From positions 64,001-128,000 of IMG/VR virus record IMGVR_UViG_3300045974_000760: a DNA stretch of 64,000 nucleotides. One strand, written 5' to 3'. Under the pieces are notes generated by a model. That model saw only the letters and a program-made list of their open reading frames with translations, had not been told where the DNA came from and ran no database searches. This stretch comes from a virus. Positions 1-64,000 of this stretch are shown here, piece after piece; positions within the stretch are counted from its first letter, which is position 1; each line of letters starts with the position of its first letter. A program made the position numbers and the translations under genes.

Positions 1-351
1 CCTGACCTGCCTTCTGCCAACCTGCCTGACTTGCTCTTCCCGTACATCGCTCGAGTCGAGTTCTCGCCCGCGCCTCCGTGGGATGTGCCTGCCGGTGGTT
101 TCATCCGCATCGATGCGGTTGCGTACCGAAGCGACGGGGCACCTACCGAGAACATCTCGGAGCATCTCACGTGGTACACGGACGACCAGAGCCTGGTGCG
201 TGTGGCGGTGGGGGCGAATCAAATCACTCTCGAGTCACCGAGCAACACGACAGGCACGACGCAGCTACAAGCGCGACCTGATGACCTCGGCATCGTGGTT
301 CTGCCCGTGCCCGTGCTTGCGGGCCTTCCTGCCACTGTACGGGTGGTCTGA
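1..351 (+). CDS. 3' part of a virion structural protein (Ig-like beta-rich), truncated by window start
   Basis: Frame open from base 1 (PDLPSANLPDLLFPYI...) to TGA 349-351. Confidence 0.6.
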   Translation, partial: PDLPSANLPDLLFPYIARVEFSPAPPWDVPAGGFIRIDAVAYRSDGAPTENISEHLTWYTDDQSLVRVAVGANQITLESPSNTTGTTQLQARPDDLGIVVLPVPVLAGLPATVRVV

Positions 352-353
352 CC

Positions 354-926
354 ATGAGCATCGCGCGCGCTCAACTACTGCTCGCCGGCATCGAGCTGTT
401 GCAGGAGGTGCACCGACAAGATCCCGGCTCGGTGTCGCCGCGCGCGCTGCTCCTCGTGCTGGGGTTGCCTGTCCCTCTTCCGCCGCCCAAAGAAGAGGAG
501 AAGCCAGCGGGGGAGCTGGGCTTGGATTGCCGGCGACTGCTGCTGGAGATTATGCGGCGAGCGGCATTCGATTGGGTGTTGTTCCGCAACCACCACAAGC
601 TCGCCAAGAAGAAGCTCGCCAAGGAAGCGTACGTGTGGCTCTTCAAGGAGGAGGTGGGTGACTACGCGTGGCAGACGCGCAAGGTTGAGGATCGCGAGCT
701 CACCTCCTTCCGTAGCATCTGCATGATGCTGGACCTCGACATCGAGGTGATGCGCGGGAAGTTCCGAGAGCTCACGCCTGCGCGAATACTCAACGCAGGG
801 CGGCCACCTGAGACGTCCCACACGTATGACCACGCAGCGGGAGTGGAGATACATCTCTCGGCGTCCTACGACCTCGAGGGGGATGGCGAAGATGACTTGT
901 TGTTCGGCGACTTGACGATGTCCTGA
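354..926 (+). CDS. Hypothetical phage protein
   Basis: 190-aa ORF with coding-like codon bias. Confidence 0.7.
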   Translation: MSIARAQLLLAGIELLQEVHRQDPGSVSPRALLLVLGLPVPLPPPKEEEKPAGELGLDCRRLLLEIMRRAAFDWVLFRNHHKLAKKKLAKEAYVWLFKEEVGDYAWQTRKVEDRELTSFRSICMMLDLDIEVMRGKFRELTPARILNAGRPPETSHTYDHAAGVEIHLSASYDLEGDGEDDLLFGDLTMS

Positions 927-985
927 AGTCCTGCGCGGAAGTGGGTATAAGCGCATTGTACCCACTCACTGTTTAGGAGACAGAC

Positions 986-1552
986 ATGGCAAAGTCGTTC
1001 CCGTTGGACCGTACACGCGTGGCCGCCGTCAACGCGGTGGACAAGAAGGGCCGGCCACGTTCGGCCAAGCAAATCGCAAAGAAGCTGCGCGAGCTGTCGG
1101 TCAGTTTCGAAGAGGAAGGCCGCCCGATGCAGGTGTTGCAGCTGCGCACAGGTGGCGTCATTTTGCTGGGTGGCCCCAGCGTGCGGGCGATCACTTTGGC
1201 GGAAGTACTGGGACCATCGCTTTCTCCGGAGCCCTCGCCACCGCCCGGGCACGAGAAGGCCTCCCACGAGAAGATGTTGCCGGAAGTTGCGGCATGGATG
1301 GCGGGTGTTGTGACTGCCGCACAGATGCAACCGGGGCTTTCCAAGAAGGAAGGGCTACGTGCTGTGACGCGCGTAGCTGAGTCTCGCTCCCGCTCCTTCC
1401 CGCGGGAGAAGAAAGAGGCGTACATTGCAGAGGTGCGGCGCTCCCTCGCAGTACACGACGATGTCTGCAGCGAAGAGGACTGCTTCACCGGTCCAATCTA
1501 CAAGGCGCTGATTGCTGGGCTCGAAGTATCCCTGAAAGCGAGTCTTTCATGA
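986..1552 (+). CDS. Hypothetical protein
   Basis: AGGAG SD; ATGA overlap with next gene. Confidence 0.7.
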   Translation: MAKSFPLDRTRVAAVNAVDKKGRPRSAKQIAKKLRELSVSFEEEGRPMQVLQLRTGGVILLGGPSVRAITLAEVLGPSLSPEPSPPPGHEKASHEKMLPEVAAWMAGVVTAAQMQPGLSKKEGLRAVTRVAESRSRSFPREKKEAYIAEVRRSLAVHDDVCSEEDCFTGPIYKALIAGLEVSLKASLS

Positions 1553-1971
1553 AGGTCGTGCATATCGCGCCGGAGAAGCACCGTGACCTAGCATTTGGCG
1601 TGGTCGCGCACGCACTGTCATTCATCGTACCCCTCAACATCCGCGTCATCATCTTCGAGCTCGCTTCGGTGAGCTTGAAGGCGGAGGGCGCATCGGATGC
1701 TGAGGTGCAGCGTCTTGGCGAGGAGCTCGCGGACTTCCTCCTTCCTGAACGCGAGGATGGCAAGTACGAAGCCATCAAGGACAACCCGAGGGTTGCCCCG
1801 CTGCTGGCACAGCTACTCGAAGAGCGGTTCCCTGGTTTTCTCCCAACCCCGAAGGCAAGGAGCAAGAAGCGTGAGCCCAAACCCAAACTCAAGTCACCAA
1901 CCAAGGGTAGATTATTACCCAAACGTCAGGCACGTTGTGGAGGGCATCGACAAGCTGCCCGGAGAGACTGA
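1549..1971 (+). CDS. Hypothetical protein
   Basis: ATGA coupling; tail overlaps next gene. Confidence 0.6.
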   Translation: MKVVHIAPEKHRDLAFGVVAHALSFIVPLNIRVIIFELASVSLKAEGASDAEVQRLGEELADFLLPEREDGKYEAIKDNPRVAPLLAQLLEERFPGFLPTPKARSKKREPKPKLKSPTKGRLLPKRQARCGGHRQAARRD

Positions 1972-2116
1972 GCACGTGGTGATGTTCACTGCCGATGGCA
2001 GAATGATTGTGGTGTGGCGCGAGGGCAAGGAGAGGAAGAGCTGCTTCTCCGGTCTGGTTCTTCTGTCGCTGAAGCGTGAGGGGATTGCGCTTCAGCACAT
2101 TGGCCCGGAGGCGTAG
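1871..2116 (+). CDS. Hypothetical protein
   Basis: GTG start after AAGGAG; ends TAG. Confidence 0.55.
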   Translation: MSPNPNSSHQPRVDYYPNVRHVVEGIDKLPGETEHVVMFTADGRMIVVWREGKERKSCFSGLVLLSLKREGIALQHIGPEA

Positions 2117-2661
2117 TGCGCATCCCGCGAACTGGGCGGGTGCGTGTGTTTGCAGTACAGGCGGACCGCACCCTCAAGCATTGGAGCGATACACGATACG
2201 GGGCAGCGGGAGGGGCGCTGTTCGTACTGCAGACCATCTGTTACGAGAAGGGCATCACGGTACCTCCGCTGCGCACCGAGGCGCGGGTACCTGCCATGAC
2301 GAAGCTACTGCACAAGGGTGATGTTGGCGCACGTGCCGTTGATTCGCTTTCGCCGTATCAGCGGGGGCTGGTTCGGCTTGTACATCCGGACCACGGACAG
2401 CGCTATATCCGGCGCGAGGACATCCCGCTTGCCTGTGCCATGCTGTACAAGCGGTTCACGACCTACTACGGTCTGCTTGAGCCCGCGCCGCTGCTACCGT
2501 GGATTGTGTCGCAGCTGTGGGAGATCTACCACGCAGAGCAGTTCGGGGCGGCAATCCAGTGGGGGTACAAGACGCCCATCTGGGAGGAGCTCCTCGAAGC
2601 AAAGACGCCCGTAACGTTGGCAAGTGGCGTATCGGCGTGGAGGACGGAGGATAGGCGGTGA
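2116..2661 (+). CDS. Hypothetical protein
   Basis: 181-aa ORF coupled to previous stop. Confidence 0.65.
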   Translation: MRIPRTGRVRVFAVQADRTLKHWSDTRYGAAGGALFVLQTICYEKGITVPPLRTEARVPAMTKLLHKGDVGARAVDSLSPYQRGLVRLVHPDHGQRYIRREDIPLACAMLYKRFTTYYGLLEPAPLLPWIVSQLWEIYHAEQFGAAIQWGYKTPIWEELLEAKTPVTLASGVSAWRTEDRR

Positions 2662-2713
2662 AGCACGGCAAGCTCGACATGTACGGCGTCGAGCTGCCAT
2701 GCTTTTTAGCCTC

Positions 2714-5700
2714 ATGTCCTTCACCGCCGATGAAGTAGATGCCGCCGTTCAGAAGCTCGTCCAAGTCTCACTTCAGGTGAAGATGGATGCGACTGGCGCT
2801 CGACGTACGAGCGACACGTACGACGAGCTGATGTCCACAGCCGCGGGCCTCTTTCTCCTCTTCCCATTCGCCCCGCTCTACATCTTGTACCTCGCAGATG
2901 TGCGGCTGCGTACCCTCATCAAGACGCAGGTCGAGCAGGTCACCAAGCTACAGACCGCGCTCATCGCAGCAGCTCGCGCCGTCACACCCATCGAGGACAT
3001 CAGCGCGCTGAGTGAGGCGCGTGTTGCGCTCTCCGAGCTCGAAGGAGCTGCGGGCTCCCGCACCTCGACCTTCACCGACACTTCGACGCTGCCGGCGTAC
3101 CAACGGTTTCAGACACAAGCAGCTCGCTTTCTCGCGGGCCCGGCTCAGGTGGTGAAGTACGGCAACGACATCGTACAGACACCCCAAGAAGCACGCGCCT
3201 CCATCCCCGCGCTCGTGCTCGCCATCAAGACCACGCAGCTCGAGCTGCAGCGCAAGGCCACGCTACTCGCGGCCGGATACGCCGACTACGAGAGCTTGAA
3301 GCTCCCCTCCCGCCTCACGCGCTCCATGCTGCAGAAGGCGCGGACCACACTACAAGACCACGAGACTCGTCTCGCCTCACAGACACCACAAGAGCGGTTG
3401 TCGACGATGAGGAACGTGACGCTCGATGTGCTCGCCACCAAGGCAGCGGTAGCTACCACCGCTGCCTTCACCCCGTTGTCTGGCTTCCACAACATCGCAG
3501 GCACCGGCTCACCTCTCGGGGATGCAGCACACCCTGCAAATCCCGCCAGCCTCACAGCCAGTGTTGCGAGCCCCTACCCTATCGCCCAAGGCACGTCCTC
3601 CTCTCTCGAGGTGTGGGTAGATGGCGCGGTCTCTGCCAGCGAGACACTCGAGCTCAATCCCGCAACCACACCTGAGTTCATTGGCACAGTACCCGAGCCC
3701 TTCGAGATTGATGTCGCGAGCTCCCCCTTCACGTACAGCGTCACGCTCAGCGGTACGACGTACAGCTTCACGCATGACCTGACCGCGCTTGTGGGTTCAG
3801 GTTCGCGTCTCGCAGAGGAGGTGGCCAACGTCCTCAACCCGCTCATCGCGAGTTGCAACATCGCGTTCTCACCGGTGTTCAACGCGCTCAAGCTCGCAGG
3901 CATCACCACCCTCCTCACCGACGGGGGGATGGTAGGCGGGGATTGGACCCTCACCTTCGAATCCTTCGGCGCGAACTTCATCAATCAGGCGGTGGTGGTC
4001 GGGGACACCATCCTGCTCGAGGCCGCTGTAAGTGCAGGTCTTGGCGCGCTCGAGCACACAGCATGGACGGTGACATCGGTCTATCCGCTCGGTGTCAACC
4101 AGCACCGCATCATCGCCAAGCGCACACAGGCCTCCTTCGTCCTGCCCGCCTCCCCGCACAACATCAACTTCCGCATCGGCGACAAGAAGCAGCTGCAGCT
4201 CGGCCCGCTTGATGTACCGCTCGCCATCACGCAGGACATGGTCATCGCCATCGCGCCGGGCGCTACCAATACCGGCGCTACTACCGTGGGGATGCTGCCT
4301 GGCCTCACGCTCTCAGTAGGGCGCGTGGCTGCCAGTGACCTGATGGCCGACATCAACAGCAAGGCCAAGAAGTGCAAGGCCTCTGTCTCCTTCGTTCCCA
4401 CGCGCACCACGTCCTTCTATGGGTACTCGGACCCCAACGACCCAACCACGCTCGCGCTCTCTTACCTCAACCGCACCTTCCGAACCCTCACCGCAGGTGC
4501 GAGCACGTTCACGCTCAGTGTGCCTGATGCCGACCTTCTCGGGCTTGATGTTACGGTCGGCGATTACGTCACGCTGCGCTCGGGCGTGGACCTCGGTGAT
4601 AGCTTCCCTGTGAGTAGCGTGGATGCGCACACCATCACGTGCACTGGTACGCCAACGAGCGGGCTTGTGCAGTTCGACGTCAGCCCTGACCTCACCGCAC
4701 TCGCGGCCATCAACGACGTGGTCTCGGTGACAGAGGGGCCCAACACACTCCAATACGTTGTGCGGGCACAAGGACTGCGCCGCACCGAGCTCGTTCTGCA
4801 GACCGCACTGCCCAGCTTCAAGGACCCAAGTACGGGCAGCGCCATCGAGTTCCGTGGCGTGCTCGGCAAGACCCTCATCACCCTTGCCTCCCTCGATAAG
4901 ACCACCAAGTCCGCCATCCAGCTGCGCGGGCCCGCCTCCACACTCTTCAATCCCACCTACCCCATGAGTAGCTACGTGTTCGGGGCAACACCCTGGGTCA
5001 AGCTCCCCATCCTTCCTCGCGCCCTCGAGGCAGGTGATGTGCTCGAGCAGTACGGCTCCGACTACCAGCTCCCTGACAGTACGCACACCATCATCGATGT
5101 CGACCGGGCCAACAAGGGCATCAAGCTCGCGACCCCGGTGGATACGCAAGTCGCGCTCTCCTTCGTCGACCAAGAGCCGCCCTTCGCCAAGGTGCGTATC
5201 GCCAAGCATGCCGACTTCCAGACGCTCTCCACCGCGCTCACTGCGTGGCTCGCGCGGGAGGAGAACCAGAGCAACTACTTCGCCAACCTCAACGCGCTGC
5301 TCAACCCCATCCTGCTCAACGTCAACCCCACCTACGAGCAGACAGGCACAGCCGCGAACTCCGTGGCCATCCTCGCGGCGGGCCTCACGCCTGCCTTCGC
5401 TACCTCACTCGATGCTGACCCCGCGGTCTCCGTCGACTACGCGCTCGCAGCCTACACCGCCGACCCAATCCGTGAGGTGGACGCGCTGCTGCGAGCTCTA
5501 CGAGAGCGGGGAGCAGCACGCGCCTCAGACCTCCTCCTCGAGGGACAGTTCACCACGTTCTTCGGCATCCCCGCCGAGGAGGCTACGTACGCAGGCAAGA
5601 TGTCCTCTGACGTACGAGCGGTGACGCGTGAAGACCTCGTGGTTCGCCGCACTACCTCGAACGCCAAGGCATCTCAGCGCCTCATGGCTTCTGTGCCTGA

Positions 5701-5824
5701 CGAGGACCTCGGCTCCACCCTCGGCGATATCGATACAACGCCCGGCCCCGATGTCCCGGTCTCAGGTGCGAGCTCGGGCATGCCCGACTTCTTCGGCTCG
5801 GCAGACAACACGCCAGAGACCTGA
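2714..5824 (+). CDS. Large putative virion (tail/baseplate-associated) protein
   Basis: About 1036 aa, helical ends and beta-rich T/S/V core; start may be 2699 or 2714. Confidence 0.65.
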   Translation: MSFTADEVDAAVQKLVQVSLQVKMDATGARRTSDTYDELMSTAAGLFLLFPFAPLYILYLADVRLRTLIKTQVEQVTKLQTALIAAARAVTPIEDISALSEARVALSELEGAAGSRTSTFTDTSTLPAYQRFQTQAARFLAGPAQVVKYGNDIVQTPQEARASIPALVLAIKTTQLELQRKATLLAAGYADYESLKLPSRLTRSMLQKARTTLQDHETRLASQTPQERLSTMRNVTLDVLATKAAVATTAAFTPLSGFHNIAGTGSPLGDAAHPANPASLTASVASPYPIAQGTSSSLEVWVDGAVSASETLELNPATTPEFIGTVPEPFEIDVASSPFTYSVTLSGTTYSFTHDLTALVGSGSRLAEEVANVLNPLIASCNIAFSPVFNALKLAGITTLLTDGGMVGGDWTLTFESFGANFINQAVVVGDTILLEAAVSAGLGALEHTAWTVTSVYPLGVNQHRIIAKRTQASFVLPASPHNINFRIGDKKQLQLGPLDVPLAITQDMVIAIAPGATNTGATTVGMLPGLTLSVGRVAASDLMADINSKAKKCKASVSFVPTRTTSFYGYSDPNDPTTLALSYLNRTFRTLTAGASTFTLSVPDADLLGLDVTVGDYVTLRSGVDLGDSFPVSSVDAHTITCTGTPTSGLVQFDVSPDLTALAAINDVVSVTEGPNTLQYVVRAQGLRRTELVLQTALPSFKDPSTGSAIEFRGVLGKTLITLASLDKTTKSAIQLRGPASTLFNPTYPMSSYVFGATPWVKLPILPRALEAGDVLEQYGSDYQLPDSTHTIIDVDRANKGIKLATPVDTQVALSFVDQEPPFAKVRIAKHADFQTLSTALTAWLAREENQSNYFANLNALLNPILLNVNPTYEQTGTAANSVAILAAGLTPAFATSLDADPAVSVDYALAAYTADPIREVDALLRALRERGAARASDLLLEGQFTTFFGIPAEEATYAGKMSSDVRAVTREDLVVRRTTSNAKASQRLMASVPDEDLGSTLGDIDTTPGPDVPVSGASSGMPDFFGSADNTPET

Positions 5825-5851
5825 AAATATCACGCGGCTTGTGGGGATAAG
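5824..5851 (+). promoter_or_regulatory. Phage promoter-like motif AAT-N18-ATAAG (GGGATAAG)
   Basis: aaaatatcacgcggcttgtggggataag; recurs about 10 times upstream of gene blocks. Confidence 0.65.
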
Positions 5852-5939
5852 TGATGTGACTCGCCCCTACGCTGCGGTCTGCAATCTGTAGTTCTACTCG
5901 AGGAAAGTTGACACTCTTCAACAGGAGGGACACGAAGCA

Positions 5940-6284
5940 ATGAACCGTAGACCAAAGCCGTTTAGCACGGGCGAGCCGACAGCACTGGGTGCGTTTTTCC
6001 AGCGTGTTTTCGATGTTCTCGAGCAGCAGGGCGGGGCCAAGTCGGAGCAGCGCGGTGCGTTCGTGCAGTACATGGAAGCCACGCCGCCCTACGCGCGCTG
6101 CAGTATTCCCTTGAAGGGACTACTGGGAGTGAACGCGACGTTCCACCGGGGTGTGGTCGGCGGGCTCTACATCTCGTTGCCTGACGCACAAGAAACACCA
6201 GCGCGACGGGACAAGCAGCGCGAGATGGGCAAAGCGCTACGCCCGATGCACCAAGAGTGGCTTGAGCTCATCGGCAACGCCTGA
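5940..6284 (+). CDS. Hypothetical protein
   Basis: AGGAGG SD. Confidence 0.65.
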   Translation: MNRRPKPFSTGEPTALGAFFQRVFDVLEQQGGAKSEQRGAFVQYMEATPPYARCSIPLKGLLGVNATFHRGVVGGLYISLPDAQETPARRDKQREMGKALRPMHQEWLELIGNA

Positions 6285-6439
6285 TGCGTATCTCGTTTCA
6301 CTCACTAGCTCATGCCCCCTGGCCGGTACTACACAGGCTGGCCCGCCATCTTCAACTTCAACGAATACCCGCCAGAGACACGCCGAAGAATAGGCTTCAG
6401 CTCGTCATGGCGATTTACCTCAGCATCACAGAGGAGTAG
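6284..6439 (+). CDS. Small hypothetical protein (51 aa, not in ORF track)
   Basis: TGATG overlap; MRISFHSLAHAPW...ITEE then TAG. Confidence 0.5.
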   Translation: MRISFHSLAHAPWPVLHRLARHLQLQRIPARDTPKNRLQLVMAIYLSITEE

Positions 6440-6447
6440 GGGATTAC

Positions 6448-6846
6448 ATGCACACAACCAAAGTCGAGTTCATGCGAGACAGGCGAGAGCCCGGCGGGGG
6501 CTTCAACTGCCGTCTCGAACTCCACGGCTCAATGCTTCTGCTCTTCGTCGACGACAGCCTCGAGGCATTGGTCAACTTTCACGCGTTCACGCGAGTCGTG
6601 GCGTGGGACGCGTACCCTGATGACTCGGACGTCGATGGAGGCAACCACGTTGTGTACTTCGAGGGTGATGGCGTCGATACGTTCTACGTCGAGGCGCTGC
6701 CCGGGCATACGTCAGCAATCCTGGCGGCCTGCGCGCTGCACATCATCGGCACGACGTCGTCCGAGGCGTTTGACACCGAGCTCGTTACGCGCCTGGAGGC
6801 GCTTCGTGTTGCAGGCTCCGTGGAAGAAAAGGAACAAGCCAAATGA
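6448..6846 (+). CDS. Hypothetical protein
   Basis: GAGGAG SD. Confidence 0.65.
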   Translation: MHTTKVEFMRDRREPGGGFNCRLELHGSMLLLFVDDSLEALVNFHAFTRVVAWDAYPDDSDVDGGNHVVYFEGDGVDTFYVEALPGHTSAILAACALHIIGTTSSEAFDTELVTRLEALRVAGSVEEKEQAK

Positions 6847-7466
6847 GTGATGACCCGAACTACAACGAGGCTGCGGTACTGCGCGAGAGCATTCAAGGCC
6901 GCTTCGAGGCATTGAAGGCAGCGGTGAAGGCGGGGCTTGTGCTCACTCTCACCAACAAGGAGGGGCACATGGCAACGGGCGGCGGGATGTTCGTCGAGAC
7001 CCTGCCCGACATCGTGTCGAGAGAGGGCATGGCCCTCATGGGGTACCGCTTCGTCGACACGGCGGATGGTGACACCATCATGGAGCCGTCGAATCGCGCT
7101 GCTCGTGGCGCGCTCAAGCTCCTTCAGACTGAGGTCCCTACGCCCGCTACATGCAGCGCGGCTGAGGAGATTCGTAAGAAGGGCAACATCGTAGGTGCGG
7201 GCGGCTGGGACATGCTGAGGGGCGCCGAGCTTCCCGTCACGGATGTCACCCCGGAGCCGGCGCCGGAGCTAGGTCAGCGTGATCACACGTTGCGCATGGA
7301 TGAAGACGACCTCCGCGAGCTCTTGCACGAGCTCAGGCATCTGCGCGCCCAACGCACCGAGCTGCAGAAGCACAACACGGCGTACCACGACCAAGTCGTG
7401 GAGCTGAAGAATCGCATCAGGGAGCTTGAGTCGCGTGTCGGCGTGGATACCGAGACGGGAGCGTAA
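6843..7466 (+). CDS. Hypothetical protein with C-terminal coiled coil
   Basis: ATGA coupling; LRELLHELRHLRAQRTELQK. Confidence 0.65.
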   Translation: MSDDPNYNEAAVLRESIQGRFEALKAAVKAGLVLTLTNKEGHMATGGGMFVETLPDIVSREGMALMGYRFVDTADGDTIMEPSNRAARGALKLLQTEVPTPATCSAAEEIRKKGNIVGAGGWDMLRGAELPVTDVTPEPAPELGQRDHTLRMDEDDLRELLHELRHLRAQRTELQKHNTAYHDQVVELKNRIRELESRVGVDTETGA

Positions 7467-7944
7467 ACACGTCCCCTCGAAGGCCACTCTCCTTTTGCGG
7501 GAGTGGTACGAGCAGAAGTACAACGTGAAGGTGGACTGGGCGGCGCGCGAGCCTGTGTTCGGTATCGTTGCTGCCGCTGCGCGTCTTGGTGTGAGCATGC
7601 CCGCGTTGTACAACTGGCTGCACGGGGCGGTCCCCTACATCGACATGCGTATCCTGCTCGAGCAGGAGATGGGCATCCCCCTCACTGCATGGCCATCGAC
7701 GCGCGGGTTCGAGCGACGGGACTTGCTCAAGGATGTGTCGGGGACGCGCGTGGACCATGTTCTCGTGCTCTGCCGTAGTCCGAGACGGGCACAAGAGAAG
7801 CAGGCGTTCTTCGACGCGCTCTGCGACTGCGGTAACTTCTTCCGCGTAGGTAGTGCGGTGGTGCGGTACGAGCGGCGACTGCCCTTCGTGTGTACGCGCT
7901 GCCACAAGTACCGCACCAAGCAGTACGACAAGCTGTCCGCGTAG
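7426..7944 (+). CDS. XRE-like HTH protein with a Zn-binding CDCG...CxxC module
   Basis: AAARLGVSMPALYNWLHG helix-turn-helix; DVSGTRV...LCDCGN...CTRC. Confidence 0.6.
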   Translation: MSRVSAWIPRRERKHVPSKATLLLREWYEQKYNVKVDWAAREPVFGIVAAAARLGVSMPALYNWLHGAVPYIDMRILLEQEMGIPLTAWPSTRGFERRDLLKDVSGTRVDHVLVLCRSPRRAQEKQAFFDALCDCGNFFRVGSAVVRYERRLPFVCTRCHKYRTKQYDKLSA

Positions 7945-7952
7945 TTTCAATC

Positions 7953-7987
7953 GAAGGCCCGGCACTCAATCCGGGCCTTCTTCATTT
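7953..7987 (+). terminator. Intrinsic terminator-like hairpin
   Basis: gaaggcccgg...ccgggccttc followed by ttcattt. Confidence 0.5.
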
Positions 7988-7999
7988 CAGGAGATACAC

Positions 8000-8533
8000 A
8001 TGTTCAAGCCTTATCCCCTCACCATCGTGCTTCGCGGTCTCCCCGGTTCTGGTAAGTCCACCCTCGCAAAGAAGTTGAAAGAGATGCTGCGCGGGATGGG
8101 GTTGACCGTTGTCATCGTGAGCGCGGACGACCACTTCACCGCCCCGGATGGGCAGTACACGTACGTGCCTAGTGAGATTGGCAACGCGCACCAATCCTGC
8201 TGGACCAGGTTCTACGGCTTCGTATCGAGCGATTACTTCCCCGACGTCATCATCGTGGATAACACCAACGTCCACGAGGGGGAGATTGCTCCCTACGTTC
8301 TCCCCTCCGAGTGCAATGGGTTCAGGGTCGTCATCGTTTCGGTGGACGCGGAAGGCGCGTCTGCTGAAGAGCTGGCAAAGCGCACGTTGCACGGCGTGCC
8401 GCAGGCGGTGATAGCGCGAATGGCAACGGAAGGTGCGTGGGCAACGCTTCCGCCGTACTGGAAGACGTTGAAGGCGACCGTCAACACGGACCCGGGCGAG
8501 CTCTTCAAGGCCGCGCAGGAGCTGGTGTCCTGA
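8000..8533 (+). CDS. P-loop kinase (AAA_33 / N4BP2-like polynucleotide kinase)
   Basis: LRGLPGSGKST Walker A, VSADDHF, IIVDNTN, HGVP motifs. Confidence 0.85.
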   Translation: MFKPYPLTIVLRGLPGSGKSTLAKKLKEMLRGMGLTVVIVSADDHFTAPDGQYTYVPSEIGNAHQSCWTRFYGFVSSDYFPDVIIVDNTNVHEGEIAPYVLPSECNGFRVVIVSVDAEGASAEELAKRTLHGVPQAVIARMATEGAWATLPPYWKTLKATVNTDPGELFKAAQELVS

Positions 8534-8712
8534 TGGACCCTACCGAAACGCTCAACATCATGCTCGACAGGGCCAAGGTCTTGCTCGAGATGTACGACCA
8601 GGAGCAGGACATGCCCGATGAGGCACACGAGCTCGCAGAGGCTGTACAACACCTCGATGAGTGGTTGTCGAAAGGCGGTTTCCTACCAAGCCAATGGACA
8701 CCAAAGACCTGA
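8533..8712 (+). CDS. Small hypothetical protein
   Basis: TGATG overlap; LDEWLSKGGFLPSQW. Confidence 0.6.
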   Translation: MDPTETLNIMLDRAKVLLEMYDQEQDMPDEAHELAEAVQHLDEWLSKGGFLPSQWTPKT

Positions 8713-9026
8713 AGCCCCTCTCCCGCAAAGAGAGGGAAGTACTGAAGGTGGCCAGGGCACTCCATCTGCGACTGGGTGCCCCGCCCACTTTCAGCCAGCT
8801 GCGGACTGAGCTAGGCAAGGACGGGACGAACCACGTCTACGCGAGGGTCTACAGCATACGGGGCAAGGGCCACGAAATCCCCGTACTACCGCCCTTCGCT
8901 CTGTCACAAGACACCAGGCTACGTGAGTGCAGGGCGCTTGTGCGGCAATGGCGGGAGGACCCAACCATCGAGCCTGTGGATGTGCTCACGCTGATTGCCG
9001 AGCTACTCGAGCCGGGGAAGCAATGA
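8694..9026 (+). CDS. LexA N-terminal-like winged-helix protein
   Basis: LSRKEREVL...GAPPTFSQLRTELG. Confidence 0.5.
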   Translation: MDTKDLKPLSRKEREVLKVARALHLRLGAPPTFSQLRTELGKDGTNHVYARVYSIRGKGHEIPVLPPFALSQDTRLRECRALVRQWREDPTIEPVDVLTLIAELLEPGKQ

Positions 9027-9170
9027 ACGGGGGCCCGCAAGTCATTGCCGTACTGCGACGGGCCAACACAATCTGCCTTGCCAAGCGCGCACAACGTGTC
9101 TTGGCGAGGCAGGTAGCACCTGCGCTATTCGCTATCCTCCTCATCGCAGCTGGTGCAAGGAACAAGGAAG

Positions 9171-10300
9171 ATGAAGCCCAGCTCCCTGTTTTACGTGACG
9201 ACGTTCTGCAACTTCGCGCACAGGTTGAAGGACGGCAAGCCGATAGAACACGAGTGCCACATCCTGCCCAAGGACGCGCTCAAGGCAGAGATGAACGACG
9301 ACATCGATGAGGCGATGAACATCATCGACAACAACCGCCCTCTGCCCATCCACCCCGGCGTACGAAACCCAAACACAAGGAAGAACAAGAGTCATGGCTA
9401 GGCACGACCGGTATGAAGTCATCGGCAAGGACCTGTTCGAGCAGGGCGGCTATGACTGGATGGAGCACTTCACGCACAACATCGAACAGGCCGTAGAAGA
9501 GTATGCCTCTGCGGTGTTTGCCGAGGCAGATGCTGGTGACGAGTGGGAGTACACCATCTTGGCCAAAGGCAAGGACGGTGTTGTGCGCACGTTCAAGGTC
9601 AAAGCCCGTACGGAGTTCGACATCGTAGAGGAGGACGAAGACGAATGAAGACCTACAACAAGCTGACAGTCAGTGTGTCGATGGGCGACGAAGCGCTGGA
9701 CACGCCCGAGAAGGCACAGCTCTTCCTCGTCGATAGGCTCGGCTCCGTTGTACTTCCTGAAGAGAGCGGGTCGATTATCTGCCGGGACGTGAACGGCAAT
9801 ACACAGACCATCGAGATCGACTACGACGTTGATGAGGAAGAAGAAGAGGACGATGGGATGAATGAGTACAGGGTCACCGTCGTAGAGACGCGTAAGGTGA
9901 CTTGCGAGTACATCGTGCGCGCCGCTGACGACCTCGCCGCTCAGGACAAGGCAAAGAAAGGGGAGTGTGAAGAGTCAGATGACCTCTCCATCGATGAGGT
10001 GATCGATAGGGAGGTAGAGAGCGTCGAGGAGAACACTCCAGCGTCATGACCGCAGTAGAGATGCCGCCTGACATGCTCGAGGCCATACGAGATGCCGACT
10101 TCGACATGCTCGAGGCGTACTACTTGTACTGCAGCTTCTACCACGGCGGGCAGTGGACGGATGAGTACAAGTGGCTCTCGCACCTCACCTCAAGCGGGTT
10201 CAAAATCTCACCTCTTCGGACGATTGAGAATGCGTCTGAGGAGGTGAAGGCGCTGTACAACATGCTGTGTTGGAGGTACCAGCCCGATGACGCAGGCTGA
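9171..10300 (+). other. Run of small acidic hypothetical CDSs (9171-9401, 9394-9648, 9645-10049, 10046-10300)
   Basis: Translationally coupled ORFs. Confidence 0.6.
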
Positions 10301-10952
10301 TGATGACGAGGAGCGGGGCTTTGCGCGGGACCAAGCAATCGGCTCCGTCACCCCTGAAGAGATGACGGAGCTGTTGGGCGGGCAGATACAAGACCGTCTC
10401 AATGCGCATCTCGGCGGGATGTTCAACACCCTGGAGGGACGACAACGTGTTGCAGCAGCCGCCGCAGATCTCATTCGCAACGAGCTTCGCCGCCCTTCAG
10501 CACTTCGCGACTTGATTCCTCCCCAGCAGATACCGCCTGCGACGTCCGAGCCTGGCTACGTCGTGAGCCGCCCCGTCCCGTACATGCCGCGCCCTCGCAC
10601 CCGCCCAGCATGCGGCGGGCTGTGCCTACACCTGGGCCGCATGGCGGGCCCACACAAGAGCTCCCTACCCTCACTCGAGCTCGACATGATCATCAACCTG
10701 CGCGGGCTGCGGGATGAGAACTACGACTTCGCGCATCGCGCAGACCCGGTTACCGAAGGCATAAGCCCAGTGTCGGTGCTGCCTGAGATAGCTGCCCTAC
10801 GCGCGTACCGCCAAGAGCACACGGTCCATGGGTCGATGAGCGAGGCACCGCCTACCCACCTCTACACCGCGGCGTACAGCAAAGCGAACGCGCTACACAT
10901 CCGCGAAGACGACCACTGGTACAAGGGGAAACTAGATGACCACGATGATTGA
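10287..10952 (+). CDS. Hypothetical protein carrying a variant of the LG(R/E)L...DIDxII motif
   Basis: LHLGRMAG...LELDMIINLR. Confidence 0.6.
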   Translation: MTQADDDEERGFARDQAIGSVTPEEMTELLGGQIQDRLNAHLGGMFNTLEGRQRVAAAAADLIRNELRRPSALRDLIPPQQIPPATSEPGYVVSRPVPYMPRPRTRPACGGLCLHLGRMAGPHKSSLPSLELDMIINLRGLRDENYDFAHRADPVTEGISPVSVLPEIAALRAYRQEHTVHGSMSEAPPTHLYTAAYSKANALHIREDDHWYKGKLDDHDD

Positions 10953-11559
10953 AGTCTCGCTCAAGTCCCTCACCCGCATCTTGCTCAGCGCGCGTCGCGC
11001 AAAGAGGCGGGTGAAGAGCATCACTGCCGACTACAACCAGGGCGAAGACGCGCTGGCCGAGCTGCGCATGCATTACGACGATGCAATCGCGAGCAACACC
11101 AAGCTCCACAGGGAGCTCCTAGAGCTCAAGCAGGGGCAAGACAAGCGAGAGGGTGAGTCGCGCTACCAAGAGGCACTGCGGGCGTACGAGAGGCTCCAAG
11201 CCTCACATCAAGCGCTCCAGTGCGAGCATGAAGCCGTGCAACGCGCCAACGCGGCGCTGAACACACTCGCACAGAACGACAAGAAGGCGATAGAGCGCAT
11301 CGCCGATGAGCTCACGACGTGCATGTCCAATAGCTCATCTCGCTACGACGCATACAAGCACGCCACCAAGCGGGCCGAGGAAGCAGAGCGCGTGTTGCGT
11401 GATGCGGCCACCGCCGCGTGCAAGTTCAACATGAATGAACCCGCCATCCGAAACACTCTCTACAACCTCCTCCGCCCCTGGCTCCCCAAAGCCCACCAGC
11501 CAGTACCTGCAGCGGTTGAAACCCAAGACGCCCCCAAGGTAGAGGAATCCGACGAATGA
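10936..11559 (+). CDS. Coiled-coil protein
   Basis: Heptad-rich A/E/L/Q/R sequence. Confidence 0.65.
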   Translation: MTTMIEVSLKSLTRILLSARRAKRRVKSITADYNQGEDALAELRMHYDDAIASNTKLHRELLELKQGQDKREGESRYQEALRAYERLQASHQALQCEHEAVQRANAALNTLAQNDKKAIERIADELTTCMSNSSSRYDAYKHATKRAEEAERVLRDAATAACKFNMNEPAIRNTLYNLLRPWLPKAHQPVPAAVETQDAPKVEESDE

Positions 11560-12491
11560 TTTTCAGCAACTACGGCACCAGCTGGCTCAACTTCCAGCTG
11601 TGGAAAACACACAACGACCTCTGCCAGCTACCATCGGTGTACGGCAATAGCCCCGCAGAACTCGAGGAGTACGTTGTCGAAGAGCGGCTGCTGCTGAAGG
11701 AGCGCGCCAAGTGGCTCCACGCAGCACTCGCCCGCCCCGCATGGACCCACTTCGCGTCCGCCCTCCTCCTCAAGGCGGCGCAGGCGGTCGAGTATCAGTC
11801 GTGAACGGCCCACTCGAGTACCTACGTATGAAGCTCCAGGAAGACATCACCGCCTTCCATCAGCGCGGCGGCATGCTGTCCGACTGGCCGGGCTACTACG
11901 ATGAGCCGGAAGAAGACGATGAGGGCAAAGAGTATTGGGTACGCGAGCAAGTAGCCACCATCGCTGACTTCAGCTCTCGCATGCCCGGGTTCATGCAGCT
12001 GCCCAAGGGCTACATGTTCAAGCCCGCCGCCACCCTCATCACGTGCGGCTTGCCTGACAAGCTCCTTACCGAGCCCAACAACGTGCAGAGGTACTTCGCC
12101 GTTATGCGCGAGGCGGGTAATCGATATGGTCTCACCGAAGAGCAGCTCAGTGTGCTGAGCGCGGGCTTCTGCGGCTTCGGGGACAGCAGCACGGTGCAGT
12201 CCGAGCACTACTCCCAGCTCGGTAAGGAGCTGCGTGAGTGGACCGCTCAACGCTTCGGCTTTCTCGTAGGCGGGGTAAGCCCGGAGTACTTCCCACCGGA
12301 GACATCTCATGCGTGAGCTAGCTGAGGCCGGTCTCGTGGCGGTCATCGCCTTCCTGTTCTTCATCTACGTCGTACTCGGGCGACGCAGCGAGGACATGGT
12401 TACGTGCAACAAGATGTGCACCCCAGCCGGCGTACAAACCTACAGCTTCTGGGCGGGCCAGTGCGTTTGCAGAGAGGTCAAACCCCCATGA
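11556..12491 (+). other. Small hypothetical CDSs (11556-11804, 11801-12316, 12309-12491; the last is a TM + Cys peptide)
   Basis: Coupled ORFs. Confidence 0.55.
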
Positions 12492-12967
12492 CCAAGACCC
12501 TGTCTACGTCAGCCTTCGCAACCATCCCGGCCAATGGGGGCGGGCACCGCATCATCGCAGGTGTGACCCCGCTCACGGCGAAGCAGCAAGCGATACTCGA
12601 TGTCGCTTGGACCTATTGGCACGAGCACGGCGAGCTCGTCTCAGTACGCAAGCTGACCGCACTGCTCGGGCTCACGGCAACACAAGGCACGACCGACCAC
12701 ATCCGGGCCATCGAGAGGCGCGGCATCTACTTCCCGCGTGTGGGTCATCCAGTGCCACACACCGATGACCCCGTCACAGACACCGTGGAGGTGGAGCGCC
12801 TCCGCTCGCTCTACTGGATGCACATGTTCGAAGCGAGCACGGGCAGGGCGGTTGGGTCAGACCGCAGCACCCATCGAGCCACCGCCGAGGAGTGCTTCCG
12901 AAGGCTGAAGAAGCTCGACAAAGACCTCGTCAGCAGACCCCTAGAACCAGAGGAGAAGAACGAATGA
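12488..12967 (+). CDS. LexA DNA-binding-domain-like protein (no peptidase domain)
   Basis: LTAKQQAILD...VSVRKLTALLGL...HIRAIERRG. Confidence 0.65.
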   Translation: MTKTLSTSAFATIPANGGGHRIIAGVTPLTAKQQAILDVAWTYWHEHGELVSVRKLTALLGLTATQGTTDHIRAIERRGIYFPRVGHPVPHTDDPVTDTVEVERLRSLYWMHMFEASTGRAVGSDRSTHRATAEECFRRLKKLDKDLVSRPLEPEEKNE

Positions 12968-13323
12968 GCAAGGTTGAATACGTCATCACCGAAGCCGTCA
13001 CAGCCTACGGATACATACCAGAGCCTATGCCTCCCCCAGAGGGTAACTGGAAGCTGCTTGGTCCACCCGCCGTCTTCGGCCCCAGCACCAATCCCCGCTT
13101 CATCTTCTACTGGGAGAGCATCCCTGAGAAGAAGGAAGAGGTGAGCGCGGATGAGGTAGTGGCGACCACGGCCAAGCTCGTCTCAGCCATCAGGTTCGGC
13201 ATCAATCACATCATCAAGCGCGTCGAGGAGGCACCGAGCCCGGAGAGGGCTAAGGGGGATGCTATTGCGGGCCTTCGCGGCCTCCTCACCGCCATCGACA
13301 AGATGCTTCAAGTGGGGACGTAA
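12964..13323 (+). CDS. Hypothetical protein
   Basis: ATGA coupling. Confidence 0.6.
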   Translation: MSKVEYVITEAVTAYGYIPEPMPPPEGNWKLLGPPAVFGPSTNPRFIFYWESIPEKKEEVSADEVVATTAKLVSAIRFGINHIIKRVEEAPSPERAKGDAIAGLRGLLTAIDKMLQVGT

Positions 13324-13401
13324 TCCACAACCAGACAGGGGATAAGAAGGGTGGCGCAGAAGTACGCGTCACCCTTCTTCATTCAACAAGGAGAACAAGA
13401 C

Positions 13402-14013
13402 ATGAGCTCAGGTGCTCGTAGAGCGCTGCTCAAGACACTCAGGGCAGAGTGGGCGGGCAGCAAAGAGGGACGTCAATACCGACGTACAGAGCGCAGTGAC
13501 ATGCTCGCCGCGCGTAAGGAAGTGAGGTACCGCTATAGCGAACGTGCAGAACGAATGCTCTCCATCGTCAGCAGCATGTCTCCGAAGAGGCGGGAGGAGG
13601 CACTGCGCGTGTACAACGCATACGCCATGCGAAGGAAGTACGTGCCCCGCTGCTTCGAGGTGTACGGAACTGGGCGCGTCCGGCTAACGTCCGTACAAGG
13701 CGCGCGCAATAGTGCTCTGGCACTCGCGGAGCTAGTTGCGGGCCGTCTCAACGAGATGCTTCTCATTGAGGATGCAGCCTACGTCTTCGCCATGCTCATC
13801 GAGCAGCGTGTGCCGGTGAGAGACCCATTCGTGCAGCACCCGACGCTGCAGTGCATCGAAACAAGCAACGACTTCTACGAGCTCGGTGTGCTCGGCCTGC
13901 TCAACGGCATCATCGGTGTGCGGGCAGATTCAACGGGCTACCTCGCGGCGGATTACAATGACGCGGGCGAGCTCACCAAGTTCATCGTACGGGAGGAAGA
14001 GAACAAGACATGA
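13402..14013 (+). CDS. Hypothetical protein
   Basis: AAGGAG SD downstream of GGGATAAG motif. Confidence 0.65.
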   Translation: MSSGARRALLKTLRAEWAGSKEGRQYRRTERSDMLAARKEVRYRYSERAERMLSIVSSMSPKRREEALRVYNAYAMRRKYVPRCFEVYGTGRVRLTSVQGARNSALALAELVAGRLNEMLLIEDAAYVFAMLIEQRVPVRDPFVQHPTLQCIETSNDFYELGVLGLLNGIIGVRADSTGYLAADYNDAGELTKFIVREEENKT

Positions 14014-14843
14014 GTGAACTAGACAAGTACACGCAGGTATCAGAGGAGGAACCGGACTACAACAAGCTCGCGATGGGCAGCAATGCCCTCATCGCACACC
14101 GGCTTGTGGCAGGCACCCACTGGTTCGGGTTGGTCATGTACGACGGGACCTACCACCCCATCATGAAAGCGGCGCCCATCCCAGAGCTCGGCTGGGTACT
14201 CGACTACCCCCTTAACTCGTCCGTGTGGCGGCAAGACCAATCGCGCGCCTTCAACACGCCCAACTGCGTGGAGATACTTCAGAAGGTTCAGGACAGCTGG
14301 TTCCGAGCAACGAACGGGCAGAAGATTGTGTGGCTCAAGACGTCTCGTCAACTGGCCCTCAAGCTCGACAGTATGGCCATCAAGAGCGTCGAGCACTTCC
14401 TTGTGCCTGACCAGGAGTCGCCAGTGCGCGGCATCGGTAGAGAGACAGTGGTGCTGGATGATGCCAACCACTTCCTGCAGGCCGCGCCCCGCGTATTGCC
14501 TGCTTGGGGCCCGGCCAAGCTCACCCCGCATCGCGCCTTCCCAACGGGCACCACCAAGCCCGCAGACAAGCCATGCCACGAGCCGGGTGGCTACAAGCCG
14601 TGGATGCCCAACTTCCTCAAGGAGTTCGAGCTCTTCCTCACCCTCCTCCCCCGCCTCAAGCTGGTGCACGACGTCATTCGCAAGACGGGTGATGGGCTCC
14701 TACTCGATGTACGGGATGGTGAATACGAGTTCCACACGCAGGTATTCGAGCGTGAGGCCAAGGACCACGTCCTTGTGTTCCGTGCGCTGCGCGAGGACTA
14801 CGGTGACTGGTGCGCAGCACAAGCCAACGCACGCAAGAAGTAG
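14010..14843 (+). CDS. Hypothetical protein
   Basis: 277-aa ORF ending TAG before a terminator. Confidence 0.65.
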   Translation: MSELDKYTQVSEEEPDYNKLAMGSNALIAHRLVAGTHWFGLVMYDGTYHPIMKAAPIPELGWVLDYPLNSSVWRQDQSRAFNTPNCVEILQKVQDSWFRATNGQKIVWLKTSRQLALKLDSMAIKSVEHFLVPDQESPVRGIGRETVVLDDANHFLQAAPRVLPAWGPAKLTPHRAFPTGTTKPADKPCHEPGGYKPWMPNFLKEFELFLTLLPRLKLVHDVIRKTGDGLLLDVRDGEYEFHTQVFEREAKDHVLVFRALREDYGDWCAAQANARKK

Positions 14844-14881
14844 CTAGAAAAGAGCGGTGTACACGCCCGCTCTTTTCTAGC
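14843..14881. terminator. Bidirectional intrinsic terminator
   Basis: gctagaaaagagcgg...ccgctcttttctagc inverted repeat. Confidence 0.7.
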
Positions 14882-14951
14882 CCCGTGCCTGAATAACACG
14901 CGCGTTTCGGGGATAAGAAACGCGAACCCCACACTACACGCGAGGCACAAC

Positions 14952-15746
14952 ATGATTGTTACCGTCACACGCAAGCAGCTGGTTGATGTCGAGGCATGCG
15001 AAGCCTCGATGGACTTCTTCGACAGCATTGCGTTTACGTCAGGTCGGGGCCCCGACTTCAACTACGTCATCGTCGACACGCGCGACACATTGCTCATGGT
15101 GTGGTTCTACTCCTACTACCACGAGTGGGCTCAGTTCGCGGTTCGGCATGGGCTACTGCCCTACTTCGGCCTACGCAATCAGGTCGTGACCAAGCTCGAG
15201 ACTCAGTACCTGCGTGCAGAGCGAGCGGTAATCAGCGAGTCAGTCCTTGTGGACTGGAACGTTATTGACACCAACTTTGAGGGCGCGATGTTCGATCGCG
15301 TCGACATCAAAGACAGTGAGCTGAGCGGGATGCACATGCCAGGCATGGATATCCGCTTCTCGAACCTACGCCGTGTGATGTGGGGCTACGTGAACTTGTC
15401 CGACGGGTGCGTGTACCAATCCAACTTCTACAAAGTGAACATGCATCACGCGCGGTTTAGCGACACCCTCTTCTGGGGGTGCAGGTTCGACAATGTCGAC
15501 TTGTCGAGCGCGCATGGAGGCAAGGTCCGCTTCCGCAACTGCGCGTTCAAAGATACGAAGCTCGCCAACATCGACCTGCGCACGGCAACGTTCGAGGAAT
15601 GTGTCTTCTACGGGGAGGAGATGGACCTCTCCCTCACCATGGTCAATCCCGCCACCTTCCCGTATGTCAAAGGCTGGACGGTCAGCCCCGAGGGAGTGAT
15701 GCTGCGGGAGCCTGCACCACCTCCCGGTACAACTGCCGATGTCTGA
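14952..15746 (+). CDS. Pentapeptide-repeat protein
   Basis: TNFEG AMFDR...ARFSD TLFWG CRFDN VDLSS repeats. Confidence 0.85.
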   Translation: MIVTVTRKQLVDVEACEASMDFFDSIAFTSGRGPDFNYVIVDTRDTLLMVWFYSYYHEWAQFAVRHGLLPYFGLRNQVVTKLETQYLRAERAVISESVLVDWNVIDTNFEGAMFDRVDIKDSELSGMHMPGMDIRFSNLRRVMWGYVNLSDGCVYQSNFYKVNMHHARFSDTLFWGCRFDNVDLSSAHGGKVRFRNCAFKDTKLANIDLRTATFEECVFYGEEMDLSLTMVNPATFPYVKGWTVSPEGVMLREPAPPPGTTADV

Positions 15747-16170
15747 TAACTACGTGAGCATGTGGGGCACGCTCAACTGGCGTACCCCCTTCAGCAACCC
15801 CAAGGTGCATGTCGTAGTAGACGTGGACCCCGAGCTCGCTGCATACGCGCGCACGTTCATCCCACCGTCAGAGCGTATCAACGTCCCTCGCTACCCCGCC
15901 CACATCACGGCAATGCGCGGGGAGGGGACACACAAGCACCACAGACGGTTGCTCGAGAAGGTACGGGGCATGGTCATCCCATTCGAGTGCGGGAAGATGT
16001 CGGAGCTCAGGCACGACAACGTGTACTGGTGGCTGCCCGTCTACTCGCCCGCGCTTCTGATGTTGCGCAAGCTGCTCGACTTGCCCGAATACACCGAGCT
16101 CACGAAACCACCTGATGGTGCGGAGATGTTTCACATCACCGTCGGCAACACGAAAGGTTGGGCACCATGA
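15739..16170 (+). CDS. 2H phosphoesterase superfamily protein
   Basis: Two HxT motifs: AHITAMR and FHITVGN. Confidence 0.75.
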   Translation: MSDNYVSMWGTLNWRTPFSNPKVHVVVDVDPELAAYARTFIPPSERINVPRYPAHITAMRGEGTHKHHRRLLEKVRGMVIPFECGKMSELRHDNVYWWLPVYSPALLMLRKLLDLPEYTELTKPPDGAEMFHITVGNTKGWAP

Positions 16171-16949
16171 CGCACACCATCACTCTCACCACTACCGAGC
16201 TGCGGGATGCACGTGCTTGTCCCGCCGGTCTTCGCGCATTCCAAAAGCTCATCGGCAAGGGTAAGCGCTCCATCTCTTTCAATCCCGCTGACCCGCTCAT
16301 CGCCCTCTGGTCGCGCTGCGTCTATGGCCAGTACGTTCACTGGCTCGAGCGCGATAAGCACATGCCGCCTCTAGCCCTCCGCAGTACCCTCATCCAGAAC
16401 GCGGAGCTCCGCGACCTCACCGCGGTCGGCAGCCAATGGTCGCTCGTCAACATTCGTAAATCCAACATCTTCCACGCCACCTTCAACGCGGCGCTCTTCG
16501 ACACCTCCTCCATCAGTCACTCAGACCTATTTGGGTCGCGCTTCAACAACGCGACTTTTCTGAGCTGCAATCTCTTCAATCTGACGCTCACTCAAACGTA
16601 CTTTGGGCACACGCGCTTCAGCCAATGCAGCTTCAGCGATTTGTCGACCAGGCTCGCCTCCTTTCACGGCGCGGTCTTCACAGATTGCACCTTCACAGAT
16701 TGCGACCTCAGTGATGGCAACTTCAAGTACGCCATCTTTCGCGGCTGTCGCTTCGATCGGTGCAAGTTCTCAGGTGCGCATCTAGGCAAAGCCATCCTCT
16801 CCGATGGCTTCTACTCCAACACAGATCTGGGTGGGGCACTCCGCTTCAAAGAAGACCCTCCCCTCCCCGGGTACCGCACCAAGAAGTACAAGCCCGTCCC
16901 GGATTACGTTGTGCTGGAGTCGAGGTACAAGAAGCCGACGAGGGAGTGA
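16167..16949 (+). CDS. Pentapeptide-repeat protein
   Basis: ASFHG AVFTD CTFTD CDLSD GNFKY AIFRG repeats; N-terminus shares ACxxxxxF with 14952. Confidence 0.85.
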   Translation: MTHTITLTTTELRDARACPAGLRAFQKLIGKGKRSISFNPADPLIALWSRCVYGQYVHWLERDKHMPPLALRSTLIQNAELRDLTAVGSQWSLVNIRKSNIFHATFNAALFDTSSISHSDLFGSRFNNATFLSCNLFNLTLTQTYFGHTRFSQCSFSDLSTRLASFHGAVFTDCTFTDCDLSDGNFKYAIFRGCRFDRCKFSGAHLGKAILSDGFYSNTDLGGALRFKEDPPLPGYRTKKYKPVPDYVVLESRYKKPTRE

Positions 16950-17052
16950 TGTAGAAGGCGGGCCCATCAAAGGCCCTTTCTTCTAGCCCTGAATCTACAT
17001 CCTCTTCTCGGCATAAGAAGGTTGACCCCCAACCCTACGCACGGAGACTCAC

Positions 17053-17517
17053 ATGCCCAACGAAATCATCCACCTCGTCGGTTACGAACAGAAGCGCCCC
17101 TACGCCCTCAGCGACAATGGCTTCACCGTCACCGGGCCTACACAGACAACGCTATACCTGCTCTGCAAACAACACCGCCTCACCGTGCAAGTGACCGCGG
17201 ACATGTCCAGCGAGGACGTGATTGCGTTCTTGCGCGAGTCAGTACCTCTCGATGAGGTGCACACCACCGTCCTCGAGCGCCTCACTGTTGCTGCGCGTTA
17301 CATCGATGAGAAGCTGCGCAAGACCGTGAACTGGTACAGCGGCTACGACATCGATGCCCGCCTCGAGGCACTCACCTTTCGCGCGGCCCTGACCGAGCCC
17401 CCATTCAACGAGAAGAGGCGGGAAGCCCTCGCCGACCTCATCGACACCATTCAAACGGGCAGGTCATACGTCGCCCCGTACATCATCGAGAACACGATGT
17501 CGGTGAGGTCGGGCTGA
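17053..17517 (+). CDS. Hypothetical protein
   Basis: GGAG SD after promoter motif. Confidence 0.65.
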   Translation: MPNEIIHLVGYEQKRPYALSDNGFTVTGPTQTTLYLLCKQHRLTVQVTADMSSEDVIAFLRESVPLDEVHTTVLERLTVAARYIDEKLRKTVNWYSGYDIDARLEALTFRAALTEPPFNEKRREALADLIDTIQTGRSYVAPYIIENTMSVRSG

Positions 17518-17906
17518 TGCCTACGCACAAGGACGTGTACCTCGGCGACGGCTACATGCTGCACACGTACGAGGACGGCAACGCTCGCATTCGCAGGGAG
17601 TCCGAGCACCTCATGGGCGGCACCCGCTTCAATCAGGTCCAGCTACAGAAGCTGGTCGACGGGCTCATTGAGTCGGGCGTTGTTGTGGCCCCCGCAGACA
17701 AGCTCGCGCAGTTCCTCGAGCGATGCGACGGGCGCATCAAGAGTGTGCGCCGCCACCTCCCCGAGGATGAGGAGGCGGGCATCTACGTTGTGATGCACGA
17801 GACTACCTTCTGCACCAAGACCGCAAGCAGGGTGCAGGAGTACGCCGAAGAGGTGTTCGGGGTTGATGTGAGAGTGTGGATTGAGAAGGAAGTACGAAGT
17901 GAGTGA
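17517..17906 (+). CDS. Hypothetical protein (putative paralog of 20935 and 22987)
   Basis: Similar length and central LVDGLIESGVVVAP motif. Confidence 0.6.
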   Translation: MPTHKDVYLGDGYMLHTYEDGNARIRRESEHLMGGTRFNQVQLQKLVDGLIESGVVVAPADKLAQFLERCDGRIKSVRRHLPEDEEAGIYVVMHETTFCTKTASRVQEYAEEVFGVDVRVWIEKEVRSE

Positions 17907-18111
17907 GCTGAGGCGCGTCGTGGTGTTCAATCTCACTCTCCCCTCAACGCCGGGGAAGGTGAGTGCCTCAGTCTTTCGGTGTGAGTGCAAGAAGGGGGTG
18001 ATGTTCGATGTCACCTCCAAGCTCGCTGAAGCAATGGGCGTCCTGCATCACGAGTGCGACATCTGTCACATGCGCGTTGTAACCAAACTACGTAGGGGAG
18101 AAGAGAAATGA
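17899..18111 (+). CDS. Small Zn-ribbon-like protein
   Basis: CECKK...CDIC. Confidence 0.5.
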   Translation: MSELRRVVVFNLTLPSTPGKVSASVFRCECKKGVMFDVTSKLAEAMGVLHHECDICHMRVVTKLRRGEEK

Positions 18112-18866
18112 TTGGACCTGGAACATACGCGGTGATTCGAACCATCGGTGCGGGTGTACACGTGGGCGAGATTGTGGATTGGGACGTCAGCAACTCCACC
18201 GTCGTGTACCTGAAGAACTGCCGGCGCGTACACAAGTGGAGCAGCGCCGCTTCCCCGCACATCCACACGCTCAACGAAATGGCAGTGCGCGGGTTGAACA
18301 AGAGCGACAGCCGGGTGACTGCCCCCATCCCGAACTACACCCTTCTGACCGCAACTCAAATCCTGCCGATGTCCAACCTGGCCATCAGCTCGTTCGAGGA
18401 GGTGGGCTGGGAAGGGGACATGTACAAGCTGCCCTTCGAGGCTCAACCCAAGGCCCCGCCCGAGGGCATAGTCGCCCATGAAGGTGTCACCTGCCTCATA
18501 CGCACCTACGGTGCGGGCGTCTCCCTCGGTGAGGTGGATGCCTGGGACCCCCGCTACCCTGGCGTTGTGCACCTCCGCAACGCACGGCAGGTGTGGCAGT
18601 GGGACAACGCCGTGGCCGGGCCTGATGGACAGGTGTACGTCATCCACAGCATCTCTGAGGCAGCTGCTGTGGGCCCAGGCACAAGCGGCCGGGTCAGCGA
18701 GTACGTCGAGGAGGAGACGATAACGTCAGCCCTCGAAATCATCCCCATCTCTGCCTACGCGCTGCAGCAGTACGCCGCGCAAGGCTGGGAAGCCCCCTAC
18801 AACGGTCGCCTTCCAGTGGGCGAAGAGCCGCCACAGAGGCTACATGCTGACGATGAGTACGCTTAG
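18108..18866 (+). CDS. Tandem two-domain Sm-like (DUF6948-like) protein
   Basis: Internal duplication IRTIGAGVHVGE...LKNCRRVHKW / IRTYGAGVSLGE...LRNARQVWQW; family name from memory. Confidence 0.65.
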   Translation: MIGPGTYAVIRTIGAGVHVGEIVDWDVSNSTVVYLKNCRRVHKWSSAASPHIHTLNEMAVRGLNKSDSRVTAPIPNYTLLTATQILPMSNLAISSFEEVGWEGDMYKLPFEAQPKAPPEGIVAHEGVTCLIRTYGAGVSLGEVDAWDPRYPGVVHLRNARQVWQWDNAVAGPDGQVYVIHSISEAAAVGPGTSGRVSEYVEEETITSALEIIPISAYALQQYAAQGWEAPYNGRLPVGEEPPQRLHADDEYA

Positions 18867-20883
18867 CCACATCAGGTTGATGCTGTTCGGTCCGTACGAC
18901 ACTACGTTCAGCCCGCACCTTCCCTGTGAGATTCGGGGATGTGCGGGCAGTCGTTGTGAGCTCATGTCCGAAGACATGTTCTACGGTGACGGTGAGGACA
19001 TACACTTCGGCACGCGCAGCTACGACAACGAGCTCGAAGCGCCGGAGTACATACCCGACGGGCCCATTGGCTCCTTCGAGATGGCAGGGCCTCGCGCAAG
19101 GCGCGCGGTCTTGGGCGTCTATGCGTTACATCTGGCTCATACTCGGGCCCGGGCCCCGGCACGAGCTCCACACCGAAGAGACGCGCTTCTGCTTCGATGA
19201 CTGGAAGGCCGACGCAGAAGAGTACCCAGAACCTCCCTGTAGTGAAACGAAGGCCAGCGGCTGCCTGGCAGTGGAGTATCGAGAATGGAGGTGAGCAGAT
19301 GATGACCTGGCTACGGTTGTTTCGAATGACACCGATGACGGAGAACTGCAGGTACAAGTCCGGCGTTGGTGCGCACCAGCGTCAGCACATGCCGTGGGAG
19401 GCGCAGATGTGGCCCGGTCTTGCGGACGGGGGCAGCATCTTCGAGAGCAGGGGCGAGGGCATACATCCGATGGCTGACTCTCGCGGTCTATTCACGGCTC
19501 CAGAATGATGCAGATCTTGAAATGGCACTACTACATAGTCGGTGAACCTGGGGACTCGATCGCGGGGCAAGGTGACTATCGTTTCGCAGCGGGGATTGCA
19601 ACACCTGCTGCGCCGCGTTTTTCCGACGAGTACGACGAGCACCACGGGGGTGGAACAAATGAGCTGTGGAGGAGGCCAGAACGTGATGACACTACAACGG
19701 ATTGATTTCACCGTCGGCATGCACTTCGTACATGCCGGGCGGGACGAGCTCGGCATCTACGGCAATGGCCAGTACATGCACTACCCGTACGCCGTAGATG
19801 CCGTCAGCATCGGTGATGGTTGGTGCGGTACGGACGAAGTAGTTTGCCACGGCGAAGGCGCCTCCTACAGGAATATTGCGCATGATACCTAGCAATGCCC
19901 TGCTCATCGTGCGGTCCCGCTACACACTGTTTGCTGAGCCGTGCCCTGGCCTAATGGCCTCCGACGCGGCCTGGTGCGCCTCACTGACCAACACACAGGA
20001 CGCACGACGTACCTGGCATTGTTACCTCATTCGATACCGAGAGTGCATCGGTGAAGCGGAAGGATGGGAAGATGATTGCGGTTAGAATGTCCCACTACGC
20101 GTACTGGGGTACTTCCAGTCAACCGTATCGACACTACGCTGAGTCGCAATGTGAGTACCTTTGCGAGCGTCCGTGGAAAGGTGACGCGGAGGAGTACGTG
20201 TACGATGAAGAGGAAGCGCTGAGCGGTTGTCTGTACGAGGAGTACACGTACAGCCACCGCTCGGCAGAAGGGCGGTGTTTACGTGTGGCTACGAGCTCTG
20301 CCCTTCGTGCCCTACATGCACTTCTACGAGTACACGCCCATTGCCTCCCACGAATACAACCTCGTAACGGAGTGGAACGTGTTGCTCGTAGAAGAGCTCG
20401 ATACAACGAACCCAACATACCGAGGTTACTGCGCGGACGAGATACTAGACACACACAGGGGCATCTAATGATTGTGCTTCGAATGTCTCACTACACGTAC
20501 GAAGGCACGCACGCGCAGGATGAATGTGCGGACTGGTATAGCGAGGCGTATCCGCCACATTACCTCTGGGCGGTAGATGCGGAGGAGTATGCCTACGTGG
20601 CCCCCCTCCCTGGTGAGCCAGGAGGCGGTGTGCTCGACCACGAGTACACCTACAGTAGTCGCGAGATTGAGAATCGATGAACAACAACGCCTATCTCGTG
20701 TGGGTACAACAGCAGCGGTGCGTCTTGTTCAGTACGCAGAGCCCGCTCGCTGACACGTACAGCCTGTGGCGCGATGATGATGCCCGTGCCTGTCTGCAGG
20801 CCCGTATCTCGCGGGATTACGAGGATTACACCAATCCTCAGCTCGTACTGAACGACTACAGCGCGGGTGTACGAAAAGAGTAA
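18853..20883 (+). other. Array of ten coupled mini-CDSs (18853-19200, 19121-19294, 19299-19508, 19505-19705, 19686-19892, 19882-20085, 20072-, 20283-20468, 20468-20680, 20677-20883)
   Basis: Mostly 57-70 aa, rich in Y/W/D/E/G/C, overlapping stops and starts. Confidence 0.55.
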
Positions 20884-20934
20884 ATCGGGGATAAGAAGTA
20901 CGCAGGCGGTTACTACACACAGGAGGAAGAACAG

Positions 20935-21348
20935 ATGGCTGATGCATCAACGGGGAAGTTTGAAGTGGGCGCGCTGAGCGCGTCGTACCGGCAAGAGGGT
21001 TCACTCACCTACGTCACGCTGCACCGCGCGGGCAACTCTAGTATCGGCCCCGCTGTCTTGGGGGCTACCGCAGAAGACCTGGCAAAAGTAGTCGCAGAGC
21101 TCGTTGATCGAGGGCTCGTGCAGCTGCCCGTAATGCCGACACAGAAGCGTGAGGCGCTCAAGAAGAAGATCGCCGAGCTGGGCATAGATGCGACCGTGAG
21201 CGACCCGGCTGATTACAAGGCACACGATTGGTGCACCGCTGAGGTGCTGGCGGTCGTAGTGGTTGCCTCCCTCACACTCGACCAGATGCGGCTACTGCTA
21301 GTCACGTGTAGAGAGACATTCAAGGATAACGAGGTAGTTATCCGATGA
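20935..21348 (+). CDS. Hypothetical protein (paralog family)
   Basis: AGGAGG SD; VVAELVDRGLVQLP. Confidence 0.65.
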   Translation: MADASTGKFEVGALSASYRQEGSLTYVTLHRAGNSSIGPAVLGATAEDLAKVVAELVDRGLVQLPVMPTQKREALKKKIAELGIDATVSDPADYKAHDWCTAEVLAVVVVASLTLDQMRLLLVTCRETFKDNEVVIR

Positions 21349-21527
21349 GCGTCATCGTCATCATCGACCTCGAGGGTGATGAGGCGGCGAAGCTGTTGAA
21401 GTCCGCCATCATCATGCGGGACGCTGACCTCAAGCGCATCAAGCGCCTGGTGAAGAAGCTCGGCTTCCTCGATGAGTTCAAGAAGCTGGGTATTGACGTC
21501 TACCCAATCAAGGCAAAGAAGACATGA
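21345..21527 (+). CDS. Small hypothetical protein
   Basis: ATGA coupling on both sides. Confidence 0.6.
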   Translation: MSVIVIIDLEGDEAAKLLKSAIIMRDADLKRIKRLVKKLGFLDEFKKLGIDVYPIKAKKT

Positions 21528-22234
21528 GCGCGCCCAAGTACTGCTGCGACACGATGAAGCGGCAGATGGAGCACAACTGCGTCAAGTGCATGGGCCAGTA
21601 CGCTTGCCCCGACAGGGTGATCAAGCCACCCAGCGTCCCTGGTGCCGCGTTTGGACTCTACATCCTCGACGGGGGCGCTGCGTACTACGCCATCTACTTC
21701 TGCCCCTGGTGCGGAGCGCGTTTGGCCAGCTGGTGCGGGGCGTCTCAACAAGAACAACCGACCAAGGAGGAAGTGATGGAAGACGAACGGAAGAAGCCAA
21801 TCGAAGGCAACGTTGACTCGTACCGGGAGATCCTCGAGTACAGGGGCTATGACCGCTCCGCTGTATTGCGGTTGCCGTCACGCGCGCCCATCACTCTGCA
21901 GCGCTATGAGCTCGTGGCGGTCGCCATGGCCGTGTTTGGCATGCTTCGAGACAAGTTCAAGGGCGCGGCGCCTGAGCAGGTGTTTGATGCGATTGCGCGG
22001 ATTGTGAGCAGCGAGTGGAAGCCGTCTCCGCAGGAGGTGAGGGACGCGGGCTTCCTGTTGAATCAGGAGCTCACCCTGGCTGGGTGCGCCACGTTTGAGA
22101 TGGTCGGCTACACGCTGACCGAGCTCGTGGTGTACTACAAGGCCGGTGTTCCAAACACCGCCACTGCCAGCGCGTTTCTGCAGAACCTCCCACCCTCGTA
22201 CCGAGGTGTGCGGGTTGTGCCAAAGGCCGTGTGA
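21524..22234 (+). CDS. Cys-rich Zn-binding domain (CCxxM...CPD...DGG...FCPWCG) fused in frame to a second hypothetical domain
   Basis: Motif; internal AAGGAGG + ATG near 21776 suggests a second start. Confidence 0.6.
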   Translation: MSAPKYCCDTMKRQMEHNCVKCMGQYACPDRVIKPPSVPGAAFGLYILDGGAAYYAIYFCPWCGARLASWCGASQQEQPTKEEVMEDERKKPIEGNVDSYREILEYRGYDRSAVLRLPSRAPITLQRYELVAVAMAVFGMLRDKFKGAAPEQVFDAIARIVSSEWKPSPQEVRDAGFLLNQELTLAGCATFEMVGYTLTELVVYYKAGVPNTATASAFLQNLPPSYRGVRVVPKAV

Positions 22235-22990
22235 TGAAGACCACCTACCTGATGTACTTCCTGAGCATGGCCCTTGTGGTCGTGCTCGGGAGCTGTGGTG
22301 CACGAGACACAGATAAGAACCCTTCTCCAGAACGTGCGTGTGAGCTCGCTTGTTTGCCTGGCAGGGGGACGCTCAGTACCTTCTTCAACAACGGGCACTA
22401 CAGCTGTATCTGCGCCCCACTACCTTGCCCATCTGGGAGTGCACGATGAAAAGCAATGAGAGCCCGCTGAAGAACCCGGAGAACTGGCTTCTTGTGTTCG
22501 TGTGGGCTTGCGCGATGGGCGCGGCCTTCCTCACAGGTATGCTCGCAGGTGACCGGTTGCCTCACGCTCCACCCTCATGCACGTGTAGGTGTGAGCGATG
22601 AGCAACATCACGGTCGAGACGTGGGTAGACACCGCGACGAGTGAGAAGGAGCTGCAGGAGACACCCGACTACCTACGCGAGCTCATCCGCAAGATGGTAG
22701 CGGAATGGATGACGCGGGAGCCGGACCTCAGTGATACCGGCGCGCGGGTACTTGCAGAGAGTGGCATCAAGGCAATCTGCAAGTACTCCGACTTCCTACT
22801 GGTGTTGGGCGACGGGCATATCCGTGACCCGCAGTACCTCGTGCGCTTTGCGCTCCTGCCTCATCCGCAGCGTGAGGTATTGTGCAAGAAGTACGCGGCA
22901 CGCTTGTTCATGGCCCGCTCCGTGTTGGGCTTCTCGTGGGTCAGCCACGCGCAGCTCGAGGCAACCGTCAGCTACATCGAGGGTAAATGA
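22231..22990 (+). other. Small CDSs: 22231-22449 (lipoprotein-like, LGSC), 22446-22601 (TM), 22598-22990
   Basis: Coupled ORFs with hydrophobic segments. Confidence 0.55.
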
Positions 22991-23397
22991 CTACGTGCAA
23001 AGTGGACAGTCGGTACTCGTGGGACGTACGAAAGCAGTACATGAATCGCGAAGGACAGCACATCGCCATTCGGGAGGAAGGACTGCTCGACACCGTGAGC
23101 ACGGTTGTTCTGTCCGGCCCGGTACTTCAGGATATCTTCGAGGAGGCGCTGAAGCGCGGGCTGGTGTTGATGCCGCTGACCAAGCAGCAGAGGCTAGACA
23201 AGCTGCAGGAGCGCTATGCGCTTATCAAGTGGCTTCGCAAGATGGTGTTCTGCGCGGGCGCGATACCCGTGGTGCATGTGAAGCTCAACGGTAGGGCGCT
23301 GCTGGATGAGATCAATGTCTTGCGGGATGAGATTCGCAGGGAGCTCGGTGACGAGGTTCAAGTGAAGGTGACCTTCGGCGACGATGGAGACCAATGA
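22987..23397 (+). CDS. Hypothetical protein (paralog family)
   Basis: IFEEALKRGLVLMP. Confidence 0.65.
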   Translation: MTTCKVDSRYSWDVRKQYMNREGQHIAIREEGLLDTVSTVVLSGPVLQDIFEEALKRGLVLMPLTKQQRLDKLQERYALIKWLRKMVFCAGAIPVVHVKLNGRALLDEINVLRDEIRRELGDEVQVKVTFGDDGDQ

Positions 23398-23519
23398 TGT
23401 GAGGTAACGAGAAAGGCGCGGTCCCGTCTTTTTCGTAGCTATATGTCTTGCCCCGCAAATACAAGCGCGTAGTCGGGATAAGCCATGTGAGCGCACGCTA
23501 CGCGTTCAGAAAGAAGAAC

Positions 23520-24621
23520 ATGATTGAGCATGGTAGGAACCGAGAAGGTCTCACGTGGGTGGAATGGCGCCTCGCCGCCAAGTTCGTCGGTGAAGAGCCC
23601 CCGCGTTCTTTTACCGCATGGCAAAATGGAGAAGATCCGACAGAGTGGGCTGCGGACCTCGAGGAGCATACGCAGCAGGCCATCTCGAACTTCACTGAGA
23701 AGGAGTTCGTCTACACACCGTGTGTAGAGGATGGTCCCGGTGAATACAACGTAGTGATGCCGGTGGAGTGGAAACCGTTCGATAGGGCGGCCTTCCCACG
23801 ACTGCTTACGCACACACGCTGGACTCTCACGTACCTCAAGGTCGGGGAGAGCGCGCTATTGTCCACCATCTATAACCCACAGAAGCAAACCTTCTACGCA
23901 GTAAGGAGGACGAAGTGATCAAAGGCGTCGAAGTGGGTGACCGTGTTCAGTTGATTGGCCGCCCCAAGCAAAGCGGGGAGGTGCGAGAGGTAAAGCCTGG
24001 AGCGGTGTTCGTGCGTCTCGGGGACTACCCCGAAGATGACCCGTGCTGGGTAGAGCTCGAGCACCTGGAAGTGATTGGTGTGGCCGAAGAAGTCCCAGAG
24101 TCATTCCGTGCTGCGCTCTACCTCATCGAAGATTTGAAGAAGGAGCGCGACCTGTGGCGCCTGCGGTGCGAGTGGCAGGAGGCGATCGTGGCGGCCATCG
24201 CTGCGGAGAGAAAGTGGCTCACGGCGAAGGAGCAACACTCGTACACGCCCTGCTTCGAGGAGTGCGTTGGGGTAGCCGAGAAGAGGAGAGACGCAGCCAA
24301 GGCGGCCTATGTGGCCGCGGGAGGTGTGGTGTGATGGACCCGCGCGATAAGCCACAGCTGCGTAGCTTCGTGTGCTGGTACACGAACTTCAGCTACAACC
24401 GGTACATCATCAACACGAGCAGTCCCGACCACAGCCAGGCAGCACTGCAGTTCGACACGGTTGCGCGCGGACTTGGCTGGCCTACTTGTTACGCGGTCTC
24501 AGTGCGTGAGCTGGAGCTGGATGACACGCTGGGACCACGGCATGAGTTCGACATCGCCGTCACTGTGAAGTGCCGGGAGATTGTAGAGAAGCCCCGAGGA
24601 AAGAAGAGGCAAGCGCAATGA
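23520..24621 (+). other. Hypothetical CDSs 23520-23918, 23915-24334 (N-terminal SH3/KOW-like), 24334-24621
   Basis: Coupled ORFs after GGGATAAG at 23475; VEVGDRVQL. Confidence 0.55.
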
Positions 24622-24628
24622 GTGACGC

Positions 24629-25039
24629 ATGGCCGGGGTGAAGAACCAGGACCTCGCCTCAGAGATAGAGTACCTCTACAACTGCTTCCGGAATGGGTGG
24701 ATAGGCCCCAATGAGTTCGCGAAGCAGTTGACGGTAATACGTAGGAAGCAGGCCAAACACACCATCCCGTATCTCGGCCGCCTTCTACCTAAGAGGGACC
24801 TGCCCATCCTCGACATCGACACCATCATCGAGGCGCGGCACCTCCAGGCATTCACACCCGAGACCTACAAGAGGCGGGTGATGCGTAAGAGGCTGGCAGT
24901 ACATGCGGGCTTGACCAACAACAACTCCAGCTACTTCTTCCGTACCCAGTGGGAGGTCTGGGACATACGAATGAGGTGCTGGCACAGAGACGTGAACAAG
25001 GAACTGCGAGAGCAGTACTTCCCCGACGAGGTGTGTTGA
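24629..25039 (+). CDS. LG(R/E)L...DIDxII motif protein
   Basis: PYLGRLLPKRDLPILDIDTIIEAR. Confidence 0.65.
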   Translation: MAGVKNQDLASEIEYLYNCFRNGWIGPNEFAKQLTVIRRKQAKHTIPYLGRLLPKRDLPILDIDTIIEARHLQAFTPETYKRRVMRKRLAVHAGLTNNNSSYFFRTQWEVWDIRMRCWHRDVNKELREQYFPDEVC

Positions 25040-25584
25040 TGACGATGCCCCATCCAGTCGTTCAGGTCATGGAACACCAGCGGACCTCACCGCTCTATTC
25101 AGCGCATCTGCAGGATGCGCTGCAAGTGATGGAAGACACCATCTCCCCCGAGCAAGAGACCCGCGCTTTCGTTCAGGCGGCGCAGGTGCTGATTAGCTTG
25201 GTGGCCGGGCAGTACATAGGCCATCACATGGGCGGCCCTGCTTTCTTCGAATCTGTCACCTCGAGCCTCAACTACCACATACAGCAGACCATCGTGCCTT
25301 GTGCACGGTGGTGGCGCGGCTTCGGACACTACGCCCGCTTTGAGACCAAGGATGTAAGCGCGTCGGGAGACGTGCTGCGGATTGACTTGGGCGCGTTCGT
25401 AGGACGACTTGAGCGGGTGACGGGCTTCGCACTACGAGAGGCGATACCCGTCAACCGCCCCATGAAGCGACGACGCCCTCTCAACCTCGGGCGGTTGCTG
25501 CCCAACCCCAGAGGCATCCTCGACATCGATGAGATTATCGAGAGCCGCAGGCCCTCCGCGATACCCAGCCGAATCCGGGGATAA
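25039..25584 (+). CDS. LG(R/E)L...DIDxII motif protein
   Basis: RPLNLGRLLPNPRGILDIDEIIESR. Confidence 0.65.
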   Translation: MTMPHPVVQVMEHQRTSPLYSAHLQDALQVMEDTISPEQETRAFVQAAQVLISLVAGQYIGHHMGGPAFFESVTSSLNYHIQQTIVPCARWWRGFGHYARFETKDVSASGDVLRIDLGAFVGRLERVTGFALREAIPVNRPMKRRRPLNLGRLLPNPRGILDIDEIIESRRPSAIPSRIRG

Positions 25585-25628
25585 GGAAGGTGAACGCAGC
25601 AAGTAGCTGAACTGACCAAGGAAGAACA

Positions 25629-26902
25629 ATGCCTATCTCACCCGATGCAGCACGAACCATTACTGACCCCGCGTTGTTGACCCGCTTGTCCGAGTTCATG
25701 CAAGTCGTCGACATCGCTCTGATTCAACGCGCGGGAGCTCCAAGTCATGTCTTTTCCCCGCCCGCTGACTTGTTCGCCCACCCCAAGGCGCGGGAGTTCT
25801 TCAGGTCAGCCTACTGGGGGGCTGGCTGGCACGTGTACTTCAGGCTCGAGTACGACCGTGTCCCCGAGCTCACCCTGATACCCAAAGAGGCCAAGGCGTC
25901 ATGATTACACCCGAGGAGCTGATGAGCGTCATCGTGCGGTTGTTCGGTGCGGCTGCCGTGATGCTCCTCCTGGTGGCATCTGCGGGCCTGCTACGCATCT
26001 GCTCCCTCCAGGAGAAGCTCAAGATGGTCGGGGAGAAGGAGCGGAGGGTGACGGCGGCCGAGCACACCTCTCTCGATTGGTCCCGTCGCATGGGCCTCGG
26101 TATGCCCGTAGGCCAGCAATGCAGCGTCGTGGATGACGCAGGGCGGGTCTTCTGTACCCTCGCCCATCGAACCCCCGACACGTCTCTCGCAACGACGTAT
26201 CTCTGGTGCACCGCTGAAAGGTGCACCACAACAGACACAATGCCTGTACCGGAGTTACAACATGGACATCTCATACAGCACGCAGTTGTGGGAGCTACCG
26301 GTTGTGGAGCGCAACTGGTGGAAGCAATACGTGAAGGGCAAGGACGGGATGAGCGTCGACTTCCCGAAAGACCGCGGTCTGATGACCGTCATCACCGCGA
26401 GCTCACAGGAGCAGCTCGACGCTGCGCTCAAAGAGTTCGACGAGAAGTATCCCTCGATGTACTCCGGGATGAACCGGGCAGTAGGTGGGCCATGACGAAC
26501 CAGAACGACTACAAGCTGCGTTGGCGCAATACCCCCGAGGGCTACGTCCTCTTCCTGCGGTCCCATGAGGAGGGTAAGCCAGATGAGATAGTGGCACAGG
26601 CGTGTTTGGCACCCGCGCTTCAGACCGCCATCGTGCTGGTGGTGTTGCGCTCGCCACAGGGTAAGCCGCTGACCGTCGAGCCGGTGGTGTCGATAACGAG
26701 CGGGGCGCTCTCGCTGGAGGAGACGCTCGAGCTCGCTGTGTGGTGCTTCGAAGAGTCGGGCCTGGAGACAAGGCAGCTCCAGCCCAACAGCATCGATTGG
26801 TTCGCCTTCCCGTCGGGAGCGAAAGAGCGGGCCCAGGCGAACAGGAAGAAGCAGCTCGATCAAGAGGCTGCAGATGCTGCTTGCAAGAAAGAGCCGAACT
26901 GA
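25629..26902 (+). other. Hypothetical CDSs 25629-25904, 25901- (TM), 26262-26495, 26492-26902
   Basis: The 333-aa track ORF appears to span several genes. Confidence 0.5.
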
Positions 26903-26911
26903 CACAGACTA

Positions 26912-27019
26912 GGAGGAGTCGGGAGGTACGCGGTACACAACCACTACTGGTTTGAACGACCTTTCAGTGATGCCGGGAAGCTCAATGAAAGTGTTCGCCG
27001 CGTAGCTCTTGGCCCCTCC
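26912..27019 (+). ncRNA. Structured three-way-junction RNA abutting tRNA-Ile
   Basis: Closing stem ggagg-a-gtcgggag-g-tacgcgg / ccgcgta-g-ctcttggc-c-cctcc plus two internal hairpins. Confidence 0.55.
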
Positions 27020-27020
27020 G

Positions 27021-27091
27021 GGGAGGTTGGGGCGGTTCCCCTAGCGGGCCTTATAAGCCGTGATCCACGGGTTCAACTCCCGTACCTCCTA
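27021..27091 (+). tRNA. tRNA-Ile(UAU), atypical
   Basis: Acceptor gggaggt/acctcct, loop ctTATaa, T arm acggg-ttcaact-cccgt; bulge in anticodon stem. Confidence 0.65.
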
Positions 27092-27121
27092 CAACAACCA
27101 CAACACAGAAAGGAGCAGCCC

Positions 27122-27565
27122 ATGGCTGTTCGACGTATCCGTGTACCTGCGCGCGAGCTCTCACCCGAGCTGCTCGATGCGGTTCGCGCTATTGCAGCAA
27201 CCAATGATGTACCTGCAGAGGACGTTGAGGTTGACATCGTCAGTCCAGCGGATGCGCCACTACGCGACCGCGTACTAGCTCTGCTGGGAACGCCGCGTGA
27301 GGGCCCGGTGTTTGAGCAGCAGTACCAAGGCATGTTCATCGAGGCTGATAGAGTGCCTGAGCACCCTGAGCTAACGCCACAGCAACAGGCGATACTGAGG
27401 CGGCAGCGAGAAGCGATGTTCGGGAGGAGATACGGGCGTAGCGGCAGAGACTTCAGTGTTTCGTCCCCGCCGCTCACAGAGGAAGAAGGGCGCGCCCTGA
27501 GCAATACACTCGTGGACTCCTTGCGTACACCGCCAGTGCTGCGCAGACCGCATCTTCATGTCTGA
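27122..27565 (+). CDS. Hypothetical protein
   Basis: AAGGAG SD. Confidence 0.6.
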   Translation: MAVRRIRVPARELSPELLDAVRAIAATNDVPAEDVEVDIVSPADAPLRDRVLALLGTPREGPVFEQQYQGMFIEADRVPEHPELTPQQQAILRRQREAMFGRRYGRSGRDFSVSSPPLTEEEGRALSNTLVDSLRTPPVLRRPHLHV

Positions 27566-28001
27566 GCAAGACTGGGCAGACATCCAGCAGTGGAGCGGTG
27601 AGTCGCCGGATATGGCAGATGCCGTGGCCATGGCCGTAGCAAACACCGTCAAGCCGCGGGTGAAGCGCCCGAAGTACCTCGGTGAACTCATGAAGAAGGG
27701 CGGGCTCGATATCGACGCCATCATCAATAGCCGGGTCGGTGACTACTACTCCCTGGACAAGCCCCGTGACCCAGGCTTCGCCAACTACCTCAAGGACACG
27801 TACAGGTGGAGTAAACACGAAGCTCGCCGCCAATGGCGCGCCCTACTCGATCGCGATATCGACCCCGCGGTAATACTCAACACAAGGAGGGCAACGTGGC
27901 GAAAGATGACGCAGAACAAGCAAACGAAGGTCGCGACCTCGGAGCAGAACCTAGTAGAACCGTTATCCAGACACACTCTGTGCAGCACGTCTTCGCTGTA
28001 G
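27558..28001 (+). CDS. LG(R/E)L...DIDxII motif protein
   Basis: RPKYLGELMKKGGLDIDAIINSR. Confidence 0.65.
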   Translation: MSEQDWADIQQWSGESPDMADAVAMAVANTVKPRVKRPKYLGELMKKGGLDIDAIINSRVGDYYSLDKPRDPGFANYLKDTYRWSKHEARRQWRALLDRDIDPAVILNTRRATWRKMTQNKQTKVATSEQNLVEPLSRHTLCSTSSL

Positions 28002-28024
28002 GGGAGGAGAGGGCAGTCGGCGCG

Positions 28025-28642
28025 ATGGTGGATGGGCGCTATCACGAATACAACCACGGCGAGACCGTACCCGGACCGAATGTCATCGAGGTGGTCGCGC
28101 AGCTCGAGACTCCGCTGGAGTACATTCGTATGCAGCTGCAGATCCCCGATGAAGTAGTTGTCGAGGCTGCCGCCGCGGGGGCGTTGCGCACTCTCACTGA
28201 CGGGGTGGAGGCGATGTACCTGCTCGACCGGCGAATCATGCGGATGCCACTGCTTCCATTCGGCCCGCTTCATCAGTCGAGGGTGCCGCTGCCCATGCCT
28301 CCGCTCCCAACAAGCAGCGCGGTCTTCCCGCCCTACCGCAACAGCCTGCCCGTACCCCGCCCAGCATGTCTCGGGGAGTTGATGAAGAAGGACGGGAAGA
28401 ACATCGACGCGATAGTAGAAGCGCGGGCGCCCGTACGGTACCCGCGGCACAGGAACCTCAATCAGCTCAACCCAGTGCATCGTGGTGTCCGCGAACAGTT
28501 CAAGGAGTACCTCATTACGAGAGGCATTACCGCCAAGAACTCCAGGCAAGCCTGGGCTACGTCGTCGGAGGAAGGGCAGAGCCCAAGGTTCGTGCTGGAG
28601 TACAGCTTCCAGTACTTCATGCATCGACTGAGGGCGACGTAG
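28025..28642 (+). CDS. LG(R/E)L...DIDxII motif protein
   Basis: GGAGGAG upstream; RPACLGELMKKDGKNIDAIVEAR. Confidence 0.65.
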   Translation: MVDGRYHEYNHGETVPGPNVIEVVAQLETPLEYIRMQLQIPDEVVVEAAAAGALRTLTDGVEAMYLLDRRIMRMPLLPFGPLHQSRVPLPMPPLPTSSAVFPPYRNSLPVPRPACLGELMKKDGKNIDAIVEARAPVRYPRHRNLNQLNPVHRGVREQFKEYLITRGITAKNSRQAWATSSEEGQSPRFVLEYSFQYFMHRLRAT

Positions 28643-28820
28643 GACCGCAGGAGCGTTGTACTTCCCGCGGTTTTCTTAGCTACAACACCGCCAATACAAA
28701 AGGTACTTGCGCTTCTGAAAACGCGCTGTATTACTTCCCTCGTCCCGAAGTACAACCTAACCGGTGACGAGGGACCCCCTCTTAGCAGTCAGTAACGCTC
28801 TGTGAAAATGTAAGCCGGTC

Positions 28821-28903
28821 GGAGTTCGATAGGACATGGCTGTCCAGGCGGTCTGTAACACCGCGGCCCTACGGGGCGAGTGGTTCGATTCCACCGGGCT
28901 TCA
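28821..28903 (+). tRNA. tRNA-Tyr(GUA)
   Basis: Anticodon arm gcggt-ctGTAac-accgc, long variable arm, T loop ttcgatt. Confidence 0.8.
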
Positions 28904-29027
28904 CTGGAAGAGCTGGCCGCCCCTCGGGGAGGAGGGGCTCTTCCTACTTTTTGTTCGGGTCGTTGGTTGTGGGTTACCCCATCGAAAAAGTCCCCCACGT
29001 CCATTCATTTATCCGAACTTGTAGTAC

Positions 29028-29113
29028 GCCTCGTGTAGCTCAGTTGGTAGAGCGCGGGATGACATCCGAAAGGGGTCTGCCCGAGGTCGATGGTTCAAGC
29101 CCATCCACAGGCA
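29028..29113 (+). ncRNA. tRNA-like RNA with anticodon loop replaced by a GAAA-capped helix
   Basis: Canonical D arm tagctcagttggtagagc, T arm gatgg-ttcaagc-ccatc, acceptor gcct(c)gtg/cacaggc. Confidence 0.65.
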
Positions 29114-29116
29114 CAC

Positions 29117-29186
29117 GGGCTGAATAAGCTCGGGCGCAAGCCCCTCTACTCTTGGTGACACAAGAGATAGACTGAGTTCCGGCTCA
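29117..29186 (+). ncRNA. Small three-way-junction RNA
   Basis: gggctg/cggctc and agctc/gagtt stems; hairpins gggc-gcaa-gccc and ctcttg...caagag. Confidence 0.45.
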
Positions 29187-29206
29187 GAGGTAAACCGGAG
29201 AAGTAC

Positions 29207-29283
29207 GGGTAGGGAAGAGAAATGGTTCTCACTGGCCGCGTAGTTCGTCCACGCCCCGTCGGTTCGATTCCGACCTCTACCCC
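29207..29283 (+). tRNA. Degenerate tRNA-like element with 8-bp acceptor (possibly Arg UCG)
   Basis: gggtaggg/ctctaccc, D stem gagaa/ttctc, T arm gtcgg-ttcgatt-ccgac; anticodon arm poorly formed. Confidence 0.45.
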
Positions 29284-29284
29284 C

Positions 29285-38197: not shown

Positions 38198-38958
38198 CCG
38201 TCTGTGGCGTCGCTGCGCGCGTCGGGGCGGGGTCTGCGATGGCGTTCAGCCCGCTCTCTCTCGGCGGGGTGAGATTGTGGCTCAATGGCCGCAATCCAGG
38301 GTCTCTGTGGACTACGTCCGGGCGGAGCGCCAATGTCGCGACGCCAGGAGACCCGATCGGATGCGCCGATGACCTGTCCGGGGTGACAGGCAATGCGCGC
38401 CAAACCGGCGCGGCGCAGCGTCCCACGTGGTCAAAGTCCATCTTTACGGCCGGCGCAATCTCGCTCGATGGCGCCGACGATTTCTTGCTCGGCGCCACGG
38501 CGGTATTTCCGACCAGTATGTCCGCGCGGACCGTGTTCGCGGCATGCGTGGTGTCCAACGTCACGCAGGTGTCAACGCTTTTCACGAACCGCACCGCAGC
38601 CCGCTACCATGCGATGCAGCTGAATAATCTGAACATTTCGAGCAACGGCGCGGACACGGCATCAAATGTCCAGACAAATAACACCGTTACCGCCTCCCTA
38701 TCGCGGTCAACGTACGGATTTGTGTGGCCCGGCTCGGGCGCGCCGTCTGTCTATCTCAATGGCGCGGCGCTGAATATCACCACCGGGTATCAGTGCCCGG
38801 ACACGGGTACTGACGGCTATCTGGTCGGCAAATCGCCGTACCCTGGCCAGAATTTTATCGGGCAAATCGCCGAACTGGTCTGCATCGATAGGGCACTGAG
38901 CAACACAGACTTGGCAGCACTGGTGGCCTACCTCAAGAGCGCCAACGGGACCGCATGA
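38194..38958 (+). CDS. LamG/ConA-like lectin-fold virion protein
   Basis: FSPLSL...LWLNG...LDGADD...FIGQIAEL...RALS. Confidence 0.7.
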   Translation: MTVCGVAARVGAGSAMAFSPLSLGGVRLWLNGRNPGSLWTTSGRSANVATPGDPIGCADDLSGVTGNARQTGAAQRPTWSKSIFTAGAISLDGADDFLLGATAVFPTSMSARTVFAACVVSNVTQVSTLFTNRTAARYHAMQLNNLNISSNGADTASNVQTNNTVTASLSRSTYGFVWPGSGAPSVYLNGAALNITTGYQCPDTGTDGYLVGKSPYPGQNFIGQIAELVCIDRALSNTDLAALVAYLKSANGTA

Positions 38959-39356
38959 CACTCTACAATCGTCGCATTATCGGAATCGTCCGCACAGACC
39001 TAGTGACCGCGGTCAATGCTGGTATTTTCTCGATCCTCGGCGAAGGCTACGAGTCCAACCTCACCGTGGCTCTCTCCGCAACAGGCGAGGAACCAGCCAC
39101 CCACTACGCCGGATCGGCGCAGATGCCAGAAGCCCAGCGCGATCTCGTCGTCGGTCTCATGAATCCGGCCGCTGGCGTATACGGATTCCCTGGCTGGGCC
39201 GATGGCGTGGATACAGACGAGACAGCCGTGAAGGTGACAGACCCCGCCAATATGCCGACACCCGTTGGAGAGCAGCGCGTCGTGTGGGATTTCGACGCCG
39301 CATGCGCCTCGCTTGGCCTTCGGCGCGTGCTGCCCAAGATGCCCTGGATGACATGA
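38955..39356 (+). CDS. Hypothetical protein (possible fibre chaperone)
   Basis: ATGA coupling. Confidence 0.55.
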   Translation: MTLYNRRIIGIVRTDLVTAVNAGIFSILGEGYESNLTVALSATGEEPATHYAGSAQMPEAQRDLVVGLMNPAAGVYGFPGWADGVDTDETAVKVTDPANMPTPVGEQRVVWDFDAACASLGLRRVLPKMPWMT

Positions 39357-39688
39357 CCGAATACGAGCAAGCCCTGGAACGGGGGCGGATCCTGGATAGA
39401 AGGATCGAAGCGCAGGAGCGGCATGTCAAGGCGTTCGCCGTGCTGGTCGGCATGTACGCTGCACTGGTGCTCGGCTACAGCGCGGTGGTTCTACACTACG
39501 TCCTCATTTTACGCCGCCTTCTACAAGCGGTGCCGGTCAAGTACCCTGAGAGGCATGACCCTCTCAGATCTCCTCCACGACATCAAGGTCGAGTTCCCGG
39601 GCTTTCGTCTCATGCCCAAAAGCGACTCGACCTTCATGAGCGTGCTCCACGTGCTCCTGACCATCATCACGCTCGGCGGGGCGCGTAA
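39353..39688 (+). CDS. Single-TM protein
   Basis: AFAVLVGMYAALVLGYSAVVLHYVLIL. Confidence 0.4.
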   Translation: MTEYEQALERGRILDRRIEAQERHVKAFAVLVGMYAALVLGYSAVVLHYVLILRRLLQAVPVKYPERHDPLRSPPRHQGRVPGLSSHAQKRLDLHERAPRAPDHHHARRGA

Positions 39689-40097
39689 GAGCTTCATGGA
39701 GGATTACGTCACCACCATCGGCAACACCATCTACATCCCCAACGGCTGGGGTTTGATCTCCGCGGAAGAGAAGGTTGTCCTTCTCCGTCACGAGCGCGTG
39801 CACCTTCGTCAGGCGCGCAAGTACGGAGCCTTCCTGTTCGCCTTTCTCTACCTCTGCTTCCCTCTGCCGCTCGTCTTCGCCTACTACCGCGCGAAGTTCG
39901 AGAAGGAGGCGTACGAGGAGAGCATGCGGGCTGATGCAGAGCAGTACGGCCTCACCGTCCTCAACGACAGCTACAAGGCCTTCATCCTCCGTCAGTTCAC
40001 GGGCCCGATGTACGGTTGGATGTGGCCCTTCAAGGCGGGCATTGAAACGTGGTACAACGACACCGTGAAACGCGTGAGCAAGGAGCTGTCCCGATGA
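39555..40097 (+). CDS. HExxH zincin-like membrane-associated protein
   Basis: TTIGNTIY...LLRHERVH...FEKEAY. Confidence 0.7.
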   Translation: MTLSDLLHDIKVEFPGFRLMPKSDSTFMSVLHVLLTIITLGGARKSFMEDYVTTIGNTIYIPNGWGLISAEEKVVLLRHERVHLRQARKYGAFLFAFLYLCFPLPLVFAYYRAKFEKEAYEESMRADAEQYGLTVLNDSYKAFILRQFTGPMYGWMWPFKAGIETWYNDTVKRVSKELSR

Positions 40098-40597
40098 CCC
40101 CCGAGATGCAGGCAGTGATGAGCGGTTTTTTCGATGAGATGAGCAAGCTCGCAGAGGGCGAAGAGAGCTTTCTTGACCGGCACGGTCACCACGTAGGTAC
40201 CGCGGCCCAAGGTGCCATAGCAGGTGGCTTCTTCGGGCACGAACTCGGAGGTACGCGTGGCGCGGCTTTGGGTGCGACGCTCGGAGGGTTGTACGGCGGC
40301 GGGGCCACCGAGCTCATGACCCGCGCACATCGAAATGCCATCCTCAGCGCCAACGACGACGAGCTGTTGAAGTCGCGTGAGAAGCTGCAGAACTTGCCCC
40401 GTAACAACGCCATACTCGGAACACTCGGGGGCGCAGGCCTCGGGTACGGGTACGGTAAGGGCTCTCCCGTGGCTGCGGGCATTGGCGCCACAATCGGCGG
40501 GTTGACCGGGTACGCGGTGGGGCGCGGCACACGCGCTCAGAACACGAAGAACATCGATAACCTGTTGGCATCGCGGGCAGAAGAAGGAGAGCACTGA
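40094..40597 (+). CDS. Glycine-zipper protein with N-terminal GFFDEMSKLA
   Basis: Repeated GxxxG tracts. Confidence 0.65.
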   Translation: MTPEMQAVMSGFFDEMSKLAEGEESFLDRHGHHVGTAAQGAIAGGFFGHELGGTRGAALGATLGGLYGGGATELMTRAHRNAILSANDDELLKSREKLQNLPRNNAILGTLGGAGLGYGYGKGSPVAAGIGATIGGLTGYAVGRGTRAQNTKNIDNLLASRAEEGEH

Positions 40598-43452
40598 TGC
40601 ATCCGCTGCTGCAAGGCTTCATCGCAGAGGTTCGCGAAGAACTGCAAAAGGAAGCTGACGATGATGGCTCAGCTGGGCCGCGTAGGGGTGACGGCCCCGG
40701 TGCGCGGTGGAAGGCTGAGCGCGCGGCTGACCCCGCGGTGGCAGCGCGAACAGAGCACATCGTGTCCAAGTATAGCCGCCGTCCTGAGGAGCCTAGCGAG
40801 AACCGCTACATCCACAAGCGCCCAGGGGCCACGCACCTGGGACCGACGTACCAAGGGCGACAGCGGCACGGCATGGCTAGCTTCGAGGTACCAGGCGAGT
40901 ACCACGACATGTCGCCGAACGAAGTCGAAGCGCTGAAGCGCCACCCGTTCCGTGACGCTGAGTACGAGCTCGCGAAGAAGCGACAAGATCTCGGAATCCC
41001 CGTGAGGCAGAGGCTCAGTCAAATCGAGCCGCGACAGACCGAGGCAGCGCCAGGCGAGCATCATCTGCCGGACACGCTCAAGGTGATGGAGCAGCACCCG
41101 CAAGGCGCGAACCTAGCCGCCATGGAAGAGCGGGAAGTCGCGAACGCCGTACGCGCTCGTGCTGTAGGTGAGCAGATACAGAAAAGCCAGGAGGCAATGC
41201 AAGAAAAGGCGATGCAGTTCGGCGAACGCGCTGCTGCGCGCGTCGGCTCGGCGGAGGATGCGGCGAAGGCGCTGCGCGCACCTGCGATGGCAGCACCTTT
41301 CGCGCTGGCCGGCTTGGCTGCCGGGCACCACCTTCTGTCGGAGAAGTACAAGGGCAGTACCGGCGAGAAAGTATTCAACCAGGGTCTCACCCCCGCATTG
41401 GCAGGCACGGCAATGGGCATTTCGGCCGGCGGGGTTCTCGGCGCTCTGAAAGGAAAGCCACTGGGGCGTTCCGCTCTGCTTGGTGCGGGCCTCGGGGCAG
41501 TTGGGGGCGTCGGCTTGGATCAGGCAATGCGCGCGATGAATACAGGCGCAATGCTCGACAAGTCGCCGCGGCAGATTCGAGAGCATATCGAGAAGCAGCG
41601 GCTCGTTCCTGCTATGAACGCTGGCACAAACGCACTGTCTGGAGGGGTAGTGGCGGGTACATCCGCGCTGGCACTACACTCAATGGGTGTTGCGCCGAAG
41701 TGGACAGTACCTGCAGCGGCCGTGGGCGGCGCTGCACTTGCCGGTAGTCTCGGGTATCACTACGGGCGCACAGCACTCGACCAGCTCAAGGAACGTGCAC
41801 AGTTGTTTGGCGTGGACCCGGAGATGAAGACAGCGAGCCTCTTCGTTGACAACGGGGCGCTGCGTCGCGGTGTGTTTCCGGCAATCGGTGAGGAGGCTGC
41901 TCGCGTAATGCAGTCGAAGGCCCCCACGTCTTCGTTGCCTGACAAGTTTCGGCGTTTCGGTAACTATTTGGAGCAGAACGTACACCTGCCTGAAGAGATC
42001 GCAGACGCAGCTCCGGAGAAGCTGACGCGCGTTCAGCGCGCCAAGCAGGTACTGCTCGGTTATCGCCCAGCAGCACTGCGTGAGCAGTACGAATCCGTGG
42101 CACCGGGACCGGAGAAGGAGAAGCTGCTCAAGGCGTTGACGCGCGAGGACTCCAACACCGGAATGGCCCGCGCTGGACTAGGTTCTGTGGCGGCTCCATT
42201 GGCGGCCGGTAGTATGTACGCCGGATATCGCGGGGCGAAGAAGTTCATTCCCTCTGTTGACATGAAGTACACCGGAGAGAAGGGCAACGCGAGTGAGGAG
42301 GAGATTGCGCGGCGTAAGGAGCTTGTGGGGGCATCAGGCACTCTCACGGCCGATGTCGCGGACCGGCTCAACACCGACAAGGGCTCGACCAGCAAGGTCA
42401 CGCTTCAGGATGCTACCGATGTCGCGAAGGGCACTGGCGGCGCAGCCGCGCTGACGCGCTACACAGGCAACTCTTCTCTCTCTCGTTTGTTGGGCGTAGA
42501 GACCGGCTATCACGGCACCACGCCAGAGGCAGCGCAGAAGATCTTGGCTACGGGGCTGGACCCAGCCTTCGGTGCGCGAGAGGGCGGGGCTACACGGCGG
42601 CTTGTGGCGCAGAGCAATGTCGCCGCGGCGCTGCGCGGGGAGAAGCCTATGACGAGGGAGGACATTCACCGCCTCAATCCGGCACAGGCTGCGCACGTAC
42701 TTGATGCGCATTTGGGCTACGGCGGCGAGCATCTGGCGGACGAGATTGAGCCGAAGATGCCGCTGATGACGCAGAGCCATGTACCCATCAACACGGAGCA
42801 GTTTGTGGATAACGCTCGCAATCGAACCTACATCGCGCGCGGCGAGCCAGGCATGTACGCTGCGGCGCAGTACGCATCGATGCAGGACCCTCTGGTAGCA
42901 CGGCGCATGAAAGCGGAGGGAGGCGCGCATTTGGCGGACGCAGCGGAGCGGCGTGATATCGGGGGGATGGGTAAGGGCTTGTCCGAAGTGGCGTCCGCTC
43001 CGATGCGTGCAAGGGCCGAGATGATGAGTGATGTGCCTGGCAAAGGACGCGTTGTAGCCATGGCGATGCCGATGGAGAAGTTCGAAAAGAACTTCGAGTT
43101 CGACGGAGACGACGCGACCCGTTTTCAGCATGGCTTTCGAACGGTGCGAGATGAGCAAGGCAAGGGCGTCCCTCTTATCGGTAAGGAGCACCTCAACCTC
43201 GGGGAGGTTACGACGGGCAACATCGTGCGTAACCGCTCCAAGGACATGATGGGTTACATCAAGAAGCACCCGGGTCGCTTCGCTGCGGGTGTCGCAGGTA
43301 CGGGCCTCAACGTAGCGGCACACGGGTACAACCTTGCGCACAACATCATCCCAACCGTGGGCAAGATGATTCCAGACGCGGTCAAGGACAAGGTTCGGTC
43401 CATGATGCCCACCATCGCTTCCCCCGAGACCGCCTCGGCCCCTGAGCAGTGA
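40597..43452 (+). CDS. Multidomain glycine-zipper protein with an ADP-ribosyltransferase-like domain
   Basis: GYHGTTPEAAQKILATGLDP, TYIA...AAQYA, GRVVAM; several GxxxG segments. Confidence 0.65.
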   Translation: MHPLLQGFIAEVREELQKEADDDGSAGPRRGDGPGARWKAERAADPAVAARTEHIVSKYSRRPEEPSENRYIHKRPGATHLGPTYQGRQRHGMASFEVPGEYHDMSPNEVEALKRHPFRDAEYELAKKRQDLGIPVRQRLSQIEPRQTEAAPGEHHLPDTLKVMEQHPQGANLAAMEEREVANAVRARAVGEQIQKSQEAMQEKAMQFGERAAARVGSAEDAAKALRAPAMAAPFALAGLAAGHHLLSEKYKGSTGEKVFNQGLTPALAGTAMGISAGGVLGALKGKPLGRSALLGAGLGAVGGVGLDQAMRAMNTGAMLDKSPRQIREHIEKQRLVPAMNAGTNALSGGVVAGTSALALHSMGVAPKWTVPAAAVGGAALAGSLGYHYGRTALDQLKERAQLFGVDPEMKTASLFVDNGALRRGVFPAIGEEAARVMQSKAPTSSLPDKFRRFGNYLEQNVHLPEEIADAAPEKLTRVQRAKQVLLGYRPAALREQYESVAPGPEKEKLLKALTREDSNTGMARAGLGSVAAPLAAGSMYAGYRGAKKFIPSVDMKYTGEKGNASEEEIARRKELVGASGTLTADVADRLNTDKGSTSKVTLQDATDVAKGTGGAAALTRYTGNSSLSRLLGVETGYHGTTPEAAQKILATGLDPAFGAREGGATRRLVAQSNVAAALRGEKPMTREDIHRLNPAQAAHVLDAHLGYGGEHLADEIEPKMPLMTQSHVPINTEQFVDNARNRTYIARGEPGMYAAAQYASMQDPLVARRMKAEGGAHLADAAERRDIGGMGKGLSEVASAPMRARAEMMSDVPGKGRVVAMAMPMEKFEKNFEFDGDDATRFQHGFRTVRDEQGKGVPLIGKEHLNLGEVTTGNIVRNRSKDMMGYIKKHPGRFAAGVAGTGLNVAAHGYNLAHNIIPTVGKMIPDAVKDKVRSMMPTIASPETASAPEQ

Positions 43453-43459
43453 GCCCCGC

Positions 43460-44255
43460 ATGACTCGACCTGAAGAGCAGCTGACCACACGTCGCGAGGT
43501 TATCCGAGACATCGACCGTCACGAGGACACCTGGCGCGGTGTGGTTTCGCAGGTTCAGGGCGAGAAGAAGCGGACGGCCAAGGACATAGCGAACAAGAGT
43601 AAGTGGGGGCCGCGCCTTGTGGTGCCCGGCGCAGTCGCAGGGCTAACGGCGGGTGTTGTGGCTCCTAGTCTTCTGTCCACGGAGTTGATGCGGCGCGGGT
43701 ACAAGGGACTGGGTACCGCGGCAGCGATTATGACGCCCGCCACTGCTTTTGGCGGCGCGCTCTACGGTGGTATTGGCGGCTACCGCCTCGGCGACAAGAT
43801 TGATGACACACCTCAGCGCGACGCGCTGCGGGAGCATTTGAGCAATCTCTCCTCCTACGGGCGACATCGACAAGAAGACCCGCGACCAGCTCGTGCGGGA
43901 TTACAACGAGGACAAGCTCAAGGCACTGCTCGTCTCTTCGGCGGGCGGGGAAGGCCTCGACCTCAAGGGCACCCGCCTCGTGCAGATGCTCGACCCACAC
44001 TGGAACAACGAGAAGCTCCGTCAGGTGGAAGGCCGGGCCATTCGCTACAAGAGCCACGACCACCTGCCCGAGGAGGAGCGCAACGTCACCATCAACAACT
44101 ACCTGGCGACGCGCCCTCGTAAGGGCATCCTCGAGAGCTTGCACATCTCCGACCCGGGCCTTGGTGCGGACCAGTACCTGACGCGACGGTCTGGCGAGAA
44201 GGACAAGCTGATCGACCAGTTCAAGGGGCTGCTCCCGAACTCGAAGAAGAGCTAG
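43460..44255 (+). pseudogene. Glycine-zipper N-terminus joined out of frame (+1) to an SNF2-type helicase C-terminal fragment
   Basis: TGDIDKKTRDQLVRDYN...SSAGGEGLDLKG...DPHWN...QVEGRAIRYKSH in a frame open only from 43842. Confidence 0.65.
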
Positions 44256-44393
44256 GACATTGTACGCCCCTCCCGCTTTTCGATAGGGGCGCTACGTCTC
44301 TTTCTCTCGCTGAAATATTGAGCGCGAAGCCGGAATAACAACCGTGCGCGCCCACTACTTTCAGTCGGGCCAAACGAAAGAGACCAGCCAAAA

Positions 44394-45332
44394 ATGTCCA
44401 GCAAGAAGCCCAACAAAGCAGCACCCATCGCAGCCGCCAAACAAGCCGAAGTCATTCAAGCCGCAAGCGAGCGGGTGAAGGGGCTCAGCATCGACACGGT
44501 GCTCGAGACCGCAGCAGCCCTACGAAGCAGCTTGAACAAGAAGGTGGATGAGATTGCCCAGGTTACGCAGAGCAAGCTCGGGGATGTTGCCGCTCTCGAC
44601 ATCGTCATCGCGGAGCGCAAGTCGACCATCTCCCGCTTGGCGGGCATCGACGCAGAGCTCGAGGGGTACGAGGCGAAGAAGGCGGACCTCGAGGCAGAGC
44701 TCACCGACCTCGAGGTGAAGAAGGTCGACCTCGAGAGGCAGCTCGCTGACGAGGACACGGCACGTGCGGCCCGCATCAAGCGGGAGGAGGAGCTGATTGC
44801 CCTCTCCCGCAAGCAGGAGAAGGAGGCATACGACTACAACATTGCGAAGGCGCGACGGGACCTCGAGGATGCGTTCCGAGCCGACCTCGAGAAACGCAAG
44901 CGTGAGGAGACGCTTCGCCGGGAGGACTGGGAGCGCCTCCTCAACCGCGAGAAGAACGACCACGAGGCGTGGCTTGCCTCGGGCAACATCGAGAAGATTC
45001 GCAAGGAGATGGAGGACGGCTTCACGCTCCAGCTCACGACGTCTCTCAACGCCCTCCGCTCTGACCTGACGGACAAGGCGAAGGATGCGGCGCGTCTTGC
45101 AGCCTCCCAGCTCGACAGCGTCAAGAGCCAGCTCGATAGCTCGAACGCGCAGCTCAAGGCGGCCAACCTCGAGCTCGAGCGTCTGCGTCTCGAGAACGCG
45201 GCGGCAGGGGCCCGTATCGAGAGCATCGCCGTCAAGGCGGTGGAGGGGGCGGCCTCTCGCGAGGGCTTCGCCAACCGAGTCGTCGAGACGGCGTTGCAGC
45301 AGCCGACGGTTCAGCCGCGCACCACGCGCTGA
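44394..45332 (+). CDS. Long coiled-coil protein
   Basis: E/K/R/A/L heptads over about 250 aa. Confidence 0.75.
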   Translation: MSSKKPNKAAPIAAAKQAEVIQAASERVKGLSIDTVLETAAALRSSLNKKVDEIAQVTQSKLGDVAALDIVIAERKSTISRLAGIDAELEGYEAKKADLEAELTDLEVKKVDLERQLADEDTARAARIKREEELIALSRKQEKEAYDYNIAKARRDLEDAFRADLEKRKREETLRREDWERLLNREKNDHEAWLASGNIEKIRKEMEDGFTLQLTTSLNALRSDLTDKAKDAARLAASQLDSVKSQLDSSNAQLKAANLELERLRLENAAAGARIESIAVKAVEGAASREGFANRVVETALQQPTVQPRTTR

Positions 45333-45358
45333 GATATTCGCGTCGGCGAGAAAATGTC

Positions 45359-45383
45359 AAAGCCCTCTTCCGAGGGCTTTTTC
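45359..45383 (+). terminator. Intrinsic terminator between convergent units
   Basis: aaagccctc-ttcc-gagggcttt-ttc. Confidence 0.7.
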
Positions 45384-45393
45384 ATTAGCTATG

Positions 45394-45464
45394 CGGTTCT
45401 GGCTGGAGTCGAACCAGCTTCCGGGAAGTTAGAAATCCTTGTTCGGCCGTTGAACTACAGAACC
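45394..45464 (-). tRNA. Putative amber-suppressor tRNA (CUA); alternative is a degenerate Arg(UCU)
   Basis: GGTTCTG TA GTTC AACGGCC GAAC A AGGAT TT-CTA-AC TTCCC GGAA GCTGG TTCGACT CCAGC CAGAACC G. Confidence 0.65.
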
Positions 45465-45465
45465 T

Positions 45466-45501
45466 TGGTGCTCCCGAGTACGCCGTCGCGAAGGTGGGAG
45501 C
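45466..45501 (-). ncRNA. Acceptor-stem-like minihelix ending in ACCA
   Basis: GCTCCC-20 nt-GGGAGC-ACCA, 1 nt before the tRNA 5' end. Confidence 0.35.
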
Positions 45502-45519
45502 GGGGCCGTCTCTACAACA

Positions 45520-45843
45520 TCAACGAGCGAGTGCAAGAGGAAGTTTGCGCACCAGCTTACTGCTCTTGTTGCCTGGCTCGAGCGCGAAGGCGGTCAAGCT
45601 GTTGTTGAGGTCGGGCTCGAAGAAGAGGGCCGTACGGAGGCCTCGTAGACTCGCCTCTTCAGCCAGCCGGCGGAGCTACGTTTCGTCAGGCACGGATAGA
45701 ACTGCGAGCGTGTTACTAGCGGCATACCAGCTCTCCTCCAGATCGCGATGGTGAGCTTGAAACACACGGCACGCATGACACGCTTGAGCGACTTGGAGAC
45801 CGGGAGGCAGATCTGCTCTGACGATGACATAAAGTTTCTCCAT
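45520..45843 (-). CDS. Pth2-like peptidyl-tRNA hydrolase with an in-frame TAG at codon 56
   Basis: MEKLYVIVRADLPPGLQVAQACHA...VLSVPDET*LRRLAEE...FFEPDLNNSLTAFALEP...KLPLALAR; GAGGAG SD. Confidence 0.8.
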
Positions 45844-46120
45844 CGGCGTACTCCTCATTCTCAAGGATGGGCCGTTCAACTCGGATGTAACTCTCAAGCG
45901 CAGTCACATCAGCAAGAAGATCGCAGCCTTCCTTGTGCTTACAATCTGCCTTCTTGGTGGTGCGCGTGTCGTATCTCGCTCGACAAGAATCGCAGAGATA
46001 GTCGTACCCGACGACGCAGCAACGCATCGTCACGGGCGACTCCTTCCACATCTCCTCCTTGGCGCGGTCGACCATCCGCTCGATCCGATCGAGCAGCTCT
46101 AGGTCCATCGACGACATCAC
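45716..46120 (-). CDS. Small Cys/His-rich hypothetical protein
   Basis: Coupled to upstream gene; tail overlaps the Pth2-like gene; ends TAG. Confidence 0.5.
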   Translation of the reverse strand: MMSSMDLELLDRIERMVDRAKEEMWKESPVTMRCCVVGYDYLCDSCRARYDTRTTKKADCKHKEGCDLLADVTALESYIRVERPILENEEYADGETLCHRQSRSASRSPSRSSVSCVPCVSSSPSRSGGELVCR

Positions 46121-46476
46121 TCCGCTGCCTCGTCCTTCTTGTACGGCACCTTCACGCGAGGCGGAGGAGCGGGGATCGCCCCTTCCTTGTTCGCGAGCCA
46201 GGTTGTCAGCGCCTCTTTCGATACGTCTGCTTCCCCGATCATCGCGTCGCGGAAAACGATGACGAGTAGAGAGATATTCGGGAAGTTATGCTCGAACCCG
46301 TTCTCCTTCTGCACCTTGTGGGAACGCTCGATACGTCGGTACGGGAAACCACGTATGAAGCCCCAAGCAAGATTGCCGTACCGGCCTTCTTCCTTGCAGT
46401 GCTTACGGAACGACTTGTGGAACGCCTTGATCTTCTCTTGCTCTTCAGCTGGCAACTGCTTGTAGTTCTCGAACAT
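46117..46476 (-). CDS. Hypothetical protein (LAWGFIRGFPYRRIE motif)
   Basis: GAGGA SD; first gene of the minus-strand operon. Confidence 0.65.
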   Translation of the reverse strand: MFENYKQLPAEEQEKIKAFHKSFRKHCKEEGRYGNLAWGFIRGFPYRRIERSHKVQKENGFEHNFPNISLLVIVFRDAMIGEADVSKEALTTWLANKEGAIPAPPPRVKVPYKKDEAAE

Positions 46477-46645
46477 GGTTGTAGTCCTCTCTATTGAAGG
46501 TTCTTGTTGTGGAGTCAACAACAAGCAACTGGGAGGACCACGAGGCAGCTAGAAGAAGTGCATGACTCACCGAACATAACACGCGTACTTCGCCGCGCAA
46601 TATCGCGAGGCAATGTCCGGGATAAGGAAGCTGAAAGGAGGTCTT

Positions 46646-47755
46646 ATGGATGAGGATTTGGATGAACGAGACGCCATGTACCGCGACACGTTGTACATCC
46701 ACACGTGGAGCTTTATTGCCGCGCAGATGGAAGGGCGGCCGGTCGTAGACCAGTGTGTGGTCTACGCGTCGGAGAGTGAGCCTCATGTCCACATTCTGGA
46801 CAAGGGCGCGTTCGTGAACCCGCGTAACGTGTTGATTTTCCAGCCCGATGAGGAGGTGGCATTCGAGGCGTACGAGATTGGTGAGCCGCTCGGGATGAAG
46901 GTGATTCGCGGGGAGTTCGAGGAGATCTACCTTGAGTGCCGGAGAAGGGCAGGGCTGATGTTCTTCGAGACGGGCTCTCCGGCACCAGAGCGGGTTGGGC
47001 AGCTGCGCCACATCATCACGCAGGTTCTTGATACACGCGCCCTACTCGCAGTCTTCATCCCCAAGCCCACCGAGGAAGAGCTCGATCATGCGGTGGCGTA
47101 CATGAAGCGCGTCCACACCTATGACTACGAGGGCAAGGCGCTCGAGAAGGCTTTCACGCGCGGTGGGGTAGAAGAAGTCAATTACCTGCTGAACGCGGTG
47201 GGGATGAACGGACTGCCCGAGGACGTCTTCACCGCACTCAGCGAGAAGAGCCGTACGTTGTCCATCAACGGACTCGTCGACATGTACCACCCAGCAGTCC
47301 ACGCCAGCATCGAGGCTAAGCGCCGCGACTCACCCTGGGTGCTCTACGCACGAGCTCTACGTGAGACGGTCTGGGACGAGATCGGAATGGCGTACCGCAT
47401 CGGGGTCCAGGGAATCATCTACTCGGAGGTCATCTCCGCAGGTGTACTGCTTTTCGACGTGACGCGCTTCGGCAGTTCGAAGCAAGCACAGAAGCAACGC
47501 AAGACAGCCGCGCAGCTTGTAATGCGCCTTTTCAACATCGACACCAGCATCGATCAGAAAGAAGAGACCAAGAACCATGGCACGATCTCCAATGCAGTCC
47601 GCCGACGTTTCGCAGACCTCCACGAGCTCCAATGCAACGCCCTCCGTCGCGAAGCTGGTCTTGGTGTGGAGCTGCATGCCCCTGAAGATGTTGCGGGGCT
47701 CGGGGACGATGAAGTTCATCGAGGAGGAAGTGGGCCTCGAAGCCCACATCGTTGA
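46646..47755 (+). CDS. Hypothetical protein
   Basis: AAGGAGG SD after GGGATAAG. Confidence 0.7.
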   Translation: MDEDLDERDAMYRDTLYIHTWSFIAAQMEGRPVVDQCVVYASESEPHVHILDKGAFVNPRNVLIFQPDEEVAFEAYEIGEPLGMKVIRGEFEEIYLECRRRAGLMFFETGSPAPERVGQLRHIITQVLDTRALLAVFIPKPTEEELDHAVAYMKRVHTYDYEGKALEKAFTRGGVEEVNYLLNAVGMNGLPEDVFTALSEKSRTLSINGLVDMYHPAVHASIEAKRRDSPWVLYARALRETVWDEIGMAYRIGVQGIIYSEVISAGVLLFDVTRFGSSKQAQKQRKTAAQLVMRLFNIDTSIDQKEETKNHGTISNAVRRRFADLHELQCNALRREAGLGVELHAPEDVAGLGDDEVHRGGSGPRSPHR

Positions 47756-48347
47756 CCCCAAGGACAAGGGGAAAATCGACCCCGGGCAGTACGCCGGGGT
47801 CATCGCAATGCGGCCCATGATGGGCGCGCCCGCCAAGGGAAAAGTAGAGCGCGTCTCCTCAGCCGGAGGATTCGACGTCCTGTGGCTCGACCACCAAACC
47901 TCCCACCTCACGGAGCATATGAGGAACGTCATCCGGCGTATGGCGGGCGAGACACCTGTGGAGGTCGAGGCCCCCAAGCTCGCGCTCGCCCCCCCGGCGG
48001 AGGTCCACATCCCTGTGCCGATGAACTACCTCCCACAAGTGGAGGTGTCCGAGAGCGAGCAGAGCGTTATGCTTGCCCTCTACGAGAAGGAGAACAAGGA
48101 GCTCGGCGAAGAGCTGCGCGCGGTACGCGAAGAGGCAGAAGCCGCTCATACGCGCGGTAATTACCTCGCCGCAGAGAACGATCGCCTGACCCGCTCTCTT
48201 GCTGAGGCGAACGCCACAATCGACAGTATGCAGGAGCTGAAGAAGGCAGCGAAGGCATTGGCTCCCTTCCGCACGTTGCTCGAGCAGGGGGTCATGACGA
48301 AACAGCAAGTGCAAGAGCACATCTTGCGCTTGATCGACTTCGGCTAG
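47577..48347 (+). CDS. Hypothetical protein with C-terminal coiled coil (start uncertain)
   Basis: ORF track. Confidence 0.6.
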   Translation: MARSPMQSADVSQTSTSSNATPSVAKLVLVWSCMPLKMLRGSGTMKFIEEEVGLEAHIVDPKDKGKIDPGQYAGVIAMRPMMGAPAKGKVERVSSAGGFDVLWLDHQTSHLTEHMRNVIRRMAGETPVEVEAPKLALAPPAEVHIPVPMNYLPQVEVSESEQSVMLALYEKENKELGEELRAVREEAEAAHTRGNYLAAENDRLTRSLAEANATIDSMQELKKAAKALAPFRTLLEQGVMTKQQVQEHILRLIDFG

Positions 48348-48359
48348 AATGGGCGGGGT

Positions 48360-48897
48360 ATGGACCCACATAAAGTAGCCGCGATGCGAATCGTGGCCGT
48401 TCCTTGTACCCGGGAAGAGATGACCGCCAAGCTCACAAGTATCCGTAGCGACTTCCACCGCGACGGCTTCGTGGTGAAGCAGGCAGTGCAGCGGCCCGGA
48501 CGTATCCACGGGCATCGCTGCGAAGTACTCTCCGTCACGGGCATCAAGGAACTCGACAAGCGCCTACAACCGCTGCCACGCTCTGCGGATGGCAACGGAT
48601 AAAGAAGGCACCGTAGAACAACAGAACCTCGAGTTCCGCCGCGCTATCCAATCCGCGTACACCACGGTGCAAGCCGCCGAGGCGTCACGTGGATTGGGTA
48701 GTGTGACGTACGAGGAGCTGATGCAGCAGCAGGTGGACATGATTGAAGGTTCGGGGACAGATACGCGCCCCAGCATCCTTCAACGCATCGACCGGGTGGA
48801 GGCCGACATCCTTGCCGTGGTTGGGCAGGTGAAGGAGCTACCGGTCGAGTACGTCCTCCAGCCGAACGGGGAGCTGGACGCCAACACAGCACCTTGA
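48360..48897 (+). other. Small CDSs 48360-48602 and 48589-48897
   Basis: Overlapping ORFs. Confidence 0.45.
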
Positions 48898-49477
48898 GGG
48901 GTGCTAACTCTTCGGGGAGTTTCGGAGGTGCGACGCGGCCGGGGATTGTCTGGGAGAAGTTCCAGCGGGCGACGGCCTTCGGCTCATCAGCCTGGCAAGT
49001 CCCCAGGGTGTAGCCGCTGAGGTTCCCGCAGGCGCCGATGCTTTGCTTCAACATGCGGTGAGCCGCACGGAGGCACTTCTTGCGGTCGGCGATCAAGTCA
49101 GCGCCGGACCACCCTTCAGCTGTCTTACCTTCGCCGATGTGAATCTGTGCGAGGCAGAAAGAAGTGGCTTTGCCTTTCCACTCATCGCAGGCGCCCTTGA
49201 TGCATTTGCCATCGTCGACATCCTTGCGGTACCCCGACTCGAAGAAGGTGACGGCAATCAACAACTGGGCAGTTTGGATGCGTCCGTTTTTGCCCTTGAA
49301 GATTGGTTCTTCTTCCGCCACAACCGTAGCCATGTCGCGCGCAATACTGTTGTAGCGCGCCTTAGCTTGTTCTACCGTCTCGTTGTGCGGGTAGTGCTTC
49401 GCCCACGCGACACGCTTCTCTACAGGTGAAATCAGCAACATCACCGAGAGGATCCAAGTAGTGAGTAGTTCAATCAT
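48644..49477 (-). CDS. Secreted lysozyme-like (SLT-type) protein
   Basis: Hydrophobic N-terminus; VTFFESGY and SFCLAQI motifs; C-terminal tail probably run-on. Confidence 0.6.
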   Translation of the reverse strand: MIELLTTWILSVMLLISPVEKRVAWAKHYPHNETVEQAKARYNSIARDMATVVAEEEPIFKGKNGRIQTAQLLIAVTFFESGYRKDVDDGKCIKGACDEWKGKATSFCLAQIHIGEGKTAEGWSGADLIADRKKCLRAAHRMLKQSIGACGNLSGYTLGTCQADEPKAVARWNFSQTIPGRVAPPKLPEELAPLKVLCWRPAPRSAGGRTRPVAPSPAQPRQGCRPPPGRCVEGCWGAYLSPNLQSCPPAAASAPRTSHYPIHVTPRRLAPWCTRIG

Positions 49478-49526
49478 CGGACCGAAAGAGGTAGTAGGTC
49501 CCGCCACGCTGTCAACTGAGGAATAC

Positions 49527-49976
49527 ATGACCACACCTGATACAACCGTGCCCGCTGTCGCAACCGCCCCCGTCGAGAAGCGGGTCATCCGTCGCCGTAA
49601 GTTGGAGGACCTCATCAATACGATTGGGGAGCGCTACTTCTCGTTGCCGGGCGTTCCAGATGGGAAGTTGTTGTTGAGTGTTGAGACTGCGGGGGATGCG
49701 TACACCACGGCGGTTGTGAACGAGCAGATGGCGCTCGTGTTCGAGGGCAAGGGGAAGAACCTCGCCGAGGCGCTGGTCGATACGCTGCGCGGGGTTGTCG
49801 AAGCGGAGACCGCGTCGGATGCGGAAGCAGAGGCAATCCGCAAGCTCGAGGAGGAGCTCGCGGCGAAGAAGCTGGCGGCGAAGTCGAAGAAGAACATCCT
49901 CTCCGACTGGAAGGGCTTCGGCAAGAGCGGGGGCGGGGACGAGGCGGCGGACGCCGAGACCGCTGAAGCCAAGTGA
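49527..49976 (+). CDS. Hypothetical protein
   Basis: GAGGA SD. Confidence 0.65.
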   Translation: MTTPDTTVPAVATAPVEKRVIRRRKLEDLINTIGERYFSLPGVPDGKLLLSVETAGDAYTTAVVNEQMALVFEGKGKNLAEALVDTLRGVVEAETASDAEAEAIRKLEEELAAKKLAAKSKKNILSDWKGFGKSGGGDEAADAETAEAK

Positions 49977-50686
49977 GCTTCGAGGTCTGGAAGAGCTGGT
50001 CGGTGTACCCGCTCAACTTCCGTACGTGGCCGTCGATGGCTACGTGCGACCTGCACGGCCGCATCATTACGCGGTCGCTGTACAGCAAGGCAGCAGAGGC
50101 GGCGCCGGAGGACAGTGCGTTCCGCGTGTTTCTGTTGAAGCACAATCTGACGATTGACCACGCGGACGTGGGGTATGTGCGGGCGTACTTGCTCGCCTTC
50201 CCTCCAGTCCAGAAGGAGGAGCCTGTTGGCCTTGATACCCCTGCTGCCCGCAACCACCGAGACATCAAACCCAAAGCTCGGGAAAAGCGTCTCCTGGGCG
50301 ATAAAGCAAATGGAGCGCGGGAGGGAGGTGACGCGCTTGCAGTGGGTCGACCCTCCGAAGCGCCCACCGTACCTGTACAGGTCCCTCACGTTGAGCGCGC
50401 TGTGTCGAATACCAGCGCACGTGAGTCTGCCGGCGAATCCGGAGGCGCAGTTGCGAACGAACAAGTCGTACCTGTACGAGCTGAGCCTGCAGGACAAGGA
50501 GGCGAAGGATTGGGTGCGCCTGGACTTCTGGCTTCGGGACAACGGTATACGGCGGCACTAGACTCGTTCCACAAGGGGCGTCGAGTGCGGCGGGGTATCT
50601 GGCCCGTCTCGCAGTGGAAGACGGAGGAGAAGAGTCCATCGCGTGACATGTTCGCGATGGATTGGGAGATCTGGTCGCCGTTATGA
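49973..50686 (+). CDS. Hypothetical protein whose frame runs into a Tad2-like C-terminal unit (possible own TTG start at 50510)
   Basis: YTAALDSFHKGRRVRRGIW...DMFAMDWEI. Confidence 0.5.
   Translation: MSFEVWKSWSVYPLNFRTWPSMATCDLHGRIITRSLYSKAAEAAPEDSAFRVFLLKHNLTIDHADVGYVRAYLLAFPPVQKEEPVGLDTPAARNHRDIKPKAREKRLLGDKANGAREGGDALAVGRPSEAPTVPVQVPHVERAVSNTSARESAGESGGAVANEQVVPVRAEPAGQGGEGLGAPGLLASGQRYTAALDSFHKGRRVRRGIWPVSQWKTEEKSPSRDMFAMDWEIWSPL
50226..50561 (+). CDS. Tad2/DUF2829-like protein
   Basis: AGGAGGA + TTG; VSWAIKQMERGREVTRLQW...DKEAKDW. Confidence 0.55.
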   Translation: MALIPLLPATTETSNPKLGKSVSWAIKQMERGREVTRLQWVDPPKRPPYLYRSLTLSALCRIPAHVSLPANPEAQLRTNKSYLYELSLQDKEAKDWVRLDFWLRDNGIRRH

Positions 50687-50729
50687 GGAGGGTGCTTGTT
50701 CAGGCCCTTTTCATAGCTACAACTCTCGG

Positions 50730-51809
50730 ATGACACTTCCGATCTACGCCGGCTCCTACAAGGACTACACCGGCTTTTGGTCTCCGGGCATCTACAAGTA
50801 CAACCTGCAGGCTATTGGCCCCCTCAGCGATGAGGCGGATAAGCGCACTGCGGTCATCGCTGCGACAGAGGGCGGGGCGTACGACGCCTCGAACTTCTAC
50901 GACCGGTGCATTGCGACACACGGCCTGATTCAGTTCTGCGACGCGAGCATGTTTGGCGTCTGTGACTTGTTGGGCGCGGTGGCGGACTACGATGTGACGA
51001 AGATCGAAGCGGTGGGCGAGTACGCCGCACATCGAGCCTTCTCGTTCACCAAGTCCACGGGCAGGTGGCGGTTCTTCGACAACGCCAAGAGGGCCCCCGT
51101 CCTCACGCTCGAGCAGCAGCGCCACCTGTGGATTCTGAACTCCGACGGGCACTCGTGGGATGAGGCATCGAAGACCGTAGCCAAGGGGTGGATCCAGGCT
51201 CTGTCCGCTGTGTGGGCCGATGAAGATGTACGCGCGCTCCAACGCCGCTACGTCGCGCAGAAGCTCATGGGCTTCGTCATGGCCCCCGTCCGCCCCATCC
51301 TGTTCGGCGATGTCGCCTTCGGGGAGAACATCACACTCGCCGGGCAGGCCGCCTACTTGTCCTTCGCCGCCAACCTCCCCGCAGTTGCTGGAGCTCAGTT
51401 CGCCAAGCTCTCCCCCTCCCTCGAGCGCGGCACCATGGAGTGGCTCCTCGAGCTACTACGTGTTCTTACCTTCGGCGCCGGTATCCCCATCTACGTCGAC
51501 CGCTACAACAAGATCCGCCCCCACCTCGAGCGCCTCTACGACGTCGACCTACCCGACACCGCCGCTCTCCTCAAGGCCGGCACAACTGCGCTCGACCACC
51601 CCCCAGCAAGCAACCCAATCGGCGCTTCTGTTGCGCAGCATGCCTTGATTGCTGCTGGATTCGATCTCGGCCCCATGGGCGCCGATGGCGTCTTCGGAGC
51701 TCGCAGCAAATCCGCCCTGGTTGAGTTCCAACGCACCCACGGACTTACTCCCGATGGCATCCTCGGCCCCAAGTCGAGTGATGCCCTGCTCAAAGTTCTC
51801 AACGGCTGA
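50730..51809 (+). CDS. Endolysin with C-terminal peptidoglycan-binding domain
   Basis: QHALIAAGFDLGPMGADGVFGARSKSALVEFQRTHGLTPDGILGPKS. Confidence 0.85.
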   Translation: MTLPIYAGSYKDYTGFWSPGIYKYNLQAIGPLSDEADKRTAVIAATEGGAYDASNFYDRCIATHGLIQFCDASMFGVCDLLGAVADYDVTKIEAVGEYAAHRAFSFTKSTGRWRFFDNAKRAPVLTLEQQRHLWILNSDGHSWDEASKTVAKGWIQALSAVWADEDVRALQRRYVAQKLMGFVMAPVRPILFGDVAFGENITLAGQAAYLSFAANLPAVAGAQFAKLSPSLERGTMEWLLELLRVLTFGAGIPIYVDRYNKIRPHLERLYDVDLPDTAALLKAGTTALDHPPASNPIGASVAQHALIAAGFDLGPMGADGVFGARSKSALVEFQRTHGLTPDGILGPKSSDALLKVLNG

Positions 51810-51915
51810 CTCACAATAAGAACGTGCTGACGTCAGAAAGTACTGGACGTATTGCTTCTTCCAGCGAAAAATAAGGGCCTGCTCAACATAGGAGCTAAGA
51901 GAAGGAGATAAGACG

Positions 51916-52113
51916 ATGGATAAGGAACTTGAGGTCTTTCACCAGAAGTGCAGCGATGGCTTCCAGAATGTCGTGAACATCCTGGCCGCAGCCTTGCTCG
52001 ACCCCGACGCAACCAAGCGGGCTCAGGCAATCCGTACTGCACACAATCGACTGGTCGAAAAGAACCTGCCCGTGCCCGCAGCGCTCGAGCGCGTCGCCGG
52101 CTCCCTTCACTGA
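51916..52113 (+). CDS. Small hypothetical protein
   Basis: AAGGAG SD; followed by a terminator. Confidence 0.55.
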   Translation: MDKELEVFHQKCSDGFQNVVNILAAALLDPDATKRAQAIRTAHNRLVEKNLPVPAALERVAGSLH

Positions 52114-52210
52114 CCCCACCGCCTTCCCCCTCCAGGGCTCCCCACGCTTCTCACCAAGCGCCGGGAGCCCTTCTTCTTTTCTAGCTCCAACTCTCGTGTA
52201 GACTCCCCCC

Positions 52211-52864
52211 ATGTACGATCTCCAGGTCGTCCTCCCGGTGGAAGTCATCGAGCTCAGCTCCGTCACTCTCCTGGGCGGCGTTACACCCTCCACCATCCGC
52301 GTCGTCGGCAAGGACTTCCGTACTGTCGCGCGCGTCACCATCAACGATATCGAGTCCCCCGCACTCAATATCAAAAGCCGCACCGTCCTCGAGGCTCAGG
52401 TCCCAGACATCATCGACCCGCTCAGCATCTCCGCGGTTCAGGTGATGTCCAACCAGCTCACGCTGTCTCCCCAGAACCTCCTCCAGTTCCGGCTCCTTGA
52501 CGTACCCACCGCCGTCAACGGCTTCTTCCGTCTCATACAGCTCTTCGTCAAGATTCTGCTGACCACCCCAGGTCGCGACATCTTCTCCCCCAATCTCGGC
52601 GGGGGAGCTCTACGTGGACTCGGGCGAAGCTACGCCGGCTCAGAAGCAAGCAGCCTCGTCAGCGACCTGCACATCGCGGTCAAGCAGACCGTGAGGCAGA
52701 TGCTCTCCGTTCAGGCGCGCTCCCCTCGCACCCCCCTGCAAGAGCGGCTGCAGAACGCCTCGGTTGTGAACTCCACGTACAATCGTGACCAGCAGGCGCT
52801 ATACGCCTCCATCGAGCTCCTCAACCAAACCAACATGTCCGCAGCCCTCAACCTCACGCTCTGA
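52211..52864 (+). CDS. Baseplate gp25/GPW-like protein with N-terminal Ig-like domain
   Basis: QLFVKILLTTPGRDIFSPNLGGG; precedes the J-like gene. Confidence 0.7.
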   Translation: MYDLQVVLPVEVIELSSVTLLGGVTPSTIRVVGKDFRTVARVTINDIESPALNIKSRTVLEAQVPDIIDPLSISAVQVMSNQLTLSPQNLLQFRLLDVPTAVNGFFRLIQLFVKILLTTPGRDIFSPNLGGGALRGLGRSYAGSEASSLVSDLHIAVKQTVRQMLSVQARSPRTPLQERLQNASVVNSTYNRDQQALYASIELLNQTNMSAALNLTL

Positions 52865-52871
52865 GAAACCG

Positions 52872-55800
52872 ATGACCATCCTCGACCTGCAGACCCTCAT
52901 CATCGAGCGTATCGGCGCGTACGACTCAGACATCGATACCTCCTCGGGCTCGCTTGCGGACCAGAAGATCATCCAGCCACTCCTGAGGCGTATCGGCACC
53001 GACCCCTTCTCCGTCGATGCCCTCACCTTCATCCGGCAGCGTCTTCTCGACGAGTACCCCGACCAGGCTCTGCAAGACGGGGACGCTCTCTCCGACCTCG
53101 TCGTCAATATGAACGCGGTCCTGCTCGAGCCGCTGATTCGGGAGATTGACCGCATCCGCAATCAGCAGTCCTTTGCGGACCCGTCCATCCTCACCCTCGA
53201 TGAAGCAGCCGCGCTCGGCGCGAACTTGTTCTCCGAAGTAGACCGCGGACAAGTAGCCTTCGGTGTGGCGCGCATCTACTTCGGCACCCCACAAGACTGC
53301 CCGCTCACCCCCGTCAACTACTTCCGCTCACGCGCGGGGTTGCGCTTCTTCCTCACCGAGAATCAATCCATCCGCCAAGAGCAGATGGTCCTGAACGTCG
53401 AGAGCAATCTCTATTACTTCGACGTCACCGTGAAGGCCGAGGCCCCCGGCGAGCAGTACAACATCGACGCCGGTGAGCTCGTCTCGATTGCCGCCACCGT
53501 CAGCGCAGCTCGTGTCACCAACAAGCGCCGCTTCCGCTTCGGTGTCTCGGCCGATGACTCGGTCAGCTTCGTAGGTCGTGTAGCGCAAGAGCTCGGCGAG
53601 AAGAGCCTCGTCACCTCTCGCGGCATCATCGCGCAAGTACCGAAGACCTTCCCCGAAGTATCCCGCATCGCCGTCGTCGGCTTCAACGACCCCGAGATGC
53701 AGCGGGACATCTTGCGAGGGGGCAGCGCCGGCCCCGTTCGAGCCGGCGACAGCAACGGGCAGGTCCGGGCAGACGGCGAAGGGCGCTCCTTGTCGCGGCG
53801 GCTCTATGTGCCCGACGCAGACTTCACTGCATTGATTGGCCCCGTGGGCCTCTCGCGCGGTTTCGTCATGACCGTCATCAATGCGTTCGGAAGCTCGAGC
53901 CCCCCACCCGTACGTGACCTTCATGTGCGCGCTATCATCGACCCCAACACGGTCGACTTCGAAGAGCAGGTCATGTTGGCCGGCACCGTCGATGTACCGT
54001 GGGCGTTGAGGAAGATTGAGCTCGTGCTCTCCGGTATCCCCGGCGGCATCCTCTACCCGAACACCACGAACGGCACCATCACCGTCCCACCAGACCAGGT
54101 GCACATTGGCGGGATGACGGATGTGTACCTGAGGGGCGGGACCAGCGATGGTGGGGACCTGACGCTGGATTCGCTGACGGACGAGAACCCCTCACTTTCG
54201 GGCATCGCGTGCGAGTGCATCAACTCAACCGGACAGGTGGTGCTGCGTGACCTGCTGCTCGGCACGAACTACGCGGCGAACGACCCGACCTACGACATCC
54301 TCGAGACAGCGCGTGTGAAGCAGCTCACGCTGCAGATTCTGAATGGGCCTTCTGGGCTCCCTGGCGCGTATCGCATCGTGGAGGTGACGCAGATTGATGG
54401 GTCACATCCAGTTGTGCGGGTGACGCCTGTCCCGCTGGTTGTGAGCGGGGATTACCGCTGGCGCCTGCTCGACATCATCGACGTAGAGCTCGCGGACCCG
54501 AAGGAGCTCAAGGCGGCGGGCAGTGACATGCAGACCATCCAGAACGCGGACTTCGTGTCCACGGCATCTGGTGTGGACTTCGACGCGCTCGGTGTTGGTG
54601 CGGGGGATGTACTCCGTATTCTCAACGGCGCTGATGCGGGGGACTACAAGGTCAAGACCGTCCTGACGCCGTTCTACACGCGCATCCAGCTCGACAGGAA
54701 GCTGGCGTATTCGATGTCCGGGGTCTCCTACAAGATCTTCCGACCGAACACCGACGGCGGCATCTTGCTTCCGCTGCTGCGCATCAACGCGCTGAAGCTG
54801 CTTGATACGAGTGGGCAGCCAACGGGAGCCACCATCCCCTACGCGCTTCCGGTGGATGCGCAGTCCACCGCGTTCAGTAACCCAGCACGCGGTGTGAAGT
54901 GGGAAGTGCGTGACGCACGTCTCGGCCTTGTATCGAAGACCTCCCTCGGCGCAGGTGTAGACCGGACGCTGCTTGATGGCGGCTCGCTATCATTCTCTCT
55001 GGTTGGTTACGGCGTGCGTACCGTGGGCTTTACGCTGCCGGGGCCCGGAACCATCTCTCTGCCCGACCTCGTTGCACTCATTGCGGCCGTGTTCGCCTAT
55101 CCCAACGGTTGTGTTGCGGTGTCGGACTACCCAGGAGGAGCTCCTCTTGCTTTCGGTATTCTGCCCACGCCCCGAGACGAAGGTGTGTACCTGTATGGCG
55201 GGAGCCCTACTGTAATCGCGGCACTATTCGACGGCTCCCCCGTCGGGGTGCTCTCGACGGAGTCCATCTCCTCGACGTATGTAGAAGAGCACGGCGGTTG
55301 GAGCAACGTGCACCCGTTGATTGACCCAGTGCTGGATGTACTCGATGTACTGGAAGGGTATCAGATTGGGCACTACGCCAATCTGACCCCATCAGCGACG
55401 GACCTTCGTCAGCTCATTACGACGCGCAACTTCTCGCCGGAGATCAATCGACTGGTGCGCGTGGGAGCACGCAGTCTCGGCGCGGCGCGCATGTTCTTCC
55501 TCGAGCCCACCACGATCGAGATTGACGACGCGACCCGGTTCAAGGCGGAACTGTCCAACGGCAATATCGTGGAGTTCAAACCCGACCCCACTCTCAGCTA
55601 CCAGAAGATTCCTGCCCTCCCGAATGGCTCCCCGGTGAAGGATGGGACTGTGGCTGCCTTTGACTCCTACCTCGAGTCGCTCAGCACCGACTTCCTCCGC
55701 TACGGCGTACGCGAGGGCGATATCCTCACCATCACGTATCAGCCCGTGCGTGGCACGGCTGCACTCCCTGACCCAGTCGTAGGTCTGGTCGCGCGAAGGC

Positions 55801-56867
55801 TCACGCTGTCGCTCGCCGACGGGAGCAACAAGGACGTCATCTTTGTTCGCGACTCGAGCAGCATCGCGTCCAACGCCGTCACACGTGCGGGCGTTGCGAG
55901 CCAAATCAATCAGACGGTGGGGCAGACCGTCTGCAGCATTGTGCAGGACGGGCTGAACTACTACCTCGAGTTCGACGCCAGTATCTCGGTAGTCATCCGC
56001 GCCGCCAGTACAGCCAACACCTTGCTTGGTTTCGATACGCTCGTAGACACGGACAACAGTGCGGCGTGCGCGGGCAGCTATACAGTACTCACGGCGGATG
56101 TGAACCGCGTCTATGCCCTCATGACGCCTACCGCCGCGGCATCGCGACTGCACTTCAACATCACACGCCCGGGCGCACAGCGCATTGTCGCCACCGCCAT
56201 GGCGAAGAACGTCGCCGAGACCGGCCTCTACTACTTCGATGTAGAGCTCGTCTCCGAAGGTACCGGTGACCTCTGGAACATCCCAGCCAGCATCCAGCTC
56301 TCTCCGCGTGCCTTTACCTCAGACGGCTACTGGCTCACGACGCCTGACACCGCCCTCACCTTCTCTGCCTCCGAGAGGCCCGTGCTGCACGTCTCCCGCA
56401 GCATCCTCGAGGTCGGGGTGAATGACGACCCTGCTTCGGCTACCCAGCTCGCCGGGCAGAAGGTCCAGGTCTCCTACGACTACAGCGCCACAACGGAGAA
56501 CGTGGGCTCCTTCCTCCGCACCGACGACACGCGGGTCATCAACAACAACCCGCTCTCTCGTCACCTCATCCCCCACTACGTCCGCCTCGACATGACCTAC
56601 CAAGGCCCCGTCACAGAGGCGCAGCTCCTCACCGCGATTCAGACGTACGTCGACGAGGCACTGCCGACCATCGCATTCGAAGCGAGTGACATCGCGGCCA
56701 TCGCCTCGAAGCGGGGAGCCACCAGCATCACCCTCCCCCTTACCCTGCTGGCGGTCGTACATGATGTTGACCGCTCGGTGTGGTGCACCCGTTCGCAGAA
56801 CCAGCTCAACATCGGTAGGCTGGCGGCGTTCGTCCCCGACGTCATCACGGTGCGACGAGCGGGCTAA
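52872..56867 (+). CDS. Large baseplate J-like (wedge) protein
   Basis: AFGVARIYF...AEAPGEQYNI...VTNKRRFRFG...SLVTSRGI...VVGFNDPEMQRD. Confidence 0.75.
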   Translation: MTILDLQTLIIERIGAYDSDIDTSSGSLADQKIIQPLLRRIGTDPFSVDALTFIRQRLLDEYPDQALQDGDALSDLVVNMNAVLLEPLIREIDRIRNQQSFADPSILTLDEAAALGANLFSEVDRGQVAFGVARIYFGTPQDCPLTPVNYFRSRAGLRFFLTENQSIRQEQMVLNVESNLYYFDVTVKAEAPGEQYNIDAGELVSIAATVSAARVTNKRRFRFGVSADDSVSFVGRVAQELGEKSLVTSRGIIAQVPKTFPEVSRIAVVGFNDPEMQRDILRGGSAGPVRAGDSNGQVRADGEGRSLSRRLYVPDADFTALIGPVGLSRGFVMTVINAFGSSSPPPVRDLHVRAIIDPNTVDFEEQVMLAGTVDVPWALRKIELVLSGIPGGILYPNTTNGTITVPPDQVHIGGMTDVYLRGGTSDGGDLTLDSLTDENPSLSGIACECINSTGQVVLRDLLLGTNYAANDPTYDILETARVKQLTLQILNGPSGLPGAYRIVEVTQIDGSHPVVRVTPVPLVVSGDYRWRLLDIIDVELADPKELKAAGSDMQTIQNADFVSTASGVDFDALGVGAGDVLRILNGADAGDYKVKTVLTPFYTRIQLDRKLAYSMSGVSYKIFRPNTDGGILLPLLRINALKLLDTSGQPTGATIPYALPVDAQSTAFSNPARGVKWEVRDARLGLVSKTSLGAGVDRTLLDGGSLSFSLVGYGVRTVGFTLPGPGTISLPDLVALIAAVFAYPNGCVAVSDYPGGAPLAFGILPTPRDEGVYLYGGSPTVIAALFDGSPVGVLSTESISSTYVEEHGGWSNVHPLIDPVLDVLDVLEGYQIGHYANLTPSATDLRQLITTRNFSPEINRLVRVGARSLGAARMFFLEPTTIEIDDATRFKAELSNGNIVEFKPDPTLSYQKIPALPNGSPVKDGTVAAFDSYLESLSTDFLRYGVREGDILTITYQPVRGTAALPDPVVGLVARRLTLSLADGSNKDVIFVRDSSSIASNAVTRAGVASQINQTVGQTVCSIVQDGLNYYLEFDASISVVIRAASTANTLLGFDTLVDTDNSAACAGSYTVLTADVNRVYALMTPTAAASRLHFNITRPGAQRIVATAMAKNVAETGLYYFDVELVSEGTGDLWNIPASIQLSPRAFTSDGYWLTTPDTALTFSASERPVLHVSRSILEVGVNDDPASATQLAGQKVQVSYDYSATTENVGSFLRTDDTRVINNNPLSRHLIPHYVRLDMTYQGPVTEAQLLTAIQTYVDEALPTIAFEASDIAAIASKRGATSITLPLTLLAVVHDVDRSVWCTRSQNQLNIGRLAAFVPDVITVRRAG

Positions 56868-64000: not shown

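What the first reader, a model, noticed from the sequence alone, without database searches (positions are those of the whole stretch)
45394..45464. Ambiguous-register CUA/UCU tRNA in a phage that still terminates with TAG
Seen: acceptor (7 bp), D (4 bp) and T (5 bp) stems are perfect, but the anticodon stem is weak. AGGAT/TTCCC gives 3 Watson-Crick pairs around TT-CTA-AC, whereas the TT-TCT-AA (Arg) register gives only two G-U pairs. Discriminator is G73 and CCA is not encoded. Genes still end in TAG at 2116, 6439, 7944, 14843, 28001, 28642, 44255 and 48347, several right before terminators. It lies alone, 15 kb from the tRNA cluster, on the opposite strand. Inference: a deliberately weak suppressor, possibly derived from Arg(UCU) by a 1-nt slip, or an early stage of TAG reassignment.
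Basis: partly seen in the sequence, partly recalled or inferred. Interest (0 to 1): 0.7.

Follow-up and report, generated by a model that had tools for sequence, protein, structure and literature searches.

The report
Amber-reading tRNA with amber-gated partner gene
A phage that otherwise uses the normal genetic code carries a tRNA that reads the UAG stop codon, and the small tRNA-hydrolase-like gene right beside it has a UAG in mid-sequence, a pairing kept in many unrelated large phages that gives these puzzling tRNAs a built-in target.

Summary
Window 45394-45464 (minus strand) is a real tRNA gene with a CUA anticodon. The CUA register is the minimum-energy fold and the UCU (Arg) register is not viable. 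The record is a 143-kb, 61% GC virus contig, about 77% complete, and it uses the standard code: 24 of my 169 called genes end in TAG, and coding density is highest under code 11.

The new result is the neighbour. The gene 61 nt upstream on the same strand (45843-45526) is a PTH2-family peptidyl-tRNA-hydrolase-like gene with one in-frame TAG at codon 56. It matches Pfam and the PTH2 fold only when that TAG is read through.

The pairing is conserved. Of 51 clusters of homologues, 27 have a tRNA(CUA) in the same locus, always on the same strand. In 31 of 48 evaluable clusters a TAG lies a few codons after the start codon of the hydrolase-like gene.

Best reading (about 0.6): a working amber suppressor whose built-in client is its neighbour. 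The feedback role I propose for the hydrolase is inferred.

Descent from Arg(UCU) is not supported, and genome-wide reassignment is rejected. Earlier reports of this scan found the same design on other DNA. Six literature searches found no paper describing it.

The parts
45394..45464 (-). tRNA gene with anticodon CUA (reads UAG). It has 71 nt, a G discriminator, no encoded CCA, a 4-nt variable loop, and an anticodon stem of 3 Watson-Crick pairs with A27.C43 and U31.U39 mismatches.
   Evidence: ARAGORN; Rfam RF00005 at 49.7 bits; the minimum-energy fold is the cloverleaf in the CUA register.
45430..45432 (-). Anticodon CUA (the + strand reads TAG).
   Evidence: Sequence, Rfam alignment, ARAGORN anticodon position 33.
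45526..45843 (-). PTH2-family (peptidyl-tRNA hydrolase 2-like) gene. It has 105 codons when the internal TAG is read through, an ATG at 45843 preceded by GAGGAG, and a TGA stop at 45528-45526.
   Evidence: Pfam PF01981 at E 6.3e-10 and 39.7 bits over residues 3-95, across the TAG; the N-terminal piece alone scores 21.4 bits, below the 23-bit cut-off. A profile hits solved Pth2 chains. The AlphaFold model has pLDDT 95.1. Foldseek gives TM 0.79-0.85 to Pth2/Bit1 structures.
45676..45678 (-). In-frame TAG, codon 56 of the PTH2-like gene. Without read-through the product is a 55-residue fragment.
   Evidence: Translation. The aligned column in relatives is Q, E, A or other residues. In the model it is the third residue of helix 54-66.
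45465..45525 (-). Spacer between the PTH2-like stop and the tRNA. It holds a hairpin (about 45501-45470) followed by CACCAA directly 5' of the tRNA.
   Evidence: Fold of the 62 nt upstream of the tRNA. A similar hairpin plus ACCAA-like tail precedes the CUA tRNA in ScoobyDoobyDoo, Phabba, L023, L045 and L017. Its role is unknown.
45359..45380 (.). Hairpin terminator 14 nt 3' of the tRNA. On the + strand the same hairpin ends the convergent gene 44394-45332.
   Evidence: Terminator scan, minus-strand site 45380-45359 with 9 pairs; sequence.
46117..46476 (-). First gene of the minus-strand unit (119 aa, no family match). Its TGA overlaps the ATG of the next ORF.
   Evidence: Gene call and codon score of 46 bits; sequence; no Pfam or PHROG hit.
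45716..46117 (-). Cys-rich ORF (133 aa as an open frame, no family match). It overlaps the first 128 nt of the PTH2-like gene in another frame. The region 45730-46114 is replaced by 111 other letters in a related phage contig.
   Evidence: ORF list; codon score; joint in run X2.

Best explanation
The tRNA is a working amber (UAG) suppressor. It is the 3' member of a small minus-strand unit: two small ORFs, a PTH2-like gene, the tRNA, then a terminator. Its built-in client is the PTH2-like gene 61 nt upstream, which carries an in-frame UAG at codon 56.

Proposed steps:
- The unit is transcribed leftward and ends at the hairpin at 45380-45359.
- Host enzymes cut out the tRNA and add CCA.
- A host synthetase charges it. 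The amino acid is unknown. Gln or Glu would restore the residue seen in close relatives.
- At UAG the tRNA competes with release factor 1.
- When it wins, the full 105-residue PTH2-fold protein is made. When it loses, only a 55-residue fragment is made.

The hydrolase-like protein is therefore produced in proportion to suppressor activity.

Shown here:
- The tRNA and its CUA register.
- The PTH2 family and fold of the read-through product.
- The in-frame TAG.
- The standard code of the rest of the genome.
- The conservation of the tRNA(CUA) + PTH2-like pairing and of an in-frame TAG in that gene across many phages.

Inferred:
- That the tRNA is charged and suppresses.
- That the TAG in this phage is read through and is not a dead end.
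- That the hydrolase acts on peptidyl- or aminoacyl-tRNA made by or from the suppressor, giving feedback that keeps read-through low while 24 of 169 genes still stop at TAG.
For: (1) The tRNA is real and CUA is the only viable register.

(2) The neighbour is a PTH2-family gene only when read through its TAG.
- Pfam gives 39.7 bits across the stop against 21.4 bits for the N-terminal piece.
- NCBIfam Pth2 models match weakly, far below their cut-offs.
- A profile hits solved Pth2 chains, best 2zv3 at E 3.1e-7.
- The model has pLDDT 95.1 and pTM 0.87.
- Foldseek gives 1q7s, 2zv3, 1wn2, 3erj and 1xty at TM 0.79-0.85.

(3) There is no ATG, GTG or TTG after the TAG until past the conserved FFEPDLNN motif (sequence). 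The C-terminal half keeps every residue that is invariant in the family (E76, P77, D78, T84, P102, L103, A104) and has coding-like codon usage of +15 bits over 49 codons.

(4) The pairing is conserved.
- Of 12 full-length IMG/VR homologue loci, 7 have a tRNA(CUA) within about 1.3 kb on the same strand.
- Mycobacteriophage ScoobyDoobyDoo (49.5% identity, the best hit) has 'peptidyl tRNA hydrolase' gene 79 followed by tRNA-Pyl(cta) gene 80.
- Over 66 loci grouped into 51 clusters, 27 have a tRNA(CUA) in the locus, as do 21 of the 32 clusters with at least 1.5 kb on both flanks. All 37 CUA tRNAs lie on the gene's strand.
- CUA makes up 37 of 137 tRNAs in these loci, against 4 of 218 in the tRNA arrays of five whole phage records.
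- Four of five records with no CUA near the gene have one elsewhere.

(5) An in-frame TAG in this gene family is the rule.
- The nearest upstream in-frame stop of the conserved domain is TAG in 37 of 48 evaluable clusters, against 137 of 518 (26%) for other ORFs in the same loci (binomial p 3.6e-13).
- A strict 'start codon, 0-8 codons, TAG' leader occurs in 31 of 48. The same definition gives 1 for TAA and 1 for TGA.
- 22 of these 31 have no canonical start codon after the TAG.

(6) A roughly 88-91% identical relative in an activated-sludge run covers the terminator, the tRNA, the 3' part of the gene and the TAG region.
- Of the 6 differences displayed inside the ORF, 5 are at third codon positions, on both sides of the TAG, and none is displayed at the TAG.
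- A 1-nt loss and a 1-nt gain 3 nt apart keep the frame downstream of the TAG.

(7) The column aligned to the TAG is Q or E in the closest relatives: L054 has DETELRT against DET-TAG-LRR here. TAG is one base from CAG or GAG.
Against: - There is no expression, charging or protein evidence. The one RNA run touched only 46453-46600.
- The TAG here is at codon 56, not in the leader as in the relatives. This locus is the only one of 51 clusters with an internal TAG, so it could be a nonsense mutation in a decaying gene.
- The N-terminal 55 codons score -6.2 bits and are overlapped by another open frame.
- The tRNA has two mismatches in the anticodon stem, C at D-loop positions 20-21 and an A15/A48 pair. 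These could be signs of decay.
- Identity of the TAG in the X2 relative is inferred from the absence of a displayed difference. Six of the 12 differences of that contig piece are not displayed.
- The only full-length DNA holder is probably the source sample, so the TAG has no fully independent confirmation.
- The record is about 77% complete, so other clients cannot be excluded.
- A suppressor would also extend the 24 TAG-terminated genes.
Confidence: 0.6

Rival explanations
1. Decaying cassette. The PTH2-like gene is a pseudogene killed by a nonsense mutation that happens to be TAG. The tRNA, with its mismatched anticodon stem, is idle or eroding. The adjacency is inherited from functional ancestors and has no present function.
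For: - The TAG is at a position where no relative has one; 1 of 51 clusters has an internal TAG.
- The conserved leader TAG of the relatives is absent here.
- The N-terminal half has a negative codon score and is overlapped by another ORF.
- The stem has two mismatches and the D loop and 15-48 pair are non-standard.
- Another homologue (L058/L059) has an internal TAA, so broken copies exist.
Against: - The half after the TAG keeps all family-invariant residues and a coding-like codon score.
- The whole read-through product folds at pLDDT 95.
- Five of the 6 displayed differences to a roughly 90% relative are at third codon positions, and a paired 1-nt loss and gain keeps the frame downstream of the TAG.
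- The 31.39 mismatch is a recurrent trait, seen in 10 of 29 distinct tRNAs.
- The stop is the one codon that the adjacent tRNA reads.
Confidence: 0.2
2. General-purpose suppressor. Its main targets lie elsewhere: in host genes, in co-infecting phages, in the missing roughly 23% of this genome, or as low-level C-terminal extensions of TAG-terminated phage genes. The TAG in the neighbour is a tolerated side effect.
For: - The record is about 77% complete.
- 24 of 169 genes end in TAG. In 3 of these the in-frame extension is coding-like, 2 of them because the next gene shares the frame.
- Five clusters have a tRNA(CUA) beside a PTH2-like gene with no clear TAG.
- The XacN1 paper reports CUA suppressors with no target found (PMC5852040, passages).
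Against: - No other credible in-frame TAG turned up: codon-score scans, read-through extensions no more frequent than for TAA or TGA, and no RAPP-type amber leader.
- The family-wide TAG in the partner gene (31 of 48 clusters) is far beyond a side effect.
Confidence: 0.12
3. It is a tRNA-Arg(UCU) that reads AGA, mis-called because U33 plus CU spells UCU. GenBank labels the equivalent tRNAs of Catera and Phabba that way.
For: - GenBank annotates the tRNA after the hydrolase gene as tRNA-Arg in Catera and tRNA-Arg(tct) in Phabba.
- The phage's other tRNAs serve A-ending codons that are rare in GC-rich genomes.
- AGA is used 41 times in 42,620 codons.
Against: - The UCU register costs 6.7 kcal/mol and is worse than no stem.
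- The Rfam model and ARAGORN both give CUA.
- ARAGORN gives CUA for Catera and Phabba too.
- 19 of the 29 distinct family tRNAs pair at 31-39, and several have fully paired stems that allow only CUA.
- A normal Arg(UCU) tRNA with a perfect stem exists in Erwinia phage pEa_SNUABM_47 and looks different.
- The D-loop position that holds the Arg identity base A20 in E. coli (recalled rule) is C here.
Confidence: 0.03
4. The phage is recoding TAG as a sense codon genome-wide or in its late genes (code 15-like).
For: Phage suppressor tRNAs are strongly linked to recoding in gut phages (Borges et al. preprint, passages). The tRNA sits inside the structural and late region.
Against: - Coding density is 0.892 under code 11 against 0.867 with TAG read as sense.
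- 24 of 169 genes end in TAG.
- The long structural genes are open under code 11.
- No release factor or aminoacyl-tRNA synthetase family appears among the 93 + 83 proteins scanned.
Confidence: 0.03

Closest known systems
Cluster C mycobacteriophages (Myrnavirus ScoobyDoobyDoo and Phabba; Bixzunavirus Catera and about 200 others): 'peptidyl tRNA hydrolase' gene followed by a CUA tRNA
   Same: - The PTH2-like protein is 46-50% identical.
- The tRNA(CUA) lies 150-290 nt downstream on the same strand.
- Catera and Phabba share the UUCUAA loop with a 31.39 mismatch.
- A hairpin plus ACCAA precedes the tRNA in the two Myrnaviruses.
   Different: - There the TAG lies directly before the annotated GTG start (ATG/GTG-TAG-GTG), so annotators start the gene after it. 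Here the TAG is codon 56 and cannot be bypassed by a later start.
- Those phages carry 30 or more tRNAs around the pair. Here the pair stands alone on the opposite strand in the late region.
- The records give no comment on any link between the tRNA and the TAG.
Suppressor tRNAs of stop-codon-recoded phages (crAss-like, Lak and others; Borges et al. preprint 10.1101/2021.08.26.457843, passages read)
   Same: A phage-encoded tRNA with a CUA anticodon in a host that uses the standard code. The paper's idea that a suppressor lets in-frame stops persist also fits.
   Different: - Those phages have many in-frame TAGs in late and lysis genes. This one has a single candidate and ends 24 of 169 genes in TAG.
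- Their 'code change module' is tRNA + synthetase + release factor. The word 'hydrolase' does not occur in the main text.
- The preprint's supplementary tables could not be seen.
CUA suppressor tRNAs without a known target in standard-code jumbo phages (Xanthomonas phage XacN1, PMC5852040, passages read)
   Same: A standard-code phage with CUA tRNAs and a peptidyl-tRNA hydrolase gene. The authors read through 18 amber stops and found no target.
   Different: The paper draws no link between the hydrolase and the suppressor. Here the hydrolase-like gene itself is the candidate target.
prfB (release factor 2) autoregulation through an in-frame UGA (recalled, not read here)
   Same: A translation-factor gene carries an early in-frame stop codon, so its own synthesis depends on how that stop is decoded.
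   Different: prfB uses a +1 frameshift and senses its own product directly. Here read-through needs a separate, co-encoded tRNA, and any feedback by the hydrolase is inferred.
Canonical Pth2 / Bit1 (PF01981; PDB 1q7s, 2zv3, 1xty)
   Same: Same fold (TM 0.79-0.85) and the shared Q-x-x-H-A and T-A-x-A motifs.
   Different: - Only 16-25% identity.
- The Gly-Lys-Gly-Lys stretch of 2zv3 aligns to P-E/G-Y/L-Q in the phage profile, so the Lys there is not kept.
- The phage family has its own invariant E-P-D motif.
- Canonical Pth2 is archaeal and eukaryotic. This family is a phage clade tied to tRNA(CUA).

Membership tests
tRNA (Rfam RF00005) | Cloverleaf with a score above the curated gathering threshold | tested here: met
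   49.7 bits against a gathering score of 29, full model 1-71. The minimum-energy fold is the cloverleaf.
Amber suppressor tRNA | Anticodon CUA at positions 34-36 of a 7-nt loop, behind U33 and before a purine at 37 | tested here: met
   Loop U-U-C-U-A-A-C. The CUA register is 6.7 kcal/mol better than the UCU register.
Amber suppressor tRNA | Is aminoacylated and inserts an amino acid at UAG in vivo | not testable with these tools
   No RNA or protein data cover the locus.
tRNA-Arg(UCU) | UCU anticodon in a loop closed by a paired stem | tested here: not met
   That register leaves only two G.U pairs, at -14.8 kcal/mol against -19.1 with no stem.
tRNA-Pyl (the ARAGORN label) | Pyrrolysine system: PylS synthetase and pylBCD genes, and the special tRNA-Pyl shape (recalled: 3-nt variable loop, 6-bp anticodon stem) | tested here: not met
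   No synthetase or Pyl family appears among the 93 + 83 proteins scanned. The variable loop has 4 nt and the anticodon stem 3 pairs. The label only reflects CUA.
PTH2 peptidyl-tRNA hydrolase (PF01981), for the neighbouring gene | Sequence match above the curated cut-off | tested here: met
   39.7 bits against 23, residues 3-95, only when the TAG is read through. The NCBIfam equivalog models are far below their cut-offs: 25 against 126 and 21.9 against 82. It is therefore a divergent member, not an equivalog.
PTH2 peptidyl-tRNA hydrolase (PF01981), for the neighbouring gene | PTH2 alpha/beta fold | tested here: met
   pLDDT 95.1. Foldseek probability is 1.00 and TM 0.79-0.85 to Bit1, MJ0051, PH1539, AF2095 and S. 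solfataricus Pth.
PTH2 peptidyl-tRNA hydrolase (PF01981), for the neighbouring gene | Catalytic residues and hydrolase activity on peptidyl-tRNA | tested here: inconclusive
   Q-x-x-H-A and T-A are shared. The Lys-rich stretch of 2zv3 is not kept, and the alignment of the Asp region is ambiguous. Activity cannot be tested here.
Stop-codon-recoded phage (TAG as sense, code 15) | Many in-frame TAGs, and better gene calls with TAG read as sense | tested here: not met
   Density is 0.892 under code 11 against 0.867 with TAG as sense, and 24 of 169 genes end in TAG. There is no excess of coding-like extensions after TAG. Scans find no other bridged gene.
Amber-gated PTH2-like gene + tRNA(CUA) cassette (seen here's loci and in earlier reports of this scan; no paper found) | PTH2-like gene and tRNA(CUA) on one strand within about 2 kb | tested here: met
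   61 nt apart on the same strand. The same holds in 27 of 51 clusters.
Amber-gated PTH2-like gene + tRNA(CUA) cassette (seen here's loci and in earlier reports of this scan; no paper found) | In-frame TAG a few codons after the start codon of the hydrolase-like gene | tested here: not met
   The leader here has no TAG; the TAG is at codon 56. The gate is present but at another place, so this is a variant of the design.

The most novel reading that the evidence does not exclude
The cassette is a self-limiting amber-suppression governor. The PTH2-like enzyme specifically strips the suppressor tRNA, as its aminoacyl or peptidyl form. Because the enzyme can only be made by reading a UAG, its level tracks suppressor activity and holds read-through at a low set point. 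This would let standard-code phages run a controlled trickle of UAG read-through, whose other beneficiaries remain to be found. The weak anticodon stem and the move of the gate from the leader to codon 56 in this phage would be two tunings of the same loop.
Probability: 0.2. Interest if true: 0.9.

Novelty: new variant of a known kind. Interest (0 to 1): 0.72.

Why it matters
Suppressor tRNAs in phages that keep the standard code have been reported without a known purpose. The XacN1 authors looked for targets and found none (PMC5852040, passages).

A conserved partner gene that can only be completed by reading UAG gives these tRNAs a concrete, testable client. It also points to a natural translational circuit in which the output of a translation-quality-control-type enzyme is tied to stop-codon read-through.

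Three practical consequences follow:
- Gene callers miss or shorten this gene. It is unannotated in Erwinia phage pEa_SNUABM_47 and Serratia phage BF, and it is started after the TAG in about 200 mycobacteriophage records.
- The partner tRNA is sometimes labelled tRNA-Arg.
- Cluster C mycobacteriophages grow on a laboratory strain, so the circuit can be tested at the bench.

This window adds a variant with the gate in mid-gene, which cannot be explained by a later start codon.

Tried and rejected
Searches for close relatives:
- DNA search of 44000-47000 against GenBank phages: no match.
- Pattern scan for the tRNA body in IMG/VR: no match.
- Relatives of the neighbouring 312-aa and 369-aa proteins: none.
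- The 407-aa virion protein finds only cyanophages at under 35% identity.
- 'Relatives' cannot be drawn for a virus record.

tRNA origin and isotype:
- BLAST of the tRNA against phages and E. coli genomes gave no hit covering 80% of it. The partial hits (a Bacteroides phage tRNA-Arg over positions 1-33 at E 2, and others) are at chance level.
- Nearest-isotype analysis over the 100 non-CUA tRNAs of the loci was inconclusive.

Other clients of the suppressor in this genome:
- Codon-score scan of all TAGs with open flanks: 8 hits, all antisense shadows or neighbouring genes.
- TAG-bridged ORFs in uncalled gaps: the only strong one (47523-48602) is two genes, the second with its own GGGAGGGG ribosome-binding site.
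- No RAPP/RGPP amber-gated leader.
- No sigma-70-like promoter in 44200-48700.

Sequencing runs:
- Runs X2 to X13 hold only small shares. X4 and X12 cover only parts beyond 46100, so they say nothing on the tRNA or the TAG.

Other:
- A 13-sequence alignment was too diverse for the metagenome scan, so a 6-sequence alignment was used.
- Five partial loci (L028-L030, L032, L033, 18-30 residues matched, another family sharing FFEPDLNDALTA) were left out of all counts.
- L013-L016 repeat L021, L027 and L031 or a near-identical twin record and were not counted twice.
- A termination-reinitiation reading of the relatives' leaders (a mini-ORF ending in TAG, then a restart at the next codon) remains possible where that codon is GTG or ATG. 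It does not fit AAT, GAA, AGT, GGC, CTG or ATA, and it cannot apply to codon 56 here.
Full report
**The object**

ARAGORN finds eight tRNA genes in the window. Seven lie at 27021-29853 on the + strand and one lies at 45393-45464 on the - strand with anticodon CUA. Rfam's tRNA model matches 45464-45394 at 49.7 bits (gathering score 29), with the loop aligned as UU-CUA-AC.

The acceptor has 7 Watson-Crick pairs, the D stem 4 and the T stem 5. The anticodon stem has only 3, flanked by A27.C43 and U31.U39 mismatches. The discriminator is G and no CCA is encoded.

The cloverleaf in the CUA register is the minimum-energy fold at -21.5 kcal/mol. The UCU register gives -14.8, which is worse than leaving the arm open at -19.1. 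The 'ambiguity' is partly trivial, because U33 followed by CU always spells UCU.

**The genome and its code**

The window is bases 64001-128000 of a single 143,216-bp virus record. The record is linear and CheckV puts it at 77% complete. It has 61% GC.

I made gene calls with a codon-usage score trained on the record's own long ORFs. This gives 169 genes and a coding density of 0.892 under code 11. Density is 0.867 with TAG as sense, 0.673 with TGA as sense and 0.870 with TAA as sense. Of the 169 genes, 129 end in TGA, 24 in TAG and 16 in TAA.

After TAG stops the in-frame extension looks coding in 3 of 24 cases. The figures for TAA and TGA are 5 of 16 and 15 of 129. Two of the three TAG cases are simply the next gene in the same frame.

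No release factor or aminoacyl-tRNA synthetase family appears among the 93 + 83 proteins scanned against Pfam. The phage therefore uses the standard code as far as the record goes.

**The neighbour**

Reading the minus strand upstream of the tRNA shows a small leftward unit:
- a 119-codon ORF (46476-46117);
- a Cys-rich ORF starting at 46117;
- an ORF starting at ATG 45843, behind a GAGGAG, that runs into TAG at 45678-45676 and continues in frame to TGA at 45528-45526;
- a 61-nt spacer;
- the tRNA;
- 14 nt later, a hairpin terminator (45380-45359) that also ends the convergent + strand gene.

Translated through the TAG, the 105-residue product matches Pfam PTH2 (PF01981) at E 6.3e-10 and 39.7 bits over residues 3-95. 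The first 55 residues alone reach 21.4 bits, below the 23-bit cut-off.

A family profile hits solved Pth2 chains, best 2zv3 at E 3.1e-7. AlphaFold2 folds the read-through product at pLDDT 95.1 and pTM 0.87 as one alpha/beta domain. Foldseek places it on Bit1, MJ0051, PH1539, AF2095 and Sulfolobus Pth2 at TM 0.79-0.85.

The TAG is the third residue of helix 54-66. There is no ATG, GTG or TTG after it until past the conserved FFEPDLNN motif, so the C-terminal half cannot be made on its own.

**Is the pairing an accident?**

It is not.
- A scan of IMG/VR with a small alignment gave 17 loci, of which 12 are full-length homologues. Seven of these 12 have a tRNA(CUA) on the same strand within about 1.3 kb, and two of them also have a tmRNA gene.
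- In GenBank phages the protein hits 233 records, 206 of them cluster C mycobacteriophages, where the gene is annotated 'peptidyl tRNA hydrolase'.
- The best hit, ScoobyDoobyDoo (49.5% identity), has tRNA-Pyl(cta) 180 nt downstream.
- In Catera and Phabba the tRNA in that place is annotated tRNA-Arg, but ARAGORN reads CUA. Their loops are UUCUAA with a C.C mismatch at 31.39.
- One metagenome scan added 44 loci.

Taken together, the 66 loci fall into 51 clusters at about 90% identity. A tRNA(CUA) is present in the locus in 27 of the 51 clusters, and in 21 of the 32 clusters with at least 1.5 kb on both sides. All 37 such tRNAs lie on the gene's strand.

CUA accounts for 37 of 137 tRNAs in these loci. 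In the tRNA arrays of five whole phage records it accounts for 4 of 218. Those five records were chosen because no CUA lay near the gene, and four of them do have one elsewhere, at 3.3 kb, 8 kb or further away.

**The second regularity**

In most relatives the conserved domain is preceded in frame by a start codon, 0-8 codons, and then TAG. Examples are MK-TAG, MTH-TAG and M-TAG.
- The nearest upstream in-frame stop is TAG in 37 of 48 evaluable clusters (TGA 8, TAA 3), in loci of 22-69% GC.
- For other ORFs of 90 codons or more in the same loci the figure is 137 of 518 (binomial p 3.6e-13).
- The strict leader definition is met by 31 of 48 clusters. The same definition gives one case for TAA and one for TGA.
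- 22 of the 31 have no canonical start codon between the TAG and the domain.
- The codon after the TAG starts with a purine in 29 of 31.

In Erwinia phage pEa_SNUABM_47 and Serratia phage BF the gene is not annotated at all. In Stenotrophomonas phage CM1 the MK-TAG leader stands in front of a longer fused protein.

The window's gene has no TAG in its leader and is the only cluster with an internal TAG. It keeps the gate, but at another place.

**Is the TAG in this phage alive?**

Evidence for:
- The half after the TAG keeps all invariant residues of the family and has coding-like codon usage of +15 bits over 49 codons.
- The aligned column in the closest relatives is Q or E. L054 has DETELRT where the window has DET-TAG-LRR, so TAG is one base from CAG or GAG at a variable position.
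- An activated-sludge run (X2) holds contigs of a relative about 88-91% identical. They cover the terminator, the tRNA, the 3' part of the gene and the TAG region.
- Five of the six differences displayed inside the ORF fall on third codon positions on both sides of the TAG, and none is displayed at the TAG.
- A 1-nt loss and a 1-nt gain three bases apart keep the frame downstream. A lone 1-nt loss falls in the non-coding spacer.
- In the tRNA of that relative U31 becomes C, so the 31.39 mismatch is kept.

Caveats:
- Six of the 12 differences of that contig piece are not displayed.
- The only run that holds the whole stretch is probably the source. Its independently assembled contig is identical.
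- The first 55 codons score -6.2 bits and are overlapped by the Cys-rich ORF. In the X2 relative the region 45730-46114, which includes that ORF, is replaced by 111 other letters.

**What it most likely does**

The tRNA is best read as a functional amber suppressor whose built-in client is its neighbour. The PTH2-fold protein is completed only when UAG is read, so its amount follows suppressor activity.

What the protein then does is inferred. It may clear peptidyl-tRNAs that arise when ribosomes read through stops. Or it may strip the suppressor itself, which would give negative feedback and keep read-through low in a genome where 24 of 169 genes still end in TAG.

The weak anticodon stem may belong to that tuning, since a 31.39 mismatch recurs in 10 of 29 distinct family tRNAs.

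The amino acid carried is unknown. The tRNA body has no consistent nearest isotype, and the Arg(UCU) origin is not supported.

**Comparison with what is known**

- Suppressor tRNAs are well described in recoded phages. The Borges et al. preprint describes a 'code change module' of tRNA, synthetase and release factor, and the word 'hydrolase' does not occur in its main text (passages). Its supplements could not be seen.
- CUA tRNAs with no target are reported for the standard-code jumbo phage XacN1, which also has a peptidyl-tRNA hydrolase. The paper draws no link between them (PMC5852040, passages).
- Atu_ph07 has a UCA suppressor and two hydrolases (PMC6102473, passages).
- Six full-text searches found no paper that links a PTH2-like gene, an in-frame UAG and a phage suppressor tRNA. 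For most listed papers I saw only titles and the start of the abstract.
- Synthetic suppressor-tRNA feed-forward circuits exist (PMC7969014, listing only).
- prfB autoregulation and the lambda bar minigenes are recalled analogies and were not read here.

**Earlier notes of this scan**

After I had reached the above, look-ups showed that earlier reports of this scan describe the same design on other genomes. Reports e1-3412305 and e1-5680253 describe the cassette, and e1-5965075 among others describes amber-gated stalling leaders.

These are AI notes and not independent evidence. I re-derived the cassette statistics myself and looked for the stalling-leader type in this genome without finding it.

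**Verdict**

The finding is a new variant of a known kind, a phage suppressor tRNA. Its conserved amber-gated partner gene explains why the tRNA is there, and here the gate sits in mid-gene.

Noticed in passing
window 29029-29114 (+): A tRNA-like gene that ARAGORN cannot type ('???', two-base anticodon 'ga'). With introns allowed it becomes Val(gac) with a 10-nt insert in the anticodon loop. Rfam scores it at 41.1 bits.
   Followed up: no
window 43460-44255 (+): A helicase C-terminal domain fragment (Pfam Helicase_C, profile positions 58-109) starts at residue 1 of ORF 43893-44255. The sensible upstream reading is in another frame (ORF 43460-44122), so there is an apparent one-base frame break or a split gene, just after the 951-aa protein.
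   Followed up: partly
whole record G000 (window offset 64000): TTA is almost absent in frame: 11 of 42,620 codons. Six of the 11 lie in the last 10% of their genes, and three are the very last codon. I did not test whether TTA acts as a stop.
   Followed up: partly
G000 bases 1211-4306 and 7141-9930 (outside the window; L008): The large terminase carries an intein with a LAGLIDADG domain, and a second 929-aa protein has Hint and LAGLIDADG domains.
   Followed up: no
window 45465-45525 (-); L035, L042, L023, L045, L017 just 5' of their CUA tRNAs: A hairpin followed by (C)ACCAA, which resembles a tRNA 3' end, sits directly in front of the CUA tRNA. Several relatives also have T-arm-like fragments between the hydrolase gene and the tRNA. 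The meaning is unknown.
   Followed up: partly
L020 4258-4661 and L027 4763-5153: In two IMG/VR phages a tmRNA gene follows the tRNA(CUA) and PTH2-like pair, which places three translation-rescue-type elements together.
   Followed up: no
L038 and L039, 2974-3291 (Erwinia phage pEa_SNUABM_47, Serratia phage BF): The PTH2-like ORF (M-T-H-TAG-N-D-K...) is not annotated in either GenBank record, presumably because of the TAG. The Erwinia phage's CUA tRNA lies 3.3 kb downstream, at record position 288959-289034.
   Followed up: yes
L034 3105-3178 (Catera) and L042 3465-3535 (Phabba): The tRNAs annotated tRNA-Arg / tRNA-Arg(tct) in GenBank are read as CUA by ARAGORN. They have a UUCUAA loop with a C.C mismatch at 31.39.
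   Followed up: yes
L040 (Stenotrophomonas phage CM1, record position about 70.4-71.2 kb): Here the PTH2-like domain is the C-terminal part of a longer ORF of about 270 codons that begins M-K-TAG. The N-terminal part has HD-like motifs by eye. The record also has a tRNA with a UUA (ochre-type) anticodon at 176611.
   Followed up: no
L058 and L059: A PTH2-like homologue in 26-28% GC contigs has an internal TAA at codon 42 of the match. It may be a broken copy or another decoding oddity.
   Followed up: no
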